A stretch of DNA of 64,000 bases, from assembly GCA_964016885.1 (NCBI GenBank), contig CAXHJY010001242.1, positions 1 to 64,000 on the forward strand, given 5' to 3'. This stretch comes from Eledone cirrhosa. Taxonomy: Eukaryota. Shown here one piece after another: positions 1-64,000 of this stretch. The position numbers and the translations under genes are program-made. The notes under the pieces were generated by a model. It did no database searches, was not told where the DNA came from, and saw nothing but the letters and a program-made list of their open reading frames with translations. Position 1 is the stretch's first letter. Each line of letters starts with the position of its first letter.

Positions 1-201
1 TGGTTGTGGAACCAGCCAACCAACCAGAAATTTATAAGTTTGTAGATTTGTAAATTTATAAATTTATAAATATATAAAAAATTGAAGTGAAAGCAACTGG
101 TGCGTGTGTTTCTTATTGGCAACATGACCCTCCCAAAGTATAACAATATCGGTTTCAACACACGATTTCAGATAAAGAATCTTGCTAACCAAATTCAGAA
201 A

Positions 202-246
<45 letters not shown>

Positions 247-365
247 GAAGGCGTGTGGCGGAGTGGTTAGGGTATTGGATTCGCAATCGTAGGGTTGTGA
301 GTTCGATTCCTGGACCAGGCGATGCGTTATGTCCTTGAGCAAGACACTTTATTTCACGTTGCTCC
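247..365 (+). mobile_element. tRNA-derived SINE head with start of a CORE-like domain (truncated)
   Basis: A-box-like tggcggagtggtt, B-box gagttcgattcc, followed by tgtccttgagcaagacactt (CORE-SINE-like motif). Confidence 0.8.
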
Positions 366-462
366 TTCTACCTGGAGTTGCGACCGATAGATAGTATTAG
401 CAATTGGAAAGACCAACGGAAACATTGTTCCCTCGGTCCGATTTGACGAAAGTCGATCGAAA

Positions 463-499
<37 letters not shown>

Positions 500-680
500 T
501 ATTGAAGTTTGCTTGAAGCATTGTGGAAGTTTGCTTGAAGTCGTTTGGAAGTCTCGACAATGCAAATGGGTAAATCTCCTGGTAACAAGATCCGGTGGTG
601 TAGAGAGAGATGTAAGTGGCGTGTATAAGACGTGTAGAGGAATGAAGGAAAGAGTATATATAATATATATATATATAAGA

Positions 681-908
681 AAGTGGTATCAGGTGGCGGT
701 AGATAAGGCGCAGAGCAGCCAAAATCCGGTGGTGAACCAAAAAACCTTAAGAAATAATGCTCCTATAATGTTGAGCACTTCAAAATGTAATATTGTACAG
801 CGGCACTGTCTTCAGTGTACAGCTATTACCAGCATATGATTAACTGACCTACTTGCCATTCGGATTTTGGCTGCTCTGCGCCTTATCTATCGCCACCTGA
901 TACCACTT
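681..908. repeat. Short inverted repeat (~52-bp arms, ~123-bp spacer)
   Basis: aagtggtatcaggtggcggtagataaggcgcagagcagccaaaatccg (681-728) is the near-exact reverse complement of cggattttggctgctctgcgccttatctatcgccacctgataccactt (861-908). Confidence 0.85.
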
Positions 909-1104
909 CCTTGTGGGGATGATTCCGATTCCGACAAAACTCTACGTATTATACTAAAACTTGTATTGTATTGACTGTATTCTCTACTCTATACCTCAGG
1001 ACGTTTTGTGAATCGCACTGAATTCGGAACCCGAACTTTACACAGAAACAAAATGGCGTAGGATAGAAGAAAGGAAAGGCACAGTAACAAAGAAAGGAAT
1101 CCCC

Positions 1105-1149
1105 AGTCACTGAAGAGGTTACAGAGTGTGTGACGAAAGGACTATGACT
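1105..1149 (+). ncRNA. Minimal type I hammerhead ribozyme (family 1)
   Basis: Stem I agtca/tgact; CTGAAGA core; stem II gttaca/tgtgac with one extra G; GAAA-ggac-TA minimal stem III and cleavage site. Confidence 0.65.
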
Positions 1150-1367
1150 ATATATAAACAACTCTCTGGTTGTGGGACCAGCCAACCAACCAGAAATTTA
1201 TAAGTTTGTAGATTTGTAAATTTATAAATTTATAAATATATAATAAATTGAAGTGAAAGCAACTGGTGCGTGTGTTTCTTATTGGCAACATGACCCTCCC
1301 AAAGTATAACAATATCGGTTTCAACACACGATTTCAGATAAAGAATCTTGCTAACCAAATTCAGAAA

Positions 1368-1420
<53 letters not shown>

Positions 1421-1539
1421 GAAGGCGTGTGGCGGAGTGGTTAGGGTATTGGATTCGCAATCGTAGGGTTGTGAGTTCGATTCCTGGACCAGGCGATGCG
1501 TTATGTCCTTGAGCAAGACACTTTATTTCACGTTGCTCC
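1421..1539 (+). mobile_element. tRNA-derived SINE head (duplicate of 247-365)
   Basis: Same A/B boxes and CORE-like motif. Confidence 0.8.
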
Positions 1540-1640
1540 TTCTACCTGGAGTTGCGACCGATAGATAGTATTAGCAATTGGAAAGACCAACGGAAACATT
1601 GTTCCCTCGGTCCGATTTGACGAAAGTCGATCGAAAAGAG

Positions 1641-1671
<31 letters not shown>

Positions 1672-1995
1672 TATTGAAGTTTGCTTGAAGCATTGTGGAA
1701 GTTTGCTTGAAGTCGTTTGGAAGTCTCGACAATGCAAATGGGTAAATCTCCTGGTAACAAGATCCGGTGGTGTAGAGAGAGATGTAAGTGGCGTGTATAA
1801 GACGTGTAGAGGAATGAAGGAAAGAGTATAAAGGATAAAATAAAAATAACACGAAAGAGAGTTACCTTGGGAGAGATTTAATTGGCCCTCTATATTTCGG
1901 ATTCACATCCATCAACTGGTGGTTTTTCCGGGGTGGGGAAAGGTTGTCTGTCGGAAAGGTGCGAAACGTGTCCTCCGCTGTTTGTTATTTTGAAT

Positions 1996-2057
<62 letters not shown>

Positions 2058-2147
2058 ATATATTATATATATATTATATATATATATATTATATATATAT
2101 ATATATATTATACATATATATATATATATATTATATATATATATATT

Positions 2148-2216
<69 letters not shown>

Positions 2217-2228
2217 ATATTATACATA

Positions 2229-2617
2229 TATGATATTAAATAAATGGAAACTATATTAATAAAACCATATTTATTTCGTTATATATATTTCAGGGATATC
2301 ATATTAACAATATGTTATGCCATTTTCAGACAAAATACAATATAAACAGTCTTATAAATAAATAGATACGACATTGTCGTATCAATGTCGTATCTATTTA
2401 TTTATAAGACTGTTTATATTGTATTTTGTCTGAAGATGGCATAACATATTGTTAATATGATATCCCTGAAATATATATAACGAAATAAATATGGTTTTAT
2501 AAATATAGTTTCCATTTATTTAATATCATAAATATACTCCAAATACTTGTTGAGTGCTTTTATATCAGTTATAAATATTTACTCGTTGTTAACCCAACAA
2601 TTTAAATATAACTTTCC
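2229..2617 (+). mobile_element. Non-coding PLE-type pLTR with 5' foldback (148-bp arms, 6-nt spacer), hammerhead family 2
   Basis: 2229-2376 is the reverse complement of 2383-2530. Both flanks are (TA)n. Homologous to 26413-28243. Confidence 0.75.
2422..2487 (+). ncRNA. Type I hammerhead ribozyme (family 2); the minus-strand copy at 2272-2337 has a mutated core (CTGAAAA)
   Basis: Stem I tattttgt/acgaaata; CTGAAGA; stem II containing catatt-gtt-aatatg; GAAA-tatata-TA palindromic stem III. Confidence 0.75.
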
Positions 2618-2638
2618 ATATATTATACATATATATAT

Positions 2639-2672
<34 letters not shown>

Positions 2673-2709
2673 ATATTAAACATATATATATTATATATAT
2701 ATATATTAT

Positions 2710-2754
<45 letters not shown>

Positions 2755-2893
2755 ATATTATACATATATCTATTATATATATATTATATATATATATATT
2801 ATACATATATCTATTATATATAAATATATATATATTATATATATATATATATATATTATACATATATATATTATATATATATATATATATATT

Positions 2894-2943
<50 letters not shown>

Positions 2944-3015
2944 CATATATATATTATATATATATATATATATTATACATATATATATTATATATATATA
3001 TATATATTATACATA

Positions 3016-3113
<98 letters not shown>

Positions 3114-3199
3114 GTATATATATATAATATATATATATATATATTATATATATATATACATATATATATTATATATATATATATAGTATATATATAGAG

Positions 3200-3253
<54 letters not shown>

Positions 3254-3381
3254 TATATACATATTATATATTATATATCTAAATATATATATCTAAATAT
3301 ATATATTATATATATATATATATAATACATATATATATATATATTATACATATATATATATATGTAAATATATTATACATA

Positions 3382-3478
<97 letters not shown>

Positions 3479-3854
3479 CCAACATCAGTATTTAGCGATA
3501 ATCATCATCTGTGCCTGACGTATCTGTCAGGTTGCCAGTCCAGCAGTTCTAAAGAAATGCTTAAACTGAATCAAAAATGAGGAAGTAAATTCCCGCCAAA
3601 AAAACAATACCTGCGCATGGCAATGAACTCTAAAAGCAATTCAGCCCACGGGCTAAGAACTCAATTGAAAATTGAAAAAATATCTATGTGTGTACAACAT
3701 TTGATGACACTATATATATATATATATATTATATATATATATATATTATATATATATATATATTATATATATATATATATATTATATATATATATATTAT
3801 ATATATATATATATTATATATATATATATATTATATATATATCATATATATATA

Positions 3855-3892
<38 letters not shown>

Positions 3893-3902
3893 CATATATA
3901 TA

Positions 3903-3944
<42 letters not shown>

Positions 3945-3961
3945 CATATATATATATATAT

Positions 3962-4034
<73 letters not shown>

Positions 4035-4242
4035 CATATATATATATATATTATATATATTTATATATATTATACATATATATATATATATATTATATAT
4101 ATTTATATATTATGCATATATATATCTATTATATATATATATATATTATATATAAATATATATATATATTATACATATATATATTATATATATATGTATA
4201 TATATATTATACATATATATATATATATATATATTATATATG

Positions 4243-4286
<44 letters not shown>

Positions 4287-4439
4287 ATAAATGCTCTGAA
4301 ATAGCGATATATATGTGAATATAGACATAGAATATTCGAAAATATTCTGTATGTTTATAATAAACATTTTGAAGACCTAATCGCTATAGAATAGAATACG
4401 TCACGTATTACAATTAGATTCTCGATAAAAGCAAGGGAA

Positions 4440-4482
4440 GTAATCTACGCGTTTCATTCTCGTTAGAAATCATCAGGACCAC
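4440..4482 (-). ncRNA. Minimal type I hammerhead ribozyme (family 3)
   Basis: Reverse complement: gtggtc CTGATGA tttct-aacg-agaat GAAA cgcg TA gattac. Stem I is extended by the perfect 16-bp pair attctcgataaaagca/tgcttttatcgagaat. Confidence 0.85.
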
Positions 4483-4749
4483 ATATCCAGTGCTTTTATC
4501 GAGAATGACACAGCTAGAGACTTATAGAATACTTGGCTGTGTACAGGAACTGGTTTGAAAGAGCGGTTGCCGGTCCGGCAGAAATTAGAAATTGGAATAA
4601 ATGCTCTGAAATAGCGATATATATGTGAATATAGACATAGAATATTCGAAAATATTCTGTATGTTTATAATAAACATTTTGAAGACCTAATCGCTATAGA
4701 ATAGAATACGTCACGTATTACAATTAGATTCTCGATAAAAGCAAGGGAA

Positions 4750-4792
4750 GTAATCTACGCGTTTCATTCTCGTTAGAAATCATCAGGACCAC
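4750..4792 (-). ncRNA. Minimal type I hammerhead ribozyme (family 3, second tandem copy)
   Basis: Identical to 4440-4482, 310 nt away. Confidence 0.85.
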
Positions 4793-4902
4793 ATATCCAG
4801 TGCTTTTATCGAGAATGACACAGCTAGAGACTTATAGAATACTTGGCTGTGTACAGGAACTGGTTTGAAAGAGCGGTTGCCGGTCCGGCAGAATTAGAAA
4901 TT

Positions 4903-4945
4903 GTGGTCCTGATGATTTCTAACAAGAATGAAACGCGTAGATTAC
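4903..4945 (+). ncRNA. Minimal type I hammerhead ribozyme (family 3, inverted copy)
   Basis: gtggtc CTGATGA tttct-aaca-agaat GAAA cgcg TA gattac. Confidence 0.85.
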
Positions 4946-5067
4946 TTCCCTTGCTTTTATCGAGAATCTAATTGTAATACGTGACGTATTCTATTCTATA
5001 GCGATTAGGTCTTCAAAATGTTTATTATAAACATACAGAATATTTTCGAATATTCTATGTCTATATT

Positions 5068-5133
<66 letters not shown>

Positions 5134-5144
5134 ATATATATATT

Positions 5145-5219
<75 letters not shown>

Positions 5220-5295
5220 ATATTATATATATATATATATTATATATTATATATTTATATATATATATATGTATAATATATATATATTATATATA

Positions 5296-5331
<36 letters not shown>

Positions 5332-5334
5332 TCT

Positions 5335-5366
<32 letters not shown>

Positions 5367-5368
5367 AG

Positions 5369-5461
<93 letters not shown>

Positions 5462-5673
5462 TATATATATATATATATATAAATATATATATTATATATA
5501 TATATATATATAATACATATATATATATATATTATAGAATGTAATTCGGATATCATGAAAAGAGAAGATGCATTCAAAAACTACTTTCGGTGAAAAATAT
5601 ACGGAAAACAGAGTCAAGATAAATTAATTAAATAATGAATAAACAAAGAAACAGTTCCTTATATTAAAAAAAT

Positions 5674-5815
5674 TCATCATTTTACGATCGTTTCTAGGAT
5701 ATATCTGTGTTAGAGTTGGTATGCATATTCTATAGATCTATGTTCAATATTTATACAAACTATCAGAGGGAATATACATACCTACACATATATATGCTGT
5801 CTTCAGAAATGATGA
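5674..5815 (-). ncRNA. Type I hammerhead with ~105-nt stem II (family 4, Naiad A inverted arm)
   Basis: Reverse complement: tcatcattt CTGAAGA [105 nt] GAAA cgatcg TA aaatgatga; perfect 9-bp stem I. Confidence 0.8.
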
Positions 5816-6534
5816 TATTTGTTTACTGAAAAAAACAAAGATTCAATACAATAGGTCTGTTTGGGAACAGGTTTTGAATTGACCAATAGAGAGATAGTGA
5901 GGGTCAAGATGGTAATATTGTAGTAGAAGAACCTTAAATTATGGGTAGAGGAAGGTAGATATCAGTTTTGGATGGAAAAGAATATTATGAATGAAGGATT
6001 ATTTTAGAGAAGAAATAGGTCTTATGCTGACCTCAGAAATAATTTTATTTGTTCATTGAATAAAACCAACCAAGATCTAATATATTCTGTCTGTTTGGTA
6101 AGAGGTTTAGAATTAACCAATAGAAAGTTAATAATTGGCCAAATGGTAAAATAGTAGTAATTGAAGCTTATTTTAGGGATGAAAATAGGTCAGGTGGTCA
6201 GTAAAAGGTATACAAGCAGTTGCTGTTATAAAATAGTAATGCCAATACAAATATCTAAGGTGACTAAAGTTTTACGATAAGAATGTTAGTGAAAAATACA
6301 TCTATGAAAAGATTATAAATTAATTTAACTGATTGGTATATTTATATTGATAAAATTACACTAAATACATATAGATATGATAAATAAGAGTTACATGCAG
6401 TTGAAAAATGTTGTTAAAGATGACGGGAAATTAAATGAATATAAAAATAATATTATATATATATACTAATATATATATATACATATATATACACATACAA
6501 GCACACATATACACACACATATATATATATATAT

Positions 6535-6637
<103 letters not shown>

Positions 6638-7060
6638 CATATACATGCATATATACATACATACATATATATATATACACACACACACATACACACTTAC
6701 ATATACATATAATTATTGAGGGGGATTAAATTTATTAGTGAGAAATAATAAATATATATAGTTTTCAAGGAACATAGAGTCATAATCTGAAGTTAAAGCA
6801 TTATATATGTTTACTTAATGGTATCAGTTTTAGGAAATGATAGTTGTAAGAAGGAAAGCAAAATTATGTAGTTCATCAGTAGTAGAATATTAATTATAGG
6901 TTACCTAAATTAAAAATAGTTTATATATTAATTTCTAAAGTGTATATTAATTAGGTTTATAATATTTAAAGCAGAATTATGTAGTTCATCAGTAGTAGAA
7001 TATTAATTATAGGTTAACTAAATTAAAAATAGTTCATATATTAATTTCTAAAGTGTATAT

Positions 7061-8818
7061 TAATTAGGTTTATAATATTTAAAGGTTTTCTCAGTTTATG
7101 ATCACACGATATTATTAATTCCTGTCGCTTATTTAATAGGATATCCTTAGATTTCATTATTTCAAAAGGTTCTTGGGAACATAATCTACATTCATATCTA
7201 CTATGTTGATAAGGGCTGGCCCTTTTGAGCACACTCCAGGTCAGGTCATAATCTATATTCCTCTTTCTATAACTATTAATTATTTCAGCTAGAGATGTTT
7301 TAAAACTATGTTTGTGGGTATTAAATCTTACCTTAAATTTGTTAGAGGTAGCTCCTATATATGAATAAATTGAGTCCTTAGTGTTAACTTTACATTTATA
7401 TACTCTGTTATTAACAAGGCAATTTCCTTTTAATGCACAGTTTGACTTGTTTCTACAGTTACAATTTTTCGTGAATCCTGTATCTGAGGAGATATTATGG
7501 TTAGTTTGATGTACTGGTAGTATACTCATGCTTTTTTTACATTTATATGCATTATAGGCACTTATATTTTGTTTTATGTTTTTGGTTGTTGAGTAGGAGA
7601 ATTTAACCGTTGATCTATTACAAATTTGATGGTATTTGTGGTTTGGCGGGAAGTTTTTCTCTAGGATATTAAAGAATTTTTTAGGTATATTATCCTTAAT
7701 TTGTAAATTAAATGGAGCATTATACCAAGTAACTCGTCTATTACGGTTTCGATGTTGTTTATTGTTTTTATAGGGTGCATCCTGATGTTTCTTAAGAGAA
7801 TTATTGTTAATGACCTCACCACACACATTTCTAGTTAGATATATTGATTTAGGTGTTTTAGCTTGTTTATTAGGAGTTTTACTATTAACATTTATTAGAG
7901 TTGTAGGATGAGTAGTTTTTTGAGAGTTACTATACTGTATATTAGAATAGTTAGAGAAATTTGGTTTTATGTTGCTGTTTTGGAGTATAATGTGAGTGGC
8001 ATTTAGGTGTGTATGTTTCATTTGGTGTTTGTTGGTAATATTAGGTTGTATGTTTGTAGTGTTATTGGTAGAAGGTATATATACTAACCTATTGTTGTGA
8101 CCACTTCTATCTAGAGCTTCGTTATAAAAGGTGGCATTTTTATCAAATACATCTTGGTTAGACGAAAGGTTAGAAATTCTAAGTGATATATTATATGCAA
8201 GGTTTTTAAGGATAGATTTAGGGTGATTAGATTGTGAGTGTATGTAGTGTAAATTTTGGTTGGGTTTATGGTAAGGTTGGTAGATACCCGTAGATAAGTC
8301 TAATGTTATATCTAGGAAATTAACTACTTTACTTGTGTTTTCAAATGTAATATCTAGACTATAATAGTCTTTAAGGAAAGTTCTAATAGGCTTTTTATTT
8401 TTTCTGTCTCTGAGAGGCTAAGATTATTGGAAAGAAGAAGACAGTCGTCACGATATAAACCACCTTTAAGGTGGGGAAAGGAAGCATTTATGTTAAAAAG
8501 AAGAAAGAGGCCCACAAGATCAGTAATTTGGGCAGAATCGCTTGAGCCCATAGTAATATCGAATAGATTACTATATGTGTTTCTGGTCCAATATTCATTC
8601 GGAAATTCCTATAGTGTTAGTCTAGCATGTGTAATAATATTAATGTCATCCAAAGTTAAGTTAGATCTATTTTTAGCAAATATCAAGACTTTGTTCAGGA
8701 GTATAGGTGATATAGAAGAATAATAATTATCTATATCAAATTGTAGAAATGAAGCAGAGGATTTATTTCTAATATTAATAAAACAGTTAATTACCTGGGA
8801 TGTGTTTTCCCAGAGTGG
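7061..8818 (-). pseudogene. Inverted, 5'-truncated copy of PLE A ORF (RT C-terminal half + GIY-YIG)
   Basis: ORFs 8354-8551 (MGSSDSAQITDLVG...LYRDD) and 7041-8021 (CNCRNKSNCALKGNC, YIG, CRLC). Confidence 0.9.
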
Positions 8819-8934
8819 TTCTCCTACTACTATATTACTATCTTGACCCTCACCCTCTCTTTATTGGTTAATTCAAAACCTGTTCCCAAACAGACTTATT
8901 GTATTGAATCTTTGTTTTTTTCAATAAACAAATA

Positions 8935-9076
8935 TCATTATTTCTGAAGACAGCATATATATGTGTAGGTATGTATATTCCCTCTGATAGTTTGTATAAA
9001 TACTGTACATAGATCTATAGAATATGCATACCAACTCTATCACATATATATCCTAGAAACGATCGTAGAATGATGA
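8935..9076 (+). ncRNA. Type I hammerhead with 105-nt stem II (family 4, A 5' pLTR)
   Basis: tcattattt CTGAAGA ... atatatatgtg/cacatatatat and ggtatgtatattc/gaatatgcatacc helices ... GAAA cgatcg TA gaatgatga. Confidence 0.8.
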
Positions 9077-9414
9077 ATTTTTTTAATATAAGGAACTGTT
9101 TCTTTGTTTATTCATTATTTTATTAATTTATCTTGACTCTGTTTTCCGTTTATTTTTCATCGAAAGTAGTTTTTGAATATATCTTCACTTTTCATGATAT
9201 CCGGATTACAATGAGTTCTTCATACGGATTGGACACTGCCGTAAACTTTTGGTAGATTTATCTAAATACTTTGCTCCTATTTTCATGGGGATATTCTTAT
9301 TTTTATATTTTATGTGTATATATATTTATATATATATATACATATAAGTGTATAACCTTATAACTCCATATATAAATAATTGAGCTCTTTATCTTGTCCA
9401 TTATCCATATCACA

Positions 9415-11870
9415 ATGAAAAAACAATAATTGGGAACATCTTTAATGAATATACCATTACCTTCTAAGGATGATTTCTTACTTCTTATGATACAAAAAAA
9501 CAACCAATTTATCAGAAGAGTCAGATGGAGGGCCTACCACTTCGATAAAAAAACAAAATGTACTGATAGGAAATATTTGTATGATTTCACTACATATAAA
9601 AATCCACCACACAACTCCTTACTTGAAAACTTTGATAAAGACCTTTTTAATTTAATCAAACACCTCAAATTTAAGAGGTATAAATCTAATTTTCAAAAGG
9701 ACCTTGATTCTACTCTATTGGACCTAAAAAATCTAAAAATATCCATGTTCACTCGGACAAAACTGGAAATCTATATCACATGGATATTGAAAATTACAAT
9801 GAGTTCATATATAAAGAACTCAGGAAAAATTATAGAAAAACAAACAATGCGTCACTTACCAACATCAACAACAAAACACACAGCATAGTGAATAGACTTA
9901 ATATTGAAGATAGAACTGATGCTCTGGCATTGAAAAGACCACACTTCAACCTGAAAGATCATAAATCTAACTTTAACTATAATCCTTCTATAAGGCTTAT
10001 ATGCCCTTCCAAATCTGATATTGGAATAATTAGTAAAAACATTTTAGATAGAGTCATCCCACAACTAAGAAAACATGTTAATTTACCACTCTGGGAAAAC
10101 ACATCCCAGGTAATTAACTGGTTTAATAATATTAGAAATAAATCCTCTGCTTCATTTCTACAATTTGATATAGATAATTATTATTCTTCTATATCACCTA
10201 TTCTCCTGAACAAAGTCTTGATATTTGCTAAAAATAGATCTAACTTAACTTTGGATGACATTAATATTATTACACATGCTAGACTAACACTATTAGAATT
10301 TCAGAATGAATACTGGACCAGAAACAGATATAGTAATCTATTCGATATTACTATGGGCTCAAGCGATTCTGCCCAAATTACTGATCTTGTGGGCCTCTTT
10401 CTTCTTTTTAACATAAATGCTTCCTTTCCCCACCTTAAAGGTGGTTTATATCGTGACGTCTGTCTTCTTCTTTTCAATAACCTTAGCCTCTCAGAGATAG
10501 AAAAAATAAAAAGCTTATTAGAACTATCCCTAAAGACTATTATAGTCTAGATATTACATTTGAAAACACAAGTAAAGTAGTTAATTTCCTAGATATAACA
10601 TTAGACTTATCTACGTGTATCTACCAACCTTACCATAAACCCAACCAAAATTTACACTACATACACTCACAATCTAATCACCCTAAATCTATCCTTAAAA
10701 ACCTTGCATATAATATATCACTTAGAATTTCTAACCTTTCGTCTAACCAAGATGTATTTGATAAAAATGCGACCTTTTATAACGAAGCTCTAGCTAGAAG
10801 TGGCCACAAAAATAGATTAGTATATATACCTTCTACCAATAACACTACAAACATACAACCTAATATTAACAACAAACACCAAATGAAACATACACACCTA
10901 AATGCCACTCACACTATACTCCAAAACACCAACATAAAACCAAATTTCTCTAACTCTTCTAATATAGAGTATAGTAACTCTCAAAAAACTACTCATCCTA
11001 CAACTCTAATAAATGTTAATAGTAAAACTCCTAATAAACAATCTAAAACACCTAAATCAATATATCTAACTAAAAATGTGTGTGGTGAGGTCATTAACAA
11101 TAATTCTCTTAATAAACATCAGGATGCATCCTATAAAAACAATAAACAACATCGAAACCGTAATAGACGAGTTAGTTGGTATAATGCTCCATTTAATTTA
11201 CAAATTAAGGATAATATACCTAAAAAATTCTTTAATATCCTAGAGAAAAACTTCCCGCCAAACCACAAATACCATCAAATTTTTAATAGATCAACGGTTA
11301 AATTCTCCTACTCAACAACCAAAAACATAAAACAAAATATAAGTGCCTATAATGCATATAAATGATAAAAAAAAAACCATGAGTATACTACCAGTACATC
11401 AAACTAACCATAATATCTCCTCAGATACAGGATTCACGAAAAGTTGTAACTGTAGAAACAAGGCAAACTGTCCATTAAAAGGAAATTGCCTTGTTAATAA
11501 CATAGTATATAAATGTAAAGTTAACATTAAGGACTCAATTTATTCATATATAGGAGCTACCTCTAACATATTTAAGGTAAGATTTAATACCCACAAACAT
11601 AGTTTTTAAAATGCCGCACTAGCTAATACAACATCTCTAGCAGAAATAATTAATAGTTATAGAAAGAGGAATATAGATAATGACCTGACCTGGAGTGTGC
11701 TCAAAAGGGCCACCCCTTATCAAAATAGTAGATATGAATGTAGATTATGTTCCCAAGAACTTTTTGAAATAATGAAATCTAAGGATATCCTATTAAATAA
11801 GCGACAGGAATTAATAATATCGTGTAATCATAAACTGAGAAAAACCTTTAAATATTATAAACCTAATTAA
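9415..11870 (+). pseudogene. PLE A RT-GIY-YIG ORF disrupted by stops and frameshifts
   Basis: Fragments 9430-9888, 9780-10550, 10883-11365 and 11343-11609 are collinear with the intact ORF of B. The catalytic YRDD is mutated to YRDV. Confidence 0.92.
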
Positions 11871-12289
11871 TATAGACTTTAGAAATTAATATATAAACTA
11901 TTTTTAATTTAGTTAACCTATAATTAATATTCTACTACTGATGAACTATATAATTCTGCTTTAAATATTATAAACCTAATTAATATACACTTTAGAAATT
12001 AATATATAAACTATTTTTAATTTAGGTAACCTATAATTAATATTCTACTACTGATGAACTACATAATTTTGCTTTCTTTCTTACAACTATTTCCTAAAAC
12101 TGATACCATTAAGTAAACATATATAATGCTTTAACTTCAGGTTATGACTCTATGTTCCTTGAAAACTATATATATTTATTATTTCTCACTAATAAATTTA
12201 ATTCCCCCCCCCCAATAATTATATGTATATGTAGGTGTGTATGTGTGTGTATATATATATGTATGTATATATGCATGCATATGTATATA

Positions 12290-12409
<120 letters not shown>

Positions 12410-12857
12410 GTCTGTATATGTGTGTATGTATGTGTATATATATGTATATATATATATTATTTTTATATTCTTTTAATTTCCCCTCATCTTTAACAGCACT
12501 TTTCAACTGCATCTAACTCATATTTATCATATCTATATGTATTAGTATAATTTTATCAATTTAAATATACCCATCAATTAAATTAATTTATATTCTTTTC
12601 ATAGATGTATTTTTTTCACTAACATTCTTATCGTAAAACTTTAGTCACCTTAGATATTTGTATTGGCATTACTATTTTATAACAGCAACTGCTTGTATAC
12701 CTTTTACTGACCACCTGACCTATTTTCACCCCTGAATTAAGCTTCAATTACTACTATTTTACCATTTGGCCAATTATTAACTTTCTATTGGTTAATTCTA
12801 AACTTCTTACCAAACAGACAGAATATATTGAATTTTTGTTTTTTTCAATAAACAATA

Positions 12858-13000
12858 TCATTATTTCTGAAGACAGCATATATATGTGTAGGTATGTATA
12901 TTCCCTCTGATAGTTTGTATAAATACTGTACATAGATCTATAGAATATGCTTACCAACTCTATCACATATATATCCTAGAAACGATCGTAAAATTGATGA
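12858..13000 (+). ncRNA. Type I hammerhead with long stem II (family 4, A 3' pLTR)
   Basis: Same motif as 8935-9076 with a 1-nt bulge in stem I. Confidence 0.75.
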
Positions 13001-13184
13001 ATTTTTTTAATATAAGGAACTGTTTCTTTGTTTATTCATTATTTAATTAATTTATCTTGACTCTGTTTTCCGTTTATTTTTCACCGGAAGTAGTTTTTGA
13101 ATAAATCTTCTCTTTTCATGATATCCGGATGACATTGAGTTCTTCATACGGATTGGACACTACCGTAAAGTTTTGGAAGATTTA

Positions 13185-13219
<35 letters not shown>

Positions 13220-13308
13220 CATATATTATATATATATTATATATATATATATATATAAAATATTAAACAAATAATGAACAAACAATTCCTTATATTAAAC
13301 AAAAAAAG

Positions 13309-13463
13309 TTCACTATTTAACGATCGTTTCTAGGGTATATATGTGTTATAATTGGTATGCATATTTAACAGATCTATGTACAAAATTATACAAAATTATA
13401 CAAATTATCAAGATTAAATATACATACCTAACTCATATATACGCCGTCTTCAGAAATAATGAA
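13309..13463 (-). ncRNA. Type I hammerhead with 116-nt stem II (family 4, B inverted arm)
   Basis: Reverse complement of 22519-22673. Confidence 0.78.
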
Positions 13464-14215
13464 GTATATTTATTGATAATAACAACAATTCAAAATATCA
13501 GTTCAAAATTGACCAATGAAAACACAAAGGGTTAAAAAGCAGTTTGGTGTGTGTATATACATGTAAAACCCTACACACATTTTACAATAATGTGTGTATA
13601 ATTTGTATGTGCATACTAAAAAGATGGATGCAAATAAAAAATTTCAAGGTTAATATCTCTGTAAGCTTAATGCGCTGATAAGATACGCAATGATACTTAT
13701 GGAGTCAAGCATATAAATATATTTTTTTCATACTCACACATATCAGTATAATCACACATACATGTGCGTATATATATAAATATACACATAACCACGAACA
13801 CACAAAACACACACACTCCCCCACTCACATTTATATATGTGGATATAAAATCATAAGCAAATAGAAATTAAGTCACTCACATAAACACACTGGTACACAC
13901 ATTTCAAGATCAAGACACAGAAACCAGGTGGGAGGGGGGGGGAGGGGTCAGCACCAGACTGTCAGACCAGACAGCCCAACACAAATGTATCTATAAATTA
14001 TGAAAAACAAAAAATAAAAACAATAAAATATAATACATATAATATAATGTACACACGCATACAGATACACACACACACACACATGCACGCGCACACAGAG
14101 ACATCCACACACACACACACACACACATACCTACACCGTCATACACACACACACACTTACACGAACACACACATACACATACAAAAAGACATAAACACGG
14201 ACACACACACGCGCA

Positions 14216-14266
<51 letters not shown>

Positions 14267-14643
14267 CACATATACATACACATACACACACACATAGACT
14301 CATATATATATACTTACACATACATATACTTATACACAAACATACATATCCCACACCCACACCACCATAAAAACACATACAAACATCCAGATGTATATAT
14401 ATATATATATATACACATATATATATATCAACATACACACACGTACACATATATGTATATATACATACACATATACACACATACACATATATATATACAC
14501 ACACACATAAAATACAGACATGCACATATATATATATATATATATATTTCATTACTCTTATATATACACATAGTATATATACATACACAACCTCACTTAT
14601 ACACATATACACATAAGTTATATTACAATAATAATAAAGAACA

Positions 14644-14674
<31 letters not shown>

Positions 14675-14813
14675 TATACACACATATACACATATACATA
14701 CATACACATACATATACATACATACATACACATACATACATACACCTAAATATAAACATATATAAATACACACATACGAGTAAAGACATATATTCACACA
14801 TAGACACCTATAT

Positions 14814-14855
<42 letters not shown>

Positions 14856-15202
14856 ATATACACACACATACACATACATACACACACATATATACATACA
14901 CATATACACACACGCACACACATACAGACACACATACACACTCACATATATATATATATATATATATATGTGTATGTGAGTGTGCGCAAATACATATATA
15001 TATATACACACACACACACAAACACACACAAACACACACATATGCACACGTGCACACACACACACATATATCACACAGATACGAAGATAAACATACAAAC
15101 AGAGAGACACACAAATATATACAGAACCCACATACACATACATACAAACACGCACATACATACACATACATATATACACACATACATATTCCTATACACA
15201 AG

Positions 15203-15239
<37 letters not shown>

Positions 15240-16826
15240 ATATACATACCACACATTCACATACACGTACATATATAATACATATATATACACATATATA
15301 CATACATATGTATGTACAATCATATATACACACTCAATCTTACATTCATATTTACATGCTCATATATGTATTTTTATATTTAGAAATAAATACCAAAAAA
15401 ACTATATAGACACCCATCTACACATATATTCATACATATACACTTACAAAAACAGATGATAATAGTATGGGGGAAAGGGGGGGTTTGGAGAAGGGGATCA
15501 AAGTAAATATATGTTTCAAGAAACATATAATATTTTCCATATCTTAATTCAATGTATGTTCCTACATATTTTCCGTGCTAGGAAATACGAAATCTATGCA
15601 TCACAAAATAAAAAAGTATACCATTAATCATATGTCAACTAAACCAAAGATAGTCAACATATTGATTTCCAAGGTGTAAATTAGTTAGGTTTATAATATT
15701 TGAAGCAGAATTATGAAGTCAAACAGTAGTAGATTATTAATTACATTATAACTAAATTAAAGTTAATAACGTTATGGTATCAATATTAGGAGATGAATTT
15801 AGTAATAGGGAAAAGAAACCCAAATAAAAATAAAATAAAGTATTACATCGGTAGTAGCATATAAATTATATGTTAACTAAGTTAAAAATTATATATTTAT
15901 TTCAATAGTATATGTTAATTAGTATATGTTAATTAGGTATACAATACATAAAGCAGATATTGTATTTCATCAATAGCATAATATAATTATATGCAAATAA
16001 AAATCAAAATTAATACGCATACATATACATATACATACACATACACATACATATATATATACATACACATATATATATATATATATACATATATATACAC
16101 ATACATACATATATAATCACATAAATATACATACAGATACACATACAACACACACATATACATATACATATAGATATACATATCTTATTCAAAAAATTTG
16201 CACAGAATATATTAACTAGGTATATATCCAAAAACACCTCCCATTCTATGATTACATGACATTCTGTAATTCGTCTGTACAAGGATACTAATTTTAAGCA
16301 AATTAAAATTAAAATTAAAGTTTTAGGTTGATTAAAGCTAAAACCAAATAATAAATATATTTCCAAAATGTATATTAATTAGGTCAATAATACTAAAAAT
16401 TCTTTCTCCGTCATAGGATACATGATATTATGCATACCAATTATAACACATATATACCCTAGAAACGATCGTTAAATAGTGAACTTTTTTTGTTTAATAT
16501 AAGGAATTGTTTGTTCATTATTTGTTTAATATTTTATCTTGACTCTGTATACCGTTTATCTTTCACCGAAATTGGATTTTCATTACATCTCTTCTTTCCA
16601 TGATATCCGGAATACATTGAGTTCTTCATACGGATTGGACACTACCGTAAACTCTTGGTAGATTTATCTACATAATTTTGCTCCTATTTTCACGGAAATA
16701 TTCGTATTTTTGTACTGTATGTGTGTATTAATTTTATATTTATGTATAAACATATATATATGTATGATTTTGTAAACCCATATACATTTAGTTGAGCTCT
16801 TTCAATTGTCCATCATCCATATCACA

Positions 16827-19268
16827 ATGGAAAAACAATATTTAGGAACCTCCTTGAAAAACATACCAATACCTTCTAAGGACGACTTCTTACTCCTTAT
16901 GATTCAGAAAACTAATAATTTTATCAGAAGGGTTAGATGGAGAGCCTACCACTTTGATAGAAAATCTAAACAAGCAGATCGGAAATATATGTATGATTTC
17001 AACACTTACAAGAATCCACCACACAACTTTTTACTTGAAGACTTCGAGAAAGACCTTTTTAATTTAATTAAACACCTCAAATTTAAAAAGTATAAATCCG
17101 TCTTTCAAAAGGACCTTGATTCTACCCTATTGGACCTAAAAAAGTCTAAAAAAATCCATGTCCACTCGGACAAAACTGGTAACTTGTATCATATGGATAT
17201 TGAACATTATAATGAGTTCATATATAAAGAACTCAGAAAAAATTATAAAAAATCTAATAATGCGTCACTCACCAACATCAACAACAAAACACACAACATA
17301 GTAAAAAAACTAAATATTGAAGATAGAACTGAACCTTTGGCATTGAGAAGTCCACACTTCAACCTGAAAGATCACAAATCTAACTTTAACTCTAATCCTT
17401 CTATTAGACTTATATGTCCCTCCAAATCAGATATTGGAATAATTAGCAAAAAAATTTTAGATAGAGTCATCCCACAAATAAGAAAATACGTTATTTTACC
17501 ACTCTGGGAAAACACCTCCCAGGTAATTAATTGGTTTAAAAATATTAGGTGTAAATCTTCTGCTTCTTTCCTACAGTTTGATATAGATAATTATTATTCT
17601 TCTATATCACCCATACTCCTGAACAAAGCATTAATATTTGCTAAAAATAGATCTAATTTAACTTCGGATGACATTAACATTATTACACATGCTGGACAAA
17701 CACTTATTGAATTTCAGAATGAATACTGGACCAGAAACACTTATAGTAATCTTTTTGATATTACTATGGGTTCAAGCGATTCTGCCCAAATTACTGATCT
17801 TGTGGGCCTCTTTCTCCTTTTCAACATAAATGCCTCTTTTCCCCACCTCAAAGGTGGTTTATATCGTGATGACTGTCTTCTTCTTTCTAACAACCTTAGC
17901 CTTTCAGAAATCGAAAAAAACAAAAAGCATATTAGAACTTTCCTTAAAGACTATTATAATCTTAATATTACTTTTGAAAAAACAAGTAAAGTAGTAAATT
18001 TCCTAGATATAACTTTAGATTTAGCTACGGGTATATACCAACCTTACCATAAACCTAACCAAAACTTACATTATATACACTCACAATCTAATCACCCTAA
18101 ATCTATCCTTAAAAACCTTGCATATAATATATCACTTAGAATTTCTAACCTTTCTTCTAACCAAGATGTATTTGATAAAAATGCGACCTTTTATAATGAA
18201 GCTCTAGATAGAAGTGGCCACAAAAATAGATTAGAGTATATACCTTCTACTAAAAATACTGAAAGCATACAGCATAATATTACCAACAAACACCAAATGA
18301 AAAGTACACACCTAAATGCCACCCACAGTATACCCCAAAATACTAAATCTTCTAATATAAAGTATAGTAACCCTCAAAAAACTACTCATCATAAGACTAT
18401 AATAAATATTAATAATAAAACTCCTAATAAAAAAGATAAAACACCTAAATCTACAAATATAACTAAAAATAGTTGTGGTGAGATCATTAACATTATTCCT
18501 CCTAGTAAAAATCATGATACAACATATAAAAATAATAAAAATAATAAACAACATAGAAACCGTAATAGACGAGTTACTTGGTATAATGCTCCTTTTAATT
18601 TACAAGTTAAGGATAATATTGCTAAAAAATTTTTTTATATCCTTGAGAAAAACTTCCCGCCAAACCACAAATACCATCAAATCTTAAATAGGTCTACAGT
18701 TAAATTCTCATATTCTACAACAAATAACATAAAACAAAATATAAGTGCATATAATGCATATAAATGTAAGAAAACTATAAGTATACCACCAGTACATCAA
18801 ATTAACAATAATATCTCCTCAAATACAGAATTAACGAAAGGATGTAACTGTAGAAACAAAACAAACTGCCCATTAAAAGGGAATTGTCTTGTTAACAACA
18901 TAGTCTATAAATGTAATGTTAAAACTAAAGATTCTATTTGCTCATATATAGGAGCTACCTCTAACAATTTTAAGACAAGGTATAATACCCACAAACATAG
19001 CTTTAAAAATGCCGCACTGGCTAATACAACATCTCTAGCAGAAAAAATCAATAGTTATAAAAATAAAAATATAAAATATGATTTGACCTGGAGTGTGCTC
19101 AAAAGAGCCACCCCTTATCAAAATAATAGAAAGGAATGTAGATTATGTTCCCAAGAACTATTTGAAATAATGAAGTCTAGGGATATCTTATTAAATAAAA
19201 GACAGGAATTAATTATATCGTGTAATCATAAACTAAAAAAAACATTTAAATATTATAAACCTAATTAA
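16827..19268 (+). CDS. Naiad-type PLE polyprotein: reverse transcriptase + CxC zinc motif + GIY-YIG endonuclease (813 aa from first ATG)
   Basis: N-terminal SLKNIPIPS, DKT motif, RT motifs FDI..YYSSI, MGSSDSA, YRDD and FLDITL, TWYNAPF, CNCRNKTNCPLKGNC, NIVY...YIG, CRLC, LLNKRQEL..CNH. No internal stop. Confidence 0.93.
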   Translation: MEKQYLGTSLKNIPIPSKDDFLLLMIQKTNNFIRRVRWRAYHFDRKSKQADRKYMYDFNTYKNPPHNFLLEDFEKDLFNLIKHLKFKKYKSVFQKDLDSTLLDLKKSKKIHVHSDKTGNLYHMDIEHYNEFIYKELRKNYKKSNNASLTNINNKTHNIVKKLNIEDRTEPLALRSPHFNLKDHKSNFNSNPSIRLICPSKSDIGIISKKILDRVIPQIRKYVILPLWENTSQVINWFKNIRCKSSASFLQFDIDNYYSSISPILLNKALIFAKNRSNLTSDDINIITHAGQTLIEFQNEYWTRNTYSNLFDITMGSSDSAQITDLVGLFLLFNINASFPHLKGGLYRDDCLLLSNNLSLSEIEKNKKHIRTFLKDYYNLNITFEKTSKVVNFLDITLDLATGIYQPYHKPNQNLHYIHSQSNHPKSILKNLAYNISLRISNLSSNQDVFDKNATFYNEALDRSGHKNRLEYIPSTKNTESIQHNITNKHQMKSTHLNATHSIPQNTKSSNIKYSNPQKTTHHKTIININNKTPNKKDKTPKSTNITKNSCGEIINIIPPSKNHDTTYKNNKNNKQHRNRNRRVTWYNAPFNLQVKDNIAKKFFYILEKNFPPNHKYHQILNRSTVKFSYSTTNNIKQNISAYNAYKCKKTISIPPVHQINNNISSNTELTKGCNCRNKTNCPLKGNCLVNNIVYKCNVKTKDSICSYIGATSNNFKTRYNTHKHSFKNAALANTTSLAEKINSYKNKNIKYDLTWSVLKRATPYQNNRKECRLCSQELFEIMKSRDILLNKRQELIISCNHKLKKTFKYYKPN

Positions 19269-20743
19269 TAACATTATTCTAGAATTTAATTTAATTTAAA
19301 TGTTAGTTAACCTATAAATTTAATTTAATTAATATTTTATTACAGATGAGAAAATATTATGTAATCATTAATTTTGAAAAACCTTTAAATATTACTAATA
19401 TATATTCAGTAATTTAATTTATAGATTAATTTTAACTTATTTTAACCTTTTATTATAATTTTTTAATTTAGTTTAACCTTTTATTATAATTTTTTTTTTT
19501 TTTTTTTTTTTTTTTTATTATAATTCTTTTACAGATAAAATATAACAAAATAATATCATGTATCCTATGACGGAGAAAGAATTTTTAGTATTATTGACCT
19601 AATTAATATACATTTTGGAAATATATTTATTATTTGGTTTTAGCTTTAATCAACCTAAAACTTTAATTTTAATTTTAATTTGCTTAAAATTAGTATCCTT
19701 GTACAGACGAATTACAGAATGTCATGTAATCATAGAATGGGAGGTGTTTTTGGATATATACCTAGTTAATATATTCTGTGCAAATTTTTTGAATAAGATA
19801 TGTATATCTATATGTATATGTATATGTGTGTGTTGTATGTGTATCTGTATGTATATTTATGTGATTATATATGTATGTATGTGTATATATATGTATATAT
19901 ATATATATATATGTGTATGTATATGTATATGTATGTGTATGTGTATGTATATGTATATGTATGCGTATTAATTTTGATTTTTATTTGCATATAATTATAT
20001 TATGCTATTGATGAAATACAATATCTGCTTTATGTATTGTATACCTAATTAACATATACTAATTAACATATACTATTGAAATAAATATATAATTTTTAAC
20101 TTAGTTAACATATAATTTATATGCTACTACCGATGTAATACTTTATTTTATTTTTATTTGGGTTTCTTTTCCCTATTACTAAATTCATCTCCTAATATTG
20201 ATACCATAACGTTATTAACTTTAATTTAGTTATAATGTAATTAATAATCTACTACTGTTTGACTTCATAATTCTGCTTCAAATATTATAAACCTAACTAA
20301 TTTACACCTTGGAAATCAATATGTTGACTATCTTTGGTTTAGTTGACATATGATTAATGGTATACTTTTTTATTTTGTGATGCATAGATTTCGTATTTCC
20401 TAGCACGGAAAATATGTAGGAACATACATTGAATTAAGATATGGAAAATATTATATGTTTCTTGAAACATATATTTACTTTGATCCCCTTCTCCAAACCC
20501 CCCCTTTCCCCCATACTATTATCATCTGTTTTTGTAAGTGTATATGTATGAATATATGTGTAGATGGGTGTCTATATAGTTTTTTTTTGGTATTTATTTC
20601 TAAATATAAAAATACATATATGAGCATGTAAATATGAATGTAAGATTGAGTGTGTATATATGATTGTACATACATATGTATGTATATATGTGTATATATA
20701 TGTATTATATATGTACGTGTATGTGAATGTGTGGTATGTATAT

Positions 20744-20780
<37 letters not shown>

Positions 20781-21127
20781 CTTGTGTATAGGAATATGTA
20801 TGTGTGTATATATGTATGTGTATGTATGTGCGTGTTTGTATGTATGTGTATGTGGGTTCTGTATATATTTGTGTGTCTCTCTGTTTGTATGTTTATCTTC
20901 GTATCTGTGTGATATATGTGTGTGTGTGTGCACGTGTGCATATGTGTGTGTTTGTGTGTGTTTGTGTGTGTGTGTGTATATATATATATGTATTTGCGCA
21001 CACTCACATACACATATATATATATATATATATATATGTGAGTGTGTATGTGTGTCTGTATGTGTGTGCGTGTGTGTATATGTGTATGTATATATGTGTG
21101 TGTATGTATGTGTATGTGTGTGTATAT

Positions 21128-21165
<38 letters not shown>

Positions 21166-21304
21166 ATATAGGTGTCTATGTGTGAATATATGTCTTTACT
21201 CGTATGTGTGTATTTATATATGTTTATATTTAGGTGTATGTATGTATGTGTATGTATGTATGTATATGTATGTGTATGTATGTATATGTGTATATGTGTG
21301 TATA

Positions 21305-21335
<31 letters not shown>

Positions 21336-21712
21336 TGTTCTTTATTATTATTGTAATATAACTTATGTGTATATGTGTATAAGTGAGGTTGTGTATGTAT
21401 ATATACTATGTGTATATATAAGAGTAATGAAATATATATATATATATATATATGTGCATGTCTGTATTTTATGTGTGTGTGTATATATATATGTGTATGT
21501 GTGTATATGTGTATGTATATATACATATATGTGTACGTGTGTGTATGTTGATATATATATATGTGTATATATATATATATATATACATCTGGATGTTTGT
21601 ATGTGTTTTTATGGTGGTGTGGGTGTGGGATATGTATGTTTGTGTATAAGTATATGTATGTGTAAGTATATATATATGAGTCTATGTGTGTGTGTATGTG
21701 TATGTATATGTG

Positions 21713-21763
<51 letters not shown>

Positions 21764-22518
21764 TGCGCGTGTGTGTGTCCGTGTTTATGTCTTTTTGTAT
21801 GTGTATGTGTGTGTTCGTGTAAGTGTGTGTGTGTGTATGACGGTGTAGGTATGTGTGTGTGTGTGTGTGTGTGGATGTCTCTGTGTGCGCGTGCATGTGT
21901 GTGTGTGTGTGTGTATCTGTATGCGTGTGTACATTATATTATATGTATTATATTTTATTGTTTTTATTTTTTTGTTTTTCATAATTTATAGATACATTTG
22001 TGTTGGGCTGTCTGGTCTGACAGTCTGGTGCTGACCCCTCCCCCCCCCTCCCACCTGGTTTCTGTGTCTTGATCTTGAAATGTGTGTACCAGTGTGTTTA
22101 TGTGAGTGACTTAATTTCTATTTGCTTATGATTTTATATCCACATATATAAATGTGAGTGGGGGAGTGTGTGTGTTTTGTGTGTTCGTGGTTATGTGTAT
22201 ATTTATATATATACGCACATGTATGTGTGATTATACTGATATGTGTGAGTATGAAAAAAATATATTTATATGCTTGACTCCATAAGTATCATTGCGTATC
22301 TTATCAGCGCATTAAGCTTACAGAGATATTAACCTTGAAATTTTTTATTTGCATCCATCTTTTTAGTATGCACATACAAATTATACACACATTATTGTAA
22401 AATGTGTGTAGGGTTTTACATGTATATACACACACCAAACTGCTTTTTAACCCTTTGTGTTTTCATTGGTCAATTTTGAACTGATATTTTGAATTGTTGT
22501 TATTATCAATAAATATAC

Positions 22519-22673
22519 TTCATTATTTCTGAAGACGGCGTATATATGAGTTAGGTATGTATATTTAATCTTGATAATTTGTATAATTTTGTATAATTTT
22601 GTACATAGATCTGTTAAATATGCATACCAATTATAACACATATATACCCTAGAAACGATCGTTAAATAGTGAA
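22519..22673 (+). ncRNA. Type I hammerhead with 116-nt stem II (family 4, B 3' pLTR)
   Basis: ttcattattt CTGAAGA ... gtatatatg/catatatac, ggtatgtatattt/aaatatgcatacc ... GAAA cgatcg TT aaatagtgaa. Confidence 0.8.
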
Positions 22674-22864
22674 CTTTTTTTGTTTAATATAAGGAATTGT
22701 TTGTTCATTATTTGTTTAATATTTTATCTTGACTCTGTATACCGTTTATCTTTCACCGAAATTGGATTTTCATTACATCTCTTCTTTCCATGATATCCGG
22801 AATACATTGAGTTCTTCATACGGATTGGACACTACCGTAAACTCTTGGTAGATTTATCTACATA

Positions 22865-26141
<3,277 letters not shown>

Positions 26142-26150
26142 TATATATAT

Positions 26151-26182
<32 letters not shown>

Positions 26183-26213
26183 ATATATAATATATATATG
26201 TTACATATATATA

Positions 26214-26252
<39 letters not shown>

Positions 26253-26259
26253 ACATATA

Positions 26260-26309
<50 letters not shown>

Positions 26310-26351
26310 TACATTATATATATATATATATATATATGTTACATATATATA

Positions 26352-26387
<36 letters not shown>

Positions 26388-26456
26388 TACATATATATAT
26401 ATATATATTATATACAATATTAAATAGATGGAAAACTATATTTATAAAACCATATT

Positions 26457-26521
26457 TATTTCATTATATATATTTCGGGGATATCATATTAACAATATGC
26501 TATGCTTCATCAGACAAAATA
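26457..26521 (-). ncRNA. Type I hammerhead (family 2)
   Basis: Reverse complement: tattttgt CTGATGA ... GAAA tatata TA atgaaata. Confidence 0.72.
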
Positions 26522-27640
26522 CAATATAAACAGTTTTATAGATAAATATATTCGACATACCGTAATAAACATCAACTTCATTTGAAGAGGTTCACTCTAG
26601 CAGTGAAAATACAGAGAGAAAGAAAGAGAGAGAGAAAAGAGGGAAATAAGAAAGAAAGAAAGACAAAACGAAGAGAAAAGGAAGAAAAAGAAGAAAAAGA
26701 AGAAATGCATGGGACAAAATAGAGAGATGTGATTTGCTAGATGTGATTTGATAGATAATTTTTGGCTTTGTCTTGTAGTGAACTTGGCAATATATTGTCA
26801 ATTAACCTTGAAGGGTTGTTCTTTGTGGTTTATTTTTATTTTCATTTTTATTTTTATTTTTATTTTTATTTTTATTTTTATTTTTATTTTTATTTTTATT
26901 TTTATTTTTATTTTTATTCTTTTAGTATTGTAGTATTCTATAATATTTTTATATTTTTATTTTTTATTTTATTTTATTTTTATTTTTAATATTTTTATAT
27001 GTAAATTTTTTTTTTTATATGTAAATTTTTATTTTTTTAATTATTTTTAATATTTTTAATATTTTTATATGTAAAGTTTTAATACGTAATATTTTTAATA
27101 CGTAGTATTTTTAATATGCAATATTTTTATTATGTAATATTCTTTCGTAATATTCTCTTTTTTAGTTTTCTATTCTATATTTTTATATTTTTATATATTT
27201 TTACTTATTATCATTATTATTGTTATCTCTGCTTATAATATAATATATATTTTCGATTAGTATATTGAAATCTGCTCTCTATTTCTGCTTGATAGATAAT
27301 CTTGTAGAGTAATCGCAAAATAATAATACGCTCAAATTTGTATACCACATTGAGAATGTTTTCCGGTAACTTTGAATTTGCGGAGTGAATCAGTTGGATT
27401 CACATAGACATATGAATTTTTTTTAAAAACTAAACATAAGATAATGAATTTTCACGCATTGTGAATACTTGTTTCATTCAGGAATACTGATATTTACAAT
27501 ATAGTGTAAGTTTTATAAATACTAATACATTAAAACATAGGGTTTTCTACGCCTCGAATATGTCTGGCTATTTTTAAATTTTTCTCTCTCTATATCTCTC
27601 TATATCTCTCTATATATCTCCCTTACATTAATACTTGAGC

Positions 27641-27679
<39 letters not shown>

Positions 27680-28046
27680 ATGCATCATTGATACACTTAC
27701 TCAAAATGACCTCCCACTACCTAATTTTTCTATATCTATATTTATATATGTATCTATCTCTATTTCCTCTCTCTCTCTATATATATATATATCTCTTTCG
27801 GTCTCTTTACATGAAGCTCTTCGCTTTATCTATTGTTCCATCTCTCTATTTTGTCCCATGCATTTCTTCTTTCTCTTCTTTTTCTTCCTTTTCTCTTCGT
27901 TTTGTCTTTCTTTCTTTCTTATTTCCCTCTTTTCTCTCTCTCTTTCTTTCTCTCTGTATTTTCACTGCTAGAGTGAACCTCTTCAAATGAAGTTGATGTT
28001 TATTACGGTATGTCGAATATATTTATCTATAAAACTGTTTATATTG

Positions 28047-28112
28047 TATTTTGTCTGATGAAGGCATAGCATATTGTTAATATGATATCCCCGAAATATA
28101 TATAATGAAATA
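28047..28112 (+). ncRNA. Type I hammerhead (family 2)
   Basis: tattttgt CTGATGA aggcatagcatatt-gtt-aatatgatatcccc GAAA tatata TA atgaaata. Confidence 0.75.
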
Positions 28113-28243
28113 AATATGGTTTTATAAATATAGTTTTCCATTTATTTAATATTGTAAATATACTCCAAGTATTTGTCGAGTGCTTTTATATCAGTTATAA
28201 ATATTTACTAGTTGTAACCCAACAATTTTAAATATAACTTTAC

Positions 28244-32538
<4,295 letters not shown>

Positions 32539-33008
32539 CTAGCCAATTTTAGAATTCCCTTTTCGGCTTATAATACTGTGGTAGCCCTGGTTATCTGTTG
32601 AGCTCTGCTGACGATTGAAATACAACCGTGACCATCTCCACTGAAAGTGTTCATGGAATAGTCCTTTAAGAGCATTTGATGTTACAGAGCATTTGATGTT
32701 ATTCCAAATTGAAGGATAAGTGTTTTAAACTTTATTTTATCATGAGTTAAAGGTCTATTGATTTTTCCCTGAATTTCACTAAATTCTATGGATGAATTTG
32801 TATCCTGATTCTCTTTTGAGATGAGTTTGAATTATTTTTCCTAAATCTTACGTTAACTACTTTTCCCATCTTGACGACATAGTCGCATATATGTTATAGA
32901 ATACTATTAGCTTCTCGCTAAAACAATTTCTATACCTTTCATTTATATAATATATATATATATAATATATACATATATATAATATATATATATATATATA
33001 TAATATAT

Positions 33009-33058
<50 letters not shown>

Positions 33059-33621
33059 GTATTTCATATTACTACTACCTCCACTAACGTTGAGAACAAA
33101 CCGGGTCATTCCGACTGCTGCTAGCAATAGCGGTGGCTAGTTTGACCTACCTCCTTTTGCCTCTATCTTTGCTACGGCCCTTGATAAACCTGTTCTACAT
33201 CATCCACTCTCATCCCAGGAACAGTTTTTGATAGCGCTAGTTTGTGATTTAAATTCAGGAATGTTATATTCTTTGAATGAAAAGAACCTTCTGACGAGAA
33301 TCTTTCTTTGCAACGAAGGCTGTATGGTCTCCGTTTTATTTTTGGGATTCGAAACCGATCGGTAAAGGAAACTATAGTAGGTAAAGTCAATTTTTTAAAA
33401 TTTATTTTGAAACTTTTTCATCATTTACTAAACCTTGTTTATATAATATATATATATATATATAATATATATATATAACATATATATATAATATATATAT
33501 ATAATATATATATATATAATATATATATATATATAATATATATACATATATATATAATATATATATATATATAATATATATATATATATATAATATATAT
33601 ATATATATATAATATATATAT

Positions 33622-33685
<64 letters not shown>

Positions 33686-34054
33686 ATATATTATATATAT
33701 ATATCTTTATATACATAAAAGCGAGGATGTGTGTGTGTCTGTGTACAACTTTTACAATTACCAACTGAATTCACAAAATGTTCTGTGTAACGTTGCACAC
33801 GTCGCTAAGATTGTCACATCACAAACATTTTCCAAATCGACCCACGTTGAGCAATAAAAAATCGATAGCAAAATTATCGGTAGCAAAATTGATGTAACGG
33901 AGATAATCAACTTTATTGACAATCCTTATAAAAAAGGGAGTTAACCAAATTTATTGACAATCCTTATAAAGAGACTGCTTATTTTGACAGGTTGGGGACA
34001 AATAATGTTCTTTTACTTCCTGGCTGTATACTCTTATCATAATTTCTGATAGTT

Positions 34055-34151
<97 letters not shown>

Positions 34152-34508
34152 CATATATATATATACATGCTTATATAAACTCAAATACACATATTTAATT
34201 AAAAGTAATATATATGTATATATATATATATTCACACATATATATATATATAATAAATGTAATCTGAGTTTTTCGAATATGAGTTTTTTGAATAAGCACC
34301 AAAAAGTGCGAAACAGCGCTCTGTCAGCTTTATTTCCCCTGTTTGCTGAATTTTAAAGTAAGTGAGACTGTCACTACTCTAGAACAATAGCGTAAGGTCT
34401 TCGAAATGCGTTTAATTAAGCATACAGTGTATTGCATAATATACTATATATACATTCATACATATATATATATATATGTAAACATTATATATATATATAT
34501 ATAAACAT

Positions 34509-34544
<36 letters not shown>

Positions 34545-34625
34545 ATTATATATATATATATATATATATTATATTTATATATATATATATATATATTATA
34601 TTTATATATATATATATATATATTA

Positions 34626-34872
<247 letters not shown>

Positions 34873-35391
34873 TATGCTTGAGTTTATATATGTTTGAATG
34901 TACGTATATTTTGTTATTATTTGTGGAGTGAAAGACTCCTAGTCTTCAAAATGACATCCTCTATGTGAAGATCACTCTCATATAAAACATGGGACATTGT
35001 TTGCATCCCACGGTGAAGACCTGTACTACCTTTTGGGCAAATAGTTTGGATATTCTGAGAGTCGGATTGGCTCCGTGCATAGCGTTTCCTCACTTGGAAA
35101 ACTTCAATCGCAGGTATCGTTTGATATGTGGCATTTTTGTGATGCATGGTTATACAGGCTAGTCTCTAGCATGACTAAAAGCCCACGTCTATTATGCTCA
35201 TGCCCAAGTATCAAGCGATGGCATTACTCGAATTGCGGCCATCTTCATGTATGTGTACGTATTTGTATGTCTGTGCCTGCGTGTGTGTCAATAATCGCTG
35301 TGTTGAAAAAATATATTTGCTCGCGTGTTACAACACTCTCAAGAAGAATTTTAATTGTTACTTATCGACCAGGTACAATATTTGTATTTTG

Positions 35392-35452
<61 letters not shown>

Positions 35453-35558
35453 CACTAGTAGTAATATTATTTATATTATTATTATTATTATTAGTAGTAG
35501 TAGTAGTAGTTTGTAGTAGTAGTAGTAGTAGTAGTATTATTATTATTATTATTATTAT

Positions 35559-35634
<76 letters not shown>

Positions 35635-35660
35635 TTTAGTAGTAGCAGCAATAGTAGTTT
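35392..35660. repeat. Compound (TAG)n/(TAT)n microsatellite
   Basis: Direct reading; source of the poly-V/S/L/T ORFs. Confidence 0.95.
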
Positions 35661-38648
35661 TGAAACATATATTTAGTTTGAATAAATATCTAATCTGAAA
35701 TCAAAAGAAAAAATATTCGCATAGTTTCGTTGTTAAATGCCAGTGAAAACGTCAAACTCAATAGCAATAACAAAACATCAATATAAGAAGTAAAACTTGT
35801 CTTTGTTGTCGCTTGTTTTTTATAAGAAATCAGTTTTTCAAACGTTTAGGGATTACAACGGCAGAATGCCGAAAACCTTTTCGTTTTGACTACGGATGTC
35901 CCCCTTTGAATTCATTAAAACATCTGTTCTCATATAAATTTAGTGAAAATGAAGTATTGACGATAATAACACAACCAATTTATCAAATACATTATTAGAC
36001 GAATATTATCAATATCCGGACTTCAAAGACGTATCGTAGTTTGCTTATTTAATATTTTCGAATATTAGATTTGTATTGTGAAGTTCCAGGTTCAAATCAT
36101 CATGGTCTGCTCCCTTCCGAACCCTCTTTGCGCTCTCGGGATATACAATCTTTGTGCGTCCACCTATTGATACCAATAACAGGGTGCAGGTCCATCCCCT
36201 GTTTTCATTGCCCTAAATGGAGCCTGTAACATATGTTTCTACATACATGTCCCTTGTTAACAAATGCAAGAGACGATAAGTTATGATTCATTTCTTACGT
36301 TACACTATATTGTTACTTTCCCAAACTAGCGAAGACTACGCTTTTTAAGAGGCGGTCTATACATGCCTCGTCATAATTACATTACTGGATAGTGGGATAT
36401 TTATGGGGAGCTACAGGTTTCAGCCATTGCTCCATACCACCTTGTAGTTTACAACCGTTGGCCTGGGGCTGCTTATTAGCCCGGCAGCTGACCACTAATA
36501 TTGCAACTAATTATCATCTATGCTCATGAAATCTTGGGTAAAGACAAGAATACGATCGCAAATACAAGCAGTCGAAATGGTGTTCCTCCGAGGGGCCTTT
36601 ATAGTAATGTTAATCGATAGAGTGCGTAGCTCGGGGATCCTAACTTCAATAAGATGGGCATGTGGTAAGAATGCCTCATGAAAAAATCCCTGGACAGATT
36701 TTACTGGCAAAAAAAACGGACAGGAGACCCAGGTGCAGAACCCAAGCAATATGATTCGATAAATCCCATGGGCTCAGCTGGTCTCACTTGGTGATCCAGC
36801 TGGATCAGTTAGAGTTGATAGAAATGTTCCCTGTGTACATGTGATTTCCATCATAATAACATGAACGTAATTATTAAAAGGGAAACATTTAAGTTGAAGA
36901 ATCTCTTGCTAATAATCTATGAAGCGACAATGATATTTGGTCGACAACTGTATTAAATTAGCCAAATGTGATCCCATCTTTAGAATTAAATAATGAGTCT
37001 AGTGGGAATTGAGATTATATCAATATGCTACACACATTATGGAGTAAACTTTGTTAATCCTGTTATTGTTGTTGCTTGCGGTTGTTTAGCTCCCAACGCA
37101 CTTAGGCCGAATAAGCGTATCATCAAAAGAATTCGAGCTGCGAGTATCTCCATCTTCTTAGATGTATGTAGTACTGAAATCTCTATCTTATTCCACCCTC
37201 TTATTTAAAAAGGTAGAAGTTGAGTTTTGATGAATGTGGGTGGGGCTACTTTTGCCAGTTGTTCGAGTAACAAAACAAGGGACAATTCATATACGTTCGC
37301 TAAAACTACAATTCTACTCTCCGTCAGTATATGTTCAATCCTGAATTGTGCGAAGTTTATCCAACTCAAAGTAATGCAGCGTGCAAGGTTGCTTTGGATA
37401 ATGTACCAATTTGTTCATTATGCATGTGAAAATATCAGGATGTCAACGGTTTGATTTTGATTGACAATATTTAGACTCAGTTGTATGTGGTCTTCAATTA
37501 AACAGCAAGTATGAGGTTTATATAAGCGACCTCCTTACTGTAATGTACCCGTGTGAAAAAAAACGTTATTGATGTTGATGTTGGTGACAGTACAACACGT
37601 GAATTATTGGAATATACATGGTAGATCTCAGCTGAGGCAATATTATATCTAACCACACTTGATGATATATATGTCAATCAATAAAAGAACGAGTAAGAGG
37701 AAAATTTAATTTTCTGCAGATATGATACTGAAAGTGAAAAAATATTTTTAAAAAACCATATATATATATATATATTCGCACACTCACACAAGTGTGTATG
37801 CGCACATATGAGTGTGTGTTTGTGTTAGCGAGTGTGTATATGGGCGTGTGTGATTGAAATAGGAATTCGTTTTTCCCTGTCAACACGAAATGTTAATTAA
37901 GGTAACTTCAAAAAATGTCTCCTTTGAAATCTTTGTTAAAACATCAAATAAATAGATATAAATATGAAATAAAATTCACACCTGAAATAGATGCAAAAAA
38001 TAGAAATAAAATATGAATTATACTTTTCTCAATCTATTTTCACCGAAGAAAATTGGTTGAAAAATAAAGAAAAATAATGAATAACAAAAGATTTTTATAA
38101 AATTATTGATAATGGATAGGTTGCGTGTAAGGTTACCCCTACATTATTTTTCATTTGCTATAAATATATGAATATATTTATAAAAACACACTTACTACAC
38201 ATGAGCCAACATTGATTATAGGACCAAAATACCTCTATTTCTCATTAAATCGAGTTATGAAATGTTTGATGAAAGAAAATAAAAACTTTAAAATATCATA
38301 CATTTCAGTATTAATTATTAATTCTTTTTTTTCCTACACCAAAAGTAAGATTAAATATGAATATTATCAATAATCAATCAATCAATCTTTCTAACTATTT
38401 CAATCTCCATTACGAATTTCATTACCAATGCATGTGTGCCTTCCTATTTCTATATGTGTTTACACAGACACACAGACATAGCAAACACAGATATATACAT
38501 ATTTTTTATGTATATATACGTGTATGTATCTATGTATGTGTGTGCATGTATATATATATATATATATAATTGTTGTTGGATGCTTAAAGCGTCCGTATGC
38601 TGTAGGCCGTATAAGCAATCAATGCCCTTGTAGAACAGAGTATGATAT

Positions 38649-38979
38649 CACAGAAAAACGAGAATCAGTGTTGCGACTAAAGGAATTTATTGGACATATT
38701 ACAATTGTTTCTCGGGCGACCAGCTCGAGGCACGATCGATATGGTGATCAAACCTGACTCTGAAATCGCGCGGTCCTCGGATACGTCTCGATTCTACGAA
38801 GCAGATTTACCTATTCGTAGATTTTCCTTTTCGTAGAATCGAGGCGTGTCCTAGGACCACGCGATCTCAGAGTCAGGTTTGATCACCATATCAATCGCGC
38901 CTCGAGCTGGTCGCCCGAGAAACAATTGTAATATGCCCATTAAATTCCTTTCGTCGCAACACTGATTCTCCTTTTTTCT

Positions 38980-38982
<3 letters not shown>
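38649..38982. mobile_element. Palindromic MITE with CACAGAAAAA...TTTTTCTGTG termini (~152-bp arms), possibly CMC/EnSpm-related
   Basis: Imperfect long inverted arms with a ~30-nt spacer; AT on both sides is consistent with a 2-bp TSD. Superfamily assignment is inference. Confidence 0.8.
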
Positions 38983-39063
<81 letters not shown>

Positions 39064-39065
39064 CG

Positions 39066-39505
39066 TGATTTTGGATGGCCATCTCGGGAGAGATGACCCC
39101 TTATCCTTTGTCAAGGCAGAATTCTAGTAGAAGGAAAACTCTGATATAACATCTGCAACCCTGATGGTATCCAATAATGTGGACTTTTTCTTCTTTTTGC
39201 TAAATATCATCTTGGTTAAGAGAGTGGGACTGGCTTTGTGCAGTGCCTTTGCTCACTATAACAGCTTCACGGTACAGGCATTGCTTTATATCTGGAAATC
39301 TCTCTGCATTTGTCATCCCATGGTACCATGGGCCCAGCACTATGTGTCAATAATTGTCACAAGTGTAGTGTTTGTACCAGAGTTTTCAAGTCGCTGGCTG
39401 GACTAAAAAGTCACATTCGTTCAGCGCATCGGTAGAGGTTCTCCTACATGAATATAAAGTAGTGGCTGTACTCGAAAACGAGTTGGCAGCCACCTTGTAT
39501 ATGCA
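39066..39505 (+). mobile_element. RTE-derived bipartite non-autonomous retroelement (SINE-like), near full length
   Basis: RTE-type 5' motif ctagtagaaggaaaactctga. The 3' part encodes a C2H2 remnant (CSVCTRVFKSLAGLKSHIRSAH) and carries the tail actcgaaaacgagttggcagcc. Confidence 0.75.
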
Positions 39506-39562
39506 TTATATGTATGTATATATATCAAAGGGCAAAGGAGCTCTTAAGAGTCAATGTTAATT

Positions 39563-39885
39563 TAAAATCACCGGGAAAGATGACCCCTTAGCCTTTGTCA
39601 AGGCAGAATTCTAGGAGAAGGAAAACTCTAATATAACACCTGCAACCCTAATGGTATCCAATGATGTTGACTTCTTCTTTTTGGTAAATATCCTCTTGGT
39701 TAAGAGAGTGGGACTGGCTTAGTGCAGTGCCTTTGCTCACTATAAAAGCTTCACATCCCAGGCATTGCTTTATATCTGGAGATCTCTCTGCACTTGTCGT
39801 CACATGGTACCATCGGTAGAGGTTCTCCTACATGGATATAAATTTGTGGCCGTACTCGAAAACGAGTTGGCAGCCAACATGTATA
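39563..39885 (+). mobile_element. Second copy of the RTE-derived element, with internal deletion
   Basis: Matches 39085-39328, then jumps to the 39428-39495 equivalent. Confidence 0.75.
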
Positions 39886-39897
39886 TATATATGTATC

Positions 39898-40066
39898 TCT
39901 GGAAACTGGGTTAACTCCGACATAAAACCTGCGGCTCAGTAGTTACCGATCATGTTGATCTTTTATTCTTTTCGGGTTATAGCTACTGTCGCTCAGAGAG
40001 TGGGATTGGCTCAGTGCACAGTCTTTCCTCACATTAAAAATATTCGTCACGCACATGCATTGCACG
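39898..40066 (+). mobile_element. Partial copy of a related RTE-5'-derived SINE-like family
   Basis: Reverse complement of 56141-56308. Confidence 0.7.
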
Positions 40067-40110
40067 ATTGCATTAATAATTATTAATAGTATATTATTAT
40101 TATTATTATT

Positions 40111-43100
40111 ACATTTGCATTTATCTTGCTTTATGTTCATACGATTTATCACCAAGTCACAACCAATGACCTCAAGAGACAACAAGGTCCGCCATGTCAA
40201 GAAATAACATACATACACACACATGCATCTTTAGGTGTTTAGACTTGTTATGTACTTATATTGACAGAATCTTCCTTAGTATATGGGCAGTTCCCATTAG
40301 TACTATCTTTTGTATTTCTCCTATACGCGGGTTTCCTGGGATTTGCAATAAGTAATCATTAGACCCCTTAGGTATCATTCCTAGAGCGCCTACAACCACT
40401 GGTATTGTTTTAGTTCTCAATTTCCACATGTTTCCAATTTCTATCTCCAGGTGCTTATACTTGCTCAATTTTTCAAATGTTTTTATAGATACATTCTTGT
40501 CTATTGGAACGGACATATCAATTAGCAGGCATACCCTCTTTTTAAAGTCCTTCAGTATTATATCAGGTATATTTGCATCTATTTTTCGGTCTGTTTGGAT
40601 GCTAAAGTTCCACAAGATTGAGATGTGATCTTTTTCAAGTATGGGAGGTGGTTGATGCTCCCACCAATTCTGTTGATGGGGCAGGTCAAAATGCTTACAC
40701 ATTATCCAATGTATGTATTGTGCAGATCTGTCATGCCTGTTTAGGTATTCGGTTGGAGCTATAGGACTGCACATTGAAATTATATGATCAATGGTCTCTG
40801 GTTGTTTTTTTACATACACGGCATAATGGGCTGCATCCATTTTTTATTATGTTGGCTTGGTAATTTTTTGTTGGCAGACACTGATCTTGTGCTGATATAA
40901 TAAGTCCTTCAGTCTCCGATTTCAGTCCAGAGGATGCCAACCACTGATGGTTTAAAGTTTTGTCAACATCAGGATTGTTAGCTCTTTCTGGGTATTTTCC
41001 ATACAGAGGCTTTTCTTGCCATTTCTTAGCCAGTTTCTGTAGCATTTCTTTCTTTGCAGTTACTTTTACCTGCTTTGCTTTTTCCGTGTTTTCCATTTCA
41101 GCAGTAAATGGGACTTCTGAAATGTGTAGTCCATTACTGTATCTTTGTGCATCTTTTGTAATGGAATATGATCTTTTGATGCTTTCGTGTTTCAAAACGA
41201 GTTTGATCATCCAATCATGTGATTCCCTTAGATATGTAGATAATTCAATTGTTGCAGTTTTCAACCCAATATCTAACTGGATTAACCCACGTCCTCCTTC
41301 TTTCCTAGGGAGATATATTATATCTGTATCTGCCTTAGGGTGATGCATTCTGTGCATGGTTAAGAATTTTCGAATTTTTGTATCGAGCCTACGGATCTCT
41401 GTGCTTGACCAGTTGATGACATTGTAACTGTAGGTTACTACTGGTATGGCAAGCGTGTTTATGGCATCGATCCTATTCCTTGCATTAAATTCCGTTCTTA
41501 AGATTGCTCTTACTCTGCGGTAACATTCCTTCCTTATCCTTTCCCTCATTGTCGAGTGCTTGATTCCGTCTCCTTCACAAACACCTAGATACTTGTAAGT
41601 TTCCTCTTGATCAAGTTCTCTTATCACATTCCCCCGATCAAGATTAATGTCTGAACTTTTCAGCAGCTTTCGTCTGGTGAACGTTGCTTTGGTGCATTTA
41701 TCTAGTCCAAACTCCATTTTAATGTCATCACTGAACTGCTCCACAGTGGATAATAGCCCTGGCAATTGTTCATCATTTTTTGCAAATAGTTTCAGGTCAT
41801 CCATGTAGAACAAGTGATTAATGGTTTTGTCATAGACTTTATATCCATGTTTTGTTTCATTGAGCATTTTACTTAATGGTATAATGCGATGCAGAATGAA
41901 AGCGGTGACAAAGAGTCACCCTGAAAAATTCCACAATTAATATTAACTTCTCCAGCTTCCAGTGATTTTGTTCCACTATTCAAAAGGAGTGTCGCTTTCC
42001 ATGTCTTCATACGGAATGACAAGAATCTCCTGACAACGGGAGATATTTTGAAAATCTCTAAACATTTTTCAATCCAACTGTGTGGCAAACTATCGAATGC
42101 TTTTTTATAATCTATCCAGCAATTGATAGATTTTTGTGTCTATTATGACAATCTTCCAGTATCATTTTGTTAACCAAAAGCGGATCCTTAATTTTGTTAA
42201 CCAAAAGCTGATCCAAAAGCTGATATGAGCCTCGTTTACACCCTTTCTGCTAATTGGGAAATAGGTCATTTGTTATCAGGTGGTCATATGTATATTCAGT
42301 TAGGATTGATGGTCGAGCAAGTTAACGGTCTGTAATTTTGGGGATTGTTTGTCTCATCATTCTTCGGAAGCAGGAATGTAATGCCGTTAACTAGCCATGA
42401 TACTATCTTTTCTGGCTCCTTAACTATTTCATTGTAAAGTTGGGCTATCAGCTCATGAGACTCTGTGACGACATTTATCCAAAAATTTGGTATTTTGTCT
42501 TTTCCTGGGGATTACCATTTGCAGGTTTTTCTAAGAGCCAAACGCAACTGTTCAACTGTTATATTTTCCCATATTTGTTCCTCAAGGTGAGCTGTATCTT
42601 TCATTTGTCTGTCTGTCCATGGGGCATGTATATCATGAACATTTTCTTCGGCCCAGATCTTTTCCCAGAATTCTTGCACTTCATCCTTGGGTGGTATTGA
42701 TTTAGCAGTTATTGTTGACTTACCAATTTTTCTGTAGAAGTTTCTTTGGTTGTTTTTGAACATATTATTATCCTTATAGAATGTAGATCGTTTTTCAAAG
42801 CGCCTTATACAAGCAGCTTTGGCCGACACTTTTTGCTTGATTATTTCTATCACCATGTCTATTTCACTTGTTGATTTTGTACTGTATTTTCTTTTCAATT
42901 TTCTAAGTTTAGTTTGTTTAACATGTTCACCTACTTTGTAGTTTGTTAAAATTTCTGTCAGATCGGAGAAGGTTTATTTGGCGATTGATGTTCTCTTGCC
43001 AAGTAGATTTCTTCTGGGAATTCCTTTGTTTTTTTCATTTTCACTCCACATAAGTGAGTGGTGACTTTAGCCGATGCATAATAGAGATGATTTAAATCAG

Positions 43101-43778
43101 TGATGATAATGTTTTTGAGAATTATTTTAGTCTTGTGTATTATCTGTTTGTTCTGTTTGGAGTTCTGGATCTTAGGGAGGGTGTCTCGTTCCCCCATGTC
43201 AGATTCTTTCATCTTCATCCATTCGATCATAATCCTTCAAGTTGGCAAGTTCATTCTCATTCATTTCTTTATCATTTACGATCTCATTGTTTTCATTTTG
43301 AGTTTCATCTTGAGCATGCACTCCCTCCACTTTTTCGATCCTTTCTTTAATTTGTTTTGTTGTCATTGATTCCGCCCCCAACCCTGGGATTCGAAGTGTT
43401 ACTATTTACCTCGTTTTCACTGACACATGTTTCATTTTCCCTTCGCTGACTTTGTGCTAAGAGCTTGATCTGATCAATTTCTATAAAAGTTAGTATCTTT
43501 CTTTTAACAATTTTTCTTCGTATATTGGCTAGTTTGTTACTGTCAATATAGCCTCTATTTTCGGGATGATTCTTTTTCCAGTTGATATATGTCTGTTATG
43601 TATTCGATGTATTTGATGGGTAGTACATGGCAGTGTAGAAAGCCTCACGGACTTCTTTATTATCTTCCCTTGACTATTTTTGTCTCTTTTTCTTTGGATT
43701 TCTTGGTGGTGAGCATGGAGGGCCAACAGTAGTAGTATTCCCGTTATGGGAGGTCTCCAGCTCCAAAGTGATGGGAAG

Positions 43779-43781
<3 letters not shown>
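40111..43781 (-). mobile_element. R4/Dong-like non-LTR retrotransposon (RT + CCHC + restriction-like endonuclease), slightly 5'-truncated, degenerate
   Basis: FQGDSLSP, FYMDDLKL, CRVC...H..SMC, RHD, PDII...IDMSVP, K..KY motifs; (TAA)n on both sides. Confidence 0.9.
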
Positions 43782-43827
<46 letters not shown>

Positions 43828-43830
<3 letters not shown>

Positions 43831-44331
43831 GGTGGCAGTTGCGAAAGAGATTATATGGTGGACCAGGTTGAAAGGACTAAAGACAGACACTTTTCTCTTC
43901 GGCCAATCCCTCATCAACTTCTTCAAGTTTCACCTGGAATGGAGGGTGAGGGTGGAGAGAGAAGTGCTGCCCCCCAGTACATTTGCTAAAAGGTGGGTAA
44001 ATGTGGCGAGAATGGCTCGTGTGAATGGGCCTACTCTGACCATGCGCCTATAGGCTGGCTAACTTGAGGAGAGGGGTGCTCTCCTGGGTGCCCTAGAAGC
44101 GCAGGGTGGTTCAGGATTGGTGGGGTACCGGAATCACCCCAGGGTCGTCCACCCCATATCGGGGAATTTATTTTGTTATATTTATGCATAGTTTATTTTA
44201 TATTTTTATATTTTCATTGTTAAATTAGTCTTGCCATTGTGCACTTTTATTCGACCTTATTGTAAACCCCCACTGTCCCTGTCTTTGTATTGTCCCCTAC
44301 ATGTCGGCCCTTGTGGCTAATAAATGAAATC
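43828..44331 (+). mobile_element. 3' fragment of an L1/Tx1-like LINE
   Basis: C-terminal AKEIIWWTR...FAKRW pattern, 3' UTR with aataaa, then an (ATT)n tail. Confidence 0.55.
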
Positions 44332-44358
44332 ATTATTATTATTATTATTATTATTATT

Positions 44359-47300
44359 ACAGTTGCATTTATCTTGCTTTATGTTCATACGAGTTATCAC
44401 CAAGTCACAACCAGTGACCTCAAGAGACAACAAGGTCCGCCATGTTCAAGGAAGAACATAAATACTCACACATGCATCTTTAGTGTTTAGACTTGTGATG
44501 TACTTATATTGACAGAATCTTCCTTAGTATATGGGCAGTTCCCATTAGTACTATCTTTTGTATTTCTCCTATACGCGGGTTTCCTGGGATCTGCGATAAG
44601 TAATCATTAGACCCCTTAGGTATCATTCCCAGAGCGCCTACAACCACTGGTATTGTTTTAGTTCTAAATTTCCACATTTTTCCAATTTCTATCTACAGGT
44701 GCTTATACTTGCTCAATTTTTCAAATGTTTTTATAGATACATTCTTGTCTATTGGAACAGACATATCAATTAGCAGGCATACCCTCTTTTTAAAGTCCTT
44801 CAATATTATATCAGGTCTATTTGCATCTATTTTTCGGTCTGTTTGGATGCTAAAGTTCCACAAGATTGAGATGTGATCTTTTTCAAGTATGGGAGGTGGT
44901 TGATGCTCCCACCAATTCTTTTGATGGGGCAGGTCAAAATGCTTACACATTATCCAATGTATGTATTGTGCAGCTCTGTCATGCCTGTTTAGGTATTCGG
45001 TTGGAGCTATAGGACTGCACATTGAAATTATATGGTCAATGGTCTCTGGTTGTTTTTTGCATACACGGCATAATGGGCTGCATCCATTTTTTATTATGTT
45101 GGCTTGGTAATTTTTTGTTGGCAGACACTGATCTTGTGCGGATATAATCAGTCCTTCAGTCTCCGATTTCAGTCCAGAGGATGCCAACCACTGATGGGTT
45201 AAAGTTTTGTCAACATCAGGATTGTTAGCTCGCTCTGGGTATTTTCCATACAGAGGCTTTTCTTGCCATTTCTTAGCCAGTTTCTGTAGCAGTTCTTTCT
45301 TTGCAGTTACTTTTACCTGCTTTGCTTTTTCTGTGTTTTCCATTTCAGCAGTAAATGGGACTTCTGAAATTTGTAGTCCATTACTCTATCTTTGTGCATC
45401 TTTTGTAATGGAATATGATCTGTTGATGCTTTCGTGTTTCAAAACGAGTTTAATCATCCAATCATGTGATTCCCTTAGATATGTAGATAATCTAATTGTT
45501 GCAGTTTTCAACGCAATGTCTAACTGGATTAACCCACGTCCTCCTTCTTTCCTGGGGAGATATATTCTATCTATATCTGCCTTAGGGTGATGCATTCTGT
45601 GCATGGTTAAGAATTTTCGAATTTTTGTATCGAGCCTACGGATCTCTGTGCTTGACCAGTTGATGACATTGTAACTGTAGGTTACTACTGGTATGGCAAG
45701 CGTGTTTATGGCATCGATCCTATTCCTTGCATTCAATTCTGTTCTTAAGATTGCTTTTACTCTGCGGTAACATTCCTTCCTTATCCTTTCCCTCATTGTC
45801 GAGTGCTTGATTCCGTCTCCTTCACAAACACCAAATATTTGTAAGTTTTTTCTTGATCAAGTTCTCTTATCACATTCCCCCGATCAAGATTAATGTCTGA
45901 ACTCTTCAGCAGCTTTCCTCTGATGAACGTTGCTTTGGCGCATTTATCTAGTCCAAACTCCATTTTAATGTCATCACTGAACTGCTCCACAGTGGATAAT
46001 AGCCCTTGCAATTGTTCATCATTTTTTGCAAATAGTTTCAGGTCATCCATGTAGAACAAGTGATTAATGGTTTTGTCATAGACTTTATATCAATGTTTTG
46101 TTTCATTGAGCATTTTACTTAATGGTATAAGTGCGATGCAGAATAAAAGCGGTGATAAAGAGTCACCCTGAAAAATTCCACAATTAATATTAACTTCTCC
46201 AGCTTCCAGTGATTTTGTTTCACTATTCAAAAGGAGTGTCGTTTTCCATGTCTTCATACTGAATGATAAAAACCTCCTGACAACGGGGGATATTTTGAAA
46301 ATCTCTAAACATTTTTCAATCCAACTGTGTGGCAAACTATCGAATGCTTTTTCATAATCTATGCAAGCAATCGATAGATTTTTGTGTCTATTATGACAAT
46401 CTTCCAGTATCATTTTGTTAACCAGAAGCTGATCCTTACAGCCATATGAGCCTCGTTTACACCCTTTCTGCTCAATGGGAAATAGGTCATTTGTTATCAG
46501 GTGGTCATATGTGTATTCAGTTAGGACTGATGTTAAAATTTTATACATTGTGGTCAAGTAAGTTATCGGTCCGTAATTTTTGGGATTGTTTGTCTCATCA
46601 TTCTTCAGAAGCAGGAATGTGATGCCGTTAACTAGCCATGATGGTATCTTTTCTGGCTCCTTAACTATTTCATTGTAAAGTTGGGTTAAAAGCTCATGAG
46701 ACTCTGTGAAGGCATTTATCCAAAAGTTTTGTATTTTGTCTTTTCCTGGGGATTTCCATTTGCTGGTTTTTCTTAGAGCCAAGCGCAACTGTTCAACAGT
46801 TATATTTTCCCATATTTGTTCCTCAAGGTGAGCTGTATCTTTCATTTGTCTGTCTGTCCATGGGGCATGTATGTTATGAACTTTTTCTTCGGCCCAGATC
46901 TTTTCCAAGAATTCCTGCACTTCCTCCTTGGGTGGTATTGATTTAGCAGTTATTGTTGACTTACCAATGTTTCTGTAGAAGTCTCTTTTGTTGTTTTTGA
47001 ACATATTATTGTCCTTATAGAATCTAGATCGTTTTTCAAAGCGCCTTATACGAGCAGCTTTAGCCGACACTTTGTGCTTGATTATTTCTATCTGCATGTC
47101 TATGTCACATGTTGATTTTATACTGTACTTTTTTTTCAATTTTCTAAGTTTAGTTTGTTTCACATGTTCACCTACTTTATAGTTTGTTAACATTTCTATG
47201 TCAGATCGGAGAAGGTTTATTTGGCGATTGATGTTCTCTTGCCAAGTAGATTTCTTGTGGGAATTCCTTTGTTTTTTCATCTTCACTCCACATAAGTGAC

Positions 47301-48202
47301 TGGTGACTTTAACCGATGCATAATAGAGATGATTTAAATCAGTAATGTTTAGTTTGTTTGTGATGATAATGTTTTTGAGAATTATGTTAGTCTTGTGTAT
47401 TATCTTTTGGTTCTGTTTGGAGTTCTGGATCTTAGGGAGGGTATCTCGTTGCCCCATGTCAGATTCTTTCATTTTCATCCTTCAAGTTGGCAAGTTCATT
47501 CTCATTCAATTCTTTATCATTTACGATCGCATTATTTTCATTTGGAGTTTCATCCTGAGCATGCAGTCCCTCCACTTTTTCGATCCTTTCTTTAATTTGT
47601 ACTGTTGCCAGTGATTCCGCCCCAACCCTGGGATTCGAAGTGTTACAGTTTACCTCGTTTTCACTGACACATGTTTCATTTTCGCTTCGCTGACTTTGTG
47701 CTAATAGCTTGATCTGATCAATTTCTATATCAGTTAGTAACTTTTTTCTTACAATATTTCTTCGTATATTGGCTAGTTTGTTACTGTCAATATAGCCTCT
47801 GTTTTCGGGATGTTTCTTTTTCCAGTTGATATATGTCTGTTCTGTATTCGATGTATTTGATGGGTAGTACATGGCAGTGTAGAAAGCCTCAAGGACTTCT
47901 TTATTATCTTCCCTTGACCATTTTTGTCTCTTTTTCTTTGGATTTCTTGGTGGTGAGCATGGAGGGCCAACAGTAGGAGTATTCCGGTTATGGGAGGTCT
48001 CCAGCTCCGAAGGATGGGAAGGTTTGAACCATTAGCTGATTTTTCGACCGAAGTCTGGTTCCTCTCTGAGGGACGCGGCCCTTTTTTACCCGGGTGACGG
48101 CCGATCCGGTATGAGATTTTATCATTAGACATTTACTTTATTTTGTCGCGTTTTATCCTTATCCGCCAAGGGGTAATCATTTCGTGTTACCACTTCTTCT
48201 TC
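44359..48202 (-). mobile_element. R4/Dong-like non-LTR retrotransposon, apparently full length but frameshifted
   Basis: ORF pieces from ATG 48132 through RT (46090-47478, 45793-46059) to REL (44693-45343, ANRPDII); highly similar to the first copy; (TAA)n on both sides. Confidence 0.92.
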
Positions 48203-48269
48203 TTATTATTATTATTATTATTATTATTATTGTTACTATTATTATTACTTTTTTTTTTTTTATTCAAAA

Positions 48270-51205
48270 TTCAATGATGTTCCAGAACAATATAAAAGAG
48301 ATAATTGGCAATTTAGGTTCTGGAACAAAAAAGATAATTAGCAATAAGGGCAGGGGCCCCAGGTTTTCACAGCCTGGGCCCGCTCGTCATCGTGCCATTG
48401 TAATAGAGCCAAACAAGTCATTGAGTCTTGGCTGCTGGAACGTACGGACGCTGCTTGACAGGGATTCCTTGGAGCGTCCTGAACGAAGGACTGCTCTTGT
48501 TGCAAAGGAGCTTCGACGTTACGATCTTGACATCGTGGCTTTATCTGAGACGAGGTTAGCTGGAGATGGTCATCTTACAGAATTTTATGGAGAATATAGA
48601 TTCTTCTGGAAAGGAAGAGATGAAGGAACCAGAAGATAGGCTGGGGTAGGATTTGCTGTTAAGATTGTTCTTGTGAATAAATTAGAAGAATTCCCAGTAG
48701 GGATTAGTGAGCATCTTATGTCCATGAGAATTCCGCTGGACAAAGGAAGTTATGCGACCCTGGTGAGTGTGTATGCTCCAACTATGAATTCTGTCGATGA
48801 AGAAAAAGTGTCCTCTTACAATGCCTTGAAAGGTGTTTTAAGAAATATCCCTCAGGCAGACAAAGTCATCGTGCTTGGTGACTTTAATGCTAGAGTGGGT
48901 AGGGATTTTAACACATGGAATGTAATCGGAATGCATGAGGTGGGAAAGTGTAACAACAACGGTATGCTCCTGCTGCAGATGTGTGAGGAGCTTGATCTGT
49001 CTGTTACCAACACCATGTTTCAACAAAAGAACAAATTCAAGACCACATGAATGCATCTTGCATCTAAGGAATGGCATATTTTGGACTACGTCCTAGTCAG
49101 GATGCGTGACAGACAGGATGTGCAGTGTGTTCGTGCTCTTCGTGGAGCTGAGTACTGGACGGACCACCGCCTGGTACGCGCAAAAGTGAAACTAATCACT
49201 AAACGTAAAATCCGGGCTCTTGGTGTTGCCCTGCCCAAAAGATTGAATGCTGCTCGTCTTAAGGATAAACATGTGAAGAGGACATTGGAAGAAGAGATGC
49301 AGGCTGCAGATCTTAGTGAGGATTGGCCGACCCTTAAAAAGGCGGTTTATGATGTAGGCAGGCGTGTTCTGGGATTGGTGCAGAGAAAACATCAGGACTG
49401 GTTTAATGAGAATGATGTACATATAGAAGACTTGTTGGCTGATAAGAGGCGTGCTCTGTCATGCTACTTGACGTCAAAACCACACGAGAGGAATACGTTG
49501 CATGAGAAACTCAAGGATGTAAAATCACGTGTTAGGCGGAGTCTTTCTCAGATGAAGGATCAGTGGTGGAGTGAGAAGGCTGGTGAGATACAAACTGCGT
49601 CAGATTCCAATAACACAAAGCTGTTGTACAGTCTCTTGCGTGAGGTTTATGGACCGTCTTCTTCTCTGGTGACACCGCTTCGCAGCAAAGATGGCAAAGA
49701 ACTTCTTCGTGACTCACAAGGAATTCTACGAAGGTGGCGAGAGCACTTTGATGATCTTTTAAATCAGCCGTCTGTCGTCAGTGAAGATTTCCTCAATCTC
49801 ATTCCAGAAAGTCCTGTGAAAGTAGCTCTCGCAGAACCTCCGACGCTTGTGGAGGTTGCAGTGGATATCTCGAAATTGAACAGTGGAACGTCTCCAGGTA
49901 TGGATGGCTTACATGCTGAGCTCCTGCAATATGGTGGTGAGAGACACCTGCAACAACTTCACTATTTGTTTGGCAGGATATGGGCTAATGAATCCGTACC
50001 TGAGGACTGGAGAGATGCAATGGTGGTCTTGTACAAGGGAAAGGGTAACAGGAATGATTGTGGGAACTAGAGAGGTATATCATTGCTTTCTGTCGTAGGG
50101 AAAGTTTTATGTAGGGTGCTTCTGGACCGTCTGCTGACACACAATGCAGATTGTGTTCTTCCTGAAAGTCAAGCTGGTTTTCGTGCTGGACGCGGCATAC
50201 TGATATGATCTTCTCAGCTAGACAGCTCCAGGAGAAGTGCATGGAACAAGGTTTGGATCTGTATCAGGTTTTTGTCGATCTGACAAAAGCTTTCGATACT
50301 GTTAACAGAGATGCATTATGGAAGGTTCTCCAGAAACTTGGTTGCCCTGATAAGTTCCTTGCTTTAGTTAGGTCTTTCCATGACGACATGAAGGCTTGGG
50401 TTAATGTCGGAGGTAACATGTCGCAGCCTATCTCAGTAAAAAATGGAGTGAAACAGGGGGATATTCCAGCACCGTCCCTGTTTGCCATATACTTTGCAAT
50501 GATTTTCTGTATTGAATTCAGGAATTGCGAGCACGGTGTTTGCATCCGATATCGAACCTCAGGCAGCATATTTAACATCAGGCGTTTTGCTGCAAAGACA
50601 AAAGTATTTACATCAATCATAAGCGACCTCTTGTATGCGGATGATTGCGATCTTGTAGCGCACACAGATATGCAGCACATTTTGAATGCATTTTCTGACG
50701 CTTGCACTGCCCTAGGATTGACTGTCGGTCTCAAGAAAAACGTCGTCATGTACCAACCTGCCCCTGGTAAGCAGTACACTGTACTAAATATCTATGTGTA
50801 TGGTAAACGACTTGGAGTGGTTGATCAGGTTGTCTACCTGGGAAGCACTGTCAATCGATACAGCAACCTTGATAGTGAAATCTCACTTAGGATTAGGAAA
50901 GCAAGTGAATGTTTTGGTTGCTGACTCTGTGCAAGATATTTCAGATCATTGGCTGGGCTAAAAAGCCACATTCGATCGCAGCGCTGTTATATATGTATAT
51001 GTATATTATTATTGTTGTTGTTGTCGTTATTATTATTGTTATTATTATTATTATTATTGTTATTAATATATCTGTATGTATATGTATGTGTATGTATATA
51101 TGTGTGTGTATGTATGTGTGTATATATGTATATATTTTTTTTTTCTCGTGCAATGGCGATACTCGATAACGAGGGGGCAGCCATCATGTATGTATGTATG
51201 AATGT
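48270..51205 (+). mobile_element. RTE-clade LINE (APE + RT), degenerate, with internal deletion between RT and the C-terminal zinc finger
   Basis: GCWNVRTL, IVALSETR, VLGDFNARVG, LDY, TDH (APE); DLTKAFD, GVKQGD, LLYADD (RT); abrupt jump at ~50920 to FRSLAGLKSHIRS; tail actcgataacgagggggcagccatc(atgt)n. Confidence 0.92.
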
Positions 51206-51209
51206 ATGA

Positions 51210-51516
51210 ATGGCCATCCAAAATCACCGGGAGAGATGACCCCTTAGCCTTTGTTAAGGCAGAATTCTAGGAGAAGGAAAACTCTGATATAACACCTGCA
51301 ACCCTGATGGTATCCAATGATGTTGACTTCTTCTTTTTGGTAAATATCATCTTGGTTAAGAGAGTGGGACTGACTTTGTGCAGTGCCTTTGCTCACTATG
51401 AAAGCTTCACGGCACAGGCATTGCTTTATATCTAGAGATCTCTCTGCACTTGTCGTCACATGGTACCATGGGCCCAGCACTATGTGTCAATAATGGTCAC
51501 AAGTGTAGTGTTTGTA

Positions 51517-51518
<2 letters not shown>
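51210..51518 (+). mobile_element. Third copy of the RTE-derived non-autonomous element, 3'-interrupted by (TA)n
   Basis: Matches 39085-39378. Confidence 0.75.
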
Positions 51519-51585
<67 letters not shown>

Positions 51586-51589
<4 letters not shown>

Positions 51590-52591
51590 AACAAGTAGGA
51601 CCCCGACGGCTCAGCAAAACCCGTTTCGACGGCTAATTCTGGACTAAATGAAAATGTTTAGCCTGGTAAATGAATAGCCGAACTCTTCAGGGGGTAATCC
51701 ATATATGGTAAAAGTGATTGTCACATAGATTGGTCAAAAGTTTATTGTTAAGACACATAATTCTATCATGGCATTTTGGAAGGTAGGGGTAGCTGAACTT
51801 GCTTGTAGAAGAAAGAGAGAGAGGGAGTGGAGGAAACCTAGTCAAGCGTTGAAAGTGAAAACTACAGCATATTCGAAGGATAGTGTATAGAAGGTCGAAA
51901 AAGGTATACTAGAAAAGGGGAGGGGGGAGGAAGTTGAAACAATAAGTAAATCTAAATGGTTAAATATATAGAAAATATAAAAAATATAAAGAATATAACA
52001 AAAAAAAACAATTTCTGTTACTAGTCCCCTTCGACAATCCTCAAATCTCTCACTGGTACTGCTAAGCTATAGAAAAGTTTTTATTTTTTATTTATTTTTA
52101 TGTTTTTAATATTTTTTATATTTTTCTATATATTTACTCCATTTAGATTTACTTATTGTTTCAACTTCCTCCCCCTCCCCTTCTCTAGTATACTTTTTTC
52201 GACCTTCTATACACTATCCTTAGAATCTGCTGTAGTTTCCACTTTCAACGCTTGACTGGGTTTCCTCAACTCCCTCTACCTCTTTCTTCTACTGGCAAGT
52301 TCAGCTACCCCTACCTTCCACAAAATGCCATGATTGAATCATGTGTCTTAACAACAAACTTTTGACCAATCCTTGTGACAATCACATTTACCATATATGG
52401 AATTAAACCCTGAGAAGTTCGGCTATTCATTTACCAGGCTAAAAATGTTCATTTAGTCCAGAATTAGCCGTCAAACGGCTTCAGCTCAGCCGTCGGGGTC
52501 CTACTTGTTCCTATTACCCACTCTACTACACTAAGTATTGAGTACTTTGGTGCGTTATGGTCCATCTGGTTCCTTACCACATTTCCTGCGT
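51586..52591 (+). mobile_element. Non-coding PLE-type element with ~420-bp diverged inverted arms, hammerhead family 5
   Basis: 51586-~52005 is the reverse complement of ~52085-52514, followed by a unique tail to 52591; TA flanks. Confidence 0.78.
51600..51695 (-). ncRNA. Type I hammerhead with full stem III and GUC site (family 5); plus-strand copy at 52405-52499 has a mutated core
   Basis: Reverse complement: acccc CTGAAGA gtt-cggcta...tagccg-tc GAAA cgg...ccg TC ggggt. Other copies show stem III acggct/agc(c/t)gt. Confidence 0.78.
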
Positions 52592-52610
52592 TATATATAT
52601 ATATATATTA

Positions 52611-53828
52611 CAGGGAAAAATGCGGGCGCATGTAAAGAAATATTCTTAAATTAATAAACCTAGAAAAGTAAAGGACAAGTTATTACACCTGGAAAAGTAA
52701 AGGACAAGAAAACTTCTTAAAGCTTCTTAAAATATTGCAGCTATAGTATAAATTTGAATAATAAAAAATATTTGATTTAAATATACATAGAAAGTGATAA
52801 ATTCTAATAATACAGTTGACTCTCTAATTGATAATAATACTAATTTATGATCATTTATTTAATTTTGTGATCCTAATTTACAGCATAGTGGTTGGGTCAT
52901 TAAATAAATATACTTTATTTTACTTTACTAAATGGGACTGAAAAAATGAGTGACAATTATAAACATCAAATAAAACAAAATTTTGGCGTGTAAATGACAC
53001 TAACAATTAATTAATAATTAATTAGGGAGCCAACTGTAATGATAAATAATAACAAATTATAATTGTTTAATAATGAAATTTAAGACCTGTCAGAGATCAA
53101 AATAACCAATCTACATTTTTAGGTAGAGTAAAATTAGACTACAATTAAAAATTAAACATTGTCTAATACAACAGTTCTTCTAATGAATTGATGAATTCAC
53201 TATAATTGATTGATTCACTATAAATGAATAATTGATGAATTGACTTTTACCTAATTTTGCCCCTTGAGATGTTGAATTTAACTATATTCTAAAAGAACTC
53301 TGTAATACTCATAAAAAGTGCAATTATATGATGCACTGTTTTTGATATATTTTACTGCATTATTTTATAACTAAATTTTTTAAAAATATAATTTGATTAA
53401 GAGTGAACATTTTTAAATATCTTATAATATAAATTAATAAATTGTACATATTAATTATTATTATTATTATTTATTAATTATTGTACAAATTATTGTACAA
53501 ATTATTGTACACATTTTATTTTAAAAAGATTAATTTGTATACACCAAGAAAAAAATTAAGTATACAGTAGTCAACTCTCCCTATAAGACAGTCATTTTTC
53601 CAGTCCTTTAAAGTGATATTTTTTTAACAATTAATTTATAATTATTTATTTTTAGTTTTATAATCTAAATATTTTTCTTCAAATTTAGACTTTAGCTGCA
53701 ATATTTTAAGAAGTTTTAAGAAGAAGTTTTCTTGTCCTTTACTTTTCCAGGTGTAATAACTTGTCCTTTACTTTTCTAGGTTTATTAATTTAAGAATATT
53801 TCTTTACATGCGCCCGCATTTTTCCGTC
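52611..53828. mobile_element. Non-autonomous DNA transposon with ~135-bp TIRs
   Basis: ggaaaaatgcgggcgcatgtaaag...aatattgcagcta (52614-52743) is the reverse complement of 53694-53825; internal subrepeat gaaaagtaaaggacaag; AT-rich interior without an ORF. Confidence 0.85.
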
Positions 53829-53941
53829 ATCCACTTTTTTCCAGGCAATGCAAGGATATTATATTAATATTAAAAATATTTATCAACAAATAAGTTAAAT
53901 AAATAATAATGAATAGGAAGAAGTGCAGAGAGGAAAAAGTA

Positions 53942-54001
53942 ATCAGGGTGGGAATCGAACCCACGACCGGTCCGCTGCTCTACTGACTGAGCTACCTGAC
54001 C
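53942..54001 (-). pseudogene. tRNA-like sequence lacking the anticodon loop (tRNA pseudogene or SINE head)
   Basis: Reverse complement ggtcagg-ta-gctc agtcagta gagc-agcggacc-ggtc-gtggg ttcgatt cccac-cctgatt: acceptor, D and T arms pair; followed by TTTTT. Confidence 0.7.
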
Positions 54002-54354
54002 ACAATTCGCTATTGCACAATCTATCACTATTTTAATGTATTAGAAATTAGAAACAAACTAAGCGTTACTTATGTATGTAGTTCCTTACACTCTTTTGGT
54101 CCTCACTTATTTTTATGTAACTTTTTTCTACTGAACCAAATTTCAATATTTTTATGTCATAAAGTAGCTTATCTGTGGTCCTATGAAGTGCAAAAAACCG
54201 CATCCAATTCTATCAAAAGTTGAATTAGTGACAAAGATTTGAAGGTGTCGCGAGTGACCGAAATGGGACCTTAAGAATAATATACACCTACTACCGTAGG
54301 TGTATGATATATATATACATATATATACACATATATATATATATATATATATAC

Positions 54355-54424
<70 letters not shown>

Positions 54425-54512
54425 TATACACACACATATATATATATATATACATATATATACACACATATATATATATATATACATATATATACACACA
54501 TATATATATATA

Positions 54513-54596
<84 letters not shown>

Positions 54597-54646
54597 TATA
54601 CACACATATATATATACATATATATATATATTTATATATACCCTCA

Positions 54647-55636
54647 TGCATATATTCCTATGGACTATGTGTAGGCTTCTACATAACCTGGACATTATTT
54701 TCCCAACTTGTAGAAAACTTATAATGAAACGATCGTTTGGAAAGAGGGATGTATTTATTTGTGTCTCATATAAAATAATACAACTGGCTATCCGCAAAAT
54801 ACGTATAGTTAGCACCCCAAACGTATAATTGGGGTTATACTAAGGTATATCCTAATGTTTGTTGAATGAGACGGAAGTCGGTCGGAGTATTGCTTAAAGC
54901 TTTCTCTGTTAATGTATTAAATATTATATTCTTGAATTGACCAGAGATGAAAATTTCCAAATATTTTTTAGGTATGACTTTCTTTATTTATTCTTTGTAT
55001 GAAATATTGATTGTTTTTCCAGTATCTTGTCTCTGTTTTTAGCCTGAGAAAATAACTATATGCATGTATAAATAATACATGCATTGATATAATTTTTTAT
55101 ATACAATTGAGTTCTTCACGCAAGGTTAAAATTCTTGATAGAATTAATTGACCTGCGTGCATATTATTTAATCTTTTTATGTTTTGCGATGACCTCCCCT
55201 TCCCGCTTGGTGACGGTGTGATATTCCTCTTTGTGAGACTGCTGGAATTTCAAATTTGGCGGTATTCTAGCACTGACGGGTACCATCGCTGAATGTTAAT
55301 ATCGGTAGGTTTTTTTTATATCGATATTGTTGGGTATCCACTGATGATTTATAAGTGCCCACCTGCATATATTCCTATGGACTATGTGTAGGCTTCTACA
55401 TAACCTGGAGATTATGTTCCCAACTTGTAGAAAACTTATAATGAAACGATCGTTTGGAAAGGGGTATGTATTTAATTGTGTCTTATATAAAATAATACAA
55501 CTGGTTATCCGCAAAATACGTAGAGTTAGCACCCAAACGTATCATTGGGGTTATACTAAGGTATATCCTAATGTTTGTTGAGTGAGACGGAAGTCGGTCG
55601 GAGTATTGCTTAAAGCTTTCTCTGTTAATGTATTAA

Positions 55637-55638
<2 letters not shown>
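54647..55638 (+). mobile_element. Non-coding pLTR-bounded element (275-bp direct repeats 54647-54921 and 55364-55638, period 717 bp), hammerhead family 6
   Basis: Direct repeats, (TA)n on both flanks, no credible ORF. Confidence 0.78.
55337..55458 (+). ncRNA. Type I hammerhead with branched stem II (family 6)
   Basis: tcca CTGATGA t-ttataagt [cctgcatata/tatgtgtagg hairpin][ttctaca/tgtagaa hairpin] acttataa-t GAAA cgatcg TT tgga. Confidence 0.72.
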
Positions 55639-55682
<44 letters not shown>

Positions 55683-55923
55683 CGCCGAAACATCCGTGAT
55701 CCGGAGTAAACTGTCCACCTGTCTTTTGTGTCCCCTTATCTTCTAACACCCGCTATCAGTAACCACAAACCCTGCTCGAATCCATATTATATATTCATGA
55801 ATTCAACCATCGTTCCTTACATACATGATGGCTGCCCTCACATGGTATGGCTGCCCCCACATGGTATGGCTGCCCCCACATGGCCGTGCACGATATACCA
55901 TTATTGATAATTATTAATGTATA

Positions 55924-56110
55924 GTGGTGGCTTGGCAGTATCGGTAGAGAGTCGGACGCCATATTTTGACGCATAGAGTTACGGCCCTTGCCATTCTGAG
56001 TTCAAATCCCGCCGAGGTTAACTTTGCCTTTCATCCTTATGGGGTCGATAAAATAAAATACCAGTAATACACTGGGTATTTGCTGGCCTTGTGCCAAAAG
56101 TAGAAACAAT
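55924..56110 (+). mobile_element. tRNA-derived SINE with Meta-domain-like core
   Basis: tggcagtatcggtagag, gagttcaaatccc B box, gcctttcatccttatggggtcgataaaataaaataccag. Confidence 0.8.
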
Positions 56111-56140
56111 TATTGATAATTATTGATTAATTCATTCTAT

Positions 56141-56398
56141 CGTGCAATGCCTGTGCGTGAAGATGTTTATTAAAGTGAGGAAAGACTGTGCACTGAGCCA
56201 ATCCCACTCTCTGAGCGACAGTAGCTATAACCCGAAAAGAATAAAAGATCAACATCATCGGTAACTACTGAGCCGCAGGTTTTATGTCGGAGTTATCCCA
56301 GTTTCCTGAGTTGCCTTCTCCTAGAAGAATGCCAAGAAAAAAGCTAGGGGTCTTCACTCCCAGTGGTTTACCACGCGATCGGGTATCCAGCCCCACTA
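56141..56398 (-). mobile_element. RTE-5'-derived SINE-like element (second family)
   Basis: Reverse complement contains gggagtgaagacccctagc...ctaggagaaggcaactc...agagagtgggattggct...gcacaggcattgc, shared with the 39066 family. Confidence 0.7.
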
Positions 56399-56549
56399 TT
56401 TCTATGTCTTCGCGCATATGCATACACATGGACACATGCATATACATATACATATATATATATGTACATGTGTATATACATATTTATATACCTACATATA
56501 TGTGTTCTATATAGGGTTATATACGGTAATAGTATTTTAACTAGCATTA

Positions 56550-56750
56550 GGGCGGTGGATTGGGTGGATTGGCAGTACTTGTATAGGGTCGGACGCCATG
56601 CTTTGAAGCATAGAGTTACCTCCCTTTATGATCTGAGTTCAAATCCCGCCGAGGTTAACTTTGCGTTTCATCCTTACGGGGTCGATAAAATAAAGTACCA
56701 GTAATGCACTGGGATAATTGCTGGGTTTGTGCCACAAGTAGAAACAAGTA
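56550..56750 (+). mobile_element. tRNA-derived SINE with Meta-domain-like core
   Basis: Same family as 55924-56110. Confidence 0.8.
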
Positions 56751-57303
56751 TTTTAACTAGCATCGTGCGTTGCTAAAGAAAGCAAGCGGCACAAACCTGA
56801 GCGTTTGTTATGCATTACAATTCATCAACCGAGATGTTTTGTCCGCTGGAACAAAAGAAGTTAATTTACTATGGAGAATGTTCACGAAATTGGAGGAAAA
56901 GAAAACTAATTAAAAAGAATGTACATGTTGCGCAGTGTTAAGAGAGTTATCGAAAATTCATCACGAGTCTCCCTATTACATACTGACCAATGAATAAGAA
57001 AGCTTATTCTGAATACTTTTCATAAACACACGATTTAAACCACTAGAGTTATCATTGATATGGAAAGCATCAGAAAATGAGTAAAACATAATCAACTAAC
57101 AATGAAGGGACTCATACATTGTAAGATACAACCGTGTATTTCTAAAAGCTGGGTGTACTCGATTAGGTTTTCACCAAGCATATGCAGTATATGGTGCTAG
57201 GGACAACATAGGACTTTGTTTTTCCCCTCTCTAACTATCTCATATACATAGGCCGAAACATCCAATCATACAGAATTGCTTGCACACACTCACAATTTGT
57301 ATG

Positions 57304-57342
<39 letters not shown>

Positions 57343-57354
57343 TATTTTACTATT

Positions 57355-58030
57355 GTATCTGTTCCAGCCATCCGGCTGAGGCCATGCTGGCGCACCACCC
57401 TCGTTGCTACACATTCTATCTCCAGCATATGTTGGTTGGCCATTGGTGTAAGAGGGAGTCCGTTGCTACTGCCATTAGTTTACATTCGTACCGTGCTGCG
57501 GGCTCATCCAGGATCCTGGATATCAGGCTGTCGAGATGTTTCTTGAAAGCACCCACGTCCACACCATGAAGATCTCTCATATTCCTTGGTAGCTTGTTGA
57601 AGAGTTGAAGGCATTTGAACCCAGGGCTATTGCAATATCTACTCCGTACGTATTCTAGATGTGGAAAACGGGACATTTGGCACCACAAGGTGACGTCCTG
57701 TTCGGGGGTTGGTCCATCGTTCAATGCCAAAGTTAGGTGCTAATCCCTCCAGGATTTTCCATAAGTTTATCACTGCGTATATCTCCCGTCTTCGTTCCAA
57801 GGAGTAGAGTTTCAATTCCTTTAGCCACTCCCTGTAGCTCATCTCCTTCGTTGTGGCAATCCTCTTGGTGTAGCCTCGTTGAATTGCCTCAAGCCCCGTG
57901 GTTAGTTTGATAGTATGGGGTGACCACAGCTGGGAACAATAATCCAGGTGGCTTAGGAAAAATGTCCTCCATAGTATCAGCATGGTCTCTCGGTCTCTTG
58001 TCCGGAAGTCTACAAGATCCAGCCAGCGAT
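57355..58030 (-). mobile_element. 3' fragment of a CR1/L2-group LINE
   Basis: LDYCSQLWSP...LEAIQR.YTK...YRE.LKELKLYSLERRR and downstream LFNKLP...FKKHLD motifs. Confidence 0.85.
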
Positions 58031-58134
58031 TCGTCTGCACATTGTCGCCTCATTCATTATATGTGAAGAAAAATATGCATCGTCGATCATGTCTATTCCC
58101 AGGTCTCGTATCGATTTCGACACGGGAATTTCGA

Positions 58135-58282
58135 TGTGGATTGGCAGTATCAGTAGAGGTTCTGATGCCATGCTTTGCAGCAAAGAGTTACGGTCCTTTA
58201 TGGTCTGAGTTCAAATCCCGCCGAGGTCAACTTTGCCTTTCATCCTTACGAGGTCGAAAGATAAAGCACAAGTAATACACTG
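58135..58282 (+). mobile_element. tRNA-derived SINE with Meta-domain-like core
   Basis: Same family as 55924-56110. Confidence 0.75.
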
Positions 58283-58323
58283 TGCCATATATATGTATAT
58301 ATGTGTCTGTATGTATGAATGAT

Positions 58324-58362
<39 letters not shown>

Positions 58363-61300
58363 GCAAGCATTCATAGACACACATGCACACGCAGAGATAA
58401 TTTATTAAATATTTACTAGCCTATCTGGCTTCAACAATTGATTGCCCAATTCAACATGCTTCGTATTAAATGTAAATCGTTCTAAAAGGAACACCCGCTG
58501 TGAGCACCCATGCTGATATAATTTCATATAAATAATAAAGAAACTGTAATTTTTATTAAATTCAAATATAAATCCATATCACAATATACGAATATTTTAC
58601 TTGGTGATTATATCACAACAAACTCATCATAAGTCTAATAGCTGTAGACACATGCATTTCCTTGTCGTTTCAAACGATCAGCACTCGGATAATTATACAG
58701 TGACACAGACCTATGAAGGTTTATCAGACCTATATGTTTTTCTAGCAAACTAATCTTAGTGAAAAAGGATTTACATATGTAGCAAGCTGCACCCTAACGC
58801 AAATAGATGCATATATAAATTCATATACACAATATTAACGTATAATAAACATACATTTAATCTCGTGCTGCGTAGTTTAATATGTCACTGCTCATTCTGC
58901 ATCTGAGTAAAATTAGTGCATGCTTTTATATTATTTCCCGGTTAAATCACCAGGATTCGAGGTTATTTTCATAACCTTACGACTGTCTGTTATTTCGTTT
59001 TCATAGTCGGCATTTCTACCCGCTTGTTTTCGCTTTCCCCAGTTTCCTTTATATTTCAGTAAAATGTCATCACTATTATAGTTTCTGAACTGATGGAAGC
59101 AAATAGGTCTATTTTAGCCGACAGAAAAAGCAATTCTCCATTCATGACTAGGTGCAATTCTGATGTTTTAATTCGCTCATTAACGATATCTGTTTCATCA
59201 TCTAACAAAGATTGCTGAAGGGTAAGTCATGGAGTTTGCCATCTATTCAGGGGACTATGCATAAAAAGACGAAAAGTCTCGCGGTAAAGGATGAGAAACA
59301 AATCAGGAAATAAAGGAAAGAAATATGTGATATAGGGAAAGAAACTCTGGTCTTTATTAAACGTTTTCCTTCGGTAAGAGGCAAATATTGAAAATTATTC
59401 AGTGAGAGGAAAAAAGATAACAATATCATGAAGAAAGCAAACACTTAACATAAAGATGCTAGATTCATGGTGAAGGGATTGATGCTAGTGTAATAAATTT
59501 AAGCCCGTTGTGGGTATGAAGGGTTGCATATAAAATAAATGCGTGATAAGTTGAGAGATTTTATGGTTGAGAATATTGCAAAAGATTTATGAGGGACTGA
59601 GAACTTGTAAACTATTACTAAGGTGGGATTTGTTTCCGTTTAACCTTGCCGGATGTAGATCTGTTGGCTAGTCTTTTTAGTAAGATAGTAACTATATTTT
59701 TCTAACGTAAACTGCTGTTGAATATCTCAAAAACCTCAAATATGTTTCATGTTTTCCGCTGCTTTACGTTTTATAATATCAGTGATTTGTGTGCACAATA
59801 GCTCGAATATATGACGTACATTTCAGCAAGCTTTGTTAGCAAACGAAAGCATTTGTTAGAAAAGTAATATCGTCGCAACGATTTTAAATAAATAGGTATT
59901 AGCACTGTATGTACAAACATAACGCTCTTGAAATTTTCGCAGACTATGTCAACAAACATGTAAGATAGAACGGGACAAACCAACAGCAACGGCTTCATTA
60001 TTATAAAACCTCGCCTTAAATAGACAGGTTTTGTTCACCGTATAAATAGCACGAGGTTGCCTTGTAATATCATTTACAACGGACTCAACACGGATACAAT
60101 ATCACTCGGATACCCTAAACGACGCTTTAAACCAATAGTAATAGACGAGGATGATTACAAGCATAGATGTTCTACAAACAACACGCAGAAAACAGAAAAA
60201 AAATAACGTTATTTTGTCAAAATCTGTTCACAAAATTTTAAAGAAAATTATCAAAGAATTAAAAAGCAAAATGTGCCACTAGAAAAGTTTCGCTAACTCC
60301 ACCAAGACCTACACCAGCCATCATATGTGGATAATGTTTTCATGCAAAAATCGGATTTCCAGCCTCCAATAGCACCGCCATGAATGAGTGATACAATACT
60401 TATCACACGCACATATACGTATAAATATGTGTGTATGTGGGCATATACCTGTTTGTATTTTCGTGTATGCTTGTACGTAAAATCTGTATTCGTTTACCCA
60501 TTGATTCAAAACGTGAGAAATAAACGTGTTGTTTATGACAATTCACATATATAGAATGGTGTGTCACATGGTATTAATATGTATATAAGCAAAGACAATA
60601 TAGTGTTATGATGCGACCACTTTTAAAAAATACATCAAGCATATTCCTTCTCACTATTTCACGACTGGCCTCAGATGCACAAACATGCGTTTACAAACAC
60701 AAACACCTATGCAATTTATATACACGTGTGTGCTTGAATTGATGTATATTTGTGTATTAAAATACATATGCTATTCTATAGATTAAAAACTGAAATATAT
60801 TATTGGATTTATAAACACTTAAACTATTAACATTGCCTTTAACTATCCAGCTTCAAATAGATTTTCAATCATCGGACCCAGGATGATCGCAACTAATTTT
60901 GTCATAGAATTATTCTCTGAGCATTGATAGAAGTATTTTATAAATATTAATATATATTCGTATGCATATATATATACACATGCAACTGCCCACATGCTCA
61001 CAAACGGTGTTCAGGTGTGAATGTCTGTGTGCATGTAATTATACATTTCTAAAGAAGTAAATTAAAGCTCATATAAAACTAGTGGTAATATCATGCATAG
61101 CGGTTCAAATATTTTATGTGTGTGAATTGTTTTCTCCAGTATTTAAAATAATGTAGCTGTCTCGTTAATTGACACAGCAAAACTATAATAAATTTCTGCA
61201 AAATATTTCCTCTCAGAAATAATCGGTGGAAAATTGGCTATTCTTCTGTGAGATAGAGATATTTTTAGGTTTTGTGAATTACGCTTTCTTTAACTGGAGA

Positions 61301-61793
61301 ATGCCGAGAAAAGCGTTTAATATCCTACATTTTGTATAGCACTTCCTAAATAAGATACGTTTCCTGAAAGTATGCCATTTTGAACAAATATCTATATTCG
61401 CAGGTAATTGGGACAACTCTGGATATCTTTACGGAAACATCCCTTTTCTCCTGTAGCTATAGTGTATCACAGTAGGTTCATTGCATCAGTGCTTTAGAAT
61501 TATAACAATCGGGACAGTTGACTGTAAAATAAGATTCATAGATAAGATGAGCAATCCCGCACTAATTCGGTACCAGCAATTATGGAATTGGAATAATAAT
61601 TGGGTCTTGGATTTATAAAGAAATATATTCTATACTAACCGAATAATTATTTTTTTTACATTATTTTAGTCATTACATAAAATAAAAATAAGTTGACGTG
61701 GTTCCTTTATATGTCTAAATAATATTGTTTGTAGACCACAAATCATATTTTCGGACAGAAATAAAAAAGCGTTATATATATATATATATATGA

Positions 61794-61832
<39 letters not shown>

Positions 61833-61887
61833 TCCCGGGTTCAATTGAGGGTAACCACAGTAAGTAAGGTATTCAATACATAGTAGA

Positions 61888-61926
<39 letters not shown>

Positions 61927-61929
<3 letters not shown>

Positions 61930-62832
61930 GAGGGCAATCCCAATAGTAACGTTTCTAAAGCAATGGGGACGCAGAGAAACTGTTCATACGGCTGTTGGCA
62001 ACACCGTTGTGATTGGTCTTCCTTCACTCCCAATGAAGCATGCGCGCGCATTACTGGGATGCTCAATCTTGGCTTGGCAGCCGTTGAGAATGGAGCTCCC
62101 GTTGAACGCTACCACCAAGTGCGAAGTTCGCGCACTTATTCGGTTTTTGAACGCAAGAGGCGTTGAACCGATAGAAATTCATCGCCAATTGACGGAAGTG
62201 TATGGACAGTCGTGCATGGATGTCAAAAACGTTCGCAAGTGGCGTAGAGAGTTTACAGCCGGTCGTACTGAAATTCACGACGAACAAATAAGCGGGAGAC
62301 CGTACTTTCTGACGAGACAATCGCAAAGGTTGAGGAAAACAAGCATAAAGATCGGCGGATCACTCTGGATGCTCTCGGCATTTTAGTTCCTGAGGTTTCC
62401 CGAAGCACCATCCACAGGATTTTAACGGAGAAGTTGCGACTGTCTCGTCGGAAATTGATGGTCTCCCGCTCCTTTGTTCGTCGTGGATTTCAGTACAACC
62501 GGCTGTAAGCTCTCTACGCCACTTGCGAACGTTGTTGACATCCATGCACGACTGTCCATACACTTCCGTCAATTGGCGATGAATTTCAATCGGTTCAAAG
62601 CCTTTTGCGTTCAAAAACCGAATAACCGCGCGAACTTCGCACTTGACGGTAGCGTTCAACGGGAGCTCTATTCTCAACGGCTGCCAAGCCAAATTTGAGC
62701 ATCCCAGCGAAGCGCACGCATGCTTGATTGGGAGTGAAAGAAGCACCAATCACAACAGTGTTGACAACAACCGTACGAACAATTTCTCTGCGTCCCCATC
62801 GATTTGGAGACCTTAATTTTGGGATTGCCCTC

Positions 62833-62835
<3 letters not shown>
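61927..62835. mobile_element. Mariner-derived foldback made of two inverted left ends
   Basis: TACGAGGG...CCCTCGTA termini in (TA)n. Both arms encode the mariner N-terminal HTH (CEVRA.IRFL...EIHRQL.EVYG...SGRP). No DD34D domain. Confidence 0.9.
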
Positions 62836-62897
<62 letters not shown>

Positions 62898-63065
62898 GAT
62901 TTAACTCGAAAGTAGAGTTTTGAAACGCGAGTGTATAGGAATCTCAGGAAAAATGGGAAAACTCGGCGTATGGAAGTTGTTAGAACAGCAAAACACCATC
63001 AAAACGGCGTTGGGTAAAATATTAAATCGAAGGACTGAGATCAGCGGCGAGATGTGAATTGGTGT

Positions 63066-63132
<67 letters not shown>

Positions 63133-64000
63133 TATATACATATATGTATACATACATATATGTATACATACATACTTAGGTTTGAAAACGTGTGCTTGCC
63201 TGAGTGTTTCTGGTAAAGATAGGTCAATAACTAATTGACTCAGATGTTACTTTATTAATTGTCCATCTGTAAAAGAGCAAGCTGTCAACTTTAAAATAAA
63301 ACATGACATATTAAATATATAACTGAGACTTCTCTAAATAAAATAATGTTTCTGCCTCTATGTATAGAGAGGTAGTCATTACCTCTCTCTGTATATACAC
63401 GATTCCATTTCAGATCCAGGTGCCTGCTCAACAAGAAAGATTAACAAACCTGCCCCAACACTTAATTTTAGATCTTTAATTTTTAATTATTTTTAGTTCC
63501 TTTTAATTGAAATACTTACATTTGATAAGATGATTTTCACTGATACATCGAAACGGGTTATATTTTATATATTCTATATATATTATATAACTCTTCTTTT
63601 CAATAATGTGACTGAAACAGATCCAAGGTTCGATCTGTATCGATCTAGCCTGACTCTGTAATCAACGGCTCGTCAGGATATATATATATATACTTATCCT
63701 CTATATTTGCCTGCTCGGTTATTTTCTCTTTCTAATCGTGTTTCTGTACATTTACATTTATTTCTGTCTATCTGCATCCTATCTCTTTATATTTCTTCCG
63801 CTCGACCCCTTCTGCATATGTGTGTGGGCGTGTGTGTGCGTTTGTGTGCGCGTTTGTGTGTGCCTTTCTGTTTTTCTGTCTACATGCCTTTCTTTCTCTC
63901 TGATCCCTTCATATTTATTATATACCTTTCATTATCTATATGAAAGTTTATGCTATTTATGGTTTTGTACGACTAAGAGGAAAATAGACATATCATTTGA

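Follow-up and report, generated by a model that had tools for sequence, protein, structure and literature searches.

The window analysed here, a 64-kb stretch of the Eledone cirrhosa genome, contains towards its left end a short two-armed element set in (TA)n, the flanking target sequence spanning 3712..4280 on the left and 5079..5536 on the right. Target-site duplication was looked at in the window and in the insertions sampled elsewhere, and (TA)n lies on both flanks. The repeat unit is numbered from 4593 along the minus strand, so that the predicted ribozyme cut follows position 148. The first arm (4281..4903, minus strand) consists of 2.0 tandem units (TRF period 310, 2.0 copies, 99%), and its tailed RNA-sense 3' end, at unit position 313, points outward at 4281 into (TA)n. 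A preliminary description had called this tandem exact; the period and the copy number stand, while the two 310-nt units are better termed near-exact, a 1-nt indel near 4891 being the sole difference between them. The second arm (4902..5078, plus strand) comprises 0.57 of a unit, that is positions 111-287, with 177 nt matching the unit at 99.4%, and its tail-less RNA-sense 3' end (278-287) also points outward into (TA)n. Because the ATATAT of the unit merges with the flank, the right end of the element is ambiguous and may be placed anywhere within 5069-5078. This inverted partial third copy had been noticed before and is real; what had been missed is its meaning, for the anatomy of the insertions described below suggests that it is not a mere partial copy, being instead the tail-less arm of one insertion of the type made by Penelope-like elements (PLEs).

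The two arms meet at an inversion junction (4891..4905), where they overlap by 1-2 nt close to a 1-nt deletion. The first arm carries at its outer end a Penelope-type tail of 26-35 nt (4281..4315, minus strand) which is missing from the second arm. Within the tail lies a conserved hairpin motif, GCU-AU-N-UC-R-GAGC (4305-4293, minus strand), after which 12 nt remain before the end, and two further hairpins, one of 7 bp and one of 7-8 bp with a tetraloop, lie directly 5' of the tail-less end (4329..4367, minus strand); the GC content is 0.26 across 4001-5000, and the ORF scan of the window returned no ORF of 100 aa or more inside the element, in keeping with the unit having been described as non-coding. 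The arms of the window differ from each other at unit position 133 (4924), a common polymorphism and also a CpG site, and the difference may stem either from the use of two templates or from mutation after insertion.

Hammerhead motifs are found in both units of the first arm, at 4418..4506 (minus strand; core start 4476, predicted cut after GUA at 4446) and at 4728..4816 (minus strand; core start 4786, predicted cut after 4756), and once in the second arm, at 4903..4945 (plus strand; core start 4909, predicted cut after 4939). All three copies share the core CUGAUGA...GAAA CGCG UA, after which comes stem I's 3' strand. In the first arm, stem I has 6 bp and, beyond an internal loop, another 3 bp before the perfect 16-bp helix noted previously as its extension, which is located at 4506-4491/4433-4418 and at 4816-4801/4743-4728 and closes the folded hammerhead region; in the third copy the junction removed the 5' strand of this helix, leaving a stem I of 6 bp only. 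Stem III is reduced to one pair with a palindromic tetraloop and the base of stem II is a U-U. The epithet minimal, as used in the preliminary description, is therefore apt for stem III and not for the long stem I. Given such a stem III, catalysis would probably require two hammerheads paired through ACGCGU, a dimer helix computed at -9.5 kcal/mol; along the same line, amphibian retrozyme hammerheads of the one-pair stem III form are reported to cleave well as dimers only (PMC7229834).

The predicted minus-strand cuts, 4756|4755 and 4446|4445, enclose exactly one 310-nt monomer (4446..4755), the ends of which would be joined by the pairing of stem I and the 16-bp helix. Folded on its own, the monomer has a z-score of -3.0, its two ends are paired and none of 100 shuffles folds as well. 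As a circle, the antisense strand is more stable than the sense strand (-75.7 vs -63.6 kcal/mol), hence folding energy does not choose between strands. An Rfam search over 1-12000 returned no hammerhead at E<=1, and on a narrow stretch HH9 was matched below threshold (16 bits vs a gathering score of 52, E 0.55); the hammerhead call leans, therefore, on motif, fold and variant pattern. On the basis of the core, the stems and the GUA site, and with an Rfam score below threshold, each unit appears to carry one type I hammerhead.

The element belongs to a large family. In searches of the 3.0-Gb assembly, with reversed patterns as controls, the hammerhead core pattern gave 14,242 matches, at unit spacing and on many contigs (control 0). 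The exact end '...TTATTCCAAT' joined to TA gave 997 matches (control 0), a lower bound for the number of insertions. Unit length is 310-312 nt across the family, which is dispersed (345 matches among 40 scored candidates), and within arrays non-fixed variant cells amount to 0.057%. With thousands of near-identical units, the proposal that the family is recently active is supported. A short, low-GC, non-coding tandem unit without LTR, PBS or PPT, present as a dispersed multi-copy family, supports the view that the element is a recently active non-LTR retrozyme, i.e. of a known kind; with about 14,000 units, some 4.4 Mb in all, the family contributes measurably to satellite-like DNA. The head-to-tail joint of the unit was also found in contigs from 4/4 public runs, belonging to 4 studies; these contigs are of unrecorded kind, so that strand, ends and circles are not readable from them, and a closed 310-nt contig in the same data arises equally from tandem DNA.

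Across the genome, the window's layout turns out to be the rule. In 18/18 best-match insertions, the window included, the order is (TA)n, reversed array, junction, forward array and (TA)n, with RNA-sense 3' ends outward on both arms. A second sample was drawn from contig C1, using its first 42 listed tailed ends minus 2 that overlapped the earlier sample; 36 of these 40 insertions are two-armed with opposed arrays, and of the remaining four, two overran the fetched stretch at 24+ units, one ended in unread sequence and one is one-armed. Arrays thus reach 24+ units. The outer ends fall at two fixed sites of the unit, 26-40 nt apart: the tailed end, which was the selection criterion in the contig C1 sample, at unit positions 311-318, and the opposite end at 273-287, in 35/35 cases where it is visible (one was scored 266 by the script, owing to a fixed variant). 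At the arm junctions there are overlaps of 0-8 nt, or fills of up to 20 nt.

This anatomy is that of PLE insertions, which have an inverted 5'-truncated copy and a 30-40 bp tail at one end, with a bias of the Hydra and Naiad elements towards (TA)n (Craig et al. 2021, PMC8557442). Like the Hydra clade, the Eledone retrozyme shows an inverted 5'-truncated arm next to the tandem (18/18 and 36/40) and an AT-rich or (TA)n target, and the spacing of its ends accounts for a tail at a single end. The anole PLE enzyme, Poseidon_Ac, cuts and extends both strands in vitro and starts reverse transcription internally at two adjacent RNA sites, the gap between which forms the tail of 30-40 nt (Frangieh et al. 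2024, PMC11167929); two adjacent internal starts are likewise what the retrozyme ends indicate. Unlike PLEs, the retrozyme has no ORF and each of its arms is a multimer, with up to 24+ copies of the 310-nt unit. Of the 54 mapped two-armed insertions, not one contains an ORF in its arms or continues into one; in other words, insertion works like that of a PLE and the element is not an autonomous PLE. Very probably, then, the retrozyme is mobilised by PLE machinery.

Candidate enzymes are encoded in the same genome. An intact 830-aa ORF (16776-19268, plus strand) lies in the window, 12 kb from the retrozyme, and its translation contains RWR, SDKTGN, CNCRNKTNC, CRLC and CNH motifs. The Hydra clade is described as having a C-terminal GIY-YIG domain, an RWK-like motif, DKT, a CxCX5C linker, CxxC and CxH (PMC8557442), and from this comparison of motifs the ORF would be assigned to a Hydra-clade PLE; Pfam leaves Hydra-type ORFs unrecognised. 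Its C-terminal domain is 100% identical in 150/150 scored matches, many within full-length frames, and the element that carries it (13255-22864) has the same two-armed (TA)n layout. A second Hydra family, also active, encodes 821 aa, the RT part being 45% identical to that of the 830-aa family (L142:7172-9635, L219, L250-L269). It has a unit of ~3.9 kb with two fixed ends separated by ~87 nt; a bulged RCUC/GAGY hairpin lies 5-8 nt or less beyond each of them, and 19/20 stretches show one of the two ends in TA (11 and 8). Both active Hydra families insert two-armed in (TA)n, and the fixed ends were mapped for the 821-aa family. The exact partner is assigned to neither, since the unit shares nothing with the 830-aa and 821-aa families beyond TA-rich 10-19-mers and the end spacings of the Hydra families are longer (~60-140 nt vs 26-40 for the retrozyme). 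Between 5536 and 13190 the window contains a second, decayed Hydra-type insertion, ~86% identical to the 830-aa one, with diverging arms and 113-bp tandem repeats after each ORF end.

Genome patterns built on the shared 3' hairpins matched related non-coding families only, and searches for hammerheads with other stem II bases led to other repeat families and to no ORF matches. An old, decayed hammerhead family (L159-L204; 163 pattern matches) and a sister family (L113:7480-8001, L142:1935-2075) both retain the 3' module, namely two hairpins, GCUAU-N-UC-R-GAGC, 12 nt and the end. Over 7 sequences, which are related and from which the structure itself was drawn, 94.8% of the cells are paired and both partners have changed in 5 pairs (2/500 shuffles; 0-2 pairs in slid controls). 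The module is likely a recognition or start signal for the RT, a role which the covariation supports and does not prove. One and the same genome offers two active candidate enzymes and, next to the start sites, a short RNA module with covariation.

What the arms were copied from can be read from their variants. In 27/27 contig C1 insertions having both arms longer than one unit, and representing 15 haplotypes, the two arms are of the same haplotype (permutation mean 2.8, maximum 10 in 10,000). Among the 34 insertions in which both arms measure at least 100 nt, 7 have variants which are absent from the other sampled insertions (58 sampled, hence not necessarily unique in the genome) and which are fixed in every unit of both arms. 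A case in point is a 2-nt deletion in 22/22 units. Another concerns G62, mutated in 37 units genome-wide, of which 20 fill one insertion completely (G62A, 20/20 units) and the rest are scattered; adjacent G62A units occur nowhere else, and no source array is present in the assembly. Single-unit variants common to both arms were found in 2/22 insertions, the rough expectation being ~14/22 if both arms had copied an average-aged multimer from the same unit. The 70 complete arms (5/40 insertions excluded as incomplete or one-armed) have a mean length of 4.4 units, and a single exponential describes their lengths (KS p 0.51), with 59/70 above one unit and 11/70 below it; long arms are often free of internal variants, as in those of 13.2 and 11.0 units. 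Inner ends fall at the cleavage site in 3/75 cases (p 0.31), with no clustering. A linear cleaved monomer was rejected as template, for 59/70 arms exceed one unit and inner ends are unclustered at the cut. Taken together, haplotype match, array-fixed variants and arm lengths point to a one-unit bottleneck followed by long copying, of which a circle is the simplest source. Variants also recur 4-10 units apart within arrays, in blocks duplicated in older arrays, which show later local duplication; multimeric circles of 5-7 units were considered for these recurrences and later duplication was preferred, as the recurrences stop before the arm end.

The reading favoured here, with a confidence somewhat above even, is that each two-armed array is one insertion, made by a Penelope-like RT/GIY-YIG enzyme, probably of the Hydra clade, which copies a 310-nt RNA, probably a circle, starting from either side of a DNA break. 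Arrays would be transcribed on the hammerhead strand, the strand which the pair-preserving variants support; hammerhead pairs joined via the palindrome ACGCGU are predicted to cut after GUA and release 310-nt monomers; and, by analogy with other retrozymes, the monomer ends, held by stem I and the 16-bp helix, would be ligated into circles. The borrowed enzyme may then cut both (TA)n strands, where the ends are observed, with cDNA beginning internally, on each strand at one of the two fixed sites that lie 26-40 nt apart. Each RT would go round the circular RNA, yielding the observed arm lengths of 4.4 units on average, and the two cDNAs would join at variable points, with the overlaps of 0-8 nt or the short fills seen at the junctions, to produce the mirror arrangement. 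That the template was a monomeric circle copied with two primings is held at the same slightly favourable level. A fuller version has even chances: the arrays would record a telomerase-related Penelope enzyme dimer at a double-strand break, rolling round one ribozyme-made circle from two fixed starts, with the three-hairpin module as start signal. If this were true, a viroid-like circle would be written into animal chromosomes as mirror-image concatemers.

The same Penelope-type machinery and ends could also have copied a long uncleaved multimer derived from a homogeneous array, circles being a by-product, which is considered rather unlikely. In vitro, a PLE uses mainly unprocessed RNA, the RT preferring uncleaved molecules and the hammerhead being dispensable (PMC11167929), 8/9 frog retrozyme dimers were uncut (10.64898/2026.07.22.740005), and the Eledone hammerhead, with its one-pair stem III, belongs to a weak type. 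Matching arms are also expected from homogeneous sources; indeed, they are predicted equally by homogeneous multimers and by the fold-back route considered below. In L107 a single-unit variant is mirrored, being present in the outermost unit of both arms only, and three arms, in L040, L042 and L144, switch haplotype along their length. The difference at position 133 between the window's arms and the later local duplications also weigh against the circular reading favoured above. An uncleaved multimer, however, needs an extra process to fix new variants array-wide (the 7/34 insertions, and G62A with its missing source array), it would have left many more shared single-unit variants (2 vs about 14 expected), and the inner ends show no concentration at the cleavage site.

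Two primings of a circle, as preferred here, must also be compared with a single priming, after which the first cDNA would fold back and be copied as DNA to give the second arm, with a cut at the second fixed site. The identical arm haplotypes (27/27) are precisely what fold-back predicts, and the strands of the 16-bp inverted repeat hold an excess of inner ends (16/75 vs 7.7 expected, p 0.004, noticed post hoc); however, the longer arm may be either the tailed or the tail-less one, the two outer ends of L040 and of L042 carry different haplotypes, and in vitro cutting and extension by the anole enzyme take place on both strands (PMC11167929). Fold-back is for these reasons regarded as improbable, and it leaves the template question, circle or multimer, unchanged.

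Expansion after insertion is still harder to sustain. According to this scenario, short PLE-type insertions grew later by unequal crossover and were homogenised like minisatellites, in line with the local-amplification model proposed for vertebrate retrozymes (10.64898/2026.07.22.740005) and with the 4-10-unit block duplications of older arrays. Against it stand the single exponential of arm lengths, with just 11/70 under one unit, the long arms often lacking internal variants and the presence of the same rare variant on both inverted arms, so that it seems very doubtful. As for an assembly duplication, a DNA rolling-circle element or the terminal repeat (pLTR) of an ORF-bearing PLE, one retrozyme arm, in L155, does directly adjoin a decayed PLE RT fragment, but such origins are hardly credible in view of the 14,242 units on many contigs, the head-to-tail joint in 4/4 public runs, the lack of an ORF in the unit and of any ORF continuation (0/54 mapped two-armed insertions), and the conserved RNA-level pairing.

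That pairing is seen in the array-fixed changes, which within unit positions 112-154 affect 7 positions (N7, 10.1, loop II and stem I) and none of the 16 hammerhead core positions (p 0.028). The substitutions of stem I all retain pairing, and on the hammerhead strand only; those of the 16-bp helix are in 4/4 cases A to G opposite U, again with pairing kept on the hammerhead strand only, and for these four variants A-to-I editing cannot be told from selection for pairing. Mutants of G8 number 18 units genome-wide, no two of them adjacent, and those of the core position G12 number 25, with one block of 4 adjacent units (in L144). With one control site, the variant pattern is only suggestive of constraint on the ribozyme.

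Non-LTR retrozymes of coral, mussel and axolotl likewise consist of AT-rich, non-coding tandem units, of 150-450 nt, with one type I hammerhead per unit (Cervera and de la Pena 2020, PMC7229834); axolotl HHR_Amex1 has the same one-pair palindromic stem III and HHR_Amex2 the same U-U at the base of stem II. Circles of the metazoan elements were seen by northern blot, whereas those of the Eledone family are predicted. Circle-templated tandem cDNA synthesis by PLEs has already been proposed (PMC7229834; PMC7761336), but the text of the former, as far as consulted, does not report two-armed inverted insertions, a fixed end pair, a tail or (TA)n targeting. Vertebrate retrozymes are likewise considered PLE-dependent and range from dimers to many units (Li, Clavereau and Pollet 2026, 10.64898/2026.07.22.740005). 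That preprint argues from co-occurrence and pLTR homology and favours local tandem amplification, whereas the present argument proceeds from insertion anatomy, with no pLTR homology to the two families tested, and the Eledone arrays look born long. No description of two-armed tailed retrozyme insertions was found in the main texts of the open-access literature searched, and hammerheads go unmentioned in the available part of a recent octopus repeat annotation (PMC13282606).

In the literature examined, in so far as its text was accessible, the mobilisation of retrozymes by PLEs via circular RNA is proposed without demonstration. The Eledone genome provides at least 997 very young insertions in which start sites, arm lengths and haplotypes can be read, so that rolling-circle target-primed reverse transcription, and with it the way in which the inversion and tail of PLEs arise, can be tested directly with a 310-nt RNA.

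Several other observations concern the same sequences. A different two-armed array (L083:1400-5030) is built of ~490-nt units and bears a related hammerhead, identical in loop II and with ACUAGU as its palindrome, as well as an ATGCAAAT octamer. The arm at L155 (8297-8850) is joined without TA to the PLE RT fragment, reflecting either a mixed insertion or a later deletion, and in L148-L149 a small two-armed insertion is repeated four times inside a larger repeat of 4-7.5 kb. Within the window, another hammerhead-like core (CUGAAGA ... GAAA) is present at 1110-1150 (plus strand), between the duplicated blocks 1-658 and 1167-1830, and a near-perfect, MITE-like hairpin of 138 nt lies in an AT run at 2310-2447, with sub-threshold miRNA matches. 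Finally, the stretches 40256-50924 and 61868-62871 hold opposed LINE fragments with APE and RT matches and a 2-kb internal duplication, and a mariner-type HTH fragment in an inverted repeat.

Follow-up and report, generated by a model that had tools for sequence, protein, structure and literature searches.

The insertion at 54647..55645 (+) in the window, by which we mean the whole 64-kb contig CAXHJY010001242.1 of the 3.0-Gb Eledone cirrhosa genome, is a 5'-truncated, 1.4-unit copy from a large ORF-less lineage of repeats whose hammerhead carries a branched stem II. We think it rather likely that this lineage is a retrozyme-like, non-coding repeat of Penelope type whose hammerhead arm is branched; reverse transcriptase/endonuclease proteins of Hydra-clade elements would copy it into TA microsatellites, the template being an RNA for which cutting by paired hammerheads is predicted and circularisation is probable. 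A non-autonomous, ORF-less Penelope-type repeat was already proposed in the initial annotation of this DNA, and its tandem structure, fixed 3' end and TA target support that part of the proposal.

The insertion is non-coding and flanked by (TA)n tracts. Its 5' repeat, or pseudo-LTR (54647..54923, +), is cut off inside hairpin A of the hammerhead, is missing CUGAUGA as well as the 5' strand of both stem I and stem II, and retains an upstream half-site (54726..54741, +) made of GAAA, the palindromic stem III and the 3' strand of stem I, with a predicted cut after 54737. From there the predicted cleavage-to-cleavage unit of 717 nt runs to the second cut (54738..55454, +), and a conserved tail of ~190 nt (55455..55645, +) leads to a fixed 3' end, at which reverse transcription presumably starts. 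The direct repeats of the locus lie 717 nt apart, as first annotated, with 5.1% mismatch over 292 sites. The unit is indeed ORF-less, its longest stop-free frame being 81 codons, and the window copy bears private mutations. Two consecutive complete hammerheads, the criterion of Li et al., are absent at this locus, where the 5' repeat has no CUGAUGA.

The complete type I hammerhead lies at 55337..55458 (+) and comprises a 4-bp stem I, CUGAUGA, a 95-nt stem II insert, GAAA, a palindromic stem III and GUU, so that CUGANGA, GAAA and NUH are all present in type I order together with three helices. Stem I pairs TCCA (55337-55340, +) with TGGA (55455-55458, +), which agrees with the 4 bp reported earlier; the core CTGATGA occupies 55341-55347 (+), and GAAA at 55443 (+) is followed by CGATCG and by a predicted cut after the GUU at 55454. 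The branched stem II (55349..55441, +) consists of an 8-bp basal helix that joins TTATAAGT (55349-55356, +) to ACTTATAA (55434-55441, +), a linker GCCCA (55357-55361), hairpin A (55362..55392, +; 10 bp including two G-U) and hairpin B (55394..55432, +; 7 bp). It is closed by a U-U mismatch (55348/55442) that had gone unmentioned. The basal helix and the two hairpins had been described with these same lengths, and both sequence and folding confirm them: for the 95-nt insert the folding energy is -29.7 kcal/mol, whereas 200 shuffles give -14.8 +/- 2.6 (z -5.72, 0/200 as good). The lowest-energy fold of a single hammerhead buries the core (-36.1 versus -29.9 kcal/mol for the open-core form). The branched arm is well supported as a structure, while ribozyme activity is predicted.

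The locus belongs to an abundant family. A DNA search of the genome gave 3,034 candidates, 40 of which were scored, with identities of 90-100%. Exact patterns were matched 263 times for the core of the window subfamily, 2,507 times for a core covering most of the lineage and 3,878 times for the 3' motif, each with 0 matches in the control. Among 123 mapped copy segments, 105 share a common 3' position and mostly run into (TA)n; the same 3'-end pattern was found at 30 loci picked by the 3' motif only. These 105 copies span 313 to 1349 nt, in a sample chosen for interior or hammerhead content that under-counts short copies, and 39 of them, seamless, exceed 720 nt, a share raised by the bias towards long copies. 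That the 5' repeat starts within stem II, as the initial annotation pointed out, holds at this locus but is not a general trait; given the variable copy lengths and 5' ends, it is ordinary chance truncation. Nor is the 717-bp period fixed across the family: within the window subfamily it falls at 712-726 nt for 14 of the 17 periods measured, and two of the 17 are exactly 717. Copies diverge from the majority sequence by 3.0% on average, and 103 of 122 distinct ones fold as a basal helix with two hairpins. In 30 insertions, the two repeats of one insertion agree at 87/99 diagnostic sites, against 50% between insertions, and so both must stem from one template. Four tandem pairs with complete hammerheads occur among the 100 matches listed of the 263. 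Partial tandems (pseudo-LTRs), a fixed 3' end, 5' truncation and a microsatellite target are all Penelope-like traits. Inverted neighbouring copies were seen in 3 of 190 upstream regions. One further candidate motif, taken from a loose end in contigs of one sample, had no genomic match.

An abundant short repeat interrupts some family members and has two copies of its own in the window (55926-56114, 56563-56752). A tRNA-like match above the Rfam threshold lies at 53940-54001 (-) and was not called by ARAGORN. The tRNA-like match and the abundant short repeats are probably SINEs.

Sister sequences extend the lineage further. One sister subfamily has a period of ~990 nt, 70-80% identity and 843 pattern matches, and includes tandem hammerhead pairs and one three-unit array; a looser pattern brought in many more sisters (848 matches), with periods of ~690 to 770 nt. 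All 40 of the sisters fetched align to the window unit and none of the 40 stands in line behind an ORF. The relatives are homologous along the whole unit, at 70-93% identity.

For covariation we aligned 60 hammerheads, seven from the window subfamily and 53 from sisters; of the 59 distinct sisters, one deleted copy and five that were near-duplicates or tandem partners had been set aside. Over these 60 the branched structure has 94.4% of its cells paired, against 36-49% in slid controls, and 12 of its 34 pairs change on both sides; there are 130 double-change cells, a number reached in 0/500 shuffles. Since relatedness inflates the shuffle control, states were mapped on a tree built from the 175 nt downstream of the hammerhead, on which the double changes are mostly single events spread over different branches. 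Hairpin A has both-side changes in 6 of its 10 pairs (U-A/C-G twice, G-C/G-U/A-U stepwise, C-G/U-A and A-U/G-C). Elsewhere, the top pair of the basal helix goes from A-U or G-U to U-A, the base of stem II from G-C to U-U in two clades, and stem I shows U-A to C-G; in stem III both inner pairs double-change, with the palindrome retained as GATC, AATT or GGCC. Hairpin B hardly varies (96.7% paired): it has one double change, in one sequence, and an inner pair goes from A-U to U-A in five sequences. Hairpin B and most of the basal helix being invariant, they offer conservation with little covariation. RNAalifold recovered stems I and III and both hairpins and did not predict the AU-rich basal helix. 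The alternative of an unbranched arm patterned after Hydra B (hairpin 64-82, helix 41-111) was rejected, three of its seven pairs being broken in more than half of the sequences. Covariation across genomic copies, the check suggested by the initial annotation, is therefore present, strong in hairpin A, which is thereby well established, and weak in hairpin B. The evidence for the junction comes from helices that are conserved but covary little.

These results bear on the reading that the locus is a one-off deleted Penelope fragment or a passive satellite, its branched fold an accident of AT-rich sequence. No Rfam hammerhead family matches in the window at E <= 1, and the private mutations of the window copy could also speak for such a fragment. 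Against it stand thousands of dispersed copies with one 3' end, the covariation, and relatives that are 70-93% identical across the whole unit; no ORF remnant was found in the interior, so that neither a deleted Penelope ORF nor a form unique to this locus, the outcome that the initial annotation named as fatal to its proposal, describes what we see. These findings already speak decisively against this reading, which we consider very improbable. Because hammerhead searches assume a short stem II, Rfam misses the branched motif and thousands like it here.

Inspection of Hydra loci also revealed a second ORF-less, TA-targeting repeat family (example hammerhead at L257:1010-1136, +). Its hammerhead carries an 84-nt stem II insert of the same branched topology and a CTCGAG stem III, and has 702 exact pattern matches genome-wide. 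The units are ORF-less and 839 nt or 1015 nt long, the longer form having an insertion, and the 3' end lies ~150 nt past the cut site, in TA. Two pairs of its basal helix double-change (24 of 26 sequences aligned, two being left out). No homology between the two branched families was detected by nhmmer (E >= 3) or covariance model (E 0.2-0.6). That paired mutations keep the branched arm in two unrelated families indicates that it has a function.

The linker before hairpin A is complementary to a G-rich strand just upstream of stem I (55332..55335, +). This candidate pseudoknot partner reads GGGT in the window copy and GGGC in most of its relatives; GGGC/GCCC is 91% paired in the first lineage, and the counterpart in the second family is GGC with GCC. 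The pairing was sought after the fact, prompted by PMC3088659 (Perreault et al., 2011), which in the part available reports that ~40% of hammerheads join stems I and II through base pairing and that U10.1-U11.1 is tolerated. The pseudoknots of that paper engage a loop or tail close to a short stem II; the strand engaged in the present arm would belong to a junction and lie 8-9 bp away from the core. The family alignment holds no double change in this pairing (21-53/500 shuffles as high), no support from covariation was found in the second family, and a 4-bp match between such strands arises by chance in 7-10% of trials. As family-level covariation is absent, we treat the pseudoknot as hypothetical.

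As to the proteins that mobilise the repeat, the coding element of the same window, which the initial annotation called Naiad B, offers a comparison. Its uninterrupted ORF (16827..19268, +; 813 aa) has RWR at aa 37, DKT at 115, CNCRNKTNC at 673, CRLC at 771 and CNH at 799, with GIY-YIG at aa 693-709, C-terminal. This is the Hydra feature set as defined in section 11 of PMC8557442 (RWK-like, DKT, CxCx5C, CxxC, CxH, no GxKF/Y, a single short ORF), and the Naiad features, an N-terminal GIY-YIG endonuclease and DKA, were not found in the ORF. By eye it can be likened to Hydra-1_Obim; it has no Pfam match, and 117 relatives at E <= 1e-20 were found among 7,994 candidates scored. Judged by its motif set, then, the element belongs to the Hydra clade and not to Naiad, and we refer to it as Hydra B. 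Broken copies of the ORF lie at 7041-8818 (-) and 9415-11867 (+). It is an example of the likely helper class and a candidate partner. A helper-ORF survey of the genome, which covered Hydra-type ORFs and scored 150 of 54,509 first-look candidates, distinguished no fewer than five Hydra-type families on the basis of their endonuclease sequences.

The dependence on Naiad proposed in the initial annotation finds no support in these data, and we regard it as improbable. According to PMC8557442 (File S1), cephalopods are among the sources of Naiads, and these too insert at (TA)n. However, the element that links repeat and coding sequence is Hydra; Naiads are described, in the accessible part of PMC8557442, as having an N-terminal endonuclease and no canonical hammerheads, those of cephalopods being called remnants; and the window hammerhead has canonical type I order and Hydra-like details. 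Nearly all Hydra elements target (TA)n according to the same File S1, and in many Hydra hammerheads of File S2 a U-U lies at the base of stem II and stem I has 4 bp. The helpers of the repeat are thus probably Hydra-clade proteins.

The stem III palindrome had been taken as common to the repeat and the neighbouring element. The sequence itself is shared, GAAACGATCGT being found also at 16462 and at five other places in the coding element, but since CAATTG or CGGCCG takes its place in sister subfamilies, it says little about partnership. The stem I arms mismatch, and on this reasoning the idea that the repeat and Hydra B RNA cleave each other through the palindrome was rejected. Another shared element is a 16-nt motif, TTGAGTTCTTCA-ACG (55105..55120, +), that recurs in the pseudo-LTR of the Hydra B/D families; it is significant in 4 of 6 units, and 1 in 300 shuffles of the window unit scored as high. 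Longer homology to the Hydra B untranslated region was not found, pairwise scores not exceeding shuffles and a profile match reaching 3.6 bits, and derivation of the repeat from Hydra B untranslated regions was rejected on the shuffle result. No 3' homology with an autonomous family was detected, the shared part being the internal 16-nt motif only, and no parent ORF stood in line with a branched hammerhead among 30 + 20 Hydra loci and 190 distinct upstream regions.

Long stem II arms are common in the coding families as well. Long-stem hammerheads gave 9,397 genome matches versus 9 in the control, and most of the 100 listed are of the Hydra B type. Arms of the Hydra B/D coding families measure 97-118 nt and are mostly unbranched rods by prediction; other Hydra families in the genome have short or medium stem II arms. 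In the window, Hydra B hammerheads with 9-bp stems I and with 105-116-nt arms that are unbranched rods by prediction lie at 8944-9067, 12867-12990 and 22529-22663 (+) and at 13453-13319 and 5806-5683 (-); Rfam missed these long-arm hammerheads in the window. Hydra B copies end at two points, ~65 or ~200 nt past the cut site. This offset exceeds the 30-40-nt tail described for other Penelope elements (L031-L068, window), and inverted pairs often combine one ~65-nt and one ~200-nt end. A long, microsatellite-rich inverted duplication, recognisable by mirror Rfam matches and mirror hammerheads, surrounds the Hydra ORF (~13300-16400 and 19540-22660). At L266:1934-4345 and L121, copies of the repeat and 5'-truncated ORFs of a single Hydra family lie in head-to-head orientation; the small hammerhead of this Hydra family has a CAATTG stem III, as in the 990-nt sister. 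Co-insertion and independent insertion into the same TA tract fit these junctions equally well.

On the mechanism that we favour, a tandem copy would first be transcribed. In the monomer, a stem III that is palindromic and leaves a 2-nt loop is unable to close, so two copies pair (PMC4209133, in the part available), and the duplex predicted through stem III has -12.4 kcal/mol. In the double-hammerhead geometry each core cuts the site of its partner. Two hammerheads of the repeat would accordingly pair through their palindromes, each core cutting the GUU of the other, probably slowly or with the aid of proteins. The resulting ~720-nt monomer would then be ligated into a circle, for which we see slightly better than an even chance; otherwise the uncleaved multimer would serve as template. 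A Hydra protein would nick (TA)n, and reverse transcription, beginning ~190 nt past the cut site, would cross the junction for up to about two units in the window subfamily and three in a sister. Having one core only, the window locus could cut its upstream half-site and not the downstream one and, with no second core, would not release a 717-nt monomer unaided. The 717-nt monomer of the initial annotation thus stands as a prediction at the level of the family, in which source copies with two full hammerheads exist, though not for this locus with its single catalytic core, nor as a constant length, the period being variable. The branched arm would most likely brace the ribozyme. Pairing of the linker GCCC with GGGC upstream of stem I may replace the usual loop-loop contact, a possibility that we rate somewhat below even, and the stem II hairpins may bind protein.

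An internal, fixed-point start of reverse transcription has been shown for the anole Penelope element, for which hammerhead cleavage is not needed for insertion in vitro (PMC11167929). For Xenopus retrozyme dimers, one of nine cleaved, according to the accessible part of bioRxiv 10.64898/2026.07.22.740005. We counted 5' junctions by eye at 31 distinct loci among the 100 rows listed, of 317 in which a TA junction lies near the cut site: three fall exactly at the cut site, 12 within 3 nt of it, and 13 at upstream TA-like microhomology. No sharp peak of 5' ends at the cut site was seen at these 31 loci; among the mapped copies, three long ones start at most 5 nt from it. Because reverse transcription usually passes the cut site, the template must be religated or uncut. 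This leaves room for a Hydra-driven element that uses an uncleaved linear multimer as template, with rare cutting and with the arm mainly as a protein-binding or folding element, a reading that we hold to be unlikely, albeit by far the most serious of the alternatives. In its favour, most cDNAs cross the cut site, and microhomology exceeds the site itself as a junction (13/31 versus 3/31); the monomer misfolds in prediction, and haplotype agreement within insertions fits a linear multimer as well as a circle. On the other hand, core, NUH, stem I and stem III are kept or compensated across subfamilies 20-30% apart, the core being partly fixed by the search pattern; a linear multimer should become shorter with every round, whereas seamless copies that exceed a unit are frequent (39/105 above 720 nt), and a sister family holds a three-unit array. 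As copies longer than a unit regenerate without loss from a circle, a circular template is slightly favoured.

Many parts of this system have been published already, namely retrozymes, their link to Penelope, dimeric cleavage, the short stem I, the U-U pair and the palindromic stem III. The metazoan non-LTR retrozymes (PMC7229834; bioRxiv 10.64898/2026.07.22.740005, by Li, Clavereau and Pollet), so far as these sources were accessible, similarly have non-coding AT-rich tandem units and a type I hammerhead with a weak palindromic stem III. The axolotl HHR_Amex2 hammerhead shares the U-U stem II base, family lengths range over 51-972 bp, and mobilisation by Penelope-like elements has been proposed. 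Unlike them, the present repeat has a 95-nt branched domain in stem II and occurs mostly as dispersed, 5'-truncated (TA)n insertions with a fixed 3' end in place of long arrays, and its RNA circles are a prediction from DNA. With the Hydra-clade C-terminal EN+ elements, as the consulted portion of PMC8557442 presents them, it has in common the (TA)n target, pseudo-LTR, 4-bp stem I and short stem III, and the Hydra core CUGAUGAU...UGAAA with U-U matches that of the repeat; in all Hydra rows of File S2, stem II has 3-7 bp and its loop 3-10 nt, from which the ORF-less repeat differs. The Penelope minimal hammerheads (Cervera and de la Pena, 2014, PMC4209133; see also Lunse et al., 2017, through the review PMC6765202, for minimal or palindromic-stem-III hammerheads) likewise have a 4-5-bp helix I and a palindromic helix III; the available text of PMC4209133 gives them cleavage as dimers with low activity, proposes circle-templated copying beyond one unit, and describes an unbranched helix II of 7-8 bp, unlike the one here. 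Non-autonomous Chlamys elements such as MRC1 (PMC8557442, same portion) are also ORF-less and Penelope-type, with pseudo-LTRs and head-to-tail copies; they are mostly hammerhead-less and their 3' end resembles that of an autonomous partner, whereas the searches for the present repeat yielded no such partner. Within the literature covered, chiefly openly accessible papers and Li et al. in its main text, we found no report of a stem II that branches in a natural hammerhead.

As a bolder and rather doubtful idea, the two branched families may represent a hammerhead subtype that arose at least twice in non-coding parasites of Hydra elements, with a linker-paired three-way junction, protein-binding hairpins and helper-gated cleavage and circularisation, in effect a natural ribozyme switched by protein, its genomic copies being fossils of rolling-circle reverse transcription on circles of 0.7-1.0 kb. 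The literature that we could access treats both the function of Penelope hammerheads and the way in which animal retrozymes become mobile as open questions. The family offers a short ORF-free substrate, a mapped copying start, many natural variants and candidate helpers in the same genome, which makes both the choice between circular and linear template and the function of stem II directly testable.

The window and other loci hold further motifs. A short tandem and inverted repeat contains a small hammerhead (4455-4476 and 4765-4786, -; 4909-4941, +) whose stem II has a U-U at its base and whose stem III reads CGCG. A hammerhead-like motif with a ~30-nt stem II occurs at 2430 and 28055 (+) and at 26513 (-), and again at L254:6888 (-), where it lies just upstream of a Hydra ORF and is probably the pseudo-LTR of that family. 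LINE-type reverse transcriptase ORF fragments (Pfam RVT_1) are found at 40788-41915 and 46090-47481 (-) and at 50166-50924 (+). Short hammerhead-like motifs at L262:2369-2441 and L276:2094-2165 have a palindromic stem III and altered first core letters (CCGAAGA, TCGATGA).
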